Shown: positions 1 through 64,000 of the stretch, one piece after another
Position numbering within the stretch: position 1 is the first letter of the stretch
How the letters are laid out: the number at the start of each line of letters is the position of its first letter
Assembly (NCBI GenBank): GCA_033762715.1
Contig: JANRLL010000012.1
Coordinates: 27,113 to 91,112 of the forward strand
Origin: Rickettsiales bacterium
GTDB lineage: Bacteria; Pseudomonadota; Alphaproteobacteria; Rickettsiales; SXRF01
Length of the DNA stretch: 64,000 nucleotides
Direction: 5' to 3'
Position numbers and translations under genes: made by a program
Notes under the pieces: generated by a model
Seen by the model: the letters and a program-made list of their open reading frames with translations, nothing else
Told to the model about the DNA's origin: nothing
Database searches by the model: none

Positions 1-29
1 TCCAACATTACATTTCATAAAATACTCCA

Positions 30-386
30 TTAAGCAGGTTTGTGCAGTTCTGAAAATTGTTCATAGGCAAGCATTGCATCTGCCGCATACATCAGCGATG
101 GTCCACCGCCCATATAGACGGCCATGCCCAGCACTTCCTCGAATTCCTCGCGGGTAGCACCGAGCTTTACTAATGCTTCTGTATGGAAACCAATGCAGCC
201 ATCGCAGCGAGTGGAAACGCCAATCGCCATGGCGATAAATTCCTTGGTCTTTTTATCCAGCGCACCGTCCTTCGTGGCGGCTTGTGCCATGGCGGAAAAG
301 CCCTGCATGGTATCGGCAATATCCTTGCGTAATACCTTCATATTGCTGCTAATGCGCTTGGTGATGTCGGGGTATGATTTTGTCAT
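30..386 (-). CDS. Carboxymuconolactone decarboxylase / AhpD-like family protein
   Basis: Within ORF 30..494(-). The internal Met (MTKSYPDITKR, ATG at 386) gives about 118 aa. It has the CxxC motif RCDGCIGFH and a MGGGPSLMY tail typical of the AhpD/CMD core domain. Confidence 0.8.
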   Translation of the reverse strand: MTKSYPDITKRISSNMKVLRKDIADTMQGFSAMAQAATKDGALDKKTKEFIAMAIGVSTRCDGCIGFHTEALVKLGATREEFEEVLGMAVYMGGGPSLMYAADAMLAYEQFSELHKPA

Positions 387-417
387 AAATGCCTCTTGGG
401 GTTGATGAATGATTGCC

Positions 418-446
418 TTGACTATGTTAGCAACTACTAATACAAT
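418..446 (+). promoter_or_regulatory. Sigma70-like promoter (TTGACT-17 nt-TACAAT) for the ArsR-family gene, possibly giving a leaderless mRNA
   Basis: TTGACT lies at 418-423, followed by a 17-nt spacer and TACAAT at 441-446. The first ATG of the ORF is at 453, 7 nt after the -10 element. Confidence 0.4.
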
Positions 447-452
447 GTCAAT

Positions 453-773
453 ATGAAGAATGAAACAGACACTCTCGATATGAAACAAATGCAAAAGAAC
501 GCGGCGGCGGCAGAGCTACTGCTGAAGCAGCTGGCTAATGCCAACCGCCTGATGGTGCTTTGCCACCTTGTTTCGGGTGAAAAAACGGTGGGGGAACTTG
601 CTCAGTCCGTTGGATTATCGCAATCTGCACTTTCTCAGCACCTTGCGAAGCTGCGCGAGGCTGGCTTAGTTGCATCCGATAAGCGCGGGCTTTCGGTCTA
701 TTACCGGATTTGCAGTATGGAAGCGCAAGCGCTGCTTTCAGTGCTGCATCTCATCTATTGCCGTAAGGTGTAA
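453..773 (+). CDS. ArsR/SmtB-family transcriptional regulator (YgaV-like)
   Basis: 106 aa. The winged-helix signature LANANRLMVLCHL...VGELA...LSQSALSQHLAKLREAGLV is typical of the ArsR family. It is followed by a membrane rhodanese, as in ygaVP. The start could also be the Met at 480 or 486. Confidence 0.85.
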   Translation: MKNETDTLDMKQMQKNAAAAELLLKQLANANRLMVLCHLVSGEKTVGELAQSVGLSQSALSQHLAKLREAGLVASDKRGLSVYYRICSMEAQALLSVLHLIYCRKV

Positions 774-793
774 CAATTTTAGAGGATTCTAAC

Positions 794-1345
794 ATGGTGA
801 CACTCAAAACCATCGATGCAAAAACACTAAAGACGTGGCTAGATAATAACGAAGCCGTACTGGTGGATGTGCGTGAACCCGCAGAACACGCCGCCGAAAA
901 TATCAAAGGTGCAACGCTGCTACCTCTCGGAAATGTTAGCAAATCAGCGCTCCCGCCGTGCGCGGGTAAAAAGCTGGTGATCCACTGTCGCAAAGGTGGG
1001 CGCGGTGGTTCAGCTTGCCAAAAGCTGCTCGCTGAAGATCCAAGCCTCGATATTTACAACCTCGAAGGCGGCATCGAAGCGTGGAACGCCGCTGGGCATA
1101 CGGTTGCCTCATCTGGCAAAGCATTCCCGCCGTTGGATAGACAAGTGCAGATAACCATTGGCCTGCTGTTGATTGCAGGTAGCGTGCTGGGCACAATGTT
1201 CTCACCCGCATGGTTTTTGCTGACAGGGTTAATCGGCGCGGGCTTAACCGTTGCTGGCCTCACAGGGTTCTGCGGGCTTGCGCTAGTGATGGCAAAGATG
1301 CCGTGGAACCAAAGTGTAAAAACCAGCTGCTGTGCCGTGAAATAA
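794..1345 (+). CDS. Rhodanese-domain protein with C-terminal DUF2892-type membrane domain (YgaP-like)
   Basis: 183 aa. It has the rhodanese active-site loop HCRKGGRG and a C-terminal two-TM segment (ITIGLLLIAGSVLG...GLTVAGLTGFCGLA). It lies 20 nt downstream of the arsR-like gene. Confidence 0.8.
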   Translation: MVTLKTIDAKTLKTWLDNNEAVLVDVREPAEHAAENIKGATLLPLGNVSKSALPPCAGKKLVIHCRKGGRGGSACQKLLAEDPSLDIYNLEGGIEAWNAAGHTVASSGKAFPPLDRQVQITIGLLLIAGSVLGTMFSPAWFLLTGLIGAGLTVAGLTGFCGLALVMAKMPWNQSVKTSCCAVK

Positions 1346-1872
1346 TTCAACCCGTATTTCACGCATTACGCACCAACCGCGCACATGCGCGGAGTTATTT
1401 GATACGAACCACAAGTTTGGCATTCGAACAAAGTGTCCTACCAGCGGCTCTATGGGATACTCGGGCGCAAACAGCTACGAATTTTAACAATCGCGCACAA
1501 AAAAATGTGATGGAGAGCTTGTCGCGGTGTTTTGTAATCAGCTGTAATAAAGGGTGAAAAAGCGGCTTGAAAACTGCTGTGCTCGTAAGGGTACCGTGAG
1601 TTTGAAATCCGTTCGCTACGCGCCGCTAACCTTAAAATGCCAGAAGAAGCCTTATCAAGTACGTAGAACTTGGAAAAAGCCTGAAGTTTTCCAGGTGTTG
1701 CGAAGGCTCATCAACTGGTTAATCATTTCTTGTAATCCTGATGGAATATAAGTAACTTACGATAAAATTTTGGTGATTTTAGGCGTGGCTTAATTTTCTT
1801 GCAAAAGTTTTTCTCCGCCGAGGCTGTGCACCCGTGAGAAAATACATAAACCAAACATTGAATTCATAGTTT

Positions 1873-2553
1873 ATGCGCATACTGATTATGGAAGACGACC
1901 CGAAAGTGGCGGCCTATGTTCAAAAGGGATTGAAAGAGGCTGGGCACTCAGTTGATCACGCCGAAGACGGTGAAGAAGGACTTTTTATGGCCGGCTCCGA
2001 GCGCTATGATGTACTGGTGGTAGATCGTATGCTGCCTAAAATAGATGGGCTTAACGTCATTAAAACGTTGCGAGGTTCAGGCAACCTTGTCTCGGTGATG
2101 ATTTTAAGCTCACTGGGTGATGTAGATGACCGGGTGATGGGTCTGCGCTCCGGTAGTGATGATTATCTGGTAAAGCCCTTCGCATTTGCAGAGTTGCTAG
2201 CACGGGTAGAGGCGCTTGGTAAGCGTAGTATGTCAACGCCTTTCGCCCAAAGCACGGTTCTTTCGGCTGGCGATCTTGAGATGGATCTGTTGGCGCGAAA
2301 AGTCAAAATGTCAGGTAAAGTGGTGGAGTTACAAACAAGGGAGTTTCGGCTTCTGGAATATCTGCTTAAATTCAAAGGCCAGCTGGTGACGCGCACCATG
2401 CTGCTCGAATCGGTGTGGGATTATCATTTTGACCCACAAACAGGCGTGATTGACGTACATATCAGCCGACTGCGAAAGAAATTGGGCGATACGAATAATA
2501 AACTTATTAAAACGGTGCGCGGTGCAGGATACATCATCGAAGATAGCTATTAG
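1873..2553 (+). CDS. OmpR-family response regulator
   Basis: 226 aa. The REC domain shows MRILIMEDD...DVLVVDRMLP...YLVKPF. The C-terminal winged-helix region shows LTRTMLLESVWDYHFD...IDVHISRLRKKL. Confidence 0.9.
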   Translation: MRILIMEDDPKVAAYVQKGLKEAGHSVDHAEDGEEGLFMAGSERYDVLVVDRMLPKIDGLNVIKTLRGSGNLVSVMILSSLGDVDDRVMGLRSGSDDYLVKPFAFAELLARVEALGKRSMSTPFAQSTVLSAGDLEMDLLARKVKMSGKVVELQTREFRLLEYLLKFKGQLVTRTMLLESVWDYHFDPQTGVIDVHISRLRKKLGDTNNKLIKTVRGAGYIIEDSY

Positions 2554-2581
2554 GCGCTACTGGAAGAGCTCCAGTTTCAAA

Positions 2582-3574
2582 ATGGCATTGCTGTTTACGG
2601 TATTGCTTGGTGTATCGGCAGCCATCCTTGGTTATTTTCTTTATGATTTCGGCAAAAAAGAGGTGGTTGGTGAAAGCTATGCGCGTTTCCAGCAGCTCAG
2701 CATCCTCATCATGGTGCTCATGTCACTTGTGGTGCTGGTGAGTTTTGTGATTAGTAGTTTTGTGGTGAGTCGCATCAACACCATCGCTAGCACTGCCCGT
2801 GAAATCATGGATACGGGCGATTTATCGAGGCGCATTTCTATTGATACCAATTGGGATGATTTAAGTAATTTGGCACAAGTGCTGAATGGATTTCTCGCAC
2901 GTGTTGAATCGCTTATGGATGGCATTCGAGAGGTGAGTAACAACATCGCGCATGATTTGCGTACGCCGCTTACGCATCTTAGAAATCAAATTGAAGAGTT
3001 AAAAACTAAACCCGTAACCGATTCTGATATTGATGCGCTGCTGACTGAATCTGACCGGATTCTTGCTATTTTTCACTCATTGCTGCGTATTGCCAATATA
3101 GAGAAAACCAAGCGCCATCAGGCATTTGAAGACGTAAATCTTGCGACGCTATTGCAAGATGTGGCGGAGTTGTATGAACCGGTGGCGGAAGAAAAGAGCA
3201 TTCATCTTATGTTGCAGCAGCAAGATCGACAGATAATCAAGGGGGATCGGCATCTGTTGTTCCAACTTTTTGCTAATGTTTTTAGTAATGCCATCAAGTT
3301 TTCACCGGTGGGAGGCGAGGTTTCTGTAAGAATTGATGCGGATAAAAATGGTGTGGGTGTGCTTATTGATGATCGCGGACCCGGCATTAGCACGTCAGAA
3401 AAAGAAGCCGTATTTCGGCGTTTCTATCGTGGCGATGCAAGCCGCAGCACGGAAGGAAACGGTCTAGGCCTCAGTTTAGTAAAAGCCATTGTCGATTTAC
3501 ATCAAGGTAGCATCGTACTGGAAGATAACAATCCTGGCTTGCGCGTTCGGGTTACCCTACAATCTTACCAATAG
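2582..3574 (+). CDS. Sensor histidine kinase (HAMP-HisKA-HATPase)
   Basis: It has the H-box NIAHDLRTPLT, N-box FSNAIKFSP, G1 DDRGPGI and G2 GNGLGLS, plus an N-terminal TM segment. I chose the ATG at 2582. The ORF-track start at 2450 overlaps the regulator gene by about 100 nt. A non-ATG start near 2543-2549 (IRRYWKSSSFK) cannot be excluded. Confidence 0.85.
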   Translation: MALLFTVLLGVSAAILGYFLYDFGKKEVVGESYARFQQLSILIMVLMSLVVLVSFVISSFVVSRINTIASTAREIMDTGDLSRRISIDTNWDDLSNLAQVLNGFLARVESLMDGIREVSNNIAHDLRTPLTHLRNQIEELKTKPVTDSDIDALLTESDRILAIFHSLLRIANIEKTKRHQAFEDVNLATLLQDVAELYEPVAEEKSIHLMLQQQDRQIIKGDRHLLFQLFANVFSNAIKFSPVGGEVSVRIDADKNGVGVLIDDRGPGISTSEKEAVFRRFYRGDASRSTEGNGLGLSLVKAIVDLHQGSIVLEDNNPGLRVRVTLQSYQ

Positions 3575-3629
3575 TTTAACTTCAAGCAAATGTGCTGCAA
3601 GAATAGCTGGTGCATTGTAATGTACTGCT

Positions 3630-4904
3630 ATGACAAACAACCTTAAACAGAAAATCGCGATTATTGGCACCGGCATATCAGGCATGGGAGCAGCATCGCT
3701 GTTGCATCCCCATCATGAGATTACTGTCTATGAGAAAAATGGTACTGTCGGCGGCCACAGCCGAACGGTGCAAGCAAAAACTCCAGATGGCATAATTCCG
3801 GTGGACACCGGTTTTATTGTTTTCAATCACCGGAATTATCCACTGCTTACCAAGTTGTTTTCTCACCTGAATGTTCCAATTGCAAAAAGCGATATGTCGT
3901 TTAGTGCAAGCATTGAGGACGGTTGGTTGGAATATGGCACCAATCATCCGCTGAATGTTTTCACCCAGAAGCGCAATCTGCTGCGCCCTGCATTCTGGGG
4001 AATGATTCGGGATGTATTAAAGTTTAACAAGCGTGCAAAAAACTATCTGGATAAAGACCCCTCCATTACGCTTGGCAAGTGTCTGGATGAATTGGGTATG
4101 GGTGCGTGGTATCGTAACTATTTTCTGCTGCCGATGGGCGCATGTATCTGGAGTACGCCGCTAGAACAGATGCTTGAATACCCAGCCCATAGTTTTATTA
4201 GGTTCTTTGATAATCACGGCCTGCTCACCTTAAACGATCAACCGCAGTGGTGCACGGTCGTGGGCGGCAGCAGAGAATATGTAGAACGTCTGACTTTGCC
4301 ATTTAAGAGCCGTATTCGCCTGAATAGTGGAGTTACAACAGTAGAGCGCAATGATAATGGCGTAACAATTTTAGATACACACGGAAATAGAGAAATATTC
4401 GATCAGGTCATATTTGGCTGTCATGCCGATCAAACGCTCGCCATACTCAAAAATCCGACTGCCGATGAAGAGCGTGTTCTTGGCAGTTTTCGTTATCAAA
4501 ATAATCGCATGGTACTGCATAGCGATACGAGCTTTATGCCAAAACATAAAGGTGCGTGGGCAAGCTGGGTCTATTTATCTGAAAAACGCGAAGATAAAAA
4601 TTCTTGCGTGTCGCTCAGTTACTGGATGAATCGTCTGCAGCCGCTAGCAACCAATACCCCGATGATTGTGACGCTAAATCCCGGACGCGAACCCAGCAAT
4701 GAGCTGGTGCATGATGAGTATTGGTTTGAACACCCATTGTTTGATGAGGCTGCCATTCGCGCACAAGCCGACATAAAAAACATTCAAGGCAGAGACAGGC
4801 TATGGTTCTGCGGTGCCTATCAGCGCTATGGATTCCATGAGGATGGGCTGGGTAGTGCTGTTGCAATGGTCAGACAGATGGGTATTGAACCGCCATGGAT
4901 GTAA
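3630..4904 (+). CDS. FAD-dependent oxidoreductase, amine-oxidase-like (COG2907; UfaD-like fatty-acyl desaturase candidate)
   Basis: 424 aa. It has the Rossmann motif IAIIGTGISGMGAA...VYEKNGTVGGH. It sits first in the conserved triad COG2907-DUF1365-CFA synthase. Confidence 0.75.
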   Translation: MTNNLKQKIAIIGTGISGMGAASLLHPHHEITVYEKNGTVGGHSRTVQAKTPDGIIPVDTGFIVFNHRNYPLLTKLFSHLNVPIAKSDMSFSASIEDGWLEYGTNHPLNVFTQKRNLLRPAFWGMIRDVLKFNKRAKNYLDKDPSITLGKCLDELGMGAWYRNYFLLPMGACIWSTPLEQMLEYPAHSFIRFFDNHGLLTLNDQPQWCTVVGGSREYVERLTLPFKSRIRLNSGVTTVERNDNGVTILDTHGNREIFDQVIFGCHADQTLAILKNPTADEERVLGSFRYQNNRMVLHSDTSFMPKHKGAWASWVYLSEKREDKNSCVSLSYWMNRLQPLATNTPMIVTLNPGREPSNELVHDEYWFEHPLFDEAAIRAQADIKNIQGRDRLWFCGAYQRYGFHEDGLGSAVAMVRQMGIEPPWM

Positions 4905-5656
4905 CCCCGCAGATTTATACCGCCAAGGTAATGCATAAGCGCCTATTCCCCAAGGTGAACCAGTTTACTTACGGTGTATATTATGTGGCCTTGCCGCTCC
5001 CTGCCGCCGCGCTTCCAAGCCGTATGCTTAGCTTTCACAACAAAGATCATGGTGCGCGTGATGGCACAGATGTGAGCACATGGGCGAGAAGCATATTGAA
5101 AACTTACGGCCTTGATGCATTGGTAGAGAATATAACTCTCATCACCATGCCACGTGTGTTGTGCTATGTGTTTAACCCAGTCAGCTTTTTTATGTGTATG
5201 GATAAAGACACGCGCTTGCGTGCCGTGATTTGCGAGGTGCACAACACATTTGGTGAGCAGCATAGCTATCTCTGCGCCAGCGCTGATCGCGTCCCCATTT
5301 CACCCGATGAATGGCTGGAAGCCGACAAACTTTTTCATGTCTCACCTTTTTTACCAAGAAATGGTCACTATAAGTTCCGCTTTGCGCTTACCGAAAATCA
5401 ACTTGGCATCTGGATTGATTATTATGACGCACAGAGCAACAAACAGTTGATTACATCACTTACAGGAAAATTCACGCCGCTTAATGCTGCATCGTTGCGC
5501 TATGCGTTCTGGTCACATCCGCTGGTAACGCTTAAGGTTATTGCCCTTATTCACTGGCAGGCATTAAAGCTAACCAGCAAAGGTGTGCGATACATTGTTA
5601 AGCCATTACAATTGTTGGAGAGAATATCAACGACTCGCAACCTTACCAAACGGTAA
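4895..5656 (+). CDS. DUF1365 family protein (UfaO-like candidate)
   Basis: 253 aa. The N-terminus IYTAKVMHKRLFPKVNQFTYGVYY and the later motif FNPVSFF are typical of DUF1365. It overlaps the upstream gene by 10 nt. Confidence 0.7.
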   Translation: MDVTPQIYTAKVMHKRLFPKVNQFTYGVYYVALPLPAAALPSRMLSFHNKDHGARDGTDVSTWARSILKTYGLDALVENITLITMPRVLCYVFNPVSFFMCMDKDTRLRAVICEVHNTFGEQHSYLCASADRVPISPDEWLEADKLFHVSPFLPRNGHYKFRFALTENQLGIWIDYYDAQSNKQLITSLTGKFTPLNAASLRYAFWSHPLVTLKVIALIHWQALKLTSKGVRYIVKPLQLLERISTTRNLTKR

Positions 5657-5728
5657 GGGACTGGACAATCAATGGTTGGAAAATATGTTGTAAGCAGTAA
5701 TCATCAATAAATCTAAAACGGATCGCCT

Positions 5729-6886
5729 ATGCTTGAAAAAACTATCACACATAAATTCCTAAAAGCACTTGAACATATTGAATTTGGCTCGATGGATGTG
5801 ACCACGCCGGATGGAAAACTACATCAATTTAGCGGCAGAAAGCCCAGCACTCATGCGACACTCAAGCTGCATGATTGGCGAGCAATCCCCGTTTTTGCTA
5901 CAAAAGGCGATACAGGTTTTGCTGAAGCCTACCGCGATGGATGGTGGGATAGCGATGATTTAACCAACCTTTTTCTGATTGGCCTGCAAAACGAGTCAGC
6001 GCTCGACAAATATATTTACGGCAGCGTGATTGGTCGAATCGCAGCAAGGTTTTCCTATCTATTTACGCGAAATACGCTGGGTGGTAGCAAAAGAAATATC
6101 CACGCGCATTATGATCTTGGGAATGAATTTTATAAATTATGGCTCGATGAGAGCATGACCTATTCATCGGCATTATTTACCTCTGCCACTGAAGATTTGT
6201 TGCAAGCGCAGTATAATAAATATGATCGTATTATTGGTCGTTTAGGTGATTCAGGCAGGTTGCTTGAAATTGGCTGTGGCTGGGGTGGATTTGCTGAACG
6301 TGCTGTAAGCAAAAAAGATTATGAAATAAAGGGCCTTACAATCTCAAATGCGCAACATGAGTATGCAAAAAATCGTTTGGGTAACAATGCGCAAATTGCA
6401 CTTGAAGATTATCGCCTTCAGCAGGGAAAATATAACAATATCGTCTCCATTGAAATGTTTGAGGCGGTAGGCGAACGCTTCTGGCCTGTGTATTTTTGCA
6501 AGTTAAAGTCGTTGCTTGAGCAAAAAGGCAAGGCCGTTGTTCAGACCATTACCATTGGTAATGAATATTTTGAACGCTACCGCACAGGCGGAGATATGAT
6601 CCGCACCTATATTTTCCCCGGCGGCATGCTTCCGTCATCCCAGCGCTTTGCGGAAGAAAGTAAAAAAGCGGGACTGCAAATTACTGATACGCATATGTTT
6701 GGACAGGATTATGCACTCACTGCCCAGCATTGGCTTAAACGATTTGAAGCAAAACTGGGCGACATTAAAACTCTTGGGTTTGATGAGCCGTTCATTCGTC
6801 TGTGGCGATTTTACCTTACCTGTTGCATCGCCAGCTTCAAAGTGGGTCGGACAGATGTGATGCAGGTGGAGCTTGTCCATGCGTAA
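5729..6886 (+). CDS. Cyclopropane-fatty-acyl-phospholipid synthase family SAM-dependent methyltransferase
   Basis: 385 aa. It has HYDLGNEFYKLWLDESMTYSSALF and the SAM motif LLEIGCGWGGFA. The C-terminal WRFYLTCCIASFKVG is typical of the CFA/mycolic-acid methyltransferase family. Confidence 0.85.
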   Translation: MLEKTITHKFLKALEHIEFGSMDVTTPDGKLHQFSGRKPSTHATLKLHDWRAIPVFATKGDTGFAEAYRDGWWDSDDLTNLFLIGLQNESALDKYIYGSVIGRIAARFSYLFTRNTLGGSKRNIHAHYDLGNEFYKLWLDESMTYSSALFTSATEDLLQAQYNKYDRIIGRLGDSGRLLEIGCGWGGFAERAVSKKDYEIKGLTISNAQHEYAKNRLGNNAQIALEDYRLQQGKYNNIVSIEMFEAVGERFWPVYFCKLKSLLEQKGKAVVQTITIGNEYFERYRTGGDMIRTYIFPGGMLPSSQRFAEESKKAGLQITDTHMFGQDYALTAQHWLKRFEAKLGDIKTLGFDEPFIRLWRFYLTCCIASFKVGRTDVMQVELVHA

Positions 6887-7394
6887 ACTATTCACGCTTT
6901 TTGCACTATTCTTGCTTTCCGCTTCACCTGTGATAGCAAACGATGTTGCGCAGAAATATGTGCCAAATGCTGAGCAGGTAGGAACCGGAAGGCTTTCAGT
7001 TGTATTCTGGGATGTGTATGACGCCACACTCTATGCACCGAATGGACAATGGGATTCGCGTAAACCTTACGCATTATCCATCCGTTATTTCCGTGAAATT
7101 GAAGGCGCTGATATTGCGAAACGCTCTGTAGAAGAAATGCAGAAGCAGGGATTTTCAGATGCGGCTAAGCTGACTAAGTGGCAAACACAAATGCGCGACA
7201 TATTTCCCGATGTCAAAAATGGCTCCGAACTTACTGCAGTATTTACACATCAAAAATCAACCGATTTTTACTCTGATGGCAAGCATATAGGCAGCATCAA
7301 AGGCACTGAATTTGGCACACAGTTTTTCAATATCTGGCTGAGTGAAAAAACATCAGAACCTGAGCTGCGCAGGAAATTGCTGGGGCTTTCATGA
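6873..7394 (+). CDS. Chalcone-isomerase-like family protein (secreted)
   Basis: 173 aa with a signal peptide. The VYDATLYAP and C-terminal FFNIWLSEKTSEPELRRKLLG patterns resemble the chalcone-isomerase-like family that commonly accompanies CFA/DUF1365 clusters. Confidence 0.65.
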   Translation: MSMRKLFTLFALFLLSASPVIANDVAQKYVPNAEQVGTGRLSVVFWDVYDATLYAPNGQWDSRKPYALSIRYFREIEGADIAKRSVEEMQKQGFSDAAKLTKWQTQMRDIFPDVKNGSELTAVFTHQKSTDFYSDGKHIGSIKGTEFGTQFFNIWLSEKTSEPELRRKLLGLS

Positions 7395-8710
7395 ACCATG
7401 CCCTCACCCGCACCCAACTGATGCAATACGCATTTCTTGCGGTGCCCGTAGCATTTGCTGGATTTCCTTTATATGTGCTTGCTCCCGATTTTTACGCGAC
7501 ACATCATGGTGTGTCACTCTCGGTGCTAGGCATTGTGCTGCTTGGACTTCGTGCATTTGACGCGGTGCAAGATCCTTTTATCGGCGCTATGAGCGACCGT
7601 TTTTCTGTGCGTGCGCTGCCTATCATGCTTGGTTCTGCATTGCTGCTGGTCGCCAGCATTTACGCACTTTTCAATCCAGTCGGGCTAAGCCCCTCTTGGT
7701 GGTTTGCGGGCTGTATGCTGCTTGCAGTGACGGTATACAGTATTTTGAGTATCAATCTAAATACGCTGGGTGCATTGTGGACTAGCAATAGAAACGAACA
7801 AACACGTATTGCTGGCACGCGTGAGGCTTTCGGACTTTTTGGGCTTTTGCTCGCGGTAATCATGCCTGGTATTCTCGGAAAATACCTACCTGCTGAGAAG
7901 GTATTTATCTGGTTTAGCACCATTCTTGGCGTGCTGATGATCGTTGCATTACTCACCTTTAGCCGCTGGTTCGCGCATAAACCACAGGCGAATCGCACGC
8001 CACATAGTCAAAAAAAAATATGGGTAACACTGCGCTTGCTGCCTGCTGCCACACACCGATTATATATGGTGTATGGCCTTAGCGTACTGGCTTCTAGTAT
8101 CCCTGCTGTGTTGGTGGTTTTTTTTATTCGTGACCGCTTAAACGCGGAGAGCTACACAGGCATTTTTCTGCTGCTCTATTTCCTTTCTGGTGCACTTGCC
8201 ATGCCTATGTGGAAAAAGCTCAGTGCAAAATATGGGAAACACTGCGCATGGCTCATGTCCATTCTGCTTGCGGTCGCAAGTTTCGTGTGGGCGTTTTTTC
8301 TAGGGGCAGGTGATGTCTGGCAATATGCAATGATCTGCATTACATCCGGTATGGCGCTGGGGGGTGATCTTGCCTTGCCGCCATCCATACTTGCCGATCA
8401 CATCCATGAGCATGAGTCGGATTCTAGCGCTGCCACCCAATTTTCTATACTGGCGCTCCTCACCAAAGCAGGTCTTGCTATTGGTTCAGCCATTACACTA
8501 CCGCTATTGGATGCAGTAGGTTTTGTACCTGCTACACAAAATGCGGATACAGCACTAACCAGCCTAAGCACAGCTTACGCCCTGATACCCTGCCTCATTA
8601 AATTGAGTGCTGCATACTTGCTCTATCATTTTTTTATCACCTCACACAGGGAGAAAAATCATGAAACATCTTTGGAAACTCACCTTCATAGGAGTCGCCC
8701 TCATGCTTAG
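7391..8710 (+). CDS. MFS transporter (GPH/sugar-cation symporter-like)
   Basis: 439 aa, about 12 predicted TM segments, with a RAFDAVQDPFIGAMSDR motif. There is an ATGA overlap with the upstream gene. Confidence 0.8.
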   Translation: MNHALTRTQLMQYAFLAVPVAFAGFPLYVLAPDFYATHHGVSLSVLGIVLLGLRAFDAVQDPFIGAMSDRFSVRALPIMLGSALLLVASIYALFNPVGLSPSWWFAGCMLLAVTVYSILSINLNTLGALWTSNRNEQTRIAGTREAFGLFGLLLAVIMPGILGKYLPAEKVFIWFSTILGVLMIVALLTFSRWFAHKPQANRTPHSQKKIWVTLRLLPAATHRLYMVYGLSVLASSIPAVLVVFFIRDRLNAESYTGIFLLLYFLSGALAMPMWKKLSAKYGKHCAWLMSILLAVASFVWAFFLGAGDVWQYAMICITSGMALGGDLALPPSILADHIHEHESDSSAATQFSILALLTKAGLAIGSAITLPLLDAVGFVPATQNADTALTSLSTAYALIPCLIKLSAAYLLYHFFITSHREKNHETSLETHLHRSRPHA

Positions 8711-9194
8711 CAGTTGCTCCCATTCACTTGATTATTATGGCGACACAGCGCCGAAGGCGGACATCAAAGAATATTTCAATGGCCATATTAAAGGCTGGGG
8801 CGTGGTTCAGGATTGGCGTGGCCGTGTGGTGAACCGTTTCGATATTGATATGGTCGGAAAATGGGATGGCGACACTGGAACCTTGACTGAGCATTTTGTG
8901 TATTATGACGGCAAGAAACAAGAACGTGTCTGGACGATCAAAAAATTACCAGACGGAAAATATGTGGGCACTGCTGCCGATATTCTGGATAAAGCCGATG
9001 GAAAAATGAATGGTAGCGCGGTTCAATGGCGTTATACGATGGATTTGCCGGTGGGTGAAACCACTTACCGTATCAATTTTGATGACTGGATGTGGCAAAT
9101 GAATGATGGCGTGCTGATCAACCGTTCCTATCTCAAAAAATTTGGCATTACGGTCGCAGAACTCAGCCTGTTTATGCAGAAACAAAAACCATGA
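8661..9194 (+). CDS. DUF3833 family lipoprotein
   Basis: It has a lipobox (ALMLSSC) after MKHLWKLTFIGV and an AGGGAG RBS 6-11 nt upstream of the ATG at 8661. FNGHIKGWGVVQDWRGRVVNRF and INFDDWMW are typical of DUF3833. Confidence 0.7.
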   Translation: MKHLWKLTFIGVALMLSSCSHSLDYYGDTAPKADIKEYFNGHIKGWGVVQDWRGRVVNRFDIDMVGKWDGDTGTLTEHFVYYDGKKQERVWTIKKLPDGKYVGTAADILDKADGKMNGSAVQWRYTMDLPVGETTYRINFDDWMWQMNDGVLINRSYLKKFGITVAELSLFMQKQKP

Positions 9195-9946
9195 AAAATA
9201 TCTCATACAAAAATGAAATTATCTGGATAATTGGCGCCAGTAGCGGCATTGGCTACGCCCTGGCAGTGGAGCTCGCAGCACGCGGCGCAACGCTTGCGCT
9301 CTCCGCACGCCGTAAGGAGGAATTAGAGAAGCTAAAAGAACGTATTGGTGAACGCCACATGATTTATCCGCTGGATGTTGCCGATACAGAGCTAACTATT
9401 CGTACCGCAAAAGCAATCCACGCCGGAAACGGACGTATTGATCGCGTGATTTTTATGTCAGCGGCTTATACGCCGATGCAGCTTGATGCACTCAATATGC
9501 TGGTTACCAGACATATGGTTGATGTGAATATCATGGGTGCGTTTAATGTAGTGCATGCGGTGTTGGCTTTACTAAAAGAGCAAAAATCAGGGCAGATTGC
9601 ATTATGCGCAAGCGTTGCTGGCTATACTGGCTTATCGGGCGGTCAGCCCTACAGCGCCACCAAAGCAGCCGTGATAAATATGGCGGAAAGCCTATATGCG
9701 GAATGTCCAAACCATATCGACATAAAACTAATCAGCCCCGGATTTGTACGCACACCGCTTACGGATAAAAACAATTTCTCCATGCCGATGATTATTACAC
9801 CGGAGGCAGCCGCCAAAGCGATTGCAAGCGCACTTCACTCCAAGCGTTTTGAAATTCACTTTCCCAAGAAATTTACGTTGATGCTCAAGCTGCTGAGGTT
9901 GATGCCTTATCCGCTGAAACTTCTTATCAGTCGCCAAATGCAATAA
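9191..9946 (+). CDS. SDR-family oxidoreductase
   Basis: 251 aa with IIGASSGIGYALA (TGxxxGIG) and the YSATKAA catalytic motif. ATGA overlap with the upstream gene. Confidence 0.85.
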   Translation: MKNISYKNEIIWIIGASSGIGYALAVELAARGATLALSARRKEELEKLKERIGERHMIYPLDVADTELTIRTAKAIHAGNGRIDRVIFMSAAYTPMQLDALNMLVTRHMVDVNIMGAFNVVHAVLALLKEQKSGQIALCASVAGYTGLSGGQPYSATKAAVINMAESLYAECPNHIDIKLISPGFVRTPLTDKNNFSMPMIITPEAAAKAIASALHSKRFEIHFPKKFTLMLKLLRLMPYPLKLLISRQMQ

Positions 9947-9961
9947 AAAAGAGAGATTTTT

Positions 9962-10396
9962 ATGACCACTTCACTTTATGCCGCATTGGTTGCCCTCATG
10001 TTTATCGCACTCAGCGTGAATGTCATTCGCGGTCGCCGTAAAAACAAAATAGCCCTGGGTGACAATGGTAATCATGATATGCAACGGCGTATGCGTGCAC
10101 AGGGAAATTTTGCTGAATATGCGCCGATATTTCTTATTCTGTTAGTGCTGGCGGAATATAATGGCCTTCCTACCTACGGCGTGCATGGTCTTGGAGTCTT
10201 ATTTTTACTTGGAAGAATAAGTCATGCGTATGGCATTCTAAAAGCCGAGCAACATAGGAATGGTCAAATACCTTCAGGCCTTGGCTACCGAATCCGCGGC
10301 ATGGTCTGCACATTTACGACGCTAGGAATCTTGGTGAGTATTCTACTCACTCAGTACGCTATCAACTTATTTTCATCATCAGGAGATGACCTATGA
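9962..10396 (+). CDS. MAPEG family membrane protein
   Basis: 144 aa with 3-4 TM segments. The RMRAQGNFAEYAPIFLILL and GRISHAYG motifs are typical of bacterial MAPEG proteins. Confidence 0.75.
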   Translation: MTTSLYAALVALMFIALSVNVIRGRRKNKIALGDNGNHDMQRRMRAQGNFAEYAPIFLILLVLAEYNGLPTYGVHGLGVLFLLGRISHAYGILKAEQHRNGQIPSGLGYRIRGMVCTFTTLGILVSILLTQYAINLFSSSGDDL

Positions 10397-11511
10397 CCAC
10401 ATTATTCGACACACTCACGCTTGGCGACATAACACTTTCAAACCGCATTATCATGGCGCCACTCACGCGCATGCGCAGCAAACAGCCCGGCAACATTCCC
10501 CATGCGCTGAATGCGGAGTATTACGCACAGCGCGCTAGTGCGGGGCTCATCGTTTCCGAAGCTACGCAAATAAGCCAGCAAGGACAAGGCTACCCAGCCA
10601 CACCGGGGATTCATTCACCCGAACAGATTGAGGGATGGAAACTGGTGACAGAGGCTGTGCATGAACAAAGAGGAAAGATATTCCTGCAGCTCTGGCATGT
10701 GGGCCGCATTTCCCATTCTTCACACCAGCCAAATGATGGACTACCTGTTGCTCCATCAGCCATTAAGCCAACAGGCAAGGTATTCACTGCGGATTGGAAG
10801 CAGGTAGATTACGAAACCCCGCGTGCGTTGGAAACCTTAGAAATTGCAGGCATTGTAGCGGATTATAAAAAAGCATCTGAGAATGCTAAGGCCGCAGGTT
10901 TTGATGGTGTGGAAGTGCATGGTGCCAATGGTTATCTGCTCGATCAATTCCTGCAAGACGGCAGCAATAAACGCACCGATAACTATGGCGGCTCCATCGA
11001 GAATCGTACACGTTTGTTGCTCGAAGTGGTGGATGCAGTGGTTGCTGTATGGGGCAAAGGCCGCGTCGGTGTACGCCTGTCGCCCTATGGCACGTTCAAC
11101 GATATGGACGATAGCGATCCGATTGCACTCTTCAATTATGTGTTAGATCAACTCAGCAAGCGCGGTATTGCCTATGTGCATATGATTGAACCACGTGCCA
11201 CCAGTGCCGGTGGTAGTGACGCAGTAGCGCAGTCTGCACCTTCAACATCGCAGATTTTCCGTAAAAGCTTCAAAGGCGCATTTATTTCTGCCGGTGGTTA
11301 TGATGCCGAGAATGCAAAGCAAGCGGTCGAAAGTGGCGAAGTGGACGCGGTGGCATTTGGCCGCCATTTTATTGCCAACCCCGATTTGCCTGAACGTATA
11401 AAAACCTTAGCAACCCTCAATAAATACAACCGCGCAACCTTTTATGGCGGTGCAGAAAAAGGCTATACTGATTACCCGTTCTTAGTAGAAAATGAAAGGG
11501 CAAGCGCATGA
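10393..11511 (+). CDS. Old Yellow Enzyme family alkene reductase (N-ethylmaleimide reductase-like)
   Basis: 372 aa with NRIIMAPLTRMR, QLWHVGR and GFDGVEVHGANGYLLDQFL. These are strong OYE signatures. Confidence 0.9.
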   Translation: MTTLFDTLTLGDITLSNRIIMAPLTRMRSKQPGNIPHALNAEYYAQRASAGLIVSEATQISQQGQGYPATPGIHSPEQIEGWKLVTEAVHEQRGKIFLQLWHVGRISHSSHQPNDGLPVAPSAIKPTGKVFTADWKQVDYETPRALETLEIAGIVADYKKASENAKAAGFDGVEVHGANGYLLDQFLQDGSNKRTDNYGGSIENRTRLLLEVVDAVVAVWGKGRVGVRLSPYGTFNDMDDSDPIALFNYVLDQLSKRGIAYVHMIEPRATSAGGSDAVAQSAPSTSQIFRKSFKGAFISAGGYDAENAKQAVESGEVDAVAFGRHFIANPDLPERIKTLATLNKYNRATFYGGAEKGYTDYPFLVENERASA

Positions 11512-12140
11512 GAAAAATCATAGGATTATTACTTATGCCGTTATTTTTCTCTGCTTGCACCGCCAAAGAAGAACTCGGTAGCTATCGCGGCTATGAGCTT
11601 CCCCCTTATACTGTTCTACAAAAAGAAGAGAACACCGAGATCAGGCAATATGCGCCGCAGCTGATGGCAGAAGTCACCATGGAAGGGGAACGCAAAGAAG
11701 CCGTCAGCGCAGGGTTCCGGATCCTTGCCGCTTATATATTTGGTGATAATGAAAGCGCAGCTAAAGTGGCAATGACGACACCGGTAACGCAGGAACCGGC
11801 TTCAGAGAAAATTGCCATGACAACACCGGTGACCCAGAAAAAATCAGGGGATTCGTGGGTGGTGCGGTTTGGCATGCCGAAACAATATACTACGGAAACG
11901 CTCCCTAAAACCAAAGATACGCGCATACGCTTTGTAACAACCAAGCCGAAGAAGCATGTGGCGATTAGGTTTTCTGGCTTCGCAACCGATACTGTCATTG
12001 CTGAACAAACAAAATTGCTGGAAGCGTTCATTACACAGCAAAAACTTGTGCGCATAGGTGATCCGGCCATTGCCTATTACGATGATCCTTTCACCTTCCC
12101 TTGGAACCGCCGCAATGAGATTATGATTGAGGTGAAATAG
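11508..12140 (+). CDS. SOUL heme-binding family protein (lipoprotein)
   Basis: 210 aa with a lipobox (LFFSAC) and a duplicated AMTTPVTQ motif. The C-terminal YDDPFTFPWNRRNEIMIEV is typical of SOUL/HEBP proteins. Confidence 0.75.
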   Translation: MRKIIGLLLMPLFFSACTAKEELGSYRGYELPPYTVLQKEENTEIRQYAPQLMAEVTMEGERKEAVSAGFRILAAYIFGDNESAAKVAMTTPVTQEPASEKIAMTTPVTQKKSGDSWVVRFGMPKQYTTETLPKTKDTRIRFVTTKPKKHVAIRFSGFATDTVIAEQTKLLEAFITQQKLVRIGDPAIAYYDDPFTFPWNRRNEIMIEVK

Positions 12141-12141
12141 C

Positions 12142-12708
12142 GTGAAATATCTACTCACACTGATACTAGGAATATTCATTATGTGGCCTCTTACCCCTTC
12201 TGCCGCTGAAACACCTACACAGAACGCGTATGATTTTTCTTTCAATACGCTCATGGGCGGGGAACCCATGCCCTTATCAAACTATAAGGGCAAAGTTCTA
12301 TTGATTGTAAACACTGCCTCCAAATGTGGATTTACTGGACAATATGAAGGTTTGGAGAAACTCTATACCAGCTATAAAGATAAAGGATTGGTGGTTATTG
12401 GTGTGCCTAGCAACGATTTTGGGGCACAGGAACCTGGTTCCTCCGAAGAGATCGCAAATTTCTGTAAGCTCAATTACGGTGTATCTTTTCCGATGGCATC
12501 TAAAGAAGCTGTATCAGGTGATGGTGCGCATCCATTTTATCAATATGCTAAAAAAACGCTTGGATTCGGCACTGCGCCAAAATGGAACTTTCACAAATAT
12601 CTAATTAATCGCAAAGGTGTGCTAATTGATTATTTCAACTCAACCACATCACCTGATTCAACAAAAGTGAAAACGGTTATTGAATCAGCGCTGAGCGAAG
12701 CGGAATAA
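12142..12708 (+). CDS. Glutathione peroxidase (Cys-type, with signal peptide)
   Basis: GTG start with a GAGGTGA RBS 7 nt upstream. It has NTASKCGFT, the GLVVIGVPSNDFGAQEPG signature and KWNFHKYLI. Confidence 0.9.
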   Translation: MKYLLTLILGIFIMWPLTPSAAETPTQNAYDFSFNTLMGGEPMPLSNYKGKVLLIVNTASKCGFTGQYEGLEKLYTSYKDKGLVVIGVPSNDFGAQEPGSSEEIANFCKLNYGVSFPMASKEAVSGDGAHPFYQYAKKTLGFGTAPKWNFHKYLINRKGVLIDYFNSTTSPDSTKVKTVIESALSEAE

Positions 12709-12715
12709 TAGAAAA

Positions 12716-14191
12716 ATGCCGCAAAAAACCATTGTTCTTTTTCAGCAAGACCTGAGGCTAAGCGACAATCCAGCGCTGATCTATGCTGCAAAACGTGGTG
12801 AAGTTATTCCTGTGTATGTATGGGACAATATCGTCGGCTCTCAAGGGTTAGGCGGTGCGAGCAAATGGTGGCTGCACCATAGTTTACTCGCCTTACAAGC
12901 AAGCCTTAAAGAGCGCGGCGTCCAGTTAATTTTACGGCAAGGCGATACACTCACCGTTATTTCGCAATTGCTCAAGGAATGTGCAGCCGATGGTGTTTAC
13001 TGGAACCGCTGTTATGAACCTAATGCAATTGAGAAAGGGAAAACCTTAAAAACCGCCCTTGAAGCACAAAAAATTGAAGCAAAAAGCTTCAAGACTGGGC
13101 TGCTATTTGAACCATGGGAAATTGCAAACAAGCAAGGGGATTTCTTTAAGGTGTTTACGCCTTTCTGGAGACACTGCCTTACTCAAGCCGTAAGTATTGG
13201 TGAACCTTACGAAGTGCCTGAGTTTTTACCATCCACGCACAGTAATAAGTGCGACGATTTGCTTGAATGGAAATTGCTGCCAACCCATCCAGATTGGTCA
13301 GGGGGACTCCGCAACTTATGGCACCCTGGCGAAAAGTTCGCCCATCAACGCCTGCACTCCTTCTTGGATAATTGCTTGGGCGCTTACGCTGAAAAACGCG
13401 ATATTCCTTCGGATGCCGGCACTTCTTATCTTTCACCACACTTGCATTGGGGAGAAATTAGTCCACGTCAGTTATACAACGCCACTCGCTACCATGAAGC
13501 ACTTACAGGTAATAGCCGTGCGGCAGAAAAATTCCTCTCTGAATTGGGATGGCGCGAGTTTTCTTACTACTTATTGTATCATGTGCCCAACCTGCCTTCG
13601 ATGCCCTTTAACCTAAAATTCAAAGATTTTCCTTGGGTGAGTGATGATGGTGCATTGCGTGCATGGCAGCGTGGGGAAACCGGCTATCCGCTGGTGGATG
13701 CCGGTATGCGCGAGTTATGGGAAACGGGTTATATGCATAACCGCGTACGCATGATTGTTGCATCTTTCCTCACCAAACATTTACAAGTGGACTGGAAGCA
13801 CGGTGCTGCATGGTTTTGGGATACGCTGGTAGATGCCGATTTGGCAAATAACAGCGCAAGCTGGCAGTGGGTTGCAGGATGTGGTGCAGATGCATCACCG
13901 TATTATCGGATATTCAATCCTATACTGCAAGGCCAGCGGTTTGATCCAGCAGGAAAATATGTAAGACGCTGGATTCCAGAATTATCAAAACTACCTGATA
14001 CCTATATCCATTGTCCATGGGAAGCCGGTGAGGAAATATTGCGTCACGCAGGTGTGTCGCTTGGAAAAAATTATCCGGGTCCTATCGTAAACCACGCGGC
14101 TGCACGCGAAGCTGCTTTGCATGCATACAAGATGCATAAAAGTGATGCGACTTCACCACCGTCTATCAATGGACTCAAGGACGTTGTATGA
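12716..14191 (+). CDS. phrB: Deoxyribodipyrimidine photolyase (class I CPD photolyase/cryptochrome family)
   Basis: 491 aa with TSYLSPHLHWGEISPR, LGWREFSYYLL, GYMHNRVRMIVASFL and NSASWQWVAGCGADASPYYRIFNP. Confidence 0.9.
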   Translation: MPQKTIVLFQQDLRLSDNPALIYAAKRGEVIPVYVWDNIVGSQGLGGASKWWLHHSLLALQASLKERGVQLILRQGDTLTVISQLLKECAADGVYWNRCYEPNAIEKGKTLKTALEAQKIEAKSFKTGLLFEPWEIANKQGDFFKVFTPFWRHCLTQAVSIGEPYEVPEFLPSTHSNKCDDLLEWKLLPTHPDWSGGLRNLWHPGEKFAHQRLHSFLDNCLGAYAEKRDIPSDAGTSYLSPHLHWGEISPRQLYNATRYHEALTGNSRAAEKFLSELGWREFSYYLLYHVPNLPSMPFNLKFKDFPWVSDDGALRAWQRGETGYPLVDAGMRELWETGYMHNRVRMIVASFLTKHLQVDWKHGAAWFWDTLVDADLANNSASWQWVAGCGADASPYYRIFNPILQGQRFDPAGKYVRRWIPELSKLPDTYIHCPWEAGEEILRHAGVSLGKNYPGPIVNHAAAREAALHAYKMHKSDATSPPSINGLKDVV

Positions 14192-15171
14192 AACCACGCA
14201 TTGCCATCATTGGCGCTGGAATATCTGGTTTGACAGTCGCCCGCGCATTGACAGGTAGCGCCGAGGTGAATGTTTTTGAAAAATCTCGTGGCGTTGGTGG
14301 ACGAATGAGTACGCGCTATGCTGAGCCATTTTATTTTGATCACGGCACACAGTTTTTTACAGCGCGAACTCAGGCATTCAGAGATTTTCTTGAGCACTAT
14401 ATGCAGCAGGGCGCCCTCGACGAGTGGAAAGGTAAGATCATTAGCCTTGAAGCGGGCAAAAAATTAAGTAAGCACGTGTGGTTCGAGCCGCATTTAGTCG
14501 CAACTCCCAACATGAATAGCCTATGCAAGAAAATGGCCGAAGGGATTGCTGTTTTAGTTAATACTGAGGTGGCACCCCTAATTGCAAAACAATCTGATGG
14601 CTGGCATTTGCGCGATAAAGATGGTAACGCACTTGGCACCTATGACTGGGTCATTTCAACGGCACCTCCAGCTCAAACACTTAGGTTGTTTGCTGCCCAG
14701 CTTCCTGAGAAAACACAGATGAACAGCGTGCGCATGCAAGGTTGCTATACACTGATGATTGGATTTAATAAGCCATGGGACAAGCAATGGATTGCCGCTA
14801 AAGTTCGCGACAATCCAATTGAGTGGATTGCAATTAATTCAACAAAGCCGCACAGAAATCGTGATGTTACGAGCATTGTTGTACATACACAAAATCAGTG
14901 GGCAGAAGATCACATCGACGATGATGTGAAAATAGCAGAAGAGTTCTTGCTACAGAATTTTCAAGCAGTATCAGGCATTGATTGCAGTGCAGCGAATCAT
15001 ATATCTACACACCGCTGGAAATATGCGATTGTGGATCAGCCAGAGAAATTTGAGCCATATATTGACCCAAATCAATACATCGCCGCGACAGGCGATTGGT
15101 GCGGCGCCTCTCGAATTGAGGATGTATGGCTCTCTGCCATGCATCTTGTACAAAAATTGAGGAGCCAATGA
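14188..15171 (+). CDS. NAD(P)/FAD-dependent oxidoreductase (renalase-like, COG3380)
   Basis: 327 aa with IAIIGAGISGLTVA...VFEKSRGVGGRMSTR...FDHGTQFF. ATGA overlap with the photolyase gene. Confidence 0.7.
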   Translation: MKPRIAIIGAGISGLTVARALTGSAEVNVFEKSRGVGGRMSTRYAEPFYFDHGTQFFTARTQAFRDFLEHYMQQGALDEWKGKIISLEAGKKLSKHVWFEPHLVATPNMNSLCKKMAEGIAVLVNTEVAPLIAKQSDGWHLRDKDGNALGTYDWVISTAPPAQTLRLFAAQLPEKTQMNSVRMQGCYTLMIGFNKPWDKQWIAAKVRDNPIEWIAINSTKPHRNRDVTSIVVHTQNQWAEDHIDDDVKIAEEFLLQNFQAVSGIDCSAANHISTHRWKYAIVDQPEKFEPYIDPNQYIAATGDWCGASRIEDVWLSAMHLVQKLRSQ

Positions 15172-15338
15172 GGACATCCAGCACCTATTCACCGCCGACA
15201 CGCCTGGTTCAATTAGGCAAGGAGCCCTTCAAGGAATAAGCAAGAGTGGCCGCCAGAGCGGGCCATCCCTTAACAAATATTAAATATTGTGACAAGCATT
15301 GGCTGATGGGTTAAAGTAAGCGGCATTAGGAGATGACC

Positions 15339-16460
15339 ATGCCGGAACCCAAGCCGAGCCTTATACTGACCGGAAACAATGCCTCGCCTGCCATTGCGCA
15401 CACCCTAGAAGCAGCGAATGGATTTTCCTCCATTCCCGCCAGTATTGGCCAATTTGGCAGCAGTGAACCTTTCGTAGAGCTATTTCATGGCCAGGAGTCG
15501 GATGCTGTGGCAAATGCAGCTGCATTAAAAAATGCCAAAACCTATGTCGTCCAATCGACCAATGAGCCTGCCAGCGAACATTGCCAACATCTCTTATTGA
15601 TGGCTCATACCTTAAAACATTATGGCGCCAATGAAGTAACGGCCGTGATGCCGTTTGCCGCCTTTGCCAGGCAGGACCGCGAATTCAAAAACCGCTTCGC
15701 ATCGGTTGCCGCCGAATTCTTTCCCAAGCAATTAAAAGCAGCGGGTGTTGATCGCGTCATCACGGTGACACCCCATTCCGAAGCGGCCGTCAAATTCTAC
15801 CAAAATGAATTCGGTAATCGCTTTACGGCATTGTCTGCCACACAGCTATTTGCCGATGATATTAAAAAGCGCTTCGGTGAGGATTTGCCCAATGTGATGA
15901 TTGGAGCACCCGATGGTGCCGATAAACCGCTCGATGCCGGACAGCAACGCGCTAGAGAATTATGCGACGCCGTCTTCGGCGCCGGTAACCATAATGCCAG
16001 CCTGTTTAAAATTTCTAAAACCCATATCGGTGTAAGCGATACCAAAATCACAGGCTTTGAAGGCGATGTTATTGGCAAGCATTGCGTCATTGTCGATGAT
16101 ATGATCGATGGCGGCTCAACTATTATCAATGCTGCAAGCCTGCTGAAAGCCCGCGGTGCAGCATCTGTAACCGCCTATGCCACCCATGGTATATTATCCA
16201 ATAATGCGCTGGAGAAAATTCTCTCGGTCAAACCCGATGGCATGACGCCTGCCATCGATAGGCTTATTGTCACTGACACCATACCCAGTGTTGAGCAAAA
16301 AATTGCCACGCTAGCCGAGAAGCAACCAACCTTAGCACTGCAAGCGCAAGTGCTTTCCGTTGGGCCGATGGTTGCTGCCGAAATTGCACGCCAAGATGCG
16401 ATAGAGTTAGGCTTTGCCGATAGCATTAAACCAGGCGGCCAGCAACGCCTTACGTCATAA
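15339..16460 (+). CDS. Divergent ribose-phosphate pyrophosphokinase (Prs)-family protein
   Basis: It shows the Prs layout: an N-terminal FGSSEPFVEL...VVQST segment, a MPFAAFARQDREF flexible-loop region, and the PRPP-binding loop VIVDDMIDGGST. It has insertions and is longer than a canonical Prs. The AGGAG RBS is 6 nt before the ATG at 15339, whereas the ORF-track ATG at 15333 abuts the RBS. Confidence 0.7.
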   Translation: MPEPKPSLILTGNNASPAIAHTLEAANGFSSIPASIGQFGSSEPFVELFHGQESDAVANAAALKNAKTYVVQSTNEPASEHCQHLLLMAHTLKHYGANEVTAVMPFAAFARQDREFKNRFASVAAEFFPKQLKAAGVDRVITVTPHSEAAVKFYQNEFGNRFTALSATQLFADDIKKRFGEDLPNVMIGAPDGADKPLDAGQQRARELCDAVFGAGNHNASLFKISKTHIGVSDTKITGFEGDVIGKHCVIVDDMIDGGSTIINAASLLKARGAASVTAYATHGILSNNALEKILSVKPDGMTPAIDRLIVTDTIPSVEQKIATLAEKQPTLALQAQVLSVGPMVAAEIARQDAIELGFADSIKPGGQQRLTS

Positions 16461-16478
16461 TAAATTCAAGAGCCTTGT

Positions 16479-17627
16479 ATGGATGAAGCCGCATTGAAAA
16501 ATCGATATGGCGATGAGCTAGTGCAGCGTGTGCAGACGTTACTGGCTAAAGCGAAAGCACATCGTATCAAGATCGCAACGGCTGAATCATTGACCGCAGG
16601 CGGCATTGCCCATCTCCTCTATAGTTTGGATACGGATCACAGCGTCTTAAGCAGTGGCAAAGCAGTTTATAATAATAATGCAAAGGCTGAAATGCTCGGC
16701 GTCAGCCGAGAAGATCTGGCTTATTACGAAGCGGTCAGTGAACCAGTAGTGCGACAAATGGCAGAAGGTGCGTTAGCGAACTCGGATGCACAGATTAGCG
16801 TTTCCGTCACTGGCTATTCGGGGCCCTGGGGTGATGAGTCGCGTAATATTGACGGCAGCACCATTTTCGTAGGCACGTCTCATGTACAGCCTGACGGCAC
16901 CTATGCAACCCAGGCGGAAGAATTGCATTTCGATAAGCTACGTTCGCTGGATGTACGCAAGACGATTATTGCCGCCATCGGCGCGCTCGAATTATCACTC
17001 GATGCTAGCATCGCTCAACAAGCAGAATTGCAAGGCACCATTGCAAGCAAGGTTCAAGCAACCAGCGCGCAAGATCCCTGGGTGCGCGCCATTACCGATG
17101 CTAATCGCGCGGTTTATCAAGACCAATCGGGTGAGCCGACCGATCAACTACTGATGCAGGAATATGGGGCTGCAATAACCCAGCGCATCCGAAAACTGCA
17201 TAAAGATGCGGTTGGTAACAGGCAGACAATCGCTGTAGGTGGTGATGGTACTATCTCTGAAGTGGCCCATATGCTCACCATACTTAACGGCGCTTCAAAA
17301 GTGGTGGACCGATCCTATATCCTACCTAATCGCGCCGCGCAGGATCATATATTGCCATTAGATGCCAAACTATCGCCCGAAGATCATGCCAAAGCTATGG
17401 CAGCACATATTATACGTACATCACCTGCAACCATGGCTATAAGTGCGTACAGCGTAGATAACAGTCATGCCATCATGGCGATCGCAACGAAAAACCCAGA
17501 ACAAACACATGCCTTCCCTATTCATTTTTCCGGCACCAAGCCTGTAACGCGCCAAGTGGCGGAGCACGCACTAACATTACTGGAGCGCGCTTTGGAACCA
17601 TCACAAGAACACACGCGATGTGGCTAA
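16479..17627 (+). CDS. Tandem CinA C-terminal (PncC/NMN-deamidase-like) domain protein, second copy degenerate
   Basis: Residues 1-170 show KIATAESLTAGGIA...YNNNAKAEMLGV...AVSEPVVRQMAEGA...VSVTGYSGP, a CinA/PncC pattern. Residues ~195-382 repeat the layout (TIAVGGDGTISEVAHML...AKAMAAHI...AISAY...LTLLERAL), but the AESCTGG-type motif is lost. Confidence 0.65.
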   Translation: MDEAALKNRYGDELVQRVQTLLAKAKAHRIKIATAESLTAGGIAHLLYSLDTDHSVLSSGKAVYNNNAKAEMLGVSREDLAYYEAVSEPVVRQMAEGALANSDAQISVSVTGYSGPWGDESRNIDGSTIFVGTSHVQPDGTYATQAEELHFDKLRSLDVRKTIIAAIGALELSLDASIAQQAELQGTIASKVQATSAQDPWVRAITDANRAVYQDQSGEPTDQLLMQEYGAAITQRIRKLHKDAVGNRQTIAVGGDGTISEVAHMLTILNGASKVVDRSYILPNRAAQDHILPLDAKLSPEDHAKAMAAHIIRTSPATMAISAYSVDNSHAIMAIATKNPEQTHAFPIHFSGTKPVTRQVAEHALTLLERALEPSQEHTRCG

Positions 17628-17908
17628 TTCTGCTGCTTATTTATATGCAGCTGTGTGCCTTCTTGTATCAGCCTATGGGCGCGCTTAGGCCCATACCATC
17701 CAAGCGGGGTAAATCGCTTTCCCTCCAAGCGATTATAATAGATGAAAAATTCTTCCAACTCTGCGCGTGTCTGATTGCTGAGCTCTTTTACCGTAGTGAT
17801 AGGCTTATCATCGGCACACAAGGTTAATGTGCCAATTAGCCTGTCATTGCGGATGGTATGTTTCTTTTCTGTCTGCTTAGTAAGCGGGCGTCGGGTGAAT
17901 CCCCCGCT
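17624..17908 (-). pseudogene. Inorganic pyrophosphatase (ppa)-like 3' gene fragment
   Basis: The open frame reads ...IRNDRLIGTLTLCADDKPITTVKELSNQTRAELEEFFIYYNRLEGKRFTPLGWYGPKRAHRLI. This resembles the C-terminal third of family I Ppa (RPxGxLxMxDexGxDxK ... hFFxxYKxLExGK ... GW). No ATG start is present and the N-terminal two thirds are absent. The frame is closed by TAA at 17909-17911. Confidence 0.45.
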
Positions 17909-17937
17909 TTAACAAACCTACGTTTATGCGTGAGCCT

Positions 17938-17979
17938 AAAAAAACAGACGTGATTTTCAAAATTACGTCTGCTTTTTTA
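17938..17979. terminator. Bidirectional intrinsic terminator-like hairpin, not attached to an intact gene
   Basis: An A7 run is followed by the stem CAGACGTGAT / ATTACGTCTG (17945-17971, one G-T wobble), then CTTTTTTAT. Confidence 0.5.
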
Positions 17980-18055
17980 TATATCCATATTTGACTTTAC
18001 CGATAGTCGCGCTAGTTTGTGTATTGTTGCTCTGCTTTGAAATTATGAGGTCTAT

Positions 18056-18310
18056 ATGAACAAATCATGGATTGCTGCTACCGCATTGACTGCACTCTTA
18101 ACGGCCCATACGGCACAAGCAGACGAAAAATCTGCCGCGCCCGAACGTGAAAAATGTTACGGCGTGGTCAAAGCCGGTAAAAATGATTGCAGCTCGAAAG
18201 ATGGCAAACATGGTTGTGCCGCAAGCGCCAAAGAAAATGCCAGCCCCAATGAATGGGTCTACACGCCCAAAGGCCTATGCGACAAATTAGTGGGTGGCGT
18301 AAAAGGCTAA
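18056..18310 (+). CDS. DUF2282 / BufA1-type bufferin precursor-like secreted peptide
   Basis: 84 aa with a signal peptide (ALLTAHTAQA). The core EKCYGVVKAGKNDCSSKDGKHGCAASAKENASPNEWVYTPKGLCDKLVGG carries the 4 Cys in the DUF2282 pattern. A GAGG RBS sits 6 nt upstream. Confidence 0.75.
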   Translation: MNKSWIAATALTALLTAHTAQADEKSAAPEREKCYGVVKAGKNDCSSKDGKHGCAASAKENASPNEWVYTPKGLCDKLVGGVKG

Positions 18311-18355
18311 CGACTTACACACATAACGCACTTCATTTTTTCTACGCAAAATAAT

Positions 18356-18388
18356 GCCGCTCATATGATTGAGCGGCAGAGCGCTGCC
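18356..18388 (+). terminator. Overlapping GC-rich hairpins downstream of the DUF2282 gene (no U-tract)
   Basis: The first hairpin is GCCGCTCA-tatgat-TGAGCGGC (18356-18377). It overlaps GGCAG-agcg-CTGCC (18375-18388). No T-run follows on the plus strand, so terminator function is uncertain. Confidence 0.25.
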
Positions 18389-18550
18389 TATGCCTAAAAT
18401 GGCACATTAGTAGCTTTGTTAATAAATATACAAATTAACAATCTGTATTATAATGATATATTTTCCTGACAAAGTTCTTTATTAAGAAATCATTAACATT
18501 ATAATTAAGCCTCTTTAACGATTAGTCCAACTACTCATATCGGAGGCCCT

Positions 18551-21055
18551 ATGGCACAAGCTCTCAAAAGTCACGGTAAAGCAGAACATGATTTAGATGA
18601 TCTTTTGGGTAGTGATAATGGACAGAAACACTATGAGTCCCTTGCGTATGGGTACATAAAACGCTTTATAGAAAATACGGATGTATCGCGTGGTACCGCC
18701 TATAAAGTGTGTGGCCTGGTTGAAGAAGATGAAATTGCTCTGCCTAAATTGAGCAAAATATTCCCACCCGATAAAAAAGAGTACACCGAAAATAGAGACA
18801 AACTGGAATCCAAGAAAAAGAAATTGGAAACCGAAATTAAGGCATTAGAGAAAAAAATATCTGCCACCGACTCCGTTGACAAAGCGGATGAAGAAAAACT
18901 ATCAGAATTGCAAGCCCGTTTGAAAGAGCTAGTGATTCCGCCTAAGCGAGACACTTATTATGATTCAGAAGCTGATAAGCCGGTGGATGTTCGCACAGAA
19001 GATTGGGAATTTCTTAAAGATTGGTTTGGTAAGCAGGAAAAAAGATTGGCAAACGAGAAGCCATCACCATTGCTCACCAATATGGAACATCTGAGCAATG
19101 AGCTAGAGCTTGATCCCGATGCCAGGAAATTTCTAACTCTTGTTACGGCACTAAGATCCGATTTTTTAAGATCGTTTATCGATGGGGTCTGCGGAAATCC
19201 TACGACACAAGCGCATTTCAATGCGGTAGTCGCCAGAATGCTGGACATGGATATTGCCAAAGTAACCAAGCTCCTTTCAGAGGATTCACCGCTTATCAGC
19301 TATGGTATTATTTCAAAAAATGCAGAAGAAACATTCCCTTGGATTTCTGGGCATATAAGTGGTCTCTTATCCGAGCCCAATCTAGATGTAAGCACATTGC
19401 GCAGTAAACTTGCCGGTGAAACCATCACCACTAACCTCGATTGGCAAAAAGATTTTGATGGGTTAGGTGAACATGGAAAACGCATTGAAAAGCTTATCCG
19501 TCACGCGCAAGAAGAAAGAAGAGCAGGCAAGAAAACCCCAGGCCCGGTAATCTTTTTCTCGGGTATTACGGATACGGGCAAGACCTCAGCCGTTGCGGCA
19601 CTCGGCAAGCATTTAGGCATGACGGTAAAAGTTGTCGGCGAACGCGCAGAGAAAAATTTAAAAACCGTGCGAGAGGAATTTGATTCCGATGATGACGGTG
19701 AAGGCCAAATAGTTTCCCGCGAGGTCACGCAAGACGGTAAAAACAAAAAGCTTAGTGCGCTTGATCGCTTCTCACAAGTACAGACCGCCGCGCGGCTAAG
19801 CGAGAAAGATCCGAATACGTTATTATTGGTTGAAGAACCAGATCGCTTTATGCCAACCACCGATGGTGAAAATGATGAGGTGGATCGCGTACTAGTACAG
19901 CGTTTATTTGAGAACAATCCATCGGCTGGACTTGTATTTACTACCAATAATTGGGAACAAATTCATCCAGCCGTGAAACGCCGTGCCCATGTTCAAGTCG
20001 ATTTTGCGGTGCCCAATGCACATAAACGCGCCCAAATTGTTCGCAATATTTGCGCTGAGCAACATCTTGATATATCAGATAAAGATATTGAAAAATTAGC
20101 CATTACTTACCGCGTAGCTGCTGGTAAATGGGCTTCTGCTATCAAAAATGCTGCTATTACTGCTGAGGGTCCAGACCAAATCATTTCTGAAATTAAATAT
20201 TGGATTGAAGCACAGGCTGTACGCGACCATGGTAGCGTCAGCGCTATTACTTCAATGCATACGCGTCCTGAACACGGATATGATTTTAAATTGGTAAACC
20301 CTGTAGCTAAAGATGGTGTCTCTTTAGAGCAATTTACCGAATTCACCCGTAGCCAGCCTCCTGAAAAGCAAAAATTCCGCATCTTACTTGATGGTCCTCC
20401 AGGGACAGGTAAGAGCGAATATATCTGGCATCTGGCCGATTTGATCGGCAGAGACGTGATTTATGCCAAAGCGTCCGATATTTTAGATATGTATGTAGGT
20501 GGATCCGAGAAAAATATCGCTGAATATTTTAGACGCGCTGAAGAATCAGGCTCTATTTTATTTATCGATGAGGTCGATTCTATTTTACGGGAACGTTCCG
20601 GCGCCGAAAGAGGCTATGAAGTCTCGCAAGTGAATCAATTCCTCACCAATCTTGAACATTATAAAGGTATGATCGCCTGTTCAACCAACAACCCAAAATC
20701 ATTGGATGCCGCGGTATTCAGACGGTTTAAATTTAGAACCACCTTCGATTTCCTGACGACTGAGCAATGTGAATATGCCTATAAGACATTCTTTGGGCGT
20801 GAAGCACCGCCAAATAGTTTTGATGGAATACGTCGCTTAGTACCCGCTGACTTTGTAAACGCCAAAGAGCAAGCCAGTGATTATAACTTCTTGGAAGATG
20901 ATGATCGCATCTTAAAGCGCCTTAAAAACATCGAAAAAGACAAACCAAAATGGTTGCAGCCACACGGGGAAACTCGTGAAATGGGCTTCACAGCCGGCAT
21001 GGAACGTAGAGGTGATTGGAAAGCCGAACAGCCTAAAAGAGCTGCCTTGGGTTGA
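18551..21055 (+). CDS. Tandem AAA+ ATPase with N-terminal coiled-coil region (D1 degenerate, D2 classical)
   Basis: 834 aa with a GGAGG RBS. D1 has Walker A GITDTGKT (19561-19584) and the Walker B-like LLLVEEPD. D2 has GPPGTGKS (20393-20416), ILFIDEVD (20555-20578), sensor-1 ACSTNN and an LDAAVFRRFKFR arginine region. There is a K/E-rich coiled coil (ESKKKKLETEIKALEKK). Confidence 0.8.
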   Translation: MAQALKSHGKAEHDLDDLLGSDNGQKHYESLAYGYIKRFIENTDVSRGTAYKVCGLVEEDEIALPKLSKIFPPDKKEYTENRDKLESKKKKLETEIKALEKKISATDSVDKADEEKLSELQARLKELVIPPKRDTYYDSEADKPVDVRTEDWEFLKDWFGKQEKRLANEKPSPLLTNMEHLSNELELDPDARKFLTLVTALRSDFLRSFIDGVCGNPTTQAHFNAVVARMLDMDIAKVTKLLSEDSPLISYGIISKNAEETFPWISGHISGLLSEPNLDVSTLRSKLAGETITTNLDWQKDFDGLGEHGKRIEKLIRHAQEERRAGKKTPGPVIFFSGITDTGKTSAVAALGKHLGMTVKVVGERAEKNLKTVREEFDSDDDGEGQIVSREVTQDGKNKKLSALDRFSQVQTAARLSEKDPNTLLLVEEPDRFMPTTDGENDEVDRVLVQRLFENNPSAGLVFTTNNWEQIHPAVKRRAHVQVDFAVPNAHKRAQIVRNICAEQHLDISDKDIEKLAITYRVAAGKWASAIKNAAITAEGPDQIISEIKYWIEAQAVRDHGSVSAITSMHTRPEHGYDFKLVNPVAKDGVSLEQFTEFTRSQPPEKQKFRILLDGPPGTGKSEYIWHLADLIGRDVIYAKASDILDMYVGGSEKNIAEYFRRAEESGSILFIDEVDSILRERSGAERGYEVSQVNQFLTNLEHYKGMIACSTNNPKSLDAAVFRRFKFRTTFDFLTTEQCEYAYKTFFGREAPPNSFDGIRRLVPADFVNAKEQASDYNFLEDDDRILKRLKNIEKDKPKWLQPHGETREMGFTAGMERRGDWKAEQPKRAALG

Positions 21056-21060
21056 TTTTT

Positions 21061-24000
21061 CTAAACTGTCTTCGCGGACAGCAATTCCAGATTGCCACCG
21101 ACAGCAGCGCTGTTGATGGTGACTGTGCGTTCGGTTACAAAGCGCGTCAGGTAATGCGGTCCGCCGGCTTTAGGGCCAGTTCCAGACAGGCCTTCACCGC
21201 CAAACGGCTGTACACCCACCACCGCACCGATCATGCTGCGATTCACATAATAATTGCCAGCATGCACACGCGATAAGAAGAACTGAATGTTATCATCAAT
21301 GCGACTATGGATGCCAAAGGTTAGGCCAAAACCGGTCGCATTAATGCTATCGGCCACCAATTCGCGATGGGCCGCTGAAAAGCGCACCACATGCAAGATC
21401 GGGCCGAACTGCTCTTTCGTGAGCGCACCCAAGTGAGCAATTTCAAAAATATGCGGCGCGACATAATGCGCGGTGGTTGGCAGATGACTAATATCGCCGC
21501 GCGCCACCAGCTTAGCACTGCGCTCCATTTCGGCAATATGCGCATAGAGACCACGCTTGGCTTCGGCATCGATCACCGGCCCCATATCCGTATCGAATTG
21601 AGCCGGATCGCCAATGGCAATTTCCTGCAACGCGCCACGTAGCAATTGCAGCAAATCATCGGCAATATCTTCCTGCGCGAATAATACACGCAGCGCCGAA
21701 CAGCGCTGGCCAGCACTGCCAAAGGCCGAGAGCATGATGTCATCCACCGCTTGCTCCAATAAGGCGGAGCTATCTACCACCATGCAATTCTGCCCGCCGG
21801 TTTCTGCAATCAGCGGCACAATTGCGCCTTTGCGTTGCGCCAAGGTTTGGTTGATCGCCTGCGCAGTTTCCACCGATCCGGTAAAGACCACGCCGCCAAT
21901 AGCCGGATGCGCTACCAGCGCTTTGCCAATGCTGGGTCCGTCACCTACTGACAGCTGCACCACTGATTCAGGAATACCGACACTATGCAAAATCTCGATC
22001 GCACGTTTGGCAATGGCAGGGGTTTGTTCGGCAGGTTTCGCAATCACACTATTGCCCGTCACTAGAGCCGCTGCCACCTGCCCCATGAAAATCGCCAATG
22101 GGAAATTCCATGGGCTGATGCAAATAAAGACACCGCGCGGATGCAAGCTAAGGCGATTCGACTCCCCAGTCGGCCCAGGAAGGCGCAGCTCGCCCTGCGT
22201 GGTTCTCGCCAGATGGGCATAGTAGCGGCAAAAATCTGCCGCTTCACGTATTTCAGCAATACCATCAGGAATGGTTTTCTTGGCCTCCGCTATCAGAAGC
22301 GCGAGCAACTCATCATGCGCCTGCTCGATAGCATCTGCTGCCTTATCCAGCAGCGACGCACGCGCCTGCACTGAAAGCGGGCCCCAAATCGATTGCGCGA
22401 CCTGCGCGCTTTTCATCATGCCTTCTATCTCAGCTGCAATGGTTTCCTGAGGGGGCGTTATGGGGCGAGCCAAATGCTGATCCAGCGATTGGCGCAGCGT
22501 TTGAGCTTCAGCAAGATTACCTAGATCGATGCCCATCGAATTTTTGCGTTCGCTGCCATAGATATCCACCGGCAAGGCAATCGCCGGATTCGGTGAGATA
22601 CCCTGCTCTTGTACGGTTTTGGCCGGATTCACAATAATCTCTTCCAGGCTGCGATCCTTATCCATCAAGAGATTCACAAAGCTGGTATTGGCGCCATTTT
22701 CCAATAGGCGACGAATCAAATAAGCGAGCAAATCCTTATGCGCACCCACCGGTGCATAAATACGGCTAGCCACTTGCGGCACAATTAAATTATGCAGGCT
22801 TTCGCCCATGCCATGCAGGCGCTGCAATTCATATTGCTGAGAAGACACGCCATAATGCTTTGCCAGTGCTTCAATGGTTGCGATGGTGCGAGCATTATGG
22901 GTAGCAAATTGTGGATAAAACGCGTCGACTTGGCTAAGCATTGTATCGGCGCACGCCATATATGAAATATCGGTATGTTCTTTGCGGGTGAAAACCGGAT
23001 AGCCCCTCAGACCATTAATCTGCGACCATTTTATTTCGGAATCCCAATAGGCGCCTTTTACCAATCGCACTGGAATGCGCTTTTTGCAGTGGCGTGATAG
23101 CGCAGCTAGAAACTGGATCGCATCCATAGCACGCTTCTGATAGGCCTGCACCACATAGCCCAAGCCCTGATAATCAGCCAGCTCAGGATCTTCCAGCAGC
23201 GCTTGGAACAGATGCAATTGAATGTCCAGTCGTGTGGCTTCTTCGGCATCGAGTGAAATAGCAATGCGTTTGGATTTAGCGAGCAAAGCCAATTCTTTCA
23301 CACGCGGCAATAGCTCTTTCACCACTCGATCCAGCTTGGTCAAATGATAGCGCGGATGCAAGGCTGATAGCTTGATCGAGACACTCGCTGCCTCCAAAAT
23401 CGACGCCGTGCTGCCTTCGCCGACACAATTAATGGCATGCCTATAGCTGGCAAGATAGAAATCCGCCTGTGCTTGGCTGCGCGCGCCCTCACCCAGCATA
23501 TCATAGGAAAAACGATAGCCTTTTTTGGCATACGATTTCGCCTGTTTCAGCGCATCTTCAATACTCTCACCCAGCACAAATTGCTGACCGATGTAGCGCA
23601 TGGCTTTTTTGAGCGCCTCGCGGATAATCGGTTCACCAAATTTGCCCACCAGCTTGCCTAAAATATTCGATGCACCCTCCTGGCCCAAATTGACCACCTT
23701 GCCAGTGAGCAACAATCCCCAGCTGGAGGCATTGACCATCAGCGAATCGCTATGACCCAAATGCCGGTCCCATTCGGTATGTTCAAAAGTGGAATGAATC
23801 AGGCGGTCAGCCGTCTGCGCATCAGGAATGCGCAAGAGCGCTTCCGCCAAGCACATGATCGCCACGCCCTCTTTCGAATCAAGGCCGTATTCCTGCAGGA
23901 AGGCTTCTACCCCATGCCCAGGGCCTTCGCTGCGCAAGGTGCGCACCCATTCTTCTGCCCGTTGGTGGATTGCATTTTCAAAAGCAGCAACCGGTGCGAT

Positions 24001-24096
24001 ATGCTCTAGCAGCTGGTTGACCTGGGTTACTTCGTCAGTAAAAGCCTTGCCGCTAATTGCCAGTCGCATCTGATTTAGTGAGCTATCCATACACAC
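21061..24096 (-). CDS. putA: Bifunctional proline dehydrogenase / L-glutamate-gamma-semialdehyde dehydrogenase
   Basis: 1011 aa. It has a PRODH barrel (YDMLGE, RLVKGAYWDSE) and an ALDH domain (FTGSVETA, GGQNCMVVD, EEFGP-like FGPILHV). No N-terminal RHH DNA-binding domain is present. Confidence 0.95.
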   Translation of the reverse strand: MCMDSSLNQMRLAISGKAFTDEVTQVNQLLEHIAPVAAFENAIHQRAEEWVRTLRSEGPGHGVEAFLQEYGLDSKEGVAIMCLAEALLRIPDAQTADRLIHSTFEHTEWDRHLGHSDSLMVNASSWGLLLTGKVVNLGQEGASNILGKLVGKFGEPIIREALKKAMRYIGQQFVLGESIEDALKQAKSYAKKGYRFSYDMLGEGARSQAQADFYLASYRHAINCVGEGSTASILEAASVSIKLSALHPRYHLTKLDRVVKELLPRVKELALLAKSKRIAISLDAEEATRLDIQLHLFQALLEDPELADYQGLGYVVQAYQKRAMDAIQFLAALSRHCKKRIPVRLVKGAYWDSEIKWSQINGLRGYPVFTRKEHTDISYMACADTMLSQVDAFYPQFATHNARTIATIEALAKHYGVSSQQYELQRLHGMGESLHNLIVPQVASRIYAPVGAHKDLLAYLIRRLLENGANTSFVNLLMDKDRSLEEIIVNPAKTVQEQGISPNPAIALPVDIYGSERKNSMGIDLGNLAEAQTLRQSLDQHLARPITPPQETIAAEIEGMMKSAQVAQSIWGPLSVQARASLLDKAADAIEQAHDELLALLIAEAKKTIPDGIAEIREAADFCRYYAHLARTTQGELRLPGPTGESNRLSLHPRGVFICISPWNFPLAIFMGQVAAALVTGNSVIAKPAEQTPAIAKRAIEILHSVGIPESVVQLSVGDGPSIGKALVAHPAIGGVVFTGSVETAQAINQTLAQRKGAIVPLIAETGGQNCMVVDSSALLEQAVDDIMLSAFGSAGQRCSALRVLFAQEDIADDLLQLLRGALQEIAIGDPAQFDTDMGPVIDAEAKRGLYAHIAEMERSAKLVARGDISHLPTTAHYVAPHIFEIAHLGALTKEQFGPILHVVRFSAAHRELVADSINATGFGLTFGIHSRIDDNIQFFLSRVHAGNYYVNRSMIGAVVGVQPFGGEGLSGTGPKAGGPHYLTRFVTERTVTINSAAVGGNLELLSAKTV

Positions 24097-24102
24097 CTGC
24101 TC

Positions 24103-25119
24103 TTATTGTTTTAACGCTGCCGCCAATGCACGCTGTTTGGCACGATCTGCTTCGGGCAACGGTACTGCTCCTTTATCCACGATATAGCCATACGTGCCGA
24201 CAGCAGCTTCGCTGGTGAGCTCACGCGCAAATTCCGCTAGGCCTGGCACTTGGCCTACATGGTCATTTTTAACATACACGTAGAGTTTGCGCGAAAGACC
24301 GTATTTGCCGTTGGCAATATTTTCAAAGCTGGGCGCGGCGCCATCCAGCAACATGCCTTGGATGATCGAAGCATTTTGATCGAGGAAGCTATAGCCAAAA
24401 ATAGCGAAGGCCTGCGGATCGTTAATCAGCTTTTTAGCGGTGGCATTGTAATCTTCGCCTGCCTCAATATAGACGCCGTCTTCGCGGATGGCACCACAGG
24501 CAGCCTTGTATTTTTTCTTATCGGGATAAACGGTTTTAAACTCAGAAAAATGCTCGCAGCTTTCATGCATGACTAGCTCGACAAACGTATCACGCGTACC
24601 GGAAGTAGGCGTGGTGCCATACATTTTAATCGGTATATCGGGCAAACCTGGATTCACTTCGCGCCAGCGCGTATAGGGATTTGCCACCAGCTTGCCATCC
24701 ACCGGCACCTGATGCGCCAATGCCAGAAATAAATCTTTCTTGGTTAGGATAATAGGGTTGCCTTGTTTCTTGCGCGCAATGGCAATGCCGTCATAGCCGA
24801 TGGTCAGTTGCGTCCAGCGCACAACGCCATTTTTCTCACATTGCTTTTCTTCATCCGGCAGCATGGGGCGGGAAGCATTGCTCATATCTGCTGTTGCAAG
24901 ATCGGTGCCCGAGCAAAAGAGCTTAAAGCCGCCGCCCGTGCCGGTTGCTTCTACCACGGGTGTGCGGAATTTTCCGGCCTTGCCAAATTGCTCAGCGGCC
25001 ATCGCCACAAAAGGAAATACGGTGCCAGAGCCCACTACGCGGATTTGATCACGCGCGAAAGCCGGTGTAGCAGGCAACGTGCTCATCATCACCAGCGCGA
25101 TCATTGAGAGCTGTTTCAT
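24103..25119 (-). CDS. PstS-family (PBP-like 2) phosphate-binding periplasmic protein
   Basis: 338 aa with a signal peptide. IRVVGSGTVFPF, EATGTGGGFKLFC and NASRPM motifs are present. No pstCAB genes lie adjacent. Confidence 0.75.
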   Translation of the reverse strand: MKQLSMIALVMMSTLPATPAFARDQIRVVGSGTVFPFVAMAAEQFGKAGKFRTPVVEATGTGGGFKLFCSGTDLATADMSNASRPMLPDEEKQCEKNGVVRWTQLTIGYDGIAIARKKQGNPIILTKKDLFLALAHQVPVDGKLVANPYTRWREVNPGLPDIPIKMYGTTPTSGTRDTFVELVMHESCEHFSEFKTVYPDKKKYKAACGAIREDGVYIEAGEDYNATAKKLINDPQAFAIFGYSFLDQNASIIQGMLLDGAAPSFENIANGKYGLSRKLYVYVKNDHVGQVPGLAEFARELTSEAAVGTYGYIVDKGAVPLPEADRAKQRALAAALKQ

Positions 25120-25122
25120 AGG

Positions 25123-26388
25123 CTACTCCTTCAATGCACGAATATAAAACGCAACCACTCCGTTAGCGAGCGCCAGCACGACAAAAATCGTTGGAATGGT
25201 AAAGGATAGAGATAATAAAAATAATACGACAAACGCCGCGCCCACCATAAATATAGCATTCATAATATTATTGGCGGCAATAATGCGCGCGCGATAATGA
25301 ATCTCGCTGCGATGCTGCATAATGGTATAAAGCGGCACGATATACAGTCCGGCGCAAATCGAAACACCTAACAGATCCAAGGTGATGCGCCATCCGGCCA
25401 ATGATGCCAAAAACTGCTCAATAGGAATAAGCGTTTCGCCGACGCTAAACCCGCTATAGATGCTCGCAAAATAAAAATCGACGCCAAATAAAGCCATGCC
25501 TAGGGCTGCCCACGGCACATAGGTGCTATGAATCGTGCCATGCAGCAGGCGATCGCATAAGAAGGATCCAAAACCAATGCCAATGGAAAAGATAGTCAGA
25601 AACAGCGTTACCACTTCGGGAGTCGCGCCCAATACATCTTTTACAAACACGGGAAATTGCGTGAGGTAGGTCGCACCAATCAACCAAAACCAAGAGATAC
25701 CCAATACGCAAATGAACACCGCGCGGTTTTGCTTGCTAAAGCCTACGATATGCCAGGTTTCTTTCCAGATATTGCGGCTGATCACCAAGCCTGGGTCGGG
25801 TGGGCTGGCGGCAGGAATCGAGCGGCTGCTGATATAGCCGATTAAAGCTACGGCAAATAGAGCGCCTGACACCAACCAATCGCCATGGAGTCTGAGTACA
25901 ATTAAGCCACCCGAAATCGTGCCGAGTAAAATCGCTAGAAACGTGCCGGCTTCCATATAAGCATTACCGGTAAGCAGCTCGTGCTCGCGCAAATGCTGCG
26001 GCAAAAGCGCATAGCGAATGGGGCTGAAAAAGGTGGAATGGGTGCCCATGGCAAATAGCGAAATCAGCAATACCGATAGGCTTTGCAAAAGAAAACCGAT
26101 CGTGGCAACCGCCATGATGATGATTTCTGTGATTTTGATAATACGCACCAACTTAGCGCGGTCATATTTATCGGCGAGCTGGCCGGCGGTGGCCGAAAAT
26201 AAAAAGAAGGGCAGGATAAAAATAGCACCGGCAATGGTGACCAGTAATTGCGTATTCTCACCGATTTGCGCCGAAATGCGATAGGTGATCAACATCACCA
26301 ACGCATTTTTGAGCATGTTGTCATTAAATGCGCCGCAAAATTGGGTGATGAACAAAGGTAAGAAACGTTGTGAACGAACAAGAGACAT
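25123..26388 (-). CDS. MFS transporter, lysophospholipid transporter LplT-like
   Basis: The N-terminus FLPLFITQFCGAFNDNMLKNAL resembles LplT and the Aas N-terminal MFS domain. It has about 12 TM segments. The start is either the ATG at 26388 or the one at 26427. Confidence 0.75.
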   Translation of the reverse strand: MSLVRSQRFLPLFITQFCGAFNDNMLKNALVMLITYRISAQIGENTQLLVTIAGAIFILPFFLFSATAGQLADKYDRAKLVRIIKITEIIIMAVATIGFLLQSLSVLLISLFAMGTHSTFFSPIRYALLPQHLREHELLTGNAYMEAGTFLAILLGTISGGLIVLRLHGDWLVSGALFAVALIGYISSRSIPAASPPDPGLVISRNIWKETWHIVGFSKQNRAVFICVLGISWFWLIGATYLTQFPVFVKDVLGATPEVVTLFLTIFSIGIGFGSFLCDRLLHGTIHSTYVPWAALGMALFGVDFYFASIYSGFSVGETLIPIEQFLASLAGWRITLDLLGVSICAGLYIVPLYTIMQHRSEIHYRARIIAANNIMNAIFMVGAAFVVLFLLSLSFTIPTIFVVLALANGVVAFYIRALKE

Positions 26389-26520
26389 GGTCAGACGGTG
26401 TGTGCCTATATGCGAGTTGGCCCTCACATAATCATAAAAAAGACTGATAGTAAAAGGGATTCGCGCAGCAGGCGAGCCTATCGCGATTTTGCTATATTAT
26501 TGATAGATGGGCTATTTTGA

Positions 26521-27171
26521 TTAGTTCATCGACAGCATAACGGAATTCACCCGCTGGTCGAGCGTGCGGATAACACCGTCCATGCCTTTTGCCGCCATGA
26601 TCTTGCCAAACTCGGCGCGATGGGTAGCAAGCATGCTAACATTCTCAACAGCAATATCGATAATGCGATTTTTGCCATCGGCACGTTCAATCACCGTATA
26701 ATCCACTTTCAAATGATCGGCATTCGACAGCTTCAATTCGGTGCGGGCGGTGAACTTTTCATTATTGGCATGGTTGATGCCTAAAATTTTCATATCCACG
26801 ATTTTGCGCTCTTTGCTTTGGCCAAATGTTTCCACGTAAGCTTTGAGCAAAAAGGCTTCATAGAGTTTTACATAGGTTTCACGTTGCGCGTCTGATGCCT
26901 GGCGCCAAGCCGCGCCGGCTACAAATTTAGCGATCCAATCAATATCAACCAGGGTTTTAAACCCTTTCTGCAAATTCTCTGCACGCTGATCGAACGATTT
27001 TTGCTGATCTTGCAATACCGCAAGCGTTGCCGTCGTCATCTTTTTGACCAGCTCTTCGCGCTTGGTAATTTTTTCCGGTGAAATGGCTATTTGTTCTGCA
27101 ATCGAAGGACTGCTGGTAAATAAACCAAGGCTTACGCATATCGCTGATAGTAAAATGGGTAATCGCATCAT
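26521..27171 (-). CDS. MlaC/Ttg2D-family phospholipid-binding periplasmic protein
   Basis: 216 aa with a signal peptide. The DWIAKFVAGAAWRQASDAQRETYVKLYEAFLLKAYVETF pattern is typical of the toluene-tolerance Ttg2D/MlaC family. No mlaDEF genes are nearby. Confidence 0.7.
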   Translation of the reverse strand: MMRLPILLSAICVSLGLFTSSPSIAEQIAISPEKITKREELVKKMTTATLAVLQDQQKSFDQRAENLQKGFKTLVDIDWIAKFVAGAAWRQASDAQRETYVKLYEAFLLKAYVETFGQSKERKIVDMKILGINHANNEKFTARTELKLSNADHLKVDYTVIERADGKNRIIDIAVENVSMLATHRAEFGKIMAAKGMDGVIRTLDQRVNSVMLSMN

Positions 27172-27228
27172 AATTCCTACTTCTTCATTCCAAAACGAAA
27201 CACTTCTCGTATTTTAGTTAAAGCCTTT

Positions 27229-27267
27229 TAACATAATGTGAATGTTAGATAAAATGCTATCTAACAT
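27229..27267. promoter_or_regulatory. Nested inverted repeats (candidate operator) in an AT-rich divergent promoter region
   Basis: The arms are TAACAT (27229-27234), ATGTTAGAT (27242-27250) and ATCTAACAT (27259-27267). The 9-bp arms are perfect reverse complements separated by 8 nt. Confidence 0.35.
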
Positions 27268-27394
27268 AGGCAGAAGATAAATAGTTTATATATTACAGAT
27301 ATATAGCAATATAAAAGCAAAGTATTGTCACAAAGCATTCATACTTCTTTTAACCTTAATTGACTATAATGAGTGAGCAATTAAGGGACAATTC

Positions 27395-29446
27395 GTGGCA
27401 AAAGAAGCGCCCCATATAGCCATTGTCGGTAGCGGTATCTCGGCTAATACCTTTGCTGAGGAGCTATTGGAGCGCGTCCAAAAAGACAAAAGCCTGCTTC
27501 CGCTGGAGCTGGATATTTATGAGGCTGGTGCGCAATTACAAAACGGCATCGCCTGGGACCCCTCCGGTCGTTATTTTCACCGCGAGACGATCTATTTTTC
27601 TACCGACTATATTAAAAAAGTTGCCGAAGCCATTCGGAACGATCCGTCATTGGTCAATGGCGATATGCGCCATCTCGATGTGGAGCGTCATGAAGTAAGC
27701 CGCGCCTTAAGCGGGAAAATGCGCAAACGACGAATGGAGCGCATGCTTGAAAATTTAGAAAGCGCTGGCGTAAAAATACATCGTCACACCAATTGTACGA
27801 TTGTAGATGTGCAGAAACAAGAGGATGGCTATAATCTGATTTCGGCCACCGGCAAACACTACCATGCCGATTATGCAACCATTGCCACCGGGCATTGGCA
27901 AGGCCAAGGCGCATTAAACAGCCACCCTGGTATATATGATTCCCCCTGGCCTGCCAGCAAACTCGAAGCCATTGACACTAATCAGTCCATTGCCGTGATG
28001 GGCACTAGTTTAAGTGCGGTCGACGCCATGCTAACCTTGGCCCATCAAGCAGGGCATTTTGAACGTGATGCCGATAATAAACTGCATTTTATTCCCAATC
28101 CCGAAAATCCCGCATTCGCACTTGAGGCCTATTCGCCGCATGGCATGCTGCCTGGGGGGAAAGGCAAAACCTTGGGGCTACGAAACATACTGTCTTCTAG
28201 CGCTATTGAGCGACTTAAAGACAAAGACGGCGTTATCTTACTGGATGCAGTATTTGCTGCCATGAGTAATGATTTCATGCGCTATTCGGGTGTTGATAAC
28301 AGTCCCATAACTGCTAAAATCAGGCGGACGCTCACTAAGCAGCCGCTAAAATTAGAAGATGCCGTCAACGCGGTATATGAGGCCTATGAGAAAACCGGAC
28401 CGACCGAATGGCTGCGCATACAATGTGATTTGGCGAAAGAATCCCGAAAAAACGACACTACTATTTCTTGGCAAAATTATTTAATCAACGCGATGTACGC
28501 GATAGATAAGGCTTACCCATATTTCAGCGCTGAAGATAAAGACCGCTTTTCAGAATATATCCAGCCGCTTTATATGAAACTGGCGGTGCCTATGGTGCAA
28601 GGTAATGCTGAAGAAATATTGGCGTTATTAGAAAGTGATCGCCTCCATGTGCATAGGCTAGGCAAACACCACTCATTGGGTACTGCGCGTAACGGCAATG
28701 ATAAGCTACCAGGCGCTGAGATCCGCTATACCGACCAGCAAGGCCATGAACATTACGCACATCATGCTGTAGTAATCAAAGCATCAGGCGATGATGCCCG
28801 CCAATTAAGGCATTCTTCTGAACTGATGAAAAATCTATTCGCTTCAGGCATAGTACAATCGCCTACGAGTGCCTATCACAACAGTTCGGCGGGAGCAAAG
28901 GCGCATATAGACGAGTTGAAATCAGGTGGCGCGCAACGTACTTTTTATAAAGATGGCCGTTACTACCGCGATGATGGCGGCATTCTAGTCGATCCGCATC
29001 GACTATCGGTTATACCCACTCAGGGGCCATCAAAAAAATCTAGTCGCCTCTATGTGATGGGACCACTTTTAGCAGCTAACATGCCGCTGCCACATGGAAC
29101 CATCTCACTTAATGATGCCGCTCATTCTATTTTAGACGATATCCAAAATGAGATCCTCACTGAGCGTTGGCAGGCACATGCTAATAAACCCACGCAAGAG
29201 CCAGAGGCTTTACTGGGTTTTACCCAAGTTACAAAACCCGATGGCAGCGATCATATGGTTGCGATTGTTAAAGAACGTGTAGGACTTGTGCAAACCACCG
29301 CCATCAAAGAATATGTGGCATCCCATACAGGTTATCATCCCAAGAATGTAGAAATTTCTACCTACGCTGAACTAGAGCCCACTGTGCAAGATCTGGTTGC
29401 TAATATGGGCGTTTTCCCGCAAGCTGCGCCCGGTCATTCGTACTAA
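27395..29446 (+). CDS. FAD/NAD(P)-binding domain protein of unknown function (NAD_binding_9-like)
   Basis: 683 aa, GTG start with an AAGGGA RBS. It has the N-terminal dinucleotide motif IAIVGSGISANTFA and a second motif IAVMGTSLSAVDAMLTLA. The C-terminal ~250 aa have no motif I recognise. Confidence 0.6.
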   Translation: MAKEAPHIAIVGSGISANTFAEELLERVQKDKSLLPLELDIYEAGAQLQNGIAWDPSGRYFHRETIYFSTDYIKKVAEAIRNDPSLVNGDMRHLDVERHEVSRALSGKMRKRRMERMLENLESAGVKIHRHTNCTIVDVQKQEDGYNLISATGKHYHADYATIATGHWQGQGALNSHPGIYDSPWPASKLEAIDTNQSIAVMGTSLSAVDAMLTLAHQAGHFERDADNKLHFIPNPENPAFALEAYSPHGMLPGGKGKTLGLRNILSSSAIERLKDKDGVILLDAVFAAMSNDFMRYSGVDNSPITAKIRRTLTKQPLKLEDAVNAVYEAYEKTGPTEWLRIQCDLAKESRKNDTTISWQNYLINAMYAIDKAYPYFSAEDKDRFSEYIQPLYMKLAVPMVQGNAEEILALLESDRLHVHRLGKHHSLGTARNGNDKLPGAEIRYTDQQGHEHYAHHAVVIKASGDDARQLRHSSELMKNLFASGIVQSPTSAYHNSSAGAKAHIDELKSGGAQRTFYKDGRYYRDDGGILVDPHRLSVIPTQGPSKKSSRLYVMGPLLAANMPLPHGTISLNDAAHSILDDIQNEILTERWQAHANKPTQEPEALLGFTQVTKPDGSDHMVAIVKERVGLVQTTAIKEYVASHTGYHPKNVEISTYAELEPTVQDLVANMGVFPQAAPGHSY

Positions 29447-29458
29447 AAGGCGCCGTTC

Positions 29459-30961
29459 ATGCTGTTTAATGAAGAGTTATTCATTACGCTTTTCCTGCCG
29501 ATATGGTTGATGGCATTTGGCCTTATAATCCCTCGCTCGAAGCGACTGGTCGCTCACAGCATCATTATTGTCGCCTCGCTGATTTTTTACAGCGCCTACG
29601 ACTACACCCTTACCTATGTGTTGCTGCTATCAATTGCAATCAATTACATCACCTGCCAGCGTATCCGCAGCAGTCTTTATGCTAAGCGCTATCTATACTT
29701 GAACCTGGCCTTTAACATCGGCACCCTCGCCTATTTTAAATATAGCTGCTTCCTGCTGGAAAACGCTGCCTTACTGCTGGCATTAAAGCCCACCGTTTGC
29801 GATGTTACCTTGCCACTGGGCATTTCGTTTTTCACCTTTCAGCAGATTGCTTTTTGCGTCGATAGCTACCGCAATCGCAACCAGCCCGTTCATGCCAGCA
29901 GCTATATGGCCTTTGTCACTTTCTTTCCGCATCTCATCGCTGGCCCCATTGTGCGCCGGAAGGATCTCTACGAGGCACTCGATAATGAAAGCTACCGGTT
30001 AAGCAGGCCCAACCTGGAAATAGGTCTTGCCTGTTTCCTCTATGGGTTTCTGCAAAAGGTGATGTTGGCCGATCCTCTGGCCATTATCGTCAATGCAAGT
30101 TTTACCACCGCCAATGAGCGGGTGCTTACATTTGCCGAAAGTATACTCGCGTCATTTGCCTTCACTGGTCAGATTTATTTTGATTTCAACGGTTATTCAA
30201 CCATGGCCATCGGTCTTGCCTGGATGATTGGTATTGCGCTGCCTAGCAACTTTGAAACACCTTACCGTTCGCGCTCCATCACCGATTTCTGGAAACGTTG
30301 GCACATCACGCTGGGCAGCTTCTTTCGCGATTATGTCTATATTCCCTTAGGCGGCAATCAACACGGATTACACCGCCAATGCCTTTTTTTGCTGATCACC
30401 ATGCTGCTGTGTGGCCTGTGGCATGGCGCTGGTTGGACCTTTATTCTTTGGGGTGTGCTCAATGGCATCGCATTGGTCACAGCCCTGCTCTATCGACGCT
30501 ATGTGCCGCTGCCTATACCCGCGCTTCTGGGTTGGCTGCTTACTTTTGTTTTTGTGGTGATGGGCTGGGTGCTATTTCGTGCCGAATCCTTTGCCAGCGC
30601 CATAAATGTATTTGTAGGATTCCTCGCCTGGGATACGCAAACCATCACTGCGTTTTCCGAGTCCTATAAGCAGGCAATCCGGCAAATCATTCCTTCTTCT
30701 TTTACCACAGAAGCTATTTTATTGCCGCAAGAGCTGATCCAAACCATCGCCTGTACCCATGTGGCCTTTGCCATGCTTGCCGCGCTGCTATTACCGTCGA
30801 GCACCCATATTATCATGCTCTATGACCGCCTAGTGCATAGCGGCAAACAGCAAGCCTATATTCTGCGCATCGCCTTGGCAGTGATAAGCGCCGTGGTGCT
30901 AGCCAAGCTCTTACAGATACAGTCTTACACCGCCGTCAACTTTATCTATTTCAATTTTTAG
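29459..30961 (+). CDS. MBOAT-family membrane-bound O-acyltransferase (AlgI/DltB/PatA-like)
   Basis: 500 aa and multi-TM. It has the GISFFTFQ motif, FWKRWHITLGSFFRDYVYIPLGGN and the conserved His in LCGLWHGAGW. Confidence 0.85.
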   Translation: MLFNEELFITLFLPIWLMAFGLIIPRSKRLVAHSIIIVASLIFYSAYDYTLTYVLLLSIAINYITCQRIRSSLYAKRYLYLNLAFNIGTLAYFKYSCFLLENAALLLALKPTVCDVTLPLGISFFTFQQIAFCVDSYRNRNQPVHASSYMAFVTFFPHLIAGPIVRRKDLYEALDNESYRLSRPNLEIGLACFLYGFLQKVMLADPLAIIVNASFTTANERVLTFAESILASFAFTGQIYFDFNGYSTMAIGLAWMIGIALPSNFETPYRSRSITDFWKRWHITLGSFFRDYVYIPLGGNQHGLHRQCLFLLITMLLCGLWHGAGWTFILWGVLNGIALVTALLYRRYVPLPIPALLGWLLTFVFVVMGWVLFRAESFASAINVFVGFLAWDTQTITAFSESYKQAIRQIIPSSFTTEAILLPQELIQTIACTHVAFAMLAALLLPSSTHIIMLYDRLVHSGKQQAYILRIALAVISAVVLAKLLQIQSYTAVNFIYFNF

Positions 30962-30962
30962 T

Positions 30963-31880
30963 ATGAAACAGTTGATCCCTTTATTGCTATTTACCGCGGT
31001 GCTGATGAGTCTGGAGCTGTCATCCTTTTCGCAGGCCATTCGCGCATCAAATGCCTGGCTACATGATAGCGATCATCGCCTACCGAATATTCGCGTAGCA
31101 CCGGTGCAATGCCGCCTAAGCTTTGTACGGGAATTTATTGAACTGCAACCCTGGACGGAACGTAAAACCATTGCCTTCTTTGGCGATTCTCATATGTTTG
31201 GCAATGGACACCCGCTGGAAAATACTATTCCCTACCTAGCCACCCCCAGCCCTTACCTGCCAATTAATTTATCCATCATTAATGCGCATCCAGACGACAT
31301 CGTCAATGTTCTAGAGCTATTAGAGTATAAGCAGATTAAACCTGACATGAGCATTGCCACCATCAAGCATACGCATTTTAAAAAGTTCCGATCCAAAGGT
31401 GGGGTAGAAACGCGAGTTAACCTGCTTAGCTACCTACCCTATAATCTGGGCTATTATTATTGCGCCGCGCGCTATCGCAATACCATTGAGCCTTATTTTA
31501 CAGAGCGGTTAAATAAACCAAGAGAAACCTATAGCCATATAGAACTCGGTGATCGCTATATGCAGATAAACGGCAAGGCCATTGATCGCTACCTGCCACC
31601 GATGTTGGAAAAATTATCTGAGACTAAAAGGCCAACGCTGGTCTATCTTCTGCCACATGCGTTGGAAGCATTTGATGAGTATGGATTTAACAAAAAGGAC
31701 TACCGTGAGATATCACGCTATTTAATGCAGCTTTGTACCCGTTATCGAGGCGTGGAATGCTTAGATTTATCAGAGCGCCTCACCTTGCCCTATTTTCACG
31801 ATGTAGCCCATCCCAACTCCAAGGGTATTCATGCAATCAGCGAACTATTGCAAACACGCATTCGCGCGTTACAACCCTAA
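30963..31880 (+). CDS. SGNH/GDSL-like hydrolase-fold protein (AlgJ/X- or PatB-like partner of MBOAT)
   Basis: 305 aa with an N-terminal signal/anchor. It has a block I-like FFGDSHMFGNG and a block V-like DVAHPNSKG. It lies 1 nt downstream of the MBOAT gene. Confidence 0.5.
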   Translation: MKQLIPLLLFTAVLMSLELSSFSQAIRASNAWLHDSDHRLPNIRVAPVQCRLSFVREFIELQPWTERKTIAFFGDSHMFGNGHPLENTIPYLATPSPYLPINLSIINAHPDDIVNVLELLEYKQIKPDMSIATIKHTHFKKFRSKGGVETRVNLLSYLPYNLGYYYCAARYRNTIEPYFTERLNKPRETYSHIELGDRYMQINGKAIDRYLPPMLEKLSETKRPTLVYLLPHALEAFDEYGFNKKDYREISRYLMQLCTRYRGVECLDLSERLTLPYFHDVAHPNSKGIHAISELLQTRIRALQP

Positions 31881-32470
31881 TCTTTCCAGAGGGTCTTGAG
31901 CTTTTCTTCACGGCCACTGCCGGTTTTATAAGCATTATAGCGCAACGGGTTCTTTTTATAATAATCCTGGTGATACTCTTCGGCCGGATAGAAAATGGCC
32001 GCTTTCGTAATGGCAGTGGCAATAGCAAGGCCTAATTTCTTTTGTTTGGCATCGCGTGATAGCTCGGCGGCGCGGCGCTGTTCTTCGCTGGTATAAAAAA
32101 TCTCGGTGCGATACTGGCTGCCGCGATCATAAAACTGACCGCCTGCATCCGTAGGATCAATATTACCCCAATAAATATCGAGCAATTTTTCATAGGTGAC
32201 AACAGCCGGATCATAAACCACCTCTATGGCTTCCGCATGTCCGGTGTGGCCACTGCTGACCTGCTCATAGGTAGGATTCTCGACCTGCCCGCCAATATAG
32301 CCTGATGTTACCGAAACCACTCCTGGGGTGCCTTGAAACTCTGCTTCCGTGCACCAAAAGCAGCCACCGGCAAAAATCGCACGTTCTGTTTTATTATCCA
32401 TGGCCAATGCGCCTCCTGGTAACGAGTTATAGGAAAAAAACCATAAGGTGAGGTAAATAAAAAATCGCAT
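31877..32470 (-). CDS. msrA: Peptide-methionine (S)-S-oxide reductase
   Basis: It has the GCFWC active site, HTGHAEAI, and a C-terminal EEYHQDYYKKNP. The ATG at 32470 adds a signal-peptide-like MRFFIYLTLWFFSYNSLPGGALA. The alternative ATG at 32401 is preceded by AGGAGG at 10 nt. Confidence 0.9.
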   Translation of the reverse strand: MRFFIYLTLWFFSYNSLPGGALAMDNKTERAIFAGGCFWCTEAEFQGTPGVVSVTSGYIGGQVENPTYEQVSSGHTGHAEAIEVVYDPAVVTYEKLLDIYWGNIDPTDAGGQFYDRGSQYRTEIFYTSEEQRRAAELSRDAKQKKLGLAIATAITKAAIFYPAEEYHQDYYKKNPLRYNAYKTGSGREEKLKTLWKD

Positions 32471-32480
32471 GGGTAACAAT

Positions 32481-32690
32481 CTATTTTCTAACAGCTAGAT
32501 CGACAATAAAGCGATCGGCCTGCTGCTTGTTTATGAGCTGCCCGTTCCAATTGAGCTGGGTATAGTCACCTGCGGAAATATAGCCTTCCTGCGCAACGTA
32601 GCGTTCAACGGCAAAGGCACCACGCTCCGGTATTGCCGTCACACGGTAAAGCTGGCGATCTAATACATAATATTCATATTGCGGTGCCAT
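32481..32690 (-). CDS. Small hypothetical protein (69-74 aa), candidate cognate partner of the upstream RelA/SpoT-like gene
   Basis: This ORF immediately follows, or overlaps, the 401-aa gene. The ATG at 32690 gives TAA-T-ATG spacing, and the GTG at 32705 gives a 14-nt overlap. I recognise no family for it. Confidence 0.45.
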   Translation of the reverse strand: MAPQYEYYVLDRQLYRVTAIPERGAFAVERYVAQEGYISAGDYTQLNWNGQLINKQQADRFIVDLAVRK

Positions 32691-32691
32691 A

Positions 32692-33897
32692 TTATCGTTT
32701 TGCACTCACTTTAGGTGGTTGCACATTATGTTCCAGCGCTTGATAAACCGCTTGCAAATCATCCGGCATTTTCTCAGCTGCATCGAGATGAATTTGCTTC
32801 GCTGCCGCTTCTAATTCTCGGTAGCGGTAGAAAAGCTTGAGCCCTTTAAAATCACCAATCTCCTTAGGTGAGAGCGGCGCGCGCTCAGCCGCGTTATGAC
32901 TTAAATACTTGGTCAACCAGTTATAGGTCTCTTTCATACGCTCCAGTGTCGCATTGCTAAAGTTATCGCCATGAATGACGGTTTCATTGCCAATCTTTTT
33001 CGACATGTCGCGCATCAACTCATACACGCGATGTGAGGTGCGATCAATTTCAGCCATCGAGCGCGGTAAGATTTGTACTTCGCACACACGATCATCCAGC
33101 AACATACATACCTTCATATCCATAAGGCCGCGCTTATTGACGGTCCAGCCTTCGGTCGACATGGGGCCACGCTCCGAAAAATAATCGCAGAGTTTCTGCG
33201 CCATTTCATCCGAATCCACCACAATGCGCACGCGATTTAAATCGGCAATATCGGAAAGGGTGAGTTTTTTGGTGCGGAGTTTTCGCTGCACGCTATCACG
33301 CGTTTTCGCGCCGTTTTCTTGCATGCACAAATAGTTGGGGCTGCGGCCTTCTTCTTGGAAACATTCATTGATATCATGGACATAATTATTGGGTGATCGA
33401 GAAATCGTATAGGATTTCTTACCTTCTATCTCGTCTTCGTGGATGGCAATTTGTTGCTGAGGATACTCGCGGTTAAATTGCTCAATCGCTTCGCGTAATT
33501 CGGGACTGAGTGTTAACGCTAGATTATTACGCACCTCATCAAATTCAGCACTTAAGCTATTTGATTCATCATTGTCCTTATCAAGGCGCTTGAGATATTC
33601 TCCACACGCGTCACGATTGCGCCGAAGCGGCACTACTTCTGTTTCATAATAGCGCTCCAGTGAACCGGTATTGGTAATATCGGTAGGAAGCTCTTGCGAA
33701 CGCAGAGCATCATCATTTTGATTTATGACCGCTAGGCGCGAGGCATACATGGCCCGGGCGCATAATTTAATCAGCTCTTTTTGGCGCGGCACGTTGTCTT
33801 GCATAAATTCATCGAGCGTTCGAATTCTGCCCTGCTCGGAGCTTTCCGCCAGCTGACGGTATGAAACATGATTGATATGCGGCTTACGCGAAGACAC
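32692..33897 (-). CDS. Hypothetical protein with a divergent RelA/SpoT (RSH)-like nucleotidyltransferase core
   Basis: 401 aa, GTG start. Residues ~197-297 read AKTRDSVQRKLRTKKLTLSDIADLNRVRIVVDS...RGLMDMKVCMLLDDRVCEVQILPRSMAEIDRTSHRVYE. This parallels the RSH synthetase motifs (RxKxxxSxxxK; DxxGxRhhh; EhQhRT). The call is by eye only. Confidence 0.5.
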   Translation of the reverse strand: MSSRKPHINHVSYRQLAESSEQGRIRTLDEFMQDNVPRQKELIKLCARAMYASRLAVINQNDDALRSQELPTDITNTGSLERYYETEVVPLRRNRDACGEYLKRLDKDNDESNSLSAEFDEVRNNLALTLSPELREAIEQFNREYPQQQIAIHEDEIEGKKSYTISRSPNNYVHDINECFQEEGRSPNYLCMQENGAKTRDSVQRKLRTKKLTLSDIADLNRVRIVVDSDEMAQKLCDYFSERGPMSTEGWTVNKRGLMDMKVCMLLDDRVCEVQILPRSMAEIDRTSHRVYELMRDMSKKIGNETVIHGDNFSNATLERMKETYNWLTKYLSHNAAERAPLSPKEIGDFKGLKLFYRYRELEAAAKQIHLDAAEKMPDDLQAVYQALEHNVQPPKVSAKR

Positions 33898-33968
33898 GAA
33901 TATTCTACCTAAATCTGTAGGGGTTACAAAACCGTATCAAAGAAAGACCGGTAATATTTTAAGCAGGT

Positions 33969-33997
33969 ATTATATAAAATTAGTTAATATCTGTCGA
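33969..33997 (-). promoter_or_regulatory. Sigma70-like promoter TCGACA-17 nt-TATAAT upstream of the RelA/SpoT-like gene
   Basis: On the minus strand, -35 TCGACA lies at 33997..33992 and -10 TATAAT at 33974..33969, with 17-nt spacing. It lies over the 3' end of the OMF gene, about 70 nt upstream of the GTG at 33897. Confidence 0.4.
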
Positions 33998-35470
33998 TGG
34001 GGTTTCTTGCACCGGCTTAGGCTCTTCCCAACCCCCACCCAGTGCGCGAATCAGGGTAATGGTGGCTACAAAACGCTGTAGCTGGGTCTGAATATAGACG
34101 CGCTCGGCTGCTACCGAATCACGCTGATTAATGACTAGATCTATATGATCCACATCACCTTCTTCAAAACGTTTTTTGATGAGTTCAAAACTACGTTTGG
34201 CGGCAATCGCCGATTGCTCAACTGTTTTAGATTGTTCGGCCAGTAATCGTTGATCGCTTAGGCTGTTTTCTGCATCACGGAATGCAACCAATACCTGCTG
34301 ACGGTACGTAGCGACAGCTTCTTCATAGGCCGCTTTAGCCGAATCGAGATTGCCAAAATTACGGCCGCTGTCAAATATCGGCATGGTGATCGCGCTGCCT
34401 GCGGTCTGGCCTAACGCCCAGCTGCGGCTCGACCATTGGAACAAATCACCCAGTTCTGTGGATTCCACACCGCCATTAGCGGTCAATGCAATGCGTGGGA
34501 AGAAGGCCGTACGGGCAACACCTATGCGCAAATTAGCAGCCTGCATGTTTGCCATGGCAGCAGCAATATCGGGGCGACGCGCCAAAAGCTCCGACGGCAG
34601 GCCAGCCGGAATCGCAGGCGGCACACCGTCTAATGGTTTTCCTTCCCAGCTAAATTCAGACGGCATTTTTCCAAGCAAGGTAGCCAGCATATTTTGCGTA
34701 GAGTTCCGCTCACGCTCGGTTGCGGTCAGTTCGGTTTTTGCCGTGGCCACATCCGCTTGTGTTTTAGCAAAATCGGACTCACTGACAGCGCCTAGCTCCA
34801 TCTTCTTTTGCATAATGCGCAGTTCTTCTTCGCGTTCGGCTAGAGTGTCGCGCAATAATATATATTGGCTATCGAGCGCACGCAGCATGTAATAATGTTG
34901 TGCCACATCAGCTTGCAGCGCCAACAAGACGCTGCGGTAATTAGCTTCCTGTGCCTGGGTATCAAACATATAAGCACGGTAGCCATCATGCACACGGCCT
35001 AATAAATCCAACTCATATGAAAGTACCCCACCGACGCTAAACATATTATAAGGCTTCAAAGTAGTGGCCTGGCCGCCAAAGGCAGCATTCGATGCATCAG
35101 CTGGCTTAGCGCGCACAGCATTAGCACCCACATCTAAATCAGGAATGAGACTTGGGCTTCTCGATTGTGCAAGTCCGCGTGCCTGTTCAACCCTGCTCGC
35201 TGCTATTTTAAGATTTGGGTTGGCTTCCGCTGCTTGCTTTTGCAAGTCATCGAGCGTGCTGTCTTGGAATATTTTCCACCACTGACCGCGATCTTCTTGT
35301 GCCAATGGCTCCAGCGCTTTCCACCGCCCCTGCTCTTGCAGGATATCTACTTGGGGCGCAACTTCTTTGAATTGCTCCGGCACCTTCATATCAGGCGCGA
35401 CAAAATCAGGCGCCAGGCTGCAGCTTGTCAGCATCGTCGTTACGGCAAAAAGATAGAGCGCCTTATGCAT
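33980..35470 (-). CDS. RND efflux outer-membrane factor lipoprotein (NodT/OprM family)
   Basis: 496 aa with a lipobox (LTSC). It has the two-repeat OMF pattern and the C-terminal LIRALGGGW. Confidence 0.9.
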   Translation of the reverse strand: MHKALYLFAVTTMLTSCSLAPDFVAPDMKVPEQFKEVAPQVDILQEQGRWKALEPLAQEDRGQWWKIFQDSTLDDLQKQAAEANPNLKIAASRVEQARGLAQSRSPSLIPDLDVGANAVRAKPADASNAAFGGQATTLKPYNMFSVGGVLSYELDLLGRVHDGYRAYMFDTQAQEANYRSVLLALQADVAQHYYMLRALDSQYILLRDTLAEREEELRIMQKKMELGAVSESDFAKTQADVATAKTELTATERERNSTQNMLATLLGKMPSEFSWEGKPLDGVPPAIPAGLPSELLARRPDIAAAMANMQAANLRIGVARTAFFPRIALTANGGVESTELGDLFQWSSRSWALGQTAGSAITMPIFDSGRNFGNLDSAKAAYEEAVATYRQQVLVAFRDAENSLSDQRLLAEQSKTVEQSAIAAKRSFELIKKRFEEGDVDHIDLVINQRDSVAAERVYIQTQLQRFVATITLIRALGGGWEEPKPVQETPSTDIN

Positions 35471-38400
35471 GCGGATGCTCCTGCGAGTGAATGGGACATT
35501 CGCCAGCCGTATGCAATTTATTACCCACCAGGTTACGAAGCCCTACATAAAATACCGGTGTCAAAAACAATCCGAAGAACGTCACACCTAACATACCTGA
35601 AAACACGGCAACACCCATGGCATGGCGCATTTCTGCCCCTGCGCCGGTCGACATTACCAGTGGCACCACCCCCATGATGAAGGCAAATGATGTCATCAAA
35701 ATTGGGCGAAGACGCATGCGTGTAGCTTCGATGGCGGCTTCTAGTGGCGTACTTCCTTGAATCTCTAATTCGCGCGCAAATTCGACGATCAAGATCGCAT
35801 TCTTACATGCAAGCCCCACCAACACCATCAGGCCGATCTGGGTAAAGATATTATTGTCGCCGTTGGTAAGCCAAACGCCAAAAATAGCACACAGCAAACA
35901 CATCGGAACGATAAGAATGACTGCAAGCGGTAGCGATAGGCTTTCATATTGCGCAGCCAACACCAAAAACACCAGCAATACGCAAAGCGGAAACACCAAG
36001 ATCGCCGTATTGCCGGCAAGAATCTGCTGATAGGAAAGTTCTGTCCATTCGTAACTAACGCCTTTGGGTATAGTTTGCTTAATGATTTGCTCGATGGCTG
36101 CTTGCGCTTCGCCAGTCGAATATCCCTTAGCGGGCCCGCTATTAATATCGGCGGTGCGATACGCATTGTAGCGCATAGCACGCTCCGGCCCATAGCTTTG
36201 CTTGACGGTAACAACGCTACCAAGCGGCACCATTTCACCGACGGCGTTGCGCACTTTCAGCTTGGTAATATCGTCTGCATGCGCTCGATACGGCATGTCA
36301 GCTTGGGCAATAACGCGGTAGGTGCGGCCAAATTTATTAAAGTCGTTGATATAGAGTGAGCCTAAGTAAATCTGCATCGTGTCAAAAATATCGGTGATCG
36401 CAATACCGAGCTGTTTGGCTTTGGTGCGGTCAATATCGACTTGCAATTGCGGCACATTGATCTGATAGCCGCTATAGGTTTGATGGGGATCGAGCTGTGG
36501 GATTTTACCGCTGTAAATCTGTCCTAATATTGCATCTTTTACGCCGGAGAATTCTTCTTCCGATAAATCGACACGATTTTGCAGCTGCAACTTAAACCCG
36601 CCCGATGTACCCAATCCCAAAATCGGCGGCGGCGGCAAGACCAACACGAACGCATCTTTAATCGCGCCAAACTGCATGTTGACCTTTTGCGCAATGGCAC
36701 TGGCCGATAACTCAGAAGAATTGCGCTCAGAAAAATCAGTGAGCGGCAGAAACACAATGCCGGCGCTTGAGCTGTTGGTAAAGCCATTGATGGAAAGACC
36801 TGGAAACGCCACCGCATGTGCGATGCCAGGGGTTTTCATGGTGATCTCCGACATTTGGCGGATCACTTTTTCGGTACGGTCAAGCGACGAGCCATCCGGC
36901 AATTGCGCAAAGCCAATCAGATATTGTTTATCTTGCGCGGGCACATAGCCTGTGGGCACTTTATAGAAAGCAAACGCCGTTAAGCAAACAAGCACAAGAT
37001 ACAAGGTAAAGGCTAATCGTTTGCGGCCCAACACACGGGTTACACGCCTGGAGTAATTATCAGAAGCCGAGCTAAAGAAACGATTGAACCAGGCAAAAAA
37101 TCGCCCAAAACGTGCATCCATCCAGCGCGTAAGCCAGTCTTTTGGTGCGTCGTGCGGCTTGAGCAGCAACGCGGCCATAGCCGGCGATAGGGTGAGCGAG
37201 TTGAAAGCAGAAATCACCGTGGAAATTGCAATGGTGAGCGCAAACTGGCGGTAAAATTGGCCGGTGAGACCGCTAATAAATGCGATGGGCACAAACACCG
37301 CAATCAAGCTCAGTGCGATCGCGATAATGGGTCCGCTTACTTCGCGCATGGCTTGGTACGTAGCATCACGCGGGCTTAAGCCCGCTTCAATATTACGCTC
37401 GACATTCTCCACCACCACGATTGCATCATCGACCACGATTCCGATCGCAAGTACCAGGCCAAACAGGGACAACGCGTTAATCGAAAAGCCCATCAACAGC
37501 AAAAAGGCAAAGGTACCAATAATCGATACCGGCACGGCAAGTAGTGGAATGATCGAAGCGCGCCATGTCTGTAGAAACAAGATTACCACCAGCACCACCA
37601 GCGCCACGGCTTCAAGCAAGGTATGGATTACCGCCTTGATAGAATCACGCACGAAGGAGGTCGGATCATAGACAATGCTGTAATCGACATCCTCGGGGAA
37701 ATCATGTTTGAGCTCTTCCATCAACGCACGCACATTGTCGGATATCTCAAGTGAATTGGAGCCAGGCATTTGGAAAATGCCCAGTGCGACCGCGGGCTTA
37801 TTATCCAGCAATGAGCGCAGCGCATATTGCGAGCCACCCAGCTCTATGCGCGCCACATCGCGCAAGCGCGTTACCGCACCCGTTTTATCGGTTTTGATAA
37901 TGATATTGCCGAATTCTTCTTCGGTTTGCAGGCGGCCTTGCGCATTGACGTTGAGTTGCAGCTCCACATCTTTGGCCGAAGGCGAAGCGCCGATCACACC
38001 GGCCGCCACCTGTACGTTCTGCTCACGGATAGCAGCAACAACCATGCTGGCACTCATGCCACGCGCAGCGATCTTATCGGGATCAAGCCATAGGCGCATC
38101 GAATAATCGCTACCGCCAAAAATCTCTACCTGGCCAATACCGGAAATACGCTGCAACCGGTCTTTGATATTAAGCGTGGCGTAGTTGCTCAGATACAGTG
38201 GATCATAACCACTTTTGGGCGAAAGGATATGCACCACCATGGTAAGATCCGACGAGCTTTTTACCGTGGTCACACCAAACTGGCGCACGATGTCGGGCAA
38301 GCGCGGCAAGGCCTGATTCACGCGGTTCTGCACCAGCTGCTGCGCCTTATCGGCATCGGTGCCAATCTTGAAGGTAATGGTCAGGTTCATTTGACCATCA

Positions 38401-38657
38401 GAGGTGCCTTGCGAGAACATATACAGCATGTTTTCCACGCCATTGATTTGCTCTTCGAGCGGCGCTGCCACGGTCTCTGCAATCACCTTTGGATTGGCTC
38501 CTGGATATTGCGCAATCACCTGCACCGAGGGCGGCACCACTTCGGGATATTCTGAAATCGGTAACTGCCAAATCGAAATGGCTCCACCGATAAAAATCAG
38601 TAGCGAAAGCACCGCAGCAAAAATAGGCCGGTCAATGAAGAAGCGAGAAATATTCAT
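35463..38657 (-). CDS. RND multidrug efflux permease (AcrB/MexB family)
   Basis: 1064 aa. The N-terminus is MNISRFFIDRPIFAAVLSL, with 12-TM topology and the VDDAIVVVENVER motif. Confidence 0.95.
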   Translation of the reverse strand: MNISRFFIDRPIFAAVLSLLIFIGGAISIWQLPISEYPEVVPPSVQVIAQYPGANPKVIAETVAAPLEEQINGVENMLYMFSQGTSDGQMNLTITFKIGTDADKAQQLVQNRVNQALPRLPDIVRQFGVTTVKSSSDLTMVVHILSPKSGYDPLYLSNYATLNIKDRLQRISGIGQVEIFGGSDYSMRLWLDPDKIAARGMSASMVVAAIREQNVQVAAGVIGASPSAKDVELQLNVNAQGRLQTEEEFGNIIIKTDKTGAVTRLRDVARIELGGSQYALRSLLDNKPAVALGIFQMPGSNSLEISDNVRALMEELKHDFPEDVDYSIVYDPTSFVRDSIKAVIHTLLEAVALVVLVVILFLQTWRASIIPLLAVPVSIIGTFAFLLLMGFSINALSLFGLVLAIGIVVDDAIVVVENVERNIEAGLSPRDATYQAMREVSGPIIAIALSLIAVFVPIAFISGLTGQFYRQFALTIAISTVISAFNSLTLSPAMAALLLKPHDAPKDWLTRWMDARFGRFFAWFNRFFSSASDNYSRRVTRVLGRKRLAFTLYLVLVCLTAFAFYKVPTGYVPAQDKQYLIGFAQLPDGSSLDRTEKVIRQMSEITMKTPGIAHAVAFPGLSINGFTNSSSAGIVFLPLTDFSERNSSELSASAIAQKVNMQFGAIKDAFVLVLPPPPILGLGTSGGFKLQLQNRVDLSEEEFSGVKDAILGQIYSGKIPQLDPHQTYSGYQINVPQLQVDIDRTKAKQLGIAITDIFDTMQIYLGSLYINDFNKFGRTYRVIAQADMPYRAHADDITKLKVRNAVGEMVPLGSVVTVKQSYGPERAMRYNAYRTADINSGPAKGYSTGEAQAAIEQIIKQTIPKGVSYEWTELSYQQILAGNTAILVFPLCVLLVFLVLAAQYESLSLPLAVILIVPMCLLCAIFGVWLTNGDNNIFTQIGLMVLVGLACKNAILIVEFARELEIQGSTPLEAAIEATRMRLRPILMTSFAFIMGVVPLVMSTGAGAEMRHAMGVAVFSGMLGVTFFGLFLTPVFYVGLRNLVGNKLHTAGECPIHSQEHPHA

Positions 38658-38659
38658 GA

Positions 38660-39826
38660 CTACTGCGTAACCTCAGCCTTCGGTTCCACTTCCTCTTTCG
38701 GCGTATTTGATAGGACATCAGCTGGTTTGTCCAATGGCGTACCGTCCATATGCATTGGCTCAGGCGTAACCGGCTGGCCTGGCATCATCACACGCTGCAA
38801 CCCGCTTACAACAATGCGCTCGCCTGGTTTGAGGCCTTCTTCTACAATGCGCAACCCATCAGCGGTATCACCGAGCTTGAGTTCGCGGCGCTCGGTTTTT
38901 CCATCGTCGCCTACCACAATGACGAATTTCTTGCTCTGATCGGTGCCAATCGCACGATCCGTCACCAAAATGGCGGAGCGGCTGGCAACGCTACCCATTT
39001 TAATGCGCGCAAACAAGCCAGGCACCAACGCGCCGTCTTCATTATCAAAAATGGCGCGCACACGTACCGTGCCTGAGCCAGTATTCAAACGGTTGTCGAA
39101 AGATTCGACATGGCCATCACGTTTCACATCATTAGCCAACCACAGCTCAACCGGCACTTCTTTCGGATCGGATGTGGTGGTAGCGCCTTCCTTGGCGTAA
39201 TCAATATAGGCGGCTTCGTCGATTTCAAAATCGGCGTAAATAGGGCTGCTAGATACAACCGAGGTCAGCACGGCTGCCCCTGCTTCCACTAAATTACCCA
39301 CCGTGATTTCCGCGCGGCCTACACGACCTTCAATCGGAGACATCACTTTGGTATAACCTAAATCCAGTTGCGCTTTGGTGAAATCTGCCTTGGCGACATC
39401 GTAATCATTTTTGCGCTGATCGAATTCGCGCTGCGAAATCGCTTTGCTTTCCAGCAAGGATTGCGCGCGGTCAAAATCGGCTTTGGCCAAATCATGGCGC
39501 GCTTTAGCAGAAAGCTGTGCGGCTTCAAAAGGTTTGGGATCGATGACAAAGAGCAAAGCGCCTTTTTTAACCAACGAACCGCTGGTAAAATGAATCGACT
39601 CAATGGTGCCCGATATGCGTGGACGAATATCAACTTGATCCACCGCCACCAAACGACCTGAGAATTCCTTCCATTGGCGCACATCGCGCTCAATGACTTC
39701 TGCCACGCCCACGGGCGGTGCACCACCAGCTGCCGAAGGGTCGCCCTGCCCGATAAAATGCCCGTAAGCATAATAAAGACCGCCGGCAATCGCCACAAAC
39801 ACAATCAATTTAGCGAAACGATTCAT
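38660..39826 (-). CDS. RND efflux periplasmic adaptor (membrane fusion protein)
   Basis: It has an AcrA/MexA-like lipoyl and hairpin pattern (RPRISGTI, YTKVMSPIEGRVGR). The ATG at 39826 is preceded by AAGGA 7 nt upstream. The ORF-track start at 39853 is less likely. Confidence 0.9.
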   Translation of the reverse strand: MNRFAKLIVFVAIAGGLYYAYGHFIGQGDPSAAGGAPPVGVAEVIERDVRQWKEFSGRLVAVDQVDIRPRISGTIESIHFTSGSLVKKGALLFVIDPKPFEAAQLSAKARHDLAKADFDRAQSLLESKAISQREFDQRKNDYDVAKADFTKAQLDLGYTKVMSPIEGRVGRAEITVGNLVEAGAAVLTSVVSSSPIYADFEIDEAAYIDYAKEGATTTSDPKEVPVELWLANDVKRDGHVESFDNRLNTGSGTVRVRAIFDNEDGALVPGLFARIKMGSVASRSAILVTDRAIGTDQSKKFVIVVGDDGKTERRELKLGDTADGLRIVEEGLKPGERIVVSGLQRVMMPGQPVTPEPMHMDGTPLDKPADVLSNTPKEEVEPKAEVTQ

Positions 39827-39841
39827 GAGGAATTCCTTTAT

Positions 39842-39857
39842 GTTCTTGAGCAAGAAC
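39842..39857. promoter_or_regulatory. Perfect inverted repeat GTTCTTG-AG-CAAGAAC in the 5' leader of the efflux operon
   Basis: The 7-bp arms lie at 39842-39848 and 39851-39857, 16 nt upstream of the proposed MFP start. It could be an operator or an mRNA hairpin. Confidence 0.3.
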
Positions 39858-39948
39858 GTAGGATATTTAACGAACGAGTCAAGCCACTCCTTGCTTGTTA
39901 TCTAGGGTTATAGTAACAAAATATATTTTGTATAGTAGGCAGTTTAAA

Positions 39949-39973
39949 TATACTCAGTATACAAATGTATACT
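39949..39973. promoter_or_regulatory. TATACT palindrome plus a third direct copy (candidate HxlR operator / -10 elements)
   Basis: TATACT-C-AGTATA lies at 39949-39961 and a third TATACT at 39968-39973. Both sit between the divergent efflux operon and the hxlR-like gene. Confidence 0.3.
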
Positions 39974-39985
39974 AATGGGGGTTTT

Positions 39986-40402
39986 ATGGGTAAAGCAGGC
40001 AAAAAATCGATCTGTGATGAAAGTTCACATAAGGATTGTCCCGTGTTTTTGACACTGAGCCTCATTGCAAATAAATGGTCAGTGCAGATTCTATATTATC
40101 TAATGCAGGCGAATAAAAGCACGCTGCGTTTTAGTGAATTGCAAAAGCAATTAAACGGCATCACCCAGCGCGAATTAACCAAGCATCTGCGCGAATTTGA
40201 AAAGACCGGTATTGTTACCCGCACTGTTTTCCCGCAAATCCCGCCGCGCGTTGAATATACGCTAAGCGATATGGGGCATTCGCTCTTTATACCGATCAAA
40301 GCACTGGCGCAATGGGCGGAAAAGCATGGTCCTACCATTCAGAAGAAGCGTGAAGATTTTGAACGCAGGGCAGCAAAGAAATCAGGGAAGCAAGCCGCCT
40401 AG
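39986..40402 (+). CDS. HxlR-family transcriptional regulator
   Basis: It has CPVFLTLSLIANKWSVQILYYL, LRFSELQKQLNGITQRELTKHLREFEKTGIV and PPRVEYTLSDMG. I chose the start at ATG 39986. The ATG at 39965 is possible but lacks an RBS. Confidence 0.8.
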   Translation: MGKAGKKSICDESSHKDCPVFLTLSLIANKWSVQILYYLMQANKSTLRFSELQKQLNGITQRELTKHLREFEKTGIVTRTVFPQIPPRVEYTLSDMGHSLFIPIKALAQWAEKHGPTIQKKREDFERRAAKKSGKQAA

Positions 40403-40738
40403 CGCCCTACCGCCTACAATATGCACGTGGAAATGAAACACGCTTTGTCCAGCTTGCTCTTTATGATTAGTAATAAGCCGGTAGCCGCTTTTATCCACGC
40501 CTAGTTTTTCAGCCACTTTGCGCACTGATTGCCAGAAATAGGTCATATAATCTGCTGGCGCGTTCGCAGCAAAATCATCAAATGAGACATATTCCCGTTT
40601 TGGGATCACTAGCACATGCACCGGTGCGGCGGGCGATATATCGTGGAAGGCGAGCACATAATCGTCTTCATAGACAGTATTGGATGGAATTTCGCGGCGC
40701 AGTATTTTGGCAAAGATATTATTCGTATCGTACGTCAT
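40382..40738 (-). CDS. HIT-family (histidine triad) protein
   Basis: 118 aa with CIF-type N-terminus NIFAKILRREIP and the triad HFHVHIVGG. Confidence 0.9.
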   Translation of the reverse strand: MTYDTNNIFAKILRREIPSNTVYEDDYVLAFHDISPAAPVHVLVIPKREYVSFDDFAANAPADYMTYFWQSVRKVAEKLGVDKSGYRLITNHKEQAGQSVFHFHVHIVGGRALGGLLP

Positions 40739-40767
40739 AAGTGCCTCCAGAAAAAGGGCCGGCCTAT

Positions 40768-41349
40768 TTATACTATCTTGCAGAAATCCGAAAAATCAGG
40801 GCGTGGAGAGCGCGGATGCAGTTTGCTCGCATCGCCATATCCTAAGTTGCATAAGAAATTGGATTTGATGGTGGTGCCGGCAAAAAAGGCCGCATCCAAT
40901 TTCGCATTATCAAAGCCAGACATCGGACCGCAATCCAGGCCCACGGCGCGTGCCGCCAGCATGAAATACCCGCCTTGCAGCGATGCGTTGCGGAAAGCCG
41001 TAGATTCGATCAAGGCTTGATTGCCCACAAACCAGCTGCGCGCGTCGGTGTGCGGAAAGAGTTTCGGCAACTGCTCATAAAACGCCATATCCTGCGCAAT
41101 GATCGCAGTCACTGGCGCCTTCATGGTTTTATCAACATTGCCGGCAGCCAAGGCTGGCTTTAGCTTTTCTTTAGCTTCTTTGGATTTTACAAACACGATA
41201 CGCATCGGTTGGCAATTAGCCGAGGTGGGCCCCATTTTAGCCAAGTCATAGGCTTGCTTGAGCAGCGCATCATCCACCGGCTTATCCAGCCAGTCGCTAT
41301 GGGTGCGGGCATTACGAAACAAAAGATCCAATGTTTTTTCGTCTGCCAT
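40768..41349 (-). CDS. rutE: Malonic semialdehyde reductase RutE-like nitroreductase-family protein
   Basis: 193 aa, closely colinear with E. coli RutE as I recall it ([62 protein letters not shown]). It is not in a rut operon here. Confidence 0.8.
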
Positions 41350-41351
41350 AA

Positions 41352-41690
41352 CTATTCCTCTTCTTTTTCTTTGAGTTTGCGCGCGGCTTTTTCATCCAAT
41401 CCGGAAATACCCACGCGACGCGTCAGCTCATCTGCCACTTCAGCGGGGCTAATGCCGGCATCGGCCATCAGCAGCAACCAGTGAAACAGCATATCGGCGC
41501 TTTCATTGATCGTTTCCTGGCGGTCCTTGCTCATGGCGGCAATGATGGTTTCTACCGACTCTTCGCCAAATTTCTGAGCAATTTTGGGCGTGCCTTGTTT
41601 TAGGCGTTTAGCGACATACGACTTGTCGGTATTAGCACCACGCCGCTCATTAATCACCGTATAGAGATGGTCGAAAATATCTTGGGTCAT
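41352..41690 (-). CDS. hisE: Phosphoribosyl-ATP diphosphatase
   Basis: 112 aa with [22 protein letters not shown] and [14 protein letters not shown]. Confidence 0.9.
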
Positions 41691-41692
41691 AG

Positions 41693-42451
41693 CTATAGCC
41701 TTACCGGAAGCTGCGCTGCTTTTAAAGCCTCTTTTACCTGCGCGATGGTAAATGTGCCAAAATGGAAGATGGAGGCGGCAAGCACCGCGTCGGCTTTGCC
41801 TTGGCGGACGGCCTCGACCGCATGCTCCAGCGTACCGATACCGCCGGAGGCGATCACCGGAATGGTCACGGCTTCCGATACAGCACGCGTTAGCTCAATA
41901 TTGACGCCTTGCTGGGTGCCATCACGGTCCATCGAGGTAAGTAAAATTTCGCCGGCGCCGAGTGAAGCCATTTTTTGTGCCCAGGCTACCGCATCAATGC
42001 CGGTTGCGTTGCGGCCACCATGCGTAAAAATCTCAAATTTTCCAGGTGCGGTTTGCTTGGCATCAATCGCCACTACAATACATTGCGAACCAAATTTTTG
42101 CGCCGCCTCACCCACAAACTCAGGGCGCTTCACCGCTTCGGTATTAATTGATACTTTATCAGCGCCTGCCAATAATAAGTTGCGGATGTCATCTAATGTG
42201 CGCACGCCGCCGCCTACAGTTAGCGGCATAAAACACTGTTCGGCCACGCGCGAGACCACATCATAGAGAATAGAGCGGTTATCGCTTGAGGCGGTAATAT
42301 CAAGAAAGCACAGCTCATCGGCGCCTTGTGCGTCATAGACTTTCGCTTGCTCCACCGGATCACCGGCATCGCGCAGTTCAACAAAATTGACGCCCTTGAC
42401 CACGCGGCCATCCTTCACGTCTAAACAGGGGATAATGCGGGTTTTCAGCAT
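41693..42451 (-). CDS. hisF: Imidazole glycerol phosphate synthase cyclase subunit
   Basis: 252 aa with [41 protein letters not shown] and IASGGIG. Confidence 0.95.
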
Positions 42452-43119
42452 TAGATAAAACTCAAAGCACAGAGTTGGCTATAAAAAGACTGACGTGTCT
42501 TTTCATCTTCTTCGACATACGTATCCATCAATATTTGATAGGCTGCGCGTAATTTTTTATCAGAACTAACCACAAGGCTTGCCATCGGGTCAAAGCGTTG
42601 AGATGGATTATTCACTAGAATATCGAAATATTCTTTTTCCTCATACACCGCATGCAGAATGAGCAGATGCAGTTTTTCCAAATGCGCAGGAAAAGCAAGT
42701 GTATCGATACGGCGCAAAATTTCACCGTGATTGCGCACAATGGATTTACGCATGGCCGGATTATTGAGATTATTCAGCAAACTCACTCGCTCAACTACGC
42801 CAATATTAATCAGGTCAAAAAGGGATTTAATATAGTTGGCGTCCCCTTTAGACATTTTAGTGGCAGCCGGTACAAAAGGGGTAAATTGCACGCCTGTTGC
42901 TTTATAGGCCGCTTCCACCGTCATATGTTGGGCAATAGATTTGGGTGCGGTATGCTCAATTCTCAGCTTACGCAAAGTCTCAAGCGTATATTCTTCGATC
43001 CTAGGCTGTTGCTGTTGAGACCACGCCACCGCTACGATAAGCAGCATTAATCCACCCAGCATAACCGGCAAGCGATTCCAATCTATGGCAACGGCAAAGC
43101 TACGCGCACGCGGCTTCAC
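42451..43119 (-). CDS. Membrane-anchored hypothetical protein inserted in the his operon
   Basis: GTG start at 43119 in a GTGA overlap with the stop of the upstream small gene, and TAATG overlap with the hisF start. It has one N-terminal TM segment ([14 protein letters not shown]). I recognise no family. Confidence 0.5.
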
Positions 43120-43376
43120 AATTGTCCATCCTTTTTGCGGCCGCGATAAAGCGACCAGACGGCCACCACACCGATGAAAAACCACACCACATTCACCAAC
43201 ACCGAAGCGCCTGCGTCTTTATAATAGGCATAGGTCGCTAAAAACAATGCGCCGATGATATTCACTGCCTGATAACTATAGCTATCGCTGGTGAGTTTTT
43301 TAAAGGAGATCAGAAAATAGCCCGCCAACACCAGCACCGCCCCTACCCATCCGATAATATCGATCCACAGACTCAT
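43116..43376 (-). CDS. Small 3-TM membrane protein (unknown family) inserted in the his operon
   Basis: 86 aa with three hydrophobic segments. There is a 4-nt overlap with the hisA stop and translational coupling downstream. Confidence 0.55.
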
Positions 43377-44089
43377 AAGCCAAGCGCCTCCTTAGGGGTA
43401 ATGGCACCATCATAGAGCGCGCGGCCAATAATCACGCCTTCAATACCTTTAATTTCATGCTCTTTATAGGCTTTGATATCAGCCACCGAACTAATGCCGC
43501 CGGAGGCAATCACCGGAATGGTAATATCTTCGGCAAGCTTCACGGTTTCTTCAATATTGGGCCCCTGCATGGCGCCATCGCGGCTGATATCGGTATAGAT
43601 AATCGCGCACACGCCGGCATCTTCAAAACGCTTAGCCAAATCAATTGCCGATTGATCCGACACCTCTGCCCAGCCCTCCACCGCCACCTTGCCAGCTTTT
43701 GCATCAACCCCCACTGCGATTTGCCCAGGAAATAAACGGCAGGCTTCTTTAACCAACAGCGGATTGCGCAGCGCAATCGTGCCCAAAATTACACGTGAAA
43801 TACCGGCTTCCAGCCAACGCGCGATCAGATCCATATTGCGAATGCCGCCGCCCAATTGCACCGGCATAGTCACGCGAGAGAGAATCGATTTAACCGCCGC
43901 TTCATTCACCGGCTTGCCTTCAAATGCGCCATTTAAATCCACCACATGCAGCCATTCAAATCCAGCCTGCTCAAACTGTTCTGCCTGTTCGGCGGGACTC
44001 TTTGCAAACACCGTGGCTTTATCCATCTCGCCGCGCAATAAGCGCACGCATTGTCCGTCTTTTAAATCAATTGCAGGATAGAGAATCAT
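43373..44089 (-). CDS. hisA: 1-(5-phosphoribosyl)-5-[(5-phosphoribosylamino)methylideneamino]imidazole-4-carboxamide isomerase
   Basis: 238 aa with [31 protein letters not shown] and IASGGIS. Confidence 0.95.
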
Positions 44090-44622
44090 ATCAAAGTACT
44101 AATAGGCTCCAGGTTTTTATAATAAAAGCGTCCGCCAATCATCTGCGCGTTCACAAATTCATAGTAAGGCAGCTCACCCCAACAAATATAACCGCATTCT
44201 TCGTAGATACGAATCGCACGCTCTTGCGTTTGCCGCACACTTAGGCGCAAAACAGAAAAGCCTTGCGACCGCGCTTCACGCTCTGCTGCTTCAAGCAACA
44301 TTTTCGCCAACCCATGCCCGCGCGCCCAAGGTGCAACAAAATGCGCTTCCAGCGCGACGCAAAACGACGAGGTTTCTTTACTGGGACCTGGTTTGAGCAA
44401 CTGTACACTGCCAGCCAATACGCCATCTAAGCGCGCAGCAAATAGCACGCGGTCCGGCACTACCAGCACGCCTTTCCAATAGGTCTCCAGCAAATCTTTG
44501 CCTGGCGGCACCACCCAGTTAAAGCCGATACCATCGCGAATAGCATCCTCGGTGGCCTGGACCAATTCTGTTAAATCGGCATGGCGAAATTCACTTAATC
44601 GTTCAACGCGCGCGCCACTCAT
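44086..44622 (-). CDS. GNAT-family N-acetyltransferase
   Basis: 178 aa. It has the acetyl-CoA motif [26 protein letters not shown]. It overlaps hisH and hisA by 4 nt each. Confidence 0.8.
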
Positions 44623-45242
44623 GCAGCAATACCCACAAAATTTTTCAACAAGGCCAGTCCCGTTGCCTGACTTTTTTCCGGATGGAACTGTGTACCGATA
44701 ATATTGCCTCGCGCAACGATGGCGGTAATCTCCTGACCATAATCCACCGTAGCCAGCACATCGGCGCGGTCACATCCCACCGCATGATAGCTATGGACAA
44801 AATACGCATGCGCGCCTTCTTGAATGCCCTTCAGCAGCGGGTGATCATGTTTTATGGCCAGTGTGTTCCAGCCCATATGCGGAATTTTATGCGGCTGCTG
44901 CGGAAGCGCCACTACTTCGCCAATGAGCCAGCCCAACCCGTCATGCAGCCCATGCTCATGCCCTTTCTGAAATAGCATTTGCATGCCCACGCAAATACCC
45001 AGGAATGGTTTTTTATGCTCAAGCACCTGCTCTTCCAACGCATCGATCATACCGGTAATTTGTTTGAGGCCACGCATGCAATCAGCAAAAGCGCCTACAC
45101 CTGGCAACACGATGTGGCTCGCATTTTTTAGCGCGGCTGGATCATTCGTGACGACCACCTGCTTGCCTGCTGCTATGCGCTCAAAGGCCTTGGCGACCGA
45201 ACGCAAATTACCGGAGCCATAATCAATAATCGCTACACTCAT
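44619..45242 (-). CDS. hisH: Imidazole glycerol phosphate synthase glutaminase subunit
   Basis: 207 aa with IIDYGSGNLRSV, LPGVGAF, GICVGMQ and FHPEKS. Confidence 0.95.
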   Translation of the reverse strand: MSVAIIDYGSGNLRSVAKAFERIAAGKQVVVTNDPAALKNASHIVLPGVGAFADCMRGLKQITGMIDALEEQVLEHKKPFLGICVGMQMLFQKGHEHGLHDGLGWLIGEVVALPQQPHKIPHMGWNTLAIKHDHPLLKGIQEGAHAYFVHSYHAVGCDRADVLATVDYGQEITAIVARGNIIGTQFHPEKSQATGLALLKNFVGIAA

Positions 45243-45634
45243 CCGGCCTTCGCTATATAGCGTTCAAAATAGCGCTGCTCTGCGCGCAGCAAATTATCGG
45301 CAACCGAGACATCGGCAACAATATAACCTTTGCGAGTCAGCTTGGCGCGGATCCAATCATTGGCTTGCAGCCCGACAAAAACCTGAATAGCAAATTGTAT
45401 AATACCCGCCGAAGCCATGCCGAGCATATGCTGTTTTACCAGCGCGCTTAATAATGCGTAGGTCAATACCAGCAGAATCGTCTGCAACCATAAGCGTTGA
45501 TAGAGCGCCCACAAGCCGGTGAATATGAAGCCGTATAGATTAAAGCCTTCCAGCACAAAAATCGGCTTTTCAGCCGCATGCGGAATGGAGGGCTTCACAT
45601 GCACAGTATAGATGCGTGTGCGGTTAAAGAACAT
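45239..45634 (-). CDS. DUF2628 membrane protein (conserved alphaproteobacterial his-operon member)
   Basis: The ATG at 45634 follows the hisB stop (TAGCATG). FVLEGFNLYGFIFTGLWALYQRLW and GYIVADVSVADNLLRAEQRYFER fit DUF2628. The longer ORF-track version overlaps hisB. Confidence 0.65.
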   Translation of the reverse strand: MFFNRTRIYTVHVKPSIPHAAEKPIFVLEGFNLYGFIFTGLWALYQRLWLQTILLVLTYALLSALVKQHMLGMASAGIIQFAIQVFVGLQANDWIRAKLTRKGYIVADVSVADNLLRAEQRYFERYIAKAG

Positions 45635-45635
45635 G

Positions 45636-46235
45636 CTAGAGGCTGCCTCCCAGCGTTCCTTTGGTAGATGGTATCGCATCACTCTTGCGCGGATCAATGC
45701 TGGTTGCCACGCGCAAACTGCGCGCCAAACCTTTATAGCAAGATTCGATGATATGGTGGTTGTTGATGCCGTAAAGATTTTCGACATGCAAGGTCGCACC
45801 CGCCGCAAAGGCAAAGGCCTGGAACCATTCGCGGAATAATTCCGTATCCATCTCGCCTAGTTTCGGTTTGGTGAAATCCACTTTCCAAATAAAATAGGGA
45901 CGGCCCGACAAATCAATCGCCACGCGCGACAAGGTTTCGTCCATCGGAATATAGGCATGCGCATAGCGCGTGATGCCTTTGCGTTCACCCAGCGCTTTGG
46001 CAATGGCCTCGCCAATGGCAATGCCGGTATCTTCGGTGGTGTGGTGCGCGTCGATATGCAAATCGCCTTTGGCCGATACGTTCAAATCGATCAAGCTGTG
46101 ACGCGATAATTGCTCCAGCATATGATCCAAAAATCCAACGCCGGTCGAGACGGTATATTGACCGGTCCCATCGAGATTCACCTCGACCGTAATTTGGGTT
46201 TCATTGGTTTTGCGCGTGACCGTTGCTTTACGCAT
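45636..46235 (-). CDS. hisB: Imidazoleglycerol-phosphate dehydratase
   Basis: 199 aa with [27 protein letters not shown] and HHIIES. Confidence 0.95.
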
Positions 46236-46341
46236 GGCGTTATCCTTATAAATGCTTCTAGATGCTTAGTTTTTAGCAGAAAATCCGCCCTTGACAAGCC
46301 ATCCCTTGAAAACATCGGGCAAAAGCACCATCTTACTTACT

Positions 46342-46908
46342 ATGCAAGACCAACATCATAATCCTAATCAATGGTATGGCACGACCATTCTCTGTGTGCG
46401 CAAGGGCGGGAAAACCGTGCTAGCGGGCGACGGACAGGTCACGCTGGGCCATACCGTTATTAAAGCAACCGCCAAGAAAGTCCGCACCCTCGCCGATGGC
46501 AGTATTATTGCAGGTTTCGCGGGTGCAACGGCTGATGCGTTTACCCTGTTTGAACGCCTCGAAGCCAAGCTCGAAAAGCACCCAGGCCAGCTCACTCGCG
46601 CTTGCGTGGAATTGGCCAAAGACTGGCGCACCGATCGCTATTTGCGCCGCCTAGAGGCGATGATGGCAGTGGCCGATGACAAAACGGCGTTGATTTTAAG
46701 CGGCACCGGCGATGTGTTGGAGCCGGAAGACGGCATTATCGGTATTGGCTCAGGCGGCATGTATGCGCTATCGGCCGCGCGTGCCTTATCCACCGTTGAG
46801 GGGTTGGATGCAGAAGAAATCGTGCGCCGGGCGATGAAAGTCGCTGCCGATATCTGTGTCTATACCAATAGCAACCTCACGATCGAAACTTTATCTAGCA
46901 GCTCCTAA
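46342..46908 (+). CDS. hslV: ATP-dependent protease subunit HslV
   Basis: It has [13 protein letters not shown] (catalytic Thr), GDGQVTLG and [15 protein letters not shown] chose the ATG at 46342 over the TTG at 46291. Confidence 0.95.
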
Positions 46909-46918
46909 TATTGCGCAT

Positions 46919-48241
46919 ATGAACAACCTATCCCCTTCCGATTTAACGCCTAAGGAAATCGTGGCCGAGCTCGACCGTTTCATTATCGGTCAATCGGATG
47001 CGAAGCGCTCGGTTGCATTGGCATTGCGTAACCGTTGGCGCCGCGCCAATGTGCCGGAAGCCATGCGCGAAGACATTATCCCTAAAAATATTTTGATGAT
47101 TGGACCCACCGGTGTGGGCAAAACGGAGATTGCTCGTCGCCTAGCAAAATTGGCGCAGGCACCGTTTTTGAAAATTGAAGCCACCAAATTCACCGAAGTG
47201 GGTTATGTCGGGCGCGATGTCGATTCAATCGTGCGCGATTTGGCAGAAGTTGCGATCAAAATGGTGCGCACCAATAAGCATAAAGAAGTACACGCCAAAG
47301 CCGTTGCTGCCACAGAAGAACGTCTGCTCAATGCGCTGGTGGGTGAAAGCGCTAGTCCCGATACACGCGCTAAATTCCGTGTAAAATTGCATGCGGGTGA
47401 GTTGGAAGATAAAGAGATCGATTTGGAAGTAGCCGATAATGGTTCGGCCGCATCCAGCTTCGATATTCCAGGTATGCCTGGCGGCCAGATTGGCATGATC
47501 AATATTGGCGATATGCTCGGCAAAGCGCTGGGTGGCCGCACGAAGACAAAACGCACTACGGTGAAAACCGGCCGTGAATTGGTGATGCAGGAAGAAAGTG
47601 AAAAGCTGCTCGATCAGGATACGGTGATTCAAGAAGCGATCCAAGCCGTCGAAAATAACGGCATCGTGTTTTTAGATGAGATCGACAAGATCGCGCGCAA
47701 CAGCGAATTACGCGGCGGCGATGTCAGCCGCGAAGGCGTGCAGCGTGATTTGCTGCCACTCATTGAAGGCACCACGGTTGCCACCAAATACGGCCCGATT
47801 AAAACCGACCATATTTTATTCATCGCATCGGGTGCGTTTCATATGGCCAAGCCGTCTGACCTGTTGCCGGAATTACAGGGGCGTCTGCCCATTCGTGTGG
47901 AGCTTAATGCGCTGAGCGAAGACGATATGGTGCGAATTCTAACCGAGCCGGAAACCAGCATGACCAAACAATATACGGCCTTGCTTGCCACCGAGCAGGT
48001 TGCGCTGCACTTTACCGATGATGGTATTGCTGCACTGGCTGAAATTGCAACCCGCATCAACCGCGAGGTGGAAAATATTGGTGCGCGGCGCCTGCATACC
48101 ATTATGGAAAAACTGTTGGAAAGCTTGAGCTTTGAAGCACCCGATAAACAAGGTTCTGCTATCACCATCGATACGGCCTATGTCAACGCACAGCTCGAAA
48201 AACTCGCGCAAAACACCGACCTCAGCAAATTCATTTTGTAA
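46919..48241 (+). CDS. hslU: ATP-dependent protease ATPase subunit HslU
   Basis: It has [42 protein letters not shown] and [26 protein letters not shown] chose the ATG at 46919. Confidence 0.95.
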
Positions 48242-48243
48242 GC

Positions 48244-49338
48244 CTAACCATCCTCTAAATGCAGCAACAACGCTGCACCCAACATGATGACAATGCAGGC
48301 CGGTGCCCAAGCGGCAAGCCAAATCGGCAGCGATCCAGATTCACCGAACGCATTGATGATGCGTGTGAAGAAATTCAGCAAGAAGCCGGTGATCATACCA
48401 GCCACAATCAGGATACCGATTTTACCGCGGCGTGGCAGGCGCAGTGAGAACACCGCGGCAACTAGCACCGTTCCCATCAGCAGAAAGGGTGATGCCAGCA
48501 AGGTCTGCCAATACAGCCTGTGTTTCATCGCCGAGAATCCGGCGCGTTCTAGCATCTCGATAAAGGCCGGTAGTGCCCAAAACGACATGGTCTCGGGTGA
48601 AGCAAAACTCTCTTGAATATTGCCCATGGTCAGCGTCGTTGGCAAATCTTGTTCATCAATAAATTCCGGCGGCTTTCCTGGCACCGAGCGCGTCACATTC
48701 GACAGTTTTAATCGGCCTGGTTCCAGCACTGCACGCTTCACATCCAAGCGCTCGGCGAATTTTTTGTGCCCATCAAACGTATAGATAATGACGTCATGAA
48801 ACGACATGTCCGACGGCGATACGTTGGGCGAATAAATAATATGCTCGCTGTCTTTTTCAATTTGCCGCAGCCACAATCCGGAAGATGAAATAGACAGCAA
48901 GCTGATGCGACCGCTGAAATAACGCGCCTCTACCTGTTCATGCCGAAGCAGTAAGACTGACGCGAACGGACCAAAGGCAATCGTCATAAACACACCGAAT
49001 GCCATCACCACGGCCATCGCTGGCGCTAGAAATTGCCACACCGATACGCCGGCCGAGCGAGTGACAATCAACTCATGCGTGCGCGTTAGGCGCGTCAGCG
49101 CCAGCATGCTGCCAATCAGCACCGCATAGGGCACGAATTTTTGAATCAAGGTGGGAAGCTTGAGTGCGGTCAGCTCTAAGATAATCGACATGGGAATCGT
49201 ATCACGGCCGGAAGCACGGCGCAGTAATTCGATCACGTCAATCAAGACCGCAAGCACCGCCAAACCAAATAAGGCAATCAAAATCGAAACCAGAAAATGC
49301 CGCGCGATATAGACCGATAAAATCCAGGGCAGTCTCAT
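48244..49338 (-). CDS. lptG: LPS export ABC transporter permease LptG
   Basis: 364 aa of the YjgP/YjgQ permease family. It is the second gene of a pair divergent from pepA-holC, as in E. coli. Confidence 0.85.
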   Translation of the reverse strand: MRLPWILSVYIARHFLVSILIALFGLAVLAVLIDVIELLRRASGRDTIPMSIILELTALKLPTLIQKFVPYAVLIGSMLALTRLTRTHELIVTRSAGVSVWQFLAPAMAVVMAFGVFMTIAFGPFASVLLLRHEQVEARYFSGRISLLSISSSGLWLRQIEKDSEHIIYSPNVSPSDMSFHDVIIYTFDGHKKFAERLDVKRAVLEPGRLKLSNVTRSVPGKPPEFIDEQDLPTTLTMGNIQESFASPETMSFWALPAFIEMLERAGFSAMKHRLYWQTLLASPFLLMGTVLVAAVFSLRLPRRGKIGILIVAGMITGFLLNFFTRIINAFGESGSLPIWLAAWAPACIVIMLGAALLLHLEDG

Positions 49339-50444
49339 GAGGATGCTCCGGAAGTGGATTTTATTTTCCGAACACGGCTATGATCGGAGAGCACCCAGCA
49401 CGCCGCCCACATCGGCAGCAACAAGTTCAGATACGCCACCACCACCGCATGATCGTAGATCGCAACAAACCCACGTAGCCCCACCGAACTAAATAGCAGC
49501 ACCGTGGCGCATACCACGGCAAAGGCAATACGCTGCCATTGCCCACGACGGCTGAACTGGCCCGAAAGCACCACGGCCAGCGCAATCAAGCCTAAACAAA
49601 ACACATAGGCCGGCCATAATAATCGCTGATGCCCTTCAGCGACGCGCTTTTTATTTTCACTCTCGGTCAGATTCGGGTCATTGGTAAATAGCTGATCGAT
49701 ATAGAGCTCTTGCGGATCAGGGATGCGTTCGCGCATCGACTTGGTATAGAGGCTGATATCGAGCGCATAATGCTCAAAATTAAGCAGTGATAATTTGCCC
49801 TTGCTCATCTCTTGGCGATTGCCGTTTTTCAGCAAAAAACGCGGACCTTTCGGCGTTTCAACCAGCTTGCCTTCTTCGGCCATCATGGTCACCGATGCGT
49901 TGGCCTGCCTACTGTCATGCACCAAAATGCCATGGAGAATATTGTCGCTATCGCGCTCGCGAATAAAAACCGTCAACCCATCCACCGGATTGCTAAAGAC
50001 GCCTTCTTCAAGAAAAATGGAGGCGTAGTTATTGCGCAAGAAATATTGCATTTCCTTGAATTGGCGGTAGCTCGCCGGCAATAAATAAATCGCAATCAGA
50101 TAGGCAAGAATCGTGACCATCATCGCCACCTGAATGGCAGGCCGCGCCAAACGCCAATTACTTAAGCCCGCCCCTTGCAGCACCACCAATTCGCTATCGC
50201 CCTTGAGCTTGTGGTAAACAAAGAGCACCGAACAGAAAAAAGCCGGTGGTAAAATCATAAATAGCAGCGAGGGAACCAACAAGGCGGTTAGTTTCAAAAA
50301 GATAGCAACCGACACACCTTGGTTGACAATAAAGTCAATAAATCTCAGCGCTTGCGTCAGCCAGATGATACTGGTAAGGCTGAACGTAATCAGCAACGTT
50401 GAATGGACAAGATGTCGCGCGATATAGCTGTTATAACGATACAT
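49335..50444 (-). CDS. lptF: LPS export ABC transporter permease LptF
   Basis: 369 aa of the YjgP/YjgQ family. It is the first gene of the pair, with a 4-nt overlap with lptG. Confidence 0.85.
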   Translation of the reverse strand: MYRYNSYIARHLVHSTLLITFSLTSIIWLTQALRFIDFIVNQGVSVAIFLKLTALLVPSLLFMILPPAFFCSVLFVYHKLKGDSELVVLQGAGLSNWRLARPAIQVAMMVTILAYLIAIYLLPASYRQFKEMQYFLRNNYASIFLEEGVFSNPVDGLTVFIRERDSDNILHGILVHDSRQANASVTMMAEEGKLVETPKGPRFLLKNGNRQEMSKGKLSLLNFEHYALDISLYTKSMRERIPDPQELYIDQLFTNDPNLTESENKKRVAEGHQRLLWPAYVFCLGLIALAVVLSGQFSRRGQWQRIAFAVVCATVLLFSSVGLRGFVAIYDHAVVVAYLNLLLPMWAACWVLSDHSRVRKIKSTSGASS

Positions 50445-50488
50445 AGTTTTGTGTTTAGCCTGAAAGCAATATAAAAGGAAGTCCCCTC

Positions 50489-51985
50489 ATGAAAATCCAT
50501 TTTTCTGAACTTTCCAAAGCCCTGCCTGCCGATAAATTAATTATTATACCGGTGGGTGACGATAAAAAGCTGCCTGCCAGCGCGGCGGCCCTTAATAAGG
50601 CAGCCGGTGGCGCCTTGCAAAAAGCGCTCTCCACAGGGAAATTTTCAGGCAAAGCTGGACAATATATCACCATCATCGCTCCCGAAGGCTTAAAAGCCGA
50701 GCGCGTGATCTTAGCGGGCTATGGCAAGGCCTCTGCTCTTGATCAAAAGGCACTGGAAAATTTAGGCGGCGGCACCATTGCGCATATTCATGCAGCCGGT
50801 GCAACCTCTGCTACATTCATTTGGGACGGCGTCAAAGGCACACCGAAAGAAGCAGCCGCTTATATCGCCCACGGCGCGCATCTGCGCAGCTATCACTTCC
50901 ATAAATATTTTACCAAACTCACCGCCGATGAAAAATTCCTGGTTGCGAATTTTACCGTGGCAACGACCGGCAGCAAAGCAGCGGCGGCCTCGTATGCATC
51001 GCTTGAGAAGTTGGCAGACGGTATTTTCTTCACGCGCGATGTGGTCAATGAACCAGCGAATGTGATTTACCCCGAAACCTTAGCCGCGCGTGCGCAAGAG
51101 CTCAAAAAGCTTGGCGTCGAAGTGCAAGTGCTCGGTGAAGCTGAGATGAAAAAACTCGGCATGGGCGCGCTACTGGGTGTGGGTCAAGGATCCGAGCGTG
51201 AATCAAAATTAGTAGTGCTGCGTTGGAACGGATTGGGCAAAGCCTCGAAAGAAGCGCCGATTGCATTTGTGGGCAAAGGCGTGACGTTTGACACGGGCGG
51301 CATCAGCATCAAGCCGGCAGCTGGCATGGAAGAAATGAAATGGGATATGGGCGGCGCTGGCGTGGTGATTGGCTTGATGAAAGCCCTCGCCGGCCGTAAA
51401 GCCAAAGTGAATGTGGTCGGTGTTGCCGGCCTGGTGGAAAATATGCCCGATGGCAATGCGCAGCGCCCTGGCGACGTGGTGACTTCGATGTCGGGACAAA
51501 CTATCGAAGTGCTTAACACCGATGCGGAAGGTCGTTTGGTACTCGCGGATGCGCTATGGTACACCAAAGAAAAATTCAAACCCAAATTCATGATCAACCT
51601 GGCAACACTGACGGGTGCAATTATTGTGGCACTCGGCACCTCGCGCGCAGGTCTGTTCTCCAATAATGACAAGTTAGCCGACCAGCTGTTTAAAACCGGC
51701 GAGAAAACTGGTGAAGAGCTATGGCGCCTGCCGCTAGCGGATGTGTACGACAAACAAATCAACTCAGACATTGCCGACATGCAAAATATTGGCAAAGACC
51801 GCGAAGCCGGTTCGATCACCGCTGCGCAATTCCTGCAGCGCTTTGTGGGCAATGTGCCGTGGGCGCATTTGGATATTGCGGGTGTTGCCTGGAGCAAACG
51901 TGATTCGGCGATTGCTGCCAAAGGCGCTACGGCATTTGGCGTGCGTCTACTCAATAAATTGGTGGAAGATTTCTACGAGAAATGA
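50489..51985 (+). CDS. pepA: Leucyl aminopeptidase (M17)
   Basis: 498 aa with VGKGVTFDTGGISIKP, NTDAEGRLVLADAL and ATLTGA. Confidence 0.95.
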   Translation: MKIHFSELSKALPADKLIIIPVGDDKKLPASAAALNKAAGGALQKALSTGKFSGKAGQYITIIAPEGLKAERVILAGYGKASALDQKALENLGGGTIAHIHAAGATSATFIWDGVKGTPKEAAAYIAHGAHLRSYHFHKYFTKLTADEKFLVANFTVATTGSKAAAASYASLEKLADGIFFTRDVVNEPANVIYPETLAARAQELKKLGVEVQVLGEAEMKKLGMGALLGVGQGSERESKLVVLRWNGLGKASKEAPIAFVGKGVTFDTGGISIKPAAGMEEMKWDMGGAGVVIGLMKALAGRKAKVNVVGVAGLVENMPDGNAQRPGDVVTSMSGQTIEVLNTDAEGRLVLADALWYTKEKFKPKFMINLATLTGAIIVALGTSRAGLFSNNDKLADQLFKTGEKTGEELWRLPLADVYDKQINSDIADMQNIGKDREAGSITAAQFLQRFVGNVPWAHLDIAGVAWSKRDSAIAAKGATAFGVRLLNKLVEDFYEK

Positions 51986-52437
51986 CCGCCATCCAGTTTT
52001 ATCACCTAACCACCACATCGCTGGAACGGGCGCTGCCGAAGCTGCTGGAAAAAGCCTATAGCGTTGGTATGAAAACCTTGGTCGTCACTGCCTCTGAAGA
52101 GCAAATGGAATCGCTCAACCAATGGCTGTGGACCTATAATCCCGGTAATTTCTTGCCACATGGTAGTGTCAAGGAAGCCCATCAGGCGCAGCAACCTATT
52201 TTGCTTTCCACCAGCGCCGATAATCAAAACCAGGCGACCTTGCTGGTCGTCACCGATGGCAGCATGCCGGATGCGCCTGAGCAATTTGAGCGGGTGTTTG
52301 ATTTGTTTAATGGCAGCGACCCGCAAGCGGTCGAAGCTGCACGCAGGCGTTGGTCGCATTATAAAACGGCCGGCCACGAACTTACCTATATGCGCCAAAC
52401 GCCTCAGGGGTCTTGGGAAAATAAAACCGGCGCTTAA
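51982..52437 (+). CDS. holC: DNA polymerase III chi subunit
   Basis: 151 aa with an FYHL start and LLEKAY.G....V pattern. It occupies the conserved position after pepA, with an ATGA overlap. Confidence 0.85.
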   Translation: MTAIQFYHLTTTSLERALPKLLEKAYSVGMKTLVVTASEEQMESLNQWLWTYNPGNFLPHGSVKEAHQAQQPILLSTSADNQNQATLLVVTDGSMPDAPEQFERVFDLFNGSDPQAVEAARRRWSHYKTAGHELTYMRQTPQGSWENKTGA

Positions 52438-52551
52438 TAAGCCATCCACTTGATTTTTCTTGCTAATTATTTTCCGCCTTCCTGGTATTCGCGATTGCTT
52501 CTAGGCTAAATTGCTGTAAAATAGTTAAAAATAGTTAGCGATTGGTGTTAG

Positions 52552-53859
52552 ATGGCTGATTCCTTGGAAAATTCCAATAAGACACATATTGATGATCTGG
52601 TAAAACAGGTCATTGCCATTGCCGATCAAGATGGCACACGCTCCGAAAAAATTCCTCAAATCGAAACATTAGTGAATAGCTTCATAGCCGGCGAAGGACA
52701 AGACCAACCTCCCGCTGAAGCCGATCTCAAACAACTCAAACAAGCATTACTTACAGCACAGATTTCACTGCGCGTGGTGCCACAATCCTATGTGAATCAA
52801 GCCTTCACGGTGGTAAATCAAAAAATTCGCGGTATCGACCAGGAGAAAAAGGAAGCGCATCGCGCTACGCATGTTGGCCGCATTGGATTTAAAAAACCGG
52901 CGGATCCTCAGACGGAACCGCTGGTGGGCGAACCAAGCAGTACTATCACGGGCCGCTCCGCCGATGCTCTGCCTAAACTACCGCTGGGATTTGCCAATTC
53001 CGTGGTGGAAATGTCGAAGGCTTTATTCGAAGCGTTGCCGGAAGCCGTACAACGTTACATTCATGGCCTGGCTGATGAAAACCGGGAGCTGAAAGCAGAA
53101 AACGAGCTACTCAGAAAATCCTCAGTCACCGACAATCTAACCGGTCTGCCAAACCGAAAAGCATTTGAAAATAAGGCGACTAAAGTCATCGAATTTATGC
53201 GCACCGACGGCACCCATGAGCGCCGCCGCCGTGACGGCTCTTCGACTGGACAACTGGAAAAACCTCAATCATGCTTATTGTTCATCGATTGCGATAAATT
53301 CAAGCTCATCAATGATAACTTTGGCTTTACCGGTGGCGATGCGGTGTTGCGTCACATAGCAAAAACCTTGCGCGGTCATTTGCGCGACCGAGATTTTCTG
53401 GCACGTTTAGGTGGCGATGAATTTGTCGTCGTGCTCGAAGGGCAAGATGCCTCCGAAGCGCAAAGGGTGATAGAGAAATTGCAGGACGCCATCACGCATA
53501 GCCCATGCAATTACCAAGGCACCGATATTCCTTTATCCATTTCTTGCGGTGTGTATGAAGTAACGCCGGATATTGTCAGAGGCCTTGATAAGGCAAACTC
53601 TGAGATTATTGAACACGCCATTGAGCAAAGCGATGCCGCAAAAACCAAAAACAAAGATCGCCTCATTTCGCATAATGGACAGGAAGCCAAAGCCTCAACG
53701 GTTTATATCGAAAAGCTCCAAGAGACGCTTGCGGCCATCTCGCCTGACAAGAAAATCCGCATGAGCCGTGAGGATACCCCCAAACTCACCCCGCAAAGTT
53801 TGCACGCCATTGTGACCGGTCCGGATGGCACCCCCGCGGTTGAGTACCCCATACGATAG
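52552..53859 (+). CDS. GGDEF-domain diguanylate cyclase with an uncharacterised ~190-aa N-terminal region
   Basis: It has DNLTGLPNRKAFE, DCDKFKLINDNFGFTGGD and the active site RLGGDEFVVVL. A coiled-coil segment (ENRELKAENELLRK) precedes the GGDEF domain. Confidence 0.85.
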   Translation: MADSLENSNKTHIDDLVKQVIAIADQDGTRSEKIPQIETLVNSFIAGEGQDQPPAEADLKQLKQALLTAQISLRVVPQSYVNQAFTVVNQKIRGIDQEKKEAHRATHVGRIGFKKPADPQTEPLVGEPSSTITGRSADALPKLPLGFANSVVEMSKALFEALPEAVQRYIHGLADENRELKAENELLRKSSVTDNLTGLPNRKAFENKATKVIEFMRTDGTHERRRRDGSSTGQLEKPQSCLLFIDCDKFKLINDNFGFTGGDAVLRHIAKTLRGHLRDRDFLARLGGDEFVVVLEGQDASEAQRVIEKLQDAITHSPCNYQGTDIPLSISCGVYEVTPDIVRGLDKANSEIIEHAIEQSDAAKTKNKDRLISHNGQEAKASTVYIEKLQETLAAISPDKKIRMSREDTPKLTPQSLHAIVTGPDGTPAVEYPIR

Positions 53860-53896
53860 AGATGGCCTGGATGCGTTGGGTGTGCGGAACCCCGTT

Positions 53897-54589
53897 ATGA
53901 AGAGCATATTCTTTCTGGCAGCACGCCAATTGCAAGATTGGCAGCAACAAGGATATAAGCGCGCCGATATCGAACGCGCCTTAGCCGCCCACACGGAGAA
54001 TGCCTCACCCACCGCGCCACTGCCTGCCGATTACCTGCGACAGGTTGACGGGCTTCATAACGAATTTAATGTCATCTATTATTCCAACCGCGCGCCGCGC
54101 CATATGCTCGATGCGGATTTGGAATTGCCGGATGACAATCGGTCAGGCACACCGGTACCGGAAACGCGCGCGCAGGCCGAACGCAATATGCGCTGGGGGG
54201 CAATGGCCTTGATTGCCGAGATTTACCACGGCGCATCAGGAACAGAACACGAGGCCCCCTTCAACATATTGCAGCAGCGCCTGGATGCCCTTTATACATT
54301 GTGCTTCCCCAAAAACAGCCTGGAGTGGAAAACCCTGCTATCCGGCCTACAGCGCAAAGGATGGTCGCGCACCTTGCGCAGCCCCCAAGACGCAGGCACA
54401 GTCACGCGGGTAATGAACGACATCCTGTTTCCTGCCTATGGGTGTGAGCCGGGCATCCAACTGCGTTTGGCACAAGACAACCCGTGCCAACTCCTTGCCA
54501 AGGATAGTGCAGACTTTGCCCTGAATGACGTCATCCGCGTGGAGGAGTCTAGGCGCCATCGCGACACCCATGGGACCGGCCGGGCATAG
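53897..54589 (+). CDS. Hypothetical protein
   Basis: 230 aa from the ATG at 53897. The ORF-track start at 53825 overlaps the GGDEF gene. I recognise no motif, and coding status rests on ORF length and codon-like composition only. Confidence 0.4.
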   Translation: MKSIFFLAARQLQDWQQQGYKRADIERALAAHTENASPTAPLPADYLRQVDGLHNEFNVIYYSNRAPRHMLDADLELPDDNRSGTPVPETRAQAERNMRWGAMALIAEIYHGASGTEHEAPFNILQQRLDALYTLCFPKNSLEWKTLLSGLQRKGWSRTLRSPQDAGTVTRVMNDILFPAYGCEPGIQLRLAQDNPCQLLAKDSADFALNDVIRVEESRRHRDTHGTGRA

Positions 54590-54651
54590 AAAAAGCAAGG
54601 CGTATCGTAAAAAGCCATTGCACAAAGCGCCGCTCAGGGTAAAAACGCTGC

Positions 54652-56235
54652 ATGTCAAACGCCTCCCCCATCACCCTGCGCCGCACCTTTGCGATCATCT
54701 CGCATCCTGACGCCGGTAAAACGACGCTGACTGAAAAGCTGTTGCTCTTCGGTGGCGCGATTCATTTGGCAGGCGCGGTCAAAGCCAAGAAGGGCGGCCA
54801 ATCCGCACGCTCCGATTGGATGGCGATCGAAAAGCAGCGCGGCATTTCAGTGACGGCATCGGTGATGACGTTCGAGTATGAAAATCATACCATCAACCTG
54901 CTTGACACCCCCGGCCATAAAGACTTTTCCGAAGACACCTACCGCACGCTTACGGCTGTAGACTCCGCCGTGATGGTGCTCGACGGCGCGAAAGGTATCG
55001 AGGAGCAAACCCTCAAGCTGTTCGAGGTGTGCCGCCTGCGCGATACGCCGATCATCACCTTCATCAACAAGATGGACCGCGAGGCCAAAGAACCGTTTGC
55101 GCTGCTCGATGAAATCGAAAAAACGCTGCAGCTCGATGTCTGCCCAATCACCTGGCCGATCGGCATGGGTGAACGCTTCCGCGGCTGCTACAACCTGGCC
55201 ACCGATACGCTCTATCTCTTCGACTCGGCAGCCGGTGACATCATTGCCAGCGGCCAGCAATTTGCCGGTACCGATGATCCCGCGCTCGATGAACGTATTC
55301 CCGCAGCCGAGCTTGCCACCTTCCGCGAAGAAGTGGCCATGGTCAAAGAAATCTACCCGCGCTTTAATGCCGAGCATTACCGCGAAGGCCACCTCACCCC
55401 TATTTTCTTCGGCAGCGCCGTCAATAACTTCGGCGTGCGCGAATTGTTGGAAGCGCTGTGCAGCATGGCGCCTGCCCCCCGTATCCAAGCAGCCGAGCCC
55501 CGCACCATCGCGCCGGAAGAGCCGAAATTCACCGGCTTCGTGTTCAAGATCCAAGCCAACATGGACAAAAACCACCGCGACCGTATTGCGTTTGTGCGCA
55601 TCTGCTCGGGCAAATACACACGCGGCATGAAAGTGCTGCATGTGCGCTCGGGCAAAACACTGGCGCTCAACAACCCCGTGCTCTTTTTGGCGCGTGAACG
55701 CGAACTCGCCGAAGAAGCCTGGCCAGGCGATATTATCGGCATTCCAGGCCACGGGCATTTGCATATCGGCGATGCGCTGACCGAAGGCGAGAAACTCTAC
55801 TTCACTGGCATTCCTAATTTCGCGCCGGAATTGTTTCAACGCGTACGTTTGGAAGACCCGCTCAAATCCAAGCAGCTCAAAGCCGCACTCGAACAACTCT
55901 CGGAAGAAGGCGCTTCGCAAATCTTCAAACCGCTCGATGGCTCATCCTGGATCATCGGCGTCGTCGGCGCACTGCAGTTTGATGTGATCGCCTCGCGCCT
56001 CGCCTCTGAATATGCCGTCAAAGGCAGCTTCGAAGCCGTGCAATACACCACCGCACGCTGGCTTAAAGCCAAAGATAGCGCTGCCTTGAAACAATTCTGC
56101 GACAAGAATAAATACAACACCGCCGAAGATGCCTCCGGCGCGCTCGCTTACCTTGCACCCAATGCCTGGCATTTAGAACGCATCCAGAAAGATTTTCCGG
56201 ATATTGAGTTTTTAAAGACGCGCGAGAATCAGTAA
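54652..56235 (+). CDS. prfC: Peptide chain release factor 3
   Basis: 527 aa with RRTFAIISHPDAGKTTLTEKLLLFGG, DTPGHKDF and NKMDRE GTPase motifs. It is colinear with RF3. Confidence 0.95.
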   Translation: MSNASPITLRRTFAIISHPDAGKTTLTEKLLLFGGAIHLAGAVKAKKGGQSARSDWMAIEKQRGISVTASVMTFEYENHTINLLDTPGHKDFSEDTYRTLTAVDSAVMVLDGAKGIEEQTLKLFEVCRLRDTPIITFINKMDREAKEPFALLDEIEKTLQLDVCPITWPIGMGERFRGCYNLATDTLYLFDSAAGDIIASGQQFAGTDDPALDERIPAAELATFREEVAMVKEIYPRFNAEHYREGHLTPIFFGSAVNNFGVRELLEALCSMAPAPRIQAAEPRTIAPEEPKFTGFVFKIQANMDKNHRDRIAFVRICSGKYTRGMKVLHVRSGKTLALNNPVLFLARERELAEEAWPGDIIGIPGHGHLHIGDALTEGEKLYFTGIPNFAPELFQRVRLEDPLKSKQLKAALEQLSEEGASQIFKPLDGSSWIIGVVGALQFDVIASRLASEYAVKGSFEAVQYTTARWLKAKDSAALKQFCDKNKYNTAEDASGALAYLAPNAWHLERIQKDFPDIEFLKTRENQ

Positions 56236-56501
56236 TCACCCCATTTCTGCCCACTTCACACCCGCTTCAATCCTCTTTCCACCCCACTTCGTTCCGCTTG
56301 CACCCCGCTTGGCACCTTTTGGAATGCGGCTATTTCAAATACCTACCCAGAAAATGCCCGTTTTTTCTCCTTTTATGTGACATTGCGTGCGCCCTCATCC
56401 TTATATGCTAACGCGCCTGCTCCTGTCCGGTAAGAGGGTTTTTCCCCTTCCCTGCCAACACGCTTCATGATGCCATAGGAATATGTTTCAAGGAGTATTC
56501 T

Positions 56502-56918
56502 ATGACTGCATGGCTAGCGCTAATACCGGCTGTTTCCGAACTGCTGGATAAAATCATCCCCGATCCCGATGCACGCGATCGCGCCAAAATGGAATTGCTG
56601 AAAGAGCAAAACGCGCAAAGCTTGCAGCAACTGCAACTCGCGGCCAAAGCCGACGAAAACCAAACCACCATCAACGCGCAGGAAGCTACCAACCCCAATC
56701 TCTTCGTCTCCGGCTGGCGGCCCTTCATCGGCTGGGTGTGCGGCGTGGCCTTTGCTTATCATTTCGTGCTGCAGCCGTTTCTATGTTTTGTGCTGATAAA
56801 TCGCGGTATTATCATCGAACTGCCGCAATTTAGAATGGATGAGCTGACCACCGTACTCATGGGACTTTTAGGACTGGGCGGACTTAGAACACTTGAAAAG
56901 ATCAAAAATGTCGCCTAA
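56502..56918 (+). CDS. 3TM-type holin (GTA_holin_3TM / former DUF3154 family)
   Basis: 138 aa with an AAGGAG RBS 7 nt upstream. It has the N-terminal LLDKIIPDPDARDRAKMELL, central EATNPNLFVSGWRPFIGWVCGVAFAY and C-terminal LGLGGLRTLEKIK, which fit the family pattern as I recall it. Confidence 0.65.
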   Translation: MTAWLALIPAVSELLDKIIPDPDARDRAKMELLKEQNAQSLQQLQLAAKADENQTTINAQEATNPNLFVSGWRPFIGWVCGVAFAYHFVLQPFLCFVLINRGIIIELPQFRMDELTTVLMGLLGLGGLRTLEKIKNVA

Positions 56919-56923
56919 GGGAA

Positions 56924-56950
56924 TCAAGCGCGGCGCTTAAGCGTTTTTTA
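56924..56950 (+). terminator. Possible intrinsic terminator after the holin gene
   Basis: The short stem AAGCG-cgg-CGCTT (within an overlapping CGCTTAAGCG palindrome) is followed by TTTTTT at 56944-56949. Confidence 0.35.
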
Positions 56951-56979
56951 AATAGCTCCTGATAGAATACGATCTACCC

Positions 56980-58005
56980 ATGTCGACCGATCCCAGAAAA
57001 CTCTATAACATTCTGATTGCCGACCCTGACCAACAGCTCGGGCAGGTGCTGCGTATGGTGTTGCGTGAAATGGGTTTTGAAAATATCAACGTTACGCGTA
57101 GCGGACAAGATGCCGTGCGCCTATTGAGCACTAATCCCACCGATTTCCTGATCACCGAATGGAGTACACTGCATTTGGATGGGCTAAGCCTGATCAAACA
57201 TATACGCCGCAATCCGGATTCACCCAATCCAGTGCTGCCGATTATTATGCTGACTGGGCGCGCGGAAGTGGCCGACGTGCATCTGGCGCGCGATCATGGC
57301 ATCAATGAATATGTGGTGAAGCCCTTCTCGCCTAAGACCATTTATAGCCGCTTGGAGCGCATTATAGAGCGGCCGCGGCCCTTCGTTATCAGCAATGAAT
57401 TCGTAGGCCCTGATCGCCGCCATAAAGGCACGCCGCCTGAAGGCGTATCGGACCGTCGCGTGCGCAGCATTAAGCCGCAACAAGCGCCAGCGGATGTGCA
57501 TGGTCAGAATTTACCTGGTAATGAGCCGAGAATATGGCTGCCGGACTATTCGCTGAAGCAAAAGCTCGGACAAAATAAAACCATCCAGCAATTCATCACC
57601 AATGATTTACTCAACCAAGCTCAACAAGCGATCGATGCTATCACCGACGAATCGCTGACCTGGATTAAAGAAAACCTCACTGAGCTGAATGCGCTATCGA
57701 TACAGATGGCGCAAGGTGATGCCACCGCCGACCTGGTCAATCAATTGTGTGACTTGGCATTGACCGTCAATGCGAGGGCAGGCACTTTTGGCTATACGCG
57801 CGCTTCGGAAGTTGCCTATATGCTCTATCTATTCTGCCGCAATCAACTCGATCCGCAACGAAACAGTATTCACCAAGCCATCATCCAAAAACATATCGAT
57901 GTGCTGCGCGTGTTGTTTGCTAAAAATATGCGCGGTATTGCCGGTGCGGCAGGTGCTGAGATCGTAACCGAGCTGCAAAAACTCGTCGGAAAATACAGCA
58001 CGTGA
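56980..58005 (+). CDS. Response regulator: REC domain plus C-terminal helical (Hpt-like?) domain
   Basis: The REC domain shows ILIADPD...FLITEW...MLTGRAE...YVVKPF. The C-terminal ~140 aa are helical and contain LTVNARAGTFGY. Confidence 0.8.
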   Translation: MSTDPRKLYNILIADPDQQLGQVLRMVLREMGFENINVTRSGQDAVRLLSTNPTDFLITEWSTLHLDGLSLIKHIRRNPDSPNPVLPIIMLTGRAEVADVHLARDHGINEYVVKPFSPKTIYSRLERIIERPRPFVISNEFVGPDRRHKGTPPEGVSDRRVRSIKPQQAPADVHGQNLPGNEPRIWLPDYSLKQKLGQNKTIQQFITNDLLNQAQQAIDAITDESLTWIKENLTELNALSIQMAQGDATADLVNQLCDLALTVNARAGTFGYTRASEVAYMLYLFCRNQLDPQRNSIHQAIIQKHIDVLRVLFAKNMRGIAGAAGAEIVTELQKLVGKYST

Positions 58006-59063
58006 TCACTCGCGCAGTGTGGCTGGATCAATTACGGGCACTAGCTATGTGCGGCATTGTGCTGATGCATGTGCTAGCCAGCAGCGCGGTATTTCATGCC
58101 AGCTGGGCCACCACGCTCTTTATGCTCGACAGCTTTACCCGCATCGCCATTCCCCTATTCTGGCTGATTAGCGGATGGAACAGCTATTGCTTTCCATTAC
58201 CCTACCGGAAACGCCTATCTCGCATCGGTTGGCGTCTGGGATGGCTGGTGCTTGCTAGCATTGTCTATAACCTGTTCCCCTGGGGTGTGCCCAAACTGGC
58301 TCTGCCGGCACATAACACGCTGTGGGAGATGCTGTCGCCCTGGTATTACCATCTGTGGTTTTTGCATCTGTGGATTTGCTTCTCGCTGGCGCAGCCACTC
58401 ATCGGCCGGGTTGCAACACGCATAGGACATGTGCGCCTCACCGCTTTACTGCTGCTATGGTATGGGCTGTGCCTGTATTATCTGTTGGCCAATCCCAAAG
58501 CGCTCATGGAATTGATGGCGCACCAATTCCTTGGCATTAATGCGCATCTATGGCTGGTGTCGCTGCTGTATTACATGCTGGGTCTGGCGCTTGCAGCCAA
58601 CCCCTGGCGCATCTACCATAAGCGGCAGACTGACCTTGCGCATCACAGCATAGGCATCGCGCTGCTTTGTTGCGTGTTGGGTGTGTATGGCTTGATCGCT
58701 TTCTTCGAATACACCACCCATCCATTTTTCTACTGGAGTGAATTTACCTGCGTGCTCTATGGGCTGGCTGCCTATCTGCTGCTTTACCGCGGCTATTATT
58801 ACAGCCTGCAACCAACGAATCCGCAGCGTCTGGATCCGCTTGCCATCGCCATTGCCAGCGCAAGCTTTACCATCTATCTGTGGCACCCACTGCTGCGCGA
58901 TATACTCGATCATTGGATGCCTTACCCCATTGAAACCTACGGCCTCACCACGGCGCTTATCATTGCGGTTATCTATATGGCAATCTTGCTGGCAGGCTTG
59001 GTCAGCCTGCATCGTATATTGCGAATATTCTATAAGAAACTGAGCACGTTAACCCTAATTTAA
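58002..59063 (+). CDS. Acyltransferase family 3 integral membrane protein
   Basis: GTG start in a GTGA overlap with the upstream stop. The N-terminus WLDQLRALAMCGIVLMHV is typical of the family, with about 10 TM segments. Confidence 0.75.
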   Translation: MITRAVWLDQLRALAMCGIVLMHVLASSAVFHASWATTLFMLDSFTRIAIPLFWLISGWNSYCFPLPYRKRLSRIGWRLGWLVLASIVYNLFPWGVPKLALPAHNTLWEMLSPWYYHLWFLHLWICFSLAQPLIGRVATRIGHVRLTALLLLWYGLCLYYLLANPKALMELMAHQFLGINAHLWLVSLLYYMLGLALAANPWRIYHKRQTDLAHHSIGIALLCCVLGVYGLIAFFEYTTHPFFYWSEFTCVLYGLAAYLLLYRGYYYSLQPTNPQRLDPLAIAIASASFTIYLWHPLLRDILDHWMPYPIETYGLTTALIIAVIYMAILLAGLVSLHRILRIFYKKLSTLTLI

Positions 59064-59135
59064 CCGGATGCTTGCAATATCGCACGTAATTGCTTACACC
59101 AAATGTTATATCAATATCTTACGATGGAGTACGCT

Positions 59136-59645
59136 ATGACATCACTTACACGCTTAGGACTGACCGCTTTCGCACTGAGTGCAGCATTAAGCAGCGCAGC
59201 ATCCGCTACGGATTATTTGACCGGCGGTGTGGCTTATTACGATGTGTTTGATGATCAAAATGCGACCGCGTTTAATCTCGAATATCGCGGCAACTATCTA
59301 TTCTACGACATGATCCGCCCCATCGTTGGCGGCTTTTATACTACCGATGGCGCGAGCTACGGCTATGTGGGCTTTAACTGGGATGTGCCGGTTATCAAAA
59401 ACCACCTCTATATAATTCCAGGCTTTGCTGTGGGTGCCTATAGCAAAGGTGATGATGGCAAAGATTTAGGTGGTGCGCTTGAATTCCGCTCGAGCGTCGA
59501 AGTGGCGTATCAGTTTGAAAACAGCCACCGTCTGGGCATATCGCTCAGCCATTTGTCGAATGCGAGCCTCTATGATGACAATCCTGGCGTTGAGCTGGTA
59601 ACGGCGACCTATTCGATTCCGCTGAGCAGCATTTTCGCTAAATAG
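59136..59645 (+). CDS. Acyloxyacyl hydrolase / lipid A 3-O-deacylase PagL-like outer-membrane protein
   Basis: It has a signal peptide (AALSSAASA), beta-barrel-like alternation, and the C-terminal catalytic pattern ISLSHLSNASLYDDNPGVELV. A GGAG RBS lies 6 nt before the ATG at 59136. Confidence 0.7.
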   Translation: MTSLTRLGLTAFALSAALSSAASATDYLTGGVAYYDVFDDQNATAFNLEYRGNYLFYDMIRPIVGGFYTTDGASYGYVGFNWDVPVIKNHLYIIPGFAVGAYSKGDDGKDLGGALEFRSSVEVAYQFENSHRLGISLSHLSNASLYDDNPGVELVTATYSIPLSSIFAK

Positions 59646-59660
59646 CTTTTCAGAGACTCT

Positions 59661-59692
59661 AAAAAAAGCCCGCCATCTGGCGGGCTTTTTTA
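59661..59692. terminator. Bidirectional intrinsic terminator between the pagL-like gene and aceB
   Basis: AAAAAAA is followed by the stem AGCCCGCC-atct-GGCGGGCT (59667-59686), then TTTTTTATT. Confidence 0.8.
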
Positions 59693-61273
59693 TTACGCTA
59701 ATTTCTTATAGCCAGGCAAGGTGAGGAACTCGGCAAAGTCCTTAGACGATACCAGCTCAGTGAGCATGGCGGCAGCCTTATCATAGGGCAGTTCACCGCT
59801 GAGCTTAGCGCGCTCTTCAGCCAGCAAGCTGTTATAAAGCTCGAGCGTCACTTTGCGGCCATCGGCCAACACGCCCTTGGCATGATGAATCCATTGCCAA
59901 ATTTGCGAACGCGCGATTTCAGCGGTTGCCGCATCTTCCATCAGATTGAAGATCGGCACGCAGCCATTGCCATTTAACCAGTTAGCCAGATATTGCACCG
60001 ACACGCTGATATTGTTGCGCAGACCCGCTTCGGTAATGGTGCCTTCAGGAATGGCCAGCAAATCCGCTGCCGTTACCTTTACATCTGCTGGCGCGCGATC
60101 GAGCTGGTTCTTACCAGGCATGATGCGGTTAAACACCTCCATCGCAACCGGCACCAAGCCAGGATGCGCAACCCAGGTGCCGTCATGGCCGTCGCCTGCT
60201 TCACGCTCTTTATCAGCACGCACCATGGTAAAGGCTTTATTGTTAGCTTCCTCGTCGCCTTTAACCGGAATGAACGCCGACATGCCGCCCATGGCAAAAG
60301 CGCCGCGACGGTGACAGGTTTTGATCAGCAGCAACGAATAGGAACGCAGGAAATGCGTCGTCATCAACACTTGCGAGCGATCCGGCAATACGAAATCGTC
60401 GCGCTTGGAGAATTTTTTGATGAAGCTGAAAATATAATCCCAGCGGCCACAATTAAGGCCCACGCAATAATCTTTAAGCGCGTGCAAAATCTCATCCATC
60501 TCGAAGGTGGCGACAATGGTTTCAATGAGCACGGTGGCTTTGATGGTGCCTTTAGCAAGGCCCAGCGTTTCTTCGCCATACGCAAAAATATCGGCCCACA
60601 GCGCGGCTTCTTCGTGGCTTTCCAATTTCGGCAAATAGAAATAAGGGCCGGTGCCGTTTTCCAAAAGCTTCTTGGCGTTGAGATAGAAATACACGCCAAA
60701 ATCGAGCAGCGCGCCAGGAATGGCCTTGCCGCCGTAGGTGATATGCTTCTCATCCAAATGCCAGCCCCGCGGACGCACAATCAAGGTCGCGATGGTATCG
60801 GCTAGCTTATATTCTTTACCCTCAGGGCTTTTATAGCTGATGCTGCGATCGGCATAATCACGCAAATTCACCTGGCCATCCATCACTTGTTCCCACAGCG
60901 GCGACAGTGAGTCTTCAAAATCGGCCATGAATACTTTGGCACCGGAATTAAGCGCATTAATGATCATCTTGCGATCGACCGGGCCGGTGATTTCCACGCG
61001 ACGATCGAGAAGCGCAGGTGGAATGGACGCCACTTTCCATTCCGATTCACGAATGGCTTTCGTCTCCGGCAAGAAATCCGGCAGCTGACCAGCATCGATT
61101 TTGGCTTGGCGCTCCACACGCTTTTTAAGCAGCGCTTCACGGCGACCGGAAAAGCGCGATACCAACTCCGCAACGAAGCCTTGCACCTCAGGTGTGAGGA
61201 TGGCGTGATAAGCAGGTGTCATGCTGCCAAGAATTTGAAGAGACTGATCGGCTTTGCGCGCAGGCTGCGTCAT
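59693..61273 (-). CDS. aceB: Malate synthase A
   Basis: About 526 aa. It has GPVDRKMIINALNSGAKVFMADFEDS, LIVRPRGWHL, YFYLPK.ES, NCGRWDYIFS and AFMGGM. An AAGGAG RBS lies 6 nt before the ATG at 61273. Confidence 0.95.
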   Translation of the reverse strand: MTQPARKADQSLQILGSMTPAYHAILTPEVQGFVAELVSRFSGRREALLKKRVERQAKIDAGQLPDFLPETKAIRESEWKVASIPPALLDRRVEITGPVDRKMIINALNSGAKVFMADFEDSLSPLWEQVMDGQVNLRDYADRSISYKSPEGKEYKLADTIATLIVRPRGWHLDEKHITYGGKAIPGALLDFGVYFYLNAKKLLENGTGPYFYLPKLESHEEAALWADIFAYGEETLGLAKGTIKATVLIETIVATFEMDEILHALKDYCVGLNCGRWDYIFSFIKKFSKRDDFVLPDRSQVLMTTHFLRSYSLLLIKTCHRRGAFAMGGMSAFIPVKGDEEANNKAFTMVRADKEREAGDGHDGTWVAHPGLVPVAMEVFNRIMPGKNQLDRAPADVKVTAADLLAIPEGTITEAGLRNNISVSVQYLANWLNGNGCVPIFNLMEDAATAEIARSQIWQWIHHAKGVLADGRKVTLELYNSLLAEERAKLSGELPYDKAAAMLTELVSSKDFAEFLTLPGYKKLA

Positions 61274-61330
61274 AGGAAACTCCTTCATTTATAGGTGATG
61301 ATTTGGGATAGCAGCTTTAACGCAGATGAC

Positions 61331-61369
61331 AATAAAAAAAGCCGCCCCATCATTACATGGAGCGGCTTT
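61331..61369 (-). terminator. Intrinsic terminator of pilin gene copy 1
   Basis: On the minus strand the stem is GCCGCTCCAT-gtaatg-ATGGGGCGGC (plus strand 61341-61366, one G-T wobble), followed by TTTTTTTATT. Confidence 0.75.
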
Positions 61370-61388
61370 TGTTTAGATACGCATTAGT

Positions 61389-62186
61389 TTAGAACGCGCC
61401 GCGAACCGCTAAGTTACACGATGCGGTATTTGGCGTGGTTACCGTCGAATAGATCGAAGTAGAAGCCGTACCGGTTGCGCATGGGTTACCGACTGCGGTA
61501 CCAGGAGCTGCGGCAGCTGAAATAGACACTACGGTGCCGATCGCAGGCAGACCGTCATCAATTTTACTATCGATCTGGAATGCTTCCGTTGGTGTTAAGC
61601 CCCATGCGTACGTGGGAACACCGGAAGCAGCCGTGCCAGACGTGTTAGCCAATACAAAGTAGTTGAGGCCACCGGCAGCATTTACCGCAACGCGGATACC
61701 TTTACCCATTTTAGCCAGCGGCAATACAGAATCGCTAATGGCAAGGGTGACATCGGTAAAATCTGTGGTGGTAATAGCTTCACTGATCAAGTTTGCTTGC
61801 GCCAATTGATACCAAAAAATTGCACCTTCGCCCGATACGCAGTTTAAGGTAGCGCACACGGTATCATCTGCACTGAGTGATTGCACCAGGCCGTCGCCGT
61901 TACCCTCACCCGCCTGAGAAGCGGTGCCGCCAGCCAATGATGCCCAGAAGTTGGCCGCGTTTGGAATATCGCCTGGAATGCCTTTATATTTGCTGCGGAA
62001 CGCGTTGACCGAGGTATTGTATTTCTCAATTTGGCCCACGGTGGCGCGGATTTCCGCTGCTTTGATCAAATCTTGACCAACCAACACACCGCCTACAATC
62101 AAACCGATAATTACCAACACGATCGATAACTCGATCAGAGTAAAACCGGATTGCGATTGACAGTGAGATGCGCGTTTAAAAGTCAT
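61389..62186 (-). CDS. Type IV pilin-like protein (prepilin-type N-terminal cleavage/methylation domain), copy 1
   Basis: The leader is MTFKRASHCQSQSG, followed by FTLIELSIVLVIIGLIVGG. Two Cys pairs are present (CATLNC and C...C near the C-terminus). A GGAGAA RBS precedes the ATG at 62186. Confidence 0.85.
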   Translation of the reverse strand: MTFKRASHCQSQSGFTLIELSIVLVIIGLIVGGVLVGQDLIKAAEIRATVGQIEKYNTSVNAFRSKYKGIPGDIPNAANFWASLAGGTASQAGEGNGDGLVQSLSADDTVCATLNCVSGEGAIFWYQLAQANLISEAITTTDFTDVTLAISDSVLPLAKMGKGIRVAVNAAGGLNYFVLANTSGTAASGVPTYAWGLTPTEAFQIDSKIDDGLPAIGTVVSISAAAAPGTAVGNPCATGTASTSIYSTVTTPNTASCNLAVRGAF

Positions 62187-62260
62187 AATTTTCTCCATGT
62201 TATTGTCCGATTGTTGCAAACACCCTATCTGCTTTACCTTACTGTAGTCTTAAATCCAAA

Positions 62261-62296
62261 CAAAAAAGCCGCCCCATCATTACATGGAGCGGCTTT
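62261..62296 (-). terminator. Intrinsic terminator of pilin gene copy 2 (same sequence as copy 1)
   Basis: The stem at plus-strand 62268-62293 is identical to that at 61341-61366, with a T-run on the minus strand. Confidence 0.75.
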
Positions 62297-62314
62297 TGTT
62301 AGATACGCATTAGT

Positions 62315-63109
62315 TTAGAACGCGCCGCGAACCGCTAAGTTACACGATGCGGTATTTGGCGTGGTTACCGTCGAATAGATCGAGGTAGAAGCCGTACCGG
62401 TTGCGCAAGGGTTACCGACTGCGGTACCCGGTGCACCTACAGACGAAATCGATACTACGGTGCCGATCGCAGGCAGACCATCATCAATTTTACTATCGAT
62501 CTGGAATGCTTCCGTTGGTGTTAAGCCCCATGCGTACGTGGGAACACCGGAAGCAGCCGTGCCGCTTATGTTAGCGAGCACAAAGTGGTTCAGACCACCA
62601 GCCGTGTTGACTGCAATGCGAATACCTTTACCCATTTTCGCCAAGGGCAATACCGAGTCACTGATCGCATAGTTGTAGGTTGCAAAGCTGGTACTGGTAA
62701 TAGCTTCACTGATCAAGTTTGCTTGCGCCAATTCATACCAAAAAATTGCACCTTCGCCCGATATGCAGTTTAAGGTAGCGCACACAGTGTTATCGGCACT
62801 TACTGATTGCACCAAACCGTCGCCATTGCCTTCACCGGCCTGAGAAGCGGTGCCGCCAGCCAATGATGCCCAGAAGTTGGTCGCGTTTGGAAGATCGCCT
62901 GGAACGCCATTATACTTGCTACGGAATGCGTTGACTGAGGTGTTATATTTTTCCAATTGGCTGATAGTTGCGCGAATCTCCGCTGCTTTAATCAAATCTT
63001 GACCAACCAACACACCGCCTACAATCAAACCGATAATTACCAACACGATCGATAACTCGATCAGGGTAAAACCCTTTTGATTTGTTTTTTTCGCTTTAAC
63101 CTGAGTCAT
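62315..63109 (-). CDS. Type IV pilin-like protein (prepilin-type N-terminal cleavage/methylation domain), copy 2
   Basis: The leader is MTQVKAKKTNQKG, followed by FTLIELSIVLVIIGLIVGG. It is more than 90 percent identical to copy 1 by eye. An AGGAG RBS precedes the ATG at 63109. Confidence 0.85.
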   Translation of the reverse strand: MTQVKAKKTNQKGFTLIELSIVLVIIGLIVGGVLVGQDLIKAAEIRATISQLEKYNTSVNAFRSKYNGVPGDLPNATNFWASLAGGTASQAGEGNGDGLVQSVSADNTVCATLNCISGEGAIFWYELAQANLISEAITSTSFATYNYAISDSVLPLAKMGKGIRIAVNTAGGLNHFVLANISGTAASGVPTYAWGLTPTEAFQIDSKIDDGLPAIGTVVSISSVGAPGTAVGNPCATGTASTSIYSTVTTPNTASCNLAVRGAF

Positions 63110-63352
63110 CTCGTTCTCCTGTTTTGTTACCCGCACATTTATATATGTACATAGGCAAAATATTTATTACACACTGCAACCACCTTATATATGTAGCAAA
63201 ATACTACAAATATGCTGTGTGCGCAGCCTTACCCAAAAGTATAAAGAGTTAAAAGTTAAGGAAGTGTTACTAAAAAACAGCATGCGATTGATTTATAGCC
63301 AATCTAACGTTCTCTAGTGCTTTTTTTGCAACAGATTGCTTTGAAAGCGACC

Positions 63353-63889
63353 TTATACGGCTTCTTTGGTATCCGGCTTGATGGTGGAAACGGCAGCATC
63401 CAAATGGGTTTGGCTGCACAGGCCGAGCAATACCGGATCACGCGGACGAATGTTATTGCTGTTCCAATGCGTTTTTCCACGCACCGCTTGAATGGTGTTT
63501 TTCGTAGTGCCTACCAATTTAGAAATTTGCGCATCGGTCATGGCTGGAAAGTTTTTAATCAACCAAGCAATCGCATCGGGCTTATCTTGACGACGCGCAA
63601 CCGGCGTATAACGGCTGCCTTTGGTTTTCTTAGAAATATATTTGCGCGCGGTTTCTTTAATAGACAAACGCGCAGCCGTATCTTTTTCGCAGCGCTCGAT
63701 TTCTTCTTGCGTCAGCTGGCCGCTGGCCATTGGATCGTTGCCACGAATGCCGGTTGCTACTTCGCCATCGGCAATGCCTTGCACTTCGAGCGGATGCATA
63801 CCGCAAAAATCAGCGATTTGCTCAAATGAAAGCGCAGTATTTTCAACTAACCATACAGCAGTGGCTTTGGGCATTAACGGCAACGTCAT
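63353..63889 (-). CDS. DUF1013 family protein (TrcR-like cell-cycle transcriptional regulator)
   Basis: The N-terminus MTLPLMPKATAVWLVENTALSFEQIADFCGMHPLEVQGIADGEVA is the hallmark of alphaproteobacterial DUF1013. A GAGGA RBS precedes the ATG at 63889. The ORF-track extension to 63949 is unlikely. Confidence 0.75.
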   Translation of the reverse strand: MTLPLMPKATAVWLVENTALSFEQIADFCGMHPLEVQGIADGEVATGIRGNDPMASGQLTQEEIERCEKDTAARLSIKETARKYISKKTKGSRYTPVARRQDKPDAIAWLIKNFPAMTDAQISKLVGTTKNTIQAVRGKTHWNSNNIRPRDPVLLGLCSQTHLDAAVSTIKPDTKEAV

Positions 63890-64000
63890 GGTCTTTATCC
63901 TCTCATTATGCAGCGTGCTCAACCACGGCCGGTTCTTTGCCCGTGCCATGTACGCTTATCTTTAGGTGAAGGACGCTTTTTAGTGGTTTTTCGTCAATAT

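Follow-up and report, generated by a model that had tools for sequence, protein, structure and literature searches.

A Conserved, Tightly Coupled Gene Pair Encoding a Divergent RelA/SpoT-Fold Protein and a Small Partner Resembles toxSAS Loci

Introduction

Synthetases of (p)ppApp that are borne by type VI secretion systems (T6SS) or phages, phage-defense toxins that pyrophosphorylate tRNA, and exported alarmone synthetases are all under active study. Tas1 (Apk1) of Pseudomonas aeruginosa is a T6SS effector that synthesizes (p)ppApp, and it is paired with the immunity protein Tis1 (PDB 6OX6). Phage-type counterparts are the Apk2 MuF toxins and the RelA-SpoT modules of phage polyvalent proteins (PMC12226406, PMC5512222, PMC5576092). 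The toxSAS systems (FaRel2-ATfaRel2, PhRel2, and CapRel) are conserved and tightly coupled bicistronic small alarmone synthetase (SAS) loci that occur in variable contexts (PMC7229694, PMC11782079), and a conserved bicistronic SAS locus predicted toxicity in all five of the subfamilies that were tested (PMC7229694). Finally, SaEAS, VpEAS, and AaEAS are exported alarmone synthetases of the Apk1-like clan (PMC12691689; PDB 8VX3). Here we compare these systems with a pair of genes found in a 64-kb stretch of DNA, which we call the window.

Results

Organization and conservation of the gene pair

The pair lies between the OMF gene of an RND efflux operon and msrA, on the same strand as both. The ORF coordinates, the GTG start, the two junction options, the motif positions, and the flanking genes given in the original prediction for this DNA were all confirmed on the minus strand:

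31877..32479: msrA, the neighbor of the pair on the side of the small ORF
32481..32690, minus strand: 69-aa CDS with ATG at 32690, the putative antitoxin/immunity partner (MDX1975241.1)
32688..32694, minus strand: gene junction TAA-T-ATG, read directly from the sequence
32692..33897, minus strand: 401-aa CDS with a GTG start, the putative toxin (MDX1975242.1, labeled "hypothetical" by NCBI)
33980..35470: OMF gene (OEP family), last gene of an MFP-RND-OMF operon and upstream neighbor of the pair

The small ORF could also start at a GTG codon at 32705, which would give a 74-aa product (32481..32705) and a 14-nt overlap with the 401-aa ORF; the NCBI annotation has the 69-aa form. The TAA-T-ATG junction suggests that the 401-aa and 69-aa genes are translationally coupled. 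Neither paralogs of the pair nor orphan partner genes were found elsewhere in the 64-kb window, and we found no mention of MDX1975242.1 or MDX1975241.1 in the literature searched.

Among 1.84 billion representative proteins, the 401-aa protein has just two full-length homologs (E = 2e-41 and 6e-39), and the small ORF of the window recurs directly downstream of both, as expected if the two genes had been rightly paired at the outset. A homologous small gene thus follows in 3/3 full-length family members, all of them metagenomic, a number on which the statistics of co-occurrence are thin. The homologous small proteins are 37% (E = 2e-18) and 33% (E = 1e-13) identical to that of the window, and the junctions range from -4 to +4 nt, with TAA-ACTT-ATG at one homologous locus (L001) and an ATGA overlap at the other (L002). 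Because each gene is conserved as a protein on two independent contigs, both are more than chance ORFs. The contexts of the three cassettes are unrelated (RND-OMF/msrA, kdpA/hsdM, and an ABC ATPase gene), and one of the homologous cassettes adjoins a type I restriction-modification methylase gene. The two genes are a conserved, tightly coupled pair in unrelated contexts.

The close family was not found at other loci in genome contigs (two scans), metagenome contigs, or viral contigs, and a word-indexed search of 5.8 billion clusters with the 401-aa protein returned only itself. Beyond the trio formed by the window protein and its two full-length homologs, the nearest relatives in sequence are domains at the C-terminus of proteins of 870-1230 aa that carry Portal_Mu, ddrB-ParB, ART-PolyVal, or Acb1 modules. 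These relatives, to whose phage-type domains the 401-aa protein is 26-33% identical, are of the type of the Apk2 MuF toxins and the phage polyvalent modules. Unlike Apk2, the window protein is chromosomal and has no MuF domain, and no phage genes were found in the 64 kb. A scan for the phage-borne subgroup at the locus level found none in viral contigs and one locus, L011, in metagenome contigs.

The 401-aa protein has the alarmone-synthetase fold

The 401-aa protein matched the Pfam family RelA_SpoT (PF04607) at 20.8 bits (E = 4.7e-4), short of the 27-bit gathering threshold, and the alignment was confined to the first half of the domain (profile positions 4-51 of 113). There was no match in NCBIfam, PADLOC, or PHROGs, and a single-sequence phmmer search of the PDB gave only noise. 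PF04607 was matched independently by 8 of 24 relatives (best E = 6.9e-7), and when a domain profile of 24 sequences was compared with the PDB, the top match was Tas1 (E = 1.4e-11), followed by SMU.1046c (6.3e-6), 2BE3 (3.7e-5), RelP (8e-4), and RelSeq (1e-3). SaEAS (E = 8e-4) and RelA were also matched, and no protein outside the RSH (RelA/SpoT) synthetases was matched below E = 0.1; the 25 PDB chains that the family profile matched at E <= 1 included none named FaRel2 or CapRel. The RelA/SpoT assignment proposed originally is therefore sub-threshold for the single protein but holds for the family profile. A profile of the trio only gave five GTP pyrophosphokinases as its top five PDB matches (E = 0.0095-0.54) and did not reach Tas1, so Tas1 appears as the closest relative because distant family members act as intermediates in the larger profile.

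An AlphaFold2 model of the 401-aa protein (pLDDT 84.7, pTM 0.82) contains the five-stranded sheet framed by helices that characterizes the SYNTH fold. The best 46 matches of this model in a Foldseek search of the PDB were all RSH synthetases, most at a probability of 0.9-1.0, and at a probability of ~1.0 there was nothing else. RelP, RelQ, Tas1, and SaEAS were among them, with TM-scores to the target of 0.40-0.45 for targets of SAS size; Tas1 scored 0.44, and the exported synthetases, members of the same Apk1-like clan as the window protein, scored 0.43-0.45. Matches of the model in a viral fold library were to RelA/SpoT domains and to a phage protein that bears the name Tas1, in agreement with the phage-type relatives found by sequence. 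The 401-aa protein is a very divergent protein of the RSH (alarmone-synthetase) fold, and standard annotation misses the locus, which is sub-threshold in Pfam, absent from PADLOC, and labeled hypothetical.

Active site and terminal regions

The protein consists of a catalytic core between two terminal regions:

33331..33897, minus strand: N-terminal region, residues 1-189 (helices 13-144, β-hairpin 152-165, helix 171-181)
32998..33330, minus strand: SYNTH-like catalytic core, residues 190-300 (from the profile, Foldseek, and the motif table)
32695..32997, minus strand: C-terminal helical region, residues 301-401 (helices 315-335, 352-375, and 379-391)
Core, syn1: G-A-K198-T-R-D-S202-V-Q-R-K206, without Arg at the start
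Core, syn2: D219-L-N-R222-V-R224
Core, syn3: G257-L258-M-D260-M-K262
Core, syn4: E273-V-Q275-I-L-P278
Core, syn5: H289-R-V-Y292-E293-L-M-R296

The motif strings first noticed (residues 197-211, 214-227, and 272-281; nt 33007-33309) are in place. No donor-site or catalytic position has been lost (K198, S202, K206, D219, E273, Q275, H289, and Y292), and K198, K206, D219, and R222 are invariant in 24/24 sequences. Where DxxGxR calls for Gly, the protein has Arg222 and not the Asn that had been read, and Arg at this position is a signature of the Tas1/SaEAS type. The window protein and Tas1 have in common the lack of Arg at the start of syn1, the D-x-x-R of syn2, and the H-x-x-Y-E-x-x-R of syn5; SaEAS likewise has D-x-x-R in syn2, and the SaEAS-type syn5 (H-K-L-Y-E-E-Q-R) is similar.

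The two remaining motifs differ. Where Tas1 has G-Y-S-G-V-N in syn3, the window protein has G-L-M-D-M-K; the family consensus is G-Y-x-D-R-K, and its last three positions are D-M-K, D-R-Q, and D-Q-Q in the trio. In syn4, E-I-Q-V-N-S of Tas1 is replaced by E-V-Q-I-L-P. Signatures of adenosine-type enzymes have been described as R-Y-T in syn2, G-x-N in syn3, and Y-H in syn4 (PMC12226406). Only the syn2 Arg (R222) of the 401-aa protein matches these, whereas D-M-K in syn3 and I-L-P in syn4 differ, and syn3 also lacks the guanosine-type signature S-x-H (PMC12226406). The G-loop position whose aromatic side chain stacks on the acceptor base is occupied by Leu258 in the window protein; P0002 has Phe there, and P0003 has Tyr. 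The structures and binding assays of FaRel2 used a Y128F variant of this position (PMC11782079). Leu258 might mean that the window copy is weakened or has an altered acceptor.

The N-terminal region, predicted originally to be helical, is mostly so in the AlphaFold2 model, with one β-hairpin. Residues ~1-130 are common only to the three close homologs; residues ~134-189 extend into remoter relatives, and the BLASTP alignment to one of these (P0017) begins at residue 134. This region has no relative in Pfam, the PDB, or PHROGs, and none of the 1.84 billion representative proteins, searched exhaustively, matched in this region alone. Up to approximately residue 390, the C-terminal region recurs in standalone relatives (P0009, P0011, and P0014-P0017). 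Profiles of the two terminal regions matched nothing in the PDB below E = 0.17; a SUKH-1/SMI1_KNR4 match at residues 117-194 (E = 0.02) was rejected, as no family member reaches E <= 0.01. The ~190-aa N-terminal and ~100-aa C-terminal regions, unrelated to anything solved, thus set the protein apart from Tas1 and from toxSAS enzymes, and PADLOC models miss the pair. The N-terminus itself (MSSRKPHINHVSYRQLAESSEQGR, read directly) is hydrophilic with no apparent signal peptide, and Pfam detected no PAAR, Rhs, MuF, LXG, portal, or other delivery domain in the protein. It differs in this from Tas1, with its PAAR/Rhs domain, and from SaEAS and VpEAS, which have a Sec signal peptide and no immunity gene, whereas the window protein has a conserved partner; like toxSAS enzymes, it is predicted to be cytoplasmic and lacks an export signal.

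The small partner

A profile of the 69-aa protein found three members among 5.8 billion clusters (the window protein and its two homologs), no relative in Pfam or PADLOC, and no PDB sequence at E <= 10. Its AlphaFold2 model is weak (pLDDT 61.6) and contains six strands and a C-terminal helix. Foldseek matches of this weak model, HIV integrase among them, all had E >= 0.35 and carry no meaning, and a match to Ufm1 (E = 0.013) was dismissed as noise. In size, the partners of the window family (69-73 aa, with a β-rich weak model ending in a helix) are comparable to ATfaRel2 (73 residues). There is no sequence likeness to the pZFD antitoxins, which have a YXXY motif: Y-E-Y-Y occurs in the small protein of the window and is absent from its two homologs.

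We also compared the partners with those of the phage-type relatives. The hhalign comparison of the window and phage-type partners gave P = 0.084, and one pairwise profile comparison gave P = 7.8e-4; a motif shared by the partners, [WF]-x-G-x-x-I-x-x-x-[EQ]-[AF], was defined post hoc. The idea that all of the ~70-aa partners form one family is unsupported by the profile-profile tests (P = 0.084 and 0.26).

Transcription and origin of the cassette

Promoter-like sites precede the 401-aa gene:

33969..33997, minus strand: TCGACA-17-TATAAT, 11/12 consensus positions, ~70 nt 5' of the GTG start
33902..33929, minus strand: weaker promoter-like site TTGTAA-16-TAGAAT

The first site is present over the 3' end of the OMF gene, as had been noted, and overlaps its stop codon. 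The region contains 5 promoter-like sites, compared with 5.7 +/- 2.5 in shuffled sequence, so TCGACA-17-TATAAT is a pattern and not evidence of function. No terminator was found between the small ORF and msrA, and the pair may be transcribed by read-through that starts in the efflux operon and continues into msrA. In both L001 and L002 the upstream neighbor is divergently oriented, which indicates that the homologous cassettes must carry their own promoter and form their own transcription unit, and L001 has a terminator-like hairpin ~150 nt after the small gene. A promoter of its own is plausible for the window pair as well, where the consensus match would be the sign of it.

The original prediction that the pair is an independently expressed insertion gained no support from the analysis. 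GC and GC3 are within the distribution of the window genes, codon-usage divergence is also unremarkable, and the pair is followed by no terminator ahead of msrA. Around the pair we found flanking repeats only of chance size (12-17-nt matches), no tRNA, integrase, or transposase, and no other mobile-element marks. The nearest OMF relatives (~60% identical) are not syntenic downstream and so offer no empty site for comparison. With normal composition and no mobile-element marks, recent insertion of the pair is unsupported.

Discussion

We consider it reasonably probable that the pair is an autonomous chromosomal toxin-antitoxin-like cassette of the toxSAS/Apk-like kind; from the fold, the motifs, and the gene arrangement we infer toxicity, neutralization by binding, the substrate, and a biological role in phage defense or addiction. 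The conserved residues and the fold suggest that the 401-aa protein would be a cytoplasmic ATP-dependent 3'-pyrophosphokinase, in which K198, S202, and K206 would hold the triphosphate of the donor ATP, D219 would bind Mg2+, and E273 and Q275 would catalyze transfer of pyrophosphate to the 3'-OH of a purine acceptor. The acceptor would most likely be ATP or ADP, a guess about a property that is not predictable from sequence, and (p)ppApp synthesis would then deplete ATP and arrest growth. The 69-aa protein, probably made by translational coupling, is the candidate neutralizer, as is the downstream gene in Tas1-like systems, and would act by binding the enzyme directly. The helical N- and C-terminal regions are predicted to form a single globular body with the catalytic core; their role would probably lie in gating access of the substrate or in sensing a trigger, and not in export.

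As the original prediction held, no familiar subfamily appears to fit: in syn3, syn4, termini, and partner, the pair is unlike Tas1/Apk1, Apk2, SaEAS, FaRel2, and CapRel. Judged by its own syn3 and syn4 motifs, by helical regions at both termini that are novel, and by a partner for which no relative was detected, the subfamily is probably new. The kind of system is not new but well known, and the pair adds a branch to it. As the family is also very rare, its general impact is moderate.

The 401-aa protein could instead be an exported effector similar to Apk1/Tas1 or to the exported alarmone synthetases, which would reach neighboring bacteria or a host cell by an unrecognized route via its N-terminal region while the small protein protects the producer. 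The effector-then-immunity order and the tight coupling are those of the tas1-tis1 and apk2 loci, and a wide range of delivery domains is used in the Apk1-like clan (PMC12691689). Of the solved structures, the family profile comes closest to a T6SS effector, the distant relatives are C-terminal domains of injected phage polyvalent or MuF-type proteins, and the source MAG is labeled Rickettsiales. We nevertheless regard export as unlikely. The protein lacks a signal peptide and any known trafficking domain, and its N-terminal region is never recombined with other toxin domains among the 1.84 billion representatives, unlike the delivery modules of polymorphic toxins; the pTM of 0.82 points to a single compact unit and not to a delivery domain on a tether. 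A Pfam scan of 40 window ORFs, a set that leaves out several of at least 150 aa, turned up no secretion-system genes, and thus no T6SS genes of the kind that accompany Tas1, and none were found beside the pair in L001 or L002. The gene content of the window looks free-living rather than host-restricted, and the free-living type of metabolism that it encodes makes a host-directed Rickettsiales effector in particular unlikely.

Two further readings dispense with toxicity. The enzyme might be a regulated small alarmone synthetase producing (p)ppGpp, or a signal akin to it, in response to stress (oxidative or envelope stress, to judge from its msrA and efflux neighbors), with the small protein as a regulatory subunit. 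This would fit the RSH synthetase fold with intact catalytic residues, the ordinary composition of the pair, and its possible co-transcription with the efflux operon and, for want of a terminator, msrA on the same strand; moreover, (p)ppGpp is the sole product of some Apk1-like enzymes (PMC12691689). The msrA/efflux neighborhood is not conserved, however, as the other two cassettes are in unrelated contexts, and the rarity (three members in 1.84 billion) and patchiness fit a selfish or defense cassette better. The relatives of the family are conflict-system domains, and syn3 is without the guanosine-type S-x-H (PMC12226406), and so we rate such a non-toxic regulated synthetase as quite improbable. 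Alternatively, the pair could be a decaying or attenuated remnant, a harmless relic with its former antidote in which Leu258 impairs acceptor binding. The G-loop Tyr is replaced by Leu in the window protein only, the positive charges of the syn3 D-R-K are eroded across the trio, and the catalytic Glu is already missing from several relatives. Against this, both reading frames are intact, the donor-site and catalytic residues are all kept, the whole 401-aa protein gives a confident structural model, and the retention of a tightly coupled partner gene suggests that neutralization is still needed; decay is very improbable.

Within the preferred toxSAS/Apk-like reading, a bolder version, which we find doubtful, is that the trio is a toxSAS lineage with an acceptor beyond ATP/ADP, GTP/GDP, and tRNA-CCA, with a third structural class of partner that is neither Tis1-like nor pZFD, and with the helical shell as a trigger sensor. 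A distinct acceptor is suggested because syn3 is G-[YFL]-M-D-x-x, without S-x-H and G-x-N, and because syn4 is E-x-Q-x-x-P. The partner sequence is unlike both Tis1 and the pZFD antitoxins, with a structural model that is weak (pLDDT 61.6). If true, a third partner class would break the one-to-one link between substrate class and mode of neutralization reported in PMC11782079. The locus would bear on whether the type of neutralizer (Tis1-like or pZFD) tracks the substrate class (PMC11782079), and also on whether the syn motifs predict acceptor specificity, which has already been doubted (PMC12226406).

In the wider clade there is an apparent link between retention of the catalytic Glu and retention of a ~70-aa downstream gene, which would provide a simple rule. 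The tandem paralogs P0009 and P0011 have no partner and have lost the catalytic Glu; P0017, also without a partner, keeps the Glu but has Lys in place of the syn4 Gln. The remoter, catalytically intact relatives at L009, L010, and L011 each have a 68-71-aa gene directly downstream. L009 adjoins a Mu-type portal: a 198-aa relative comes right after the portal gene, followed by the 68-aa gene.

RSH Assignment of the 401-aa Protein

The putative toxin and its small putative partner are encoded between efflux genes and msrA, and on re-reading the window we found that the coordinates, motif strings, and flanking-gene identities in the original prediction were all correct. In the NCBI records, from a "Rickettsiales bacterium" MAG, both ORFs are labeled hypothetical (large, MDX1975242.1; small, in its 69-aa form, MDX1975241.1).

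Genes at the locus
38660..39853, minus strand: membrane-fusion protein gene
35463..38657, minus strand: RND pump gene
33980..35470, minus strand: OEP-family outer-membrane factor (OMF) gene
32692..33897, minus strand: 401-aa ORF, GTG start
32481..32705, minus strand: 74-aa ORF, GTG start (69 aa if the ATG at 32690 is used)
31877..32479, minus strand: msrA

Taken alone, the 401-aa sequence provides marginal evidence for a RelA/SpoT homolog (RSH). The match to PF04607 (E = 4.7e-4, 20.8 bits) stops short of the 27-bit cut-off and is confined to the first half of the RelA_SpoT model; nothing was matched in NCBIfam, PADLOC, or PHROGs, or in the PDB when the sequence was searched singly. An exhaustive phmmer search of 1.84 billion representative proteins found 24 sequences, query included. 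Two are full-length homologs, P0002 (431 aa, E = 2e-41) and P0003 (478 aa, E = 6e-39), which form a trio with the window protein; the remaining 21 align mainly over residues ~192–300, some reaching ~390. RelA_SpoT was matched independently by 8 of the 24, and other relatives bear Portal_Mu, ddrB-ParB, ART-PolyVal, Acb1, or SLT modules, which marks them as phage "polyvalent" or MuF-type proteins.

When a profile of the domain common to the 24 sequences was compared with solved structures, it matched the RSH proteins listed here, including small alarmone synthetases (SAS) and the exported synthetase SaEAS, and no non-RSH structure in the PDB fell below E = 0.1.

Structures matched by the family profile
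Tas1 (6OX6): E = 1.4e-11
SAS (3L9D): E = 6e-6
SAS (2BE3): E = 4e-5
SaEAS: E = 8e-4
RelP: E = 8e-4
RelSeq: E = 1e-3
RelA: E = 1.5e-3

As a control for profile drift, we built a profile from the trio only. Its top five matches, although weak (E = 0.0095–0.54), were all GTP pyrophosphokinases, and the RSH assignment is therefore robust; because Tas1 was not among them, the placement closest to Tas1 leans on intermediates. Foldseek comparison of the confident AlphaFold2 model (pLDDT 84.7, pTM 0.82) with the PDB bore out the proposed fold, returning exclusively RSH synthetases (RelP, RelQ, Tas1, Rel, and SaEAS) at a probability of ~1.0 and a TM-score to target of 0.40–0.45. In the viral library, the model matched a phage "Tas1" and the RelA/SpoT modules found in polyvalent proteins of phages.

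Active Site and Acceptor Motifs

Synthetase motifs (syn1–syn5) were read from an hmmalign alignment of the 24 domains with Tas1, SaEAS, and SAS fragments.

Synthetase motifs of the window protein, its family, and reference enzymes (the SaEAS syn2 Ala121 stems from the D121A crystal)
syn1: window G-A-K198-T-R-D-S202-V-Q-R-K206; family G-x-K-T-x-x-S-x-x-x-K; Tas1 P-I-K...; SAS R-V-K...
syn2: window D219-L-N-R222-V-R224; family D-x-x-R; Tas1 D-L-A-R-N-T; SaEAS D-A-V-R-Y-T; SAS D-I-A-G-L-R
syn3: window G257-L258-M-D260-M-K262; family G-Y-x-D-R-K; Tas1 G-Y-S-G-V-N; SaEAS G-Y-K-G-L-N; SAS G-Y-R-S-Y-H
syn4: window E273-V-Q275-I-L-P278; family E-x-Q-x-x-P; Tas1 E-I-Q-V-N-S; SaEAS E-V-Q-F-H-T; SAS E-I-Q-I-R-T
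syn5: window H289-R-V-Y292-E-L-M-R296; family H-x-x-Y-E-x-x-R; Tas1 G-H-K-Y-Y-E-D-W-R; SaEAS T-H-K-L-Y-E-E-Q-R

K198 and K206 (syn1) and D219 and R222 (syn2) are invariant in the family, and the window protein retains Arg224, the canonical syn2 Arg. Judged from the alignment, its donor-site and catalytic residues are intact. The Asn-for-Gly substitution described earlier in DxxGxR was placed one residue off; the Gly position is occupied by Arg222. A caveat for full activity of the window copy is the aromatic position of the G-loop, where it has Leu; P0002 has Phe and P0003 has Tyr.

Like Tas1 and SaEAS, the family lacks the leading Arg of syn1, places Arg at the Gly position of syn2, and has an H-x-x-Y-E-x-x-R syn5. 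Its acceptor-side motifs, syn3 and syn4, differ from the adenosine-type signature (G-x-N, Y-H) and also from the guanosine-type one (S-x-H, I-R) (PMC12226406). Because exchanging syn motifs does not convert specificity (PMC12226406) and Apk1-like enzymes produce (p)ppApp, (p)ppGpp, or both (PMC12691689), the product cannot be called from sequence.

A Small Putative Partner Tends to Accompany Catalytically Intact Relatives

Both full-length homologs are followed by a same-strand gene of 71 or 73 aa, in line with the predicted co-occurrence. These small proteins, encoded at L001 and L002 (the loci of the two homologs), are homologous to that of the window, with which they share 37% (E = 2e-18) and 33% (E = 1e-13) identity. 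The junction between the two genes is TAA-T-ATG in the window, TAA-ACTT-ATG in L001, and an ATGA overlap in L002. The flanks differ at every locus: the window pair lies between RND-OMF and msrA; L001 has kdpA, a 177-aa gene, and a type I restriction-modification methylase gene; and L002 has an ABC ATPase gene. Searched against 5.8 billion clusters, a profile built from the small proteins of the trio found just those three, and the two window proteins, P0002, and P0003 are each singleton clusters (4/4 looked up).

Outside the trio, catalytically intact relatives at three further loci also have a ~70-aa downstream gene.

Relatives' loci and their downstream genes
L009, 1943–4300: 198-aa RSH-like gene right after a Mu-type portal gene (the usual MuF place), then a 68-aa gene that overlaps it by 4 nt
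L011, 19–653: same pair arrangement as L009; small gene of 71 aa
L010, 308–1191: 71-aa gene 128 nt downstream of the RSH-like gene
L003/L005 (Logan SRR24524823 contig 4), 292–1416 and 1569–2654: tandem paralogs P0011 and P0009

P0009 and P0011 carry Gln or Ser in place of the catalytic Glu and lack a small partner gene downstream; they may be pseudoenzymes or repurposed domains. P0017, in which the syn4 Gln is Lys, precedes a gene of 146 aa and was counted as partner-less. P0015 and P0016 also lack the catalytic Glu, and the partner comparison excludes their loci. The correlation, in a small sample, is consistent with an antidote required only for as long as the enzyme retains its activity. 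Homology of the ~70-aa partners across groups is statistically unproven (hhalign P = 0.084 and 0.26; one pairwise P = 7.8e-4), also given a motif, [WF]-x-G-x-x-I/L-x-x-x-[EQ]-[AF], near residues 50–62 in all six.

Transcription and Genomic Context

The promoter-like sequence TCGACA-17-TATAAT is present at 33997..33969 with 11 of 12 positions matched; such sites are no commoner here than in shuffled sequence. The upstream neighbors in L001 and L002 are divergent, and the cassette there must therefore carry its own promoter. A terminator-like hairpin lies ~150 nt past the small gene in L001. In the window, the first msrA ATG is 10 nt past the small ORF stop with no terminator in between, and transcription could therefore read through either way.

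The suggestion that the pair is an insertion found no backing in composition: its GC of 0.47 and GC3 of 0.47–0.49 compare with window gene means of 0.496 ± 0.030 and 0.519 ± 0.063, and its codon-usage divergence is ordinary. No meaningful repeats flank the pair. Neither tRNA nor tmRNA genes occur in the 64-kb window, where no Rfam family reaches the gathering threshold. The nearest OMF relatives are only ~60% identical and lie in TetR-MFP-RND-OMF operons followed by unrelated genes, so that neither the pair nor an unoccupied site is seen there.

Mode of Action and Candidate Substrates

The pair could act in the cytoplasm as a toxin-antitoxin-like module or be exported as an effector with its immunity protein. 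The 401-aa protein has no signal peptide or known delivery domain, and its N-terminal ~130 residues are confined to the trio and never fused to other toxin domains among the 1.84 billion representatives. Its model predicts a single compact body, and the window ORFs scanned have ordinary chromosomal functions (RF3, PutA, photolyase, LptFG, GGDEF, CFA synthase, and his genes are examples), with no secretion, phage, or mobile-element genes among them. Together, the lack of export signs, the compact model, and the ordinary gene content lead us to regard a cytoplasmic module as the probable arrangement and a secreted effector-immunity pair as unlikely.

The size of the window partner matches that of the antitoxin ATfaRel2 (73 residues). 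ATfaRel2-type antitoxins go with tRNA-targeting toxSAS and Tis1-like domains with (p)ppApp synthetases (PMC11782079), whereas the relatives of the catalytic domain point to the Apk side. Because these two clues disagree, we assign no single substrate and rank the candidates as (p)ppApp first and tRNA-CCA second. This clash is the most interesting question that the locus raises.

Systems that join a toxic pyrophosphokinase of the RSH fold to a small cognate neutralizer are well known, and in kind this probable example is no surprise. What is new is a lineage below the Pfam detection level with only three known members, its N- and C-terminal helical regions, its distinctive syn3 and syn4 motifs, and a partner without detectable relative. 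For specialists, it offers a test case for the rules of substrate choice and neutralization.

Other Genes in the Window

Translation of msrA could begin at either of two sites: the long form opens with a signal-peptide-like segment (MRFFIYLTLWFFSYNSLPGGALA), and the short form starts at ATG 32401, with AGGAGG ~12 nt upstream. Convergent with it is a plus-strand run (27395..31880) encoding a 683-aa FAD/NAD(P)-binding protein, a 500-aa MBOAT O-acyltransferase, and a 305-aa protein without a Pfam match, which may be a surface-polymer acylation cluster.

An 834-aa protein (18551..21055, plus strand) carries two AAA+ modules, and Pfam matches nothing in its N-terminal ~350 aa; its gene has the lowest GC (0.437) and GC3 (0.385) among window genes. 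PADLOC IetA models match its AAA domain (E = 4e-27), and no IetS-like partner adjoins it; upstream are a PRPP-synthetase-like gene (15333..16460) and a CinA-domain gene (16479..17627).

Window genes also include those for histidine biosynthesis, photolyase, cyclopropane-fatty-acid synthase, PutA, LptF/G, and a GGDEF protein (for example at 43373..45242, 12716..14191, 5729..6886, and 21061..24096). Such content looks like that of an alphaproteobacterium with a free-living habit, which does not fit the label "Rickettsiales bacterium" given by NCBI.
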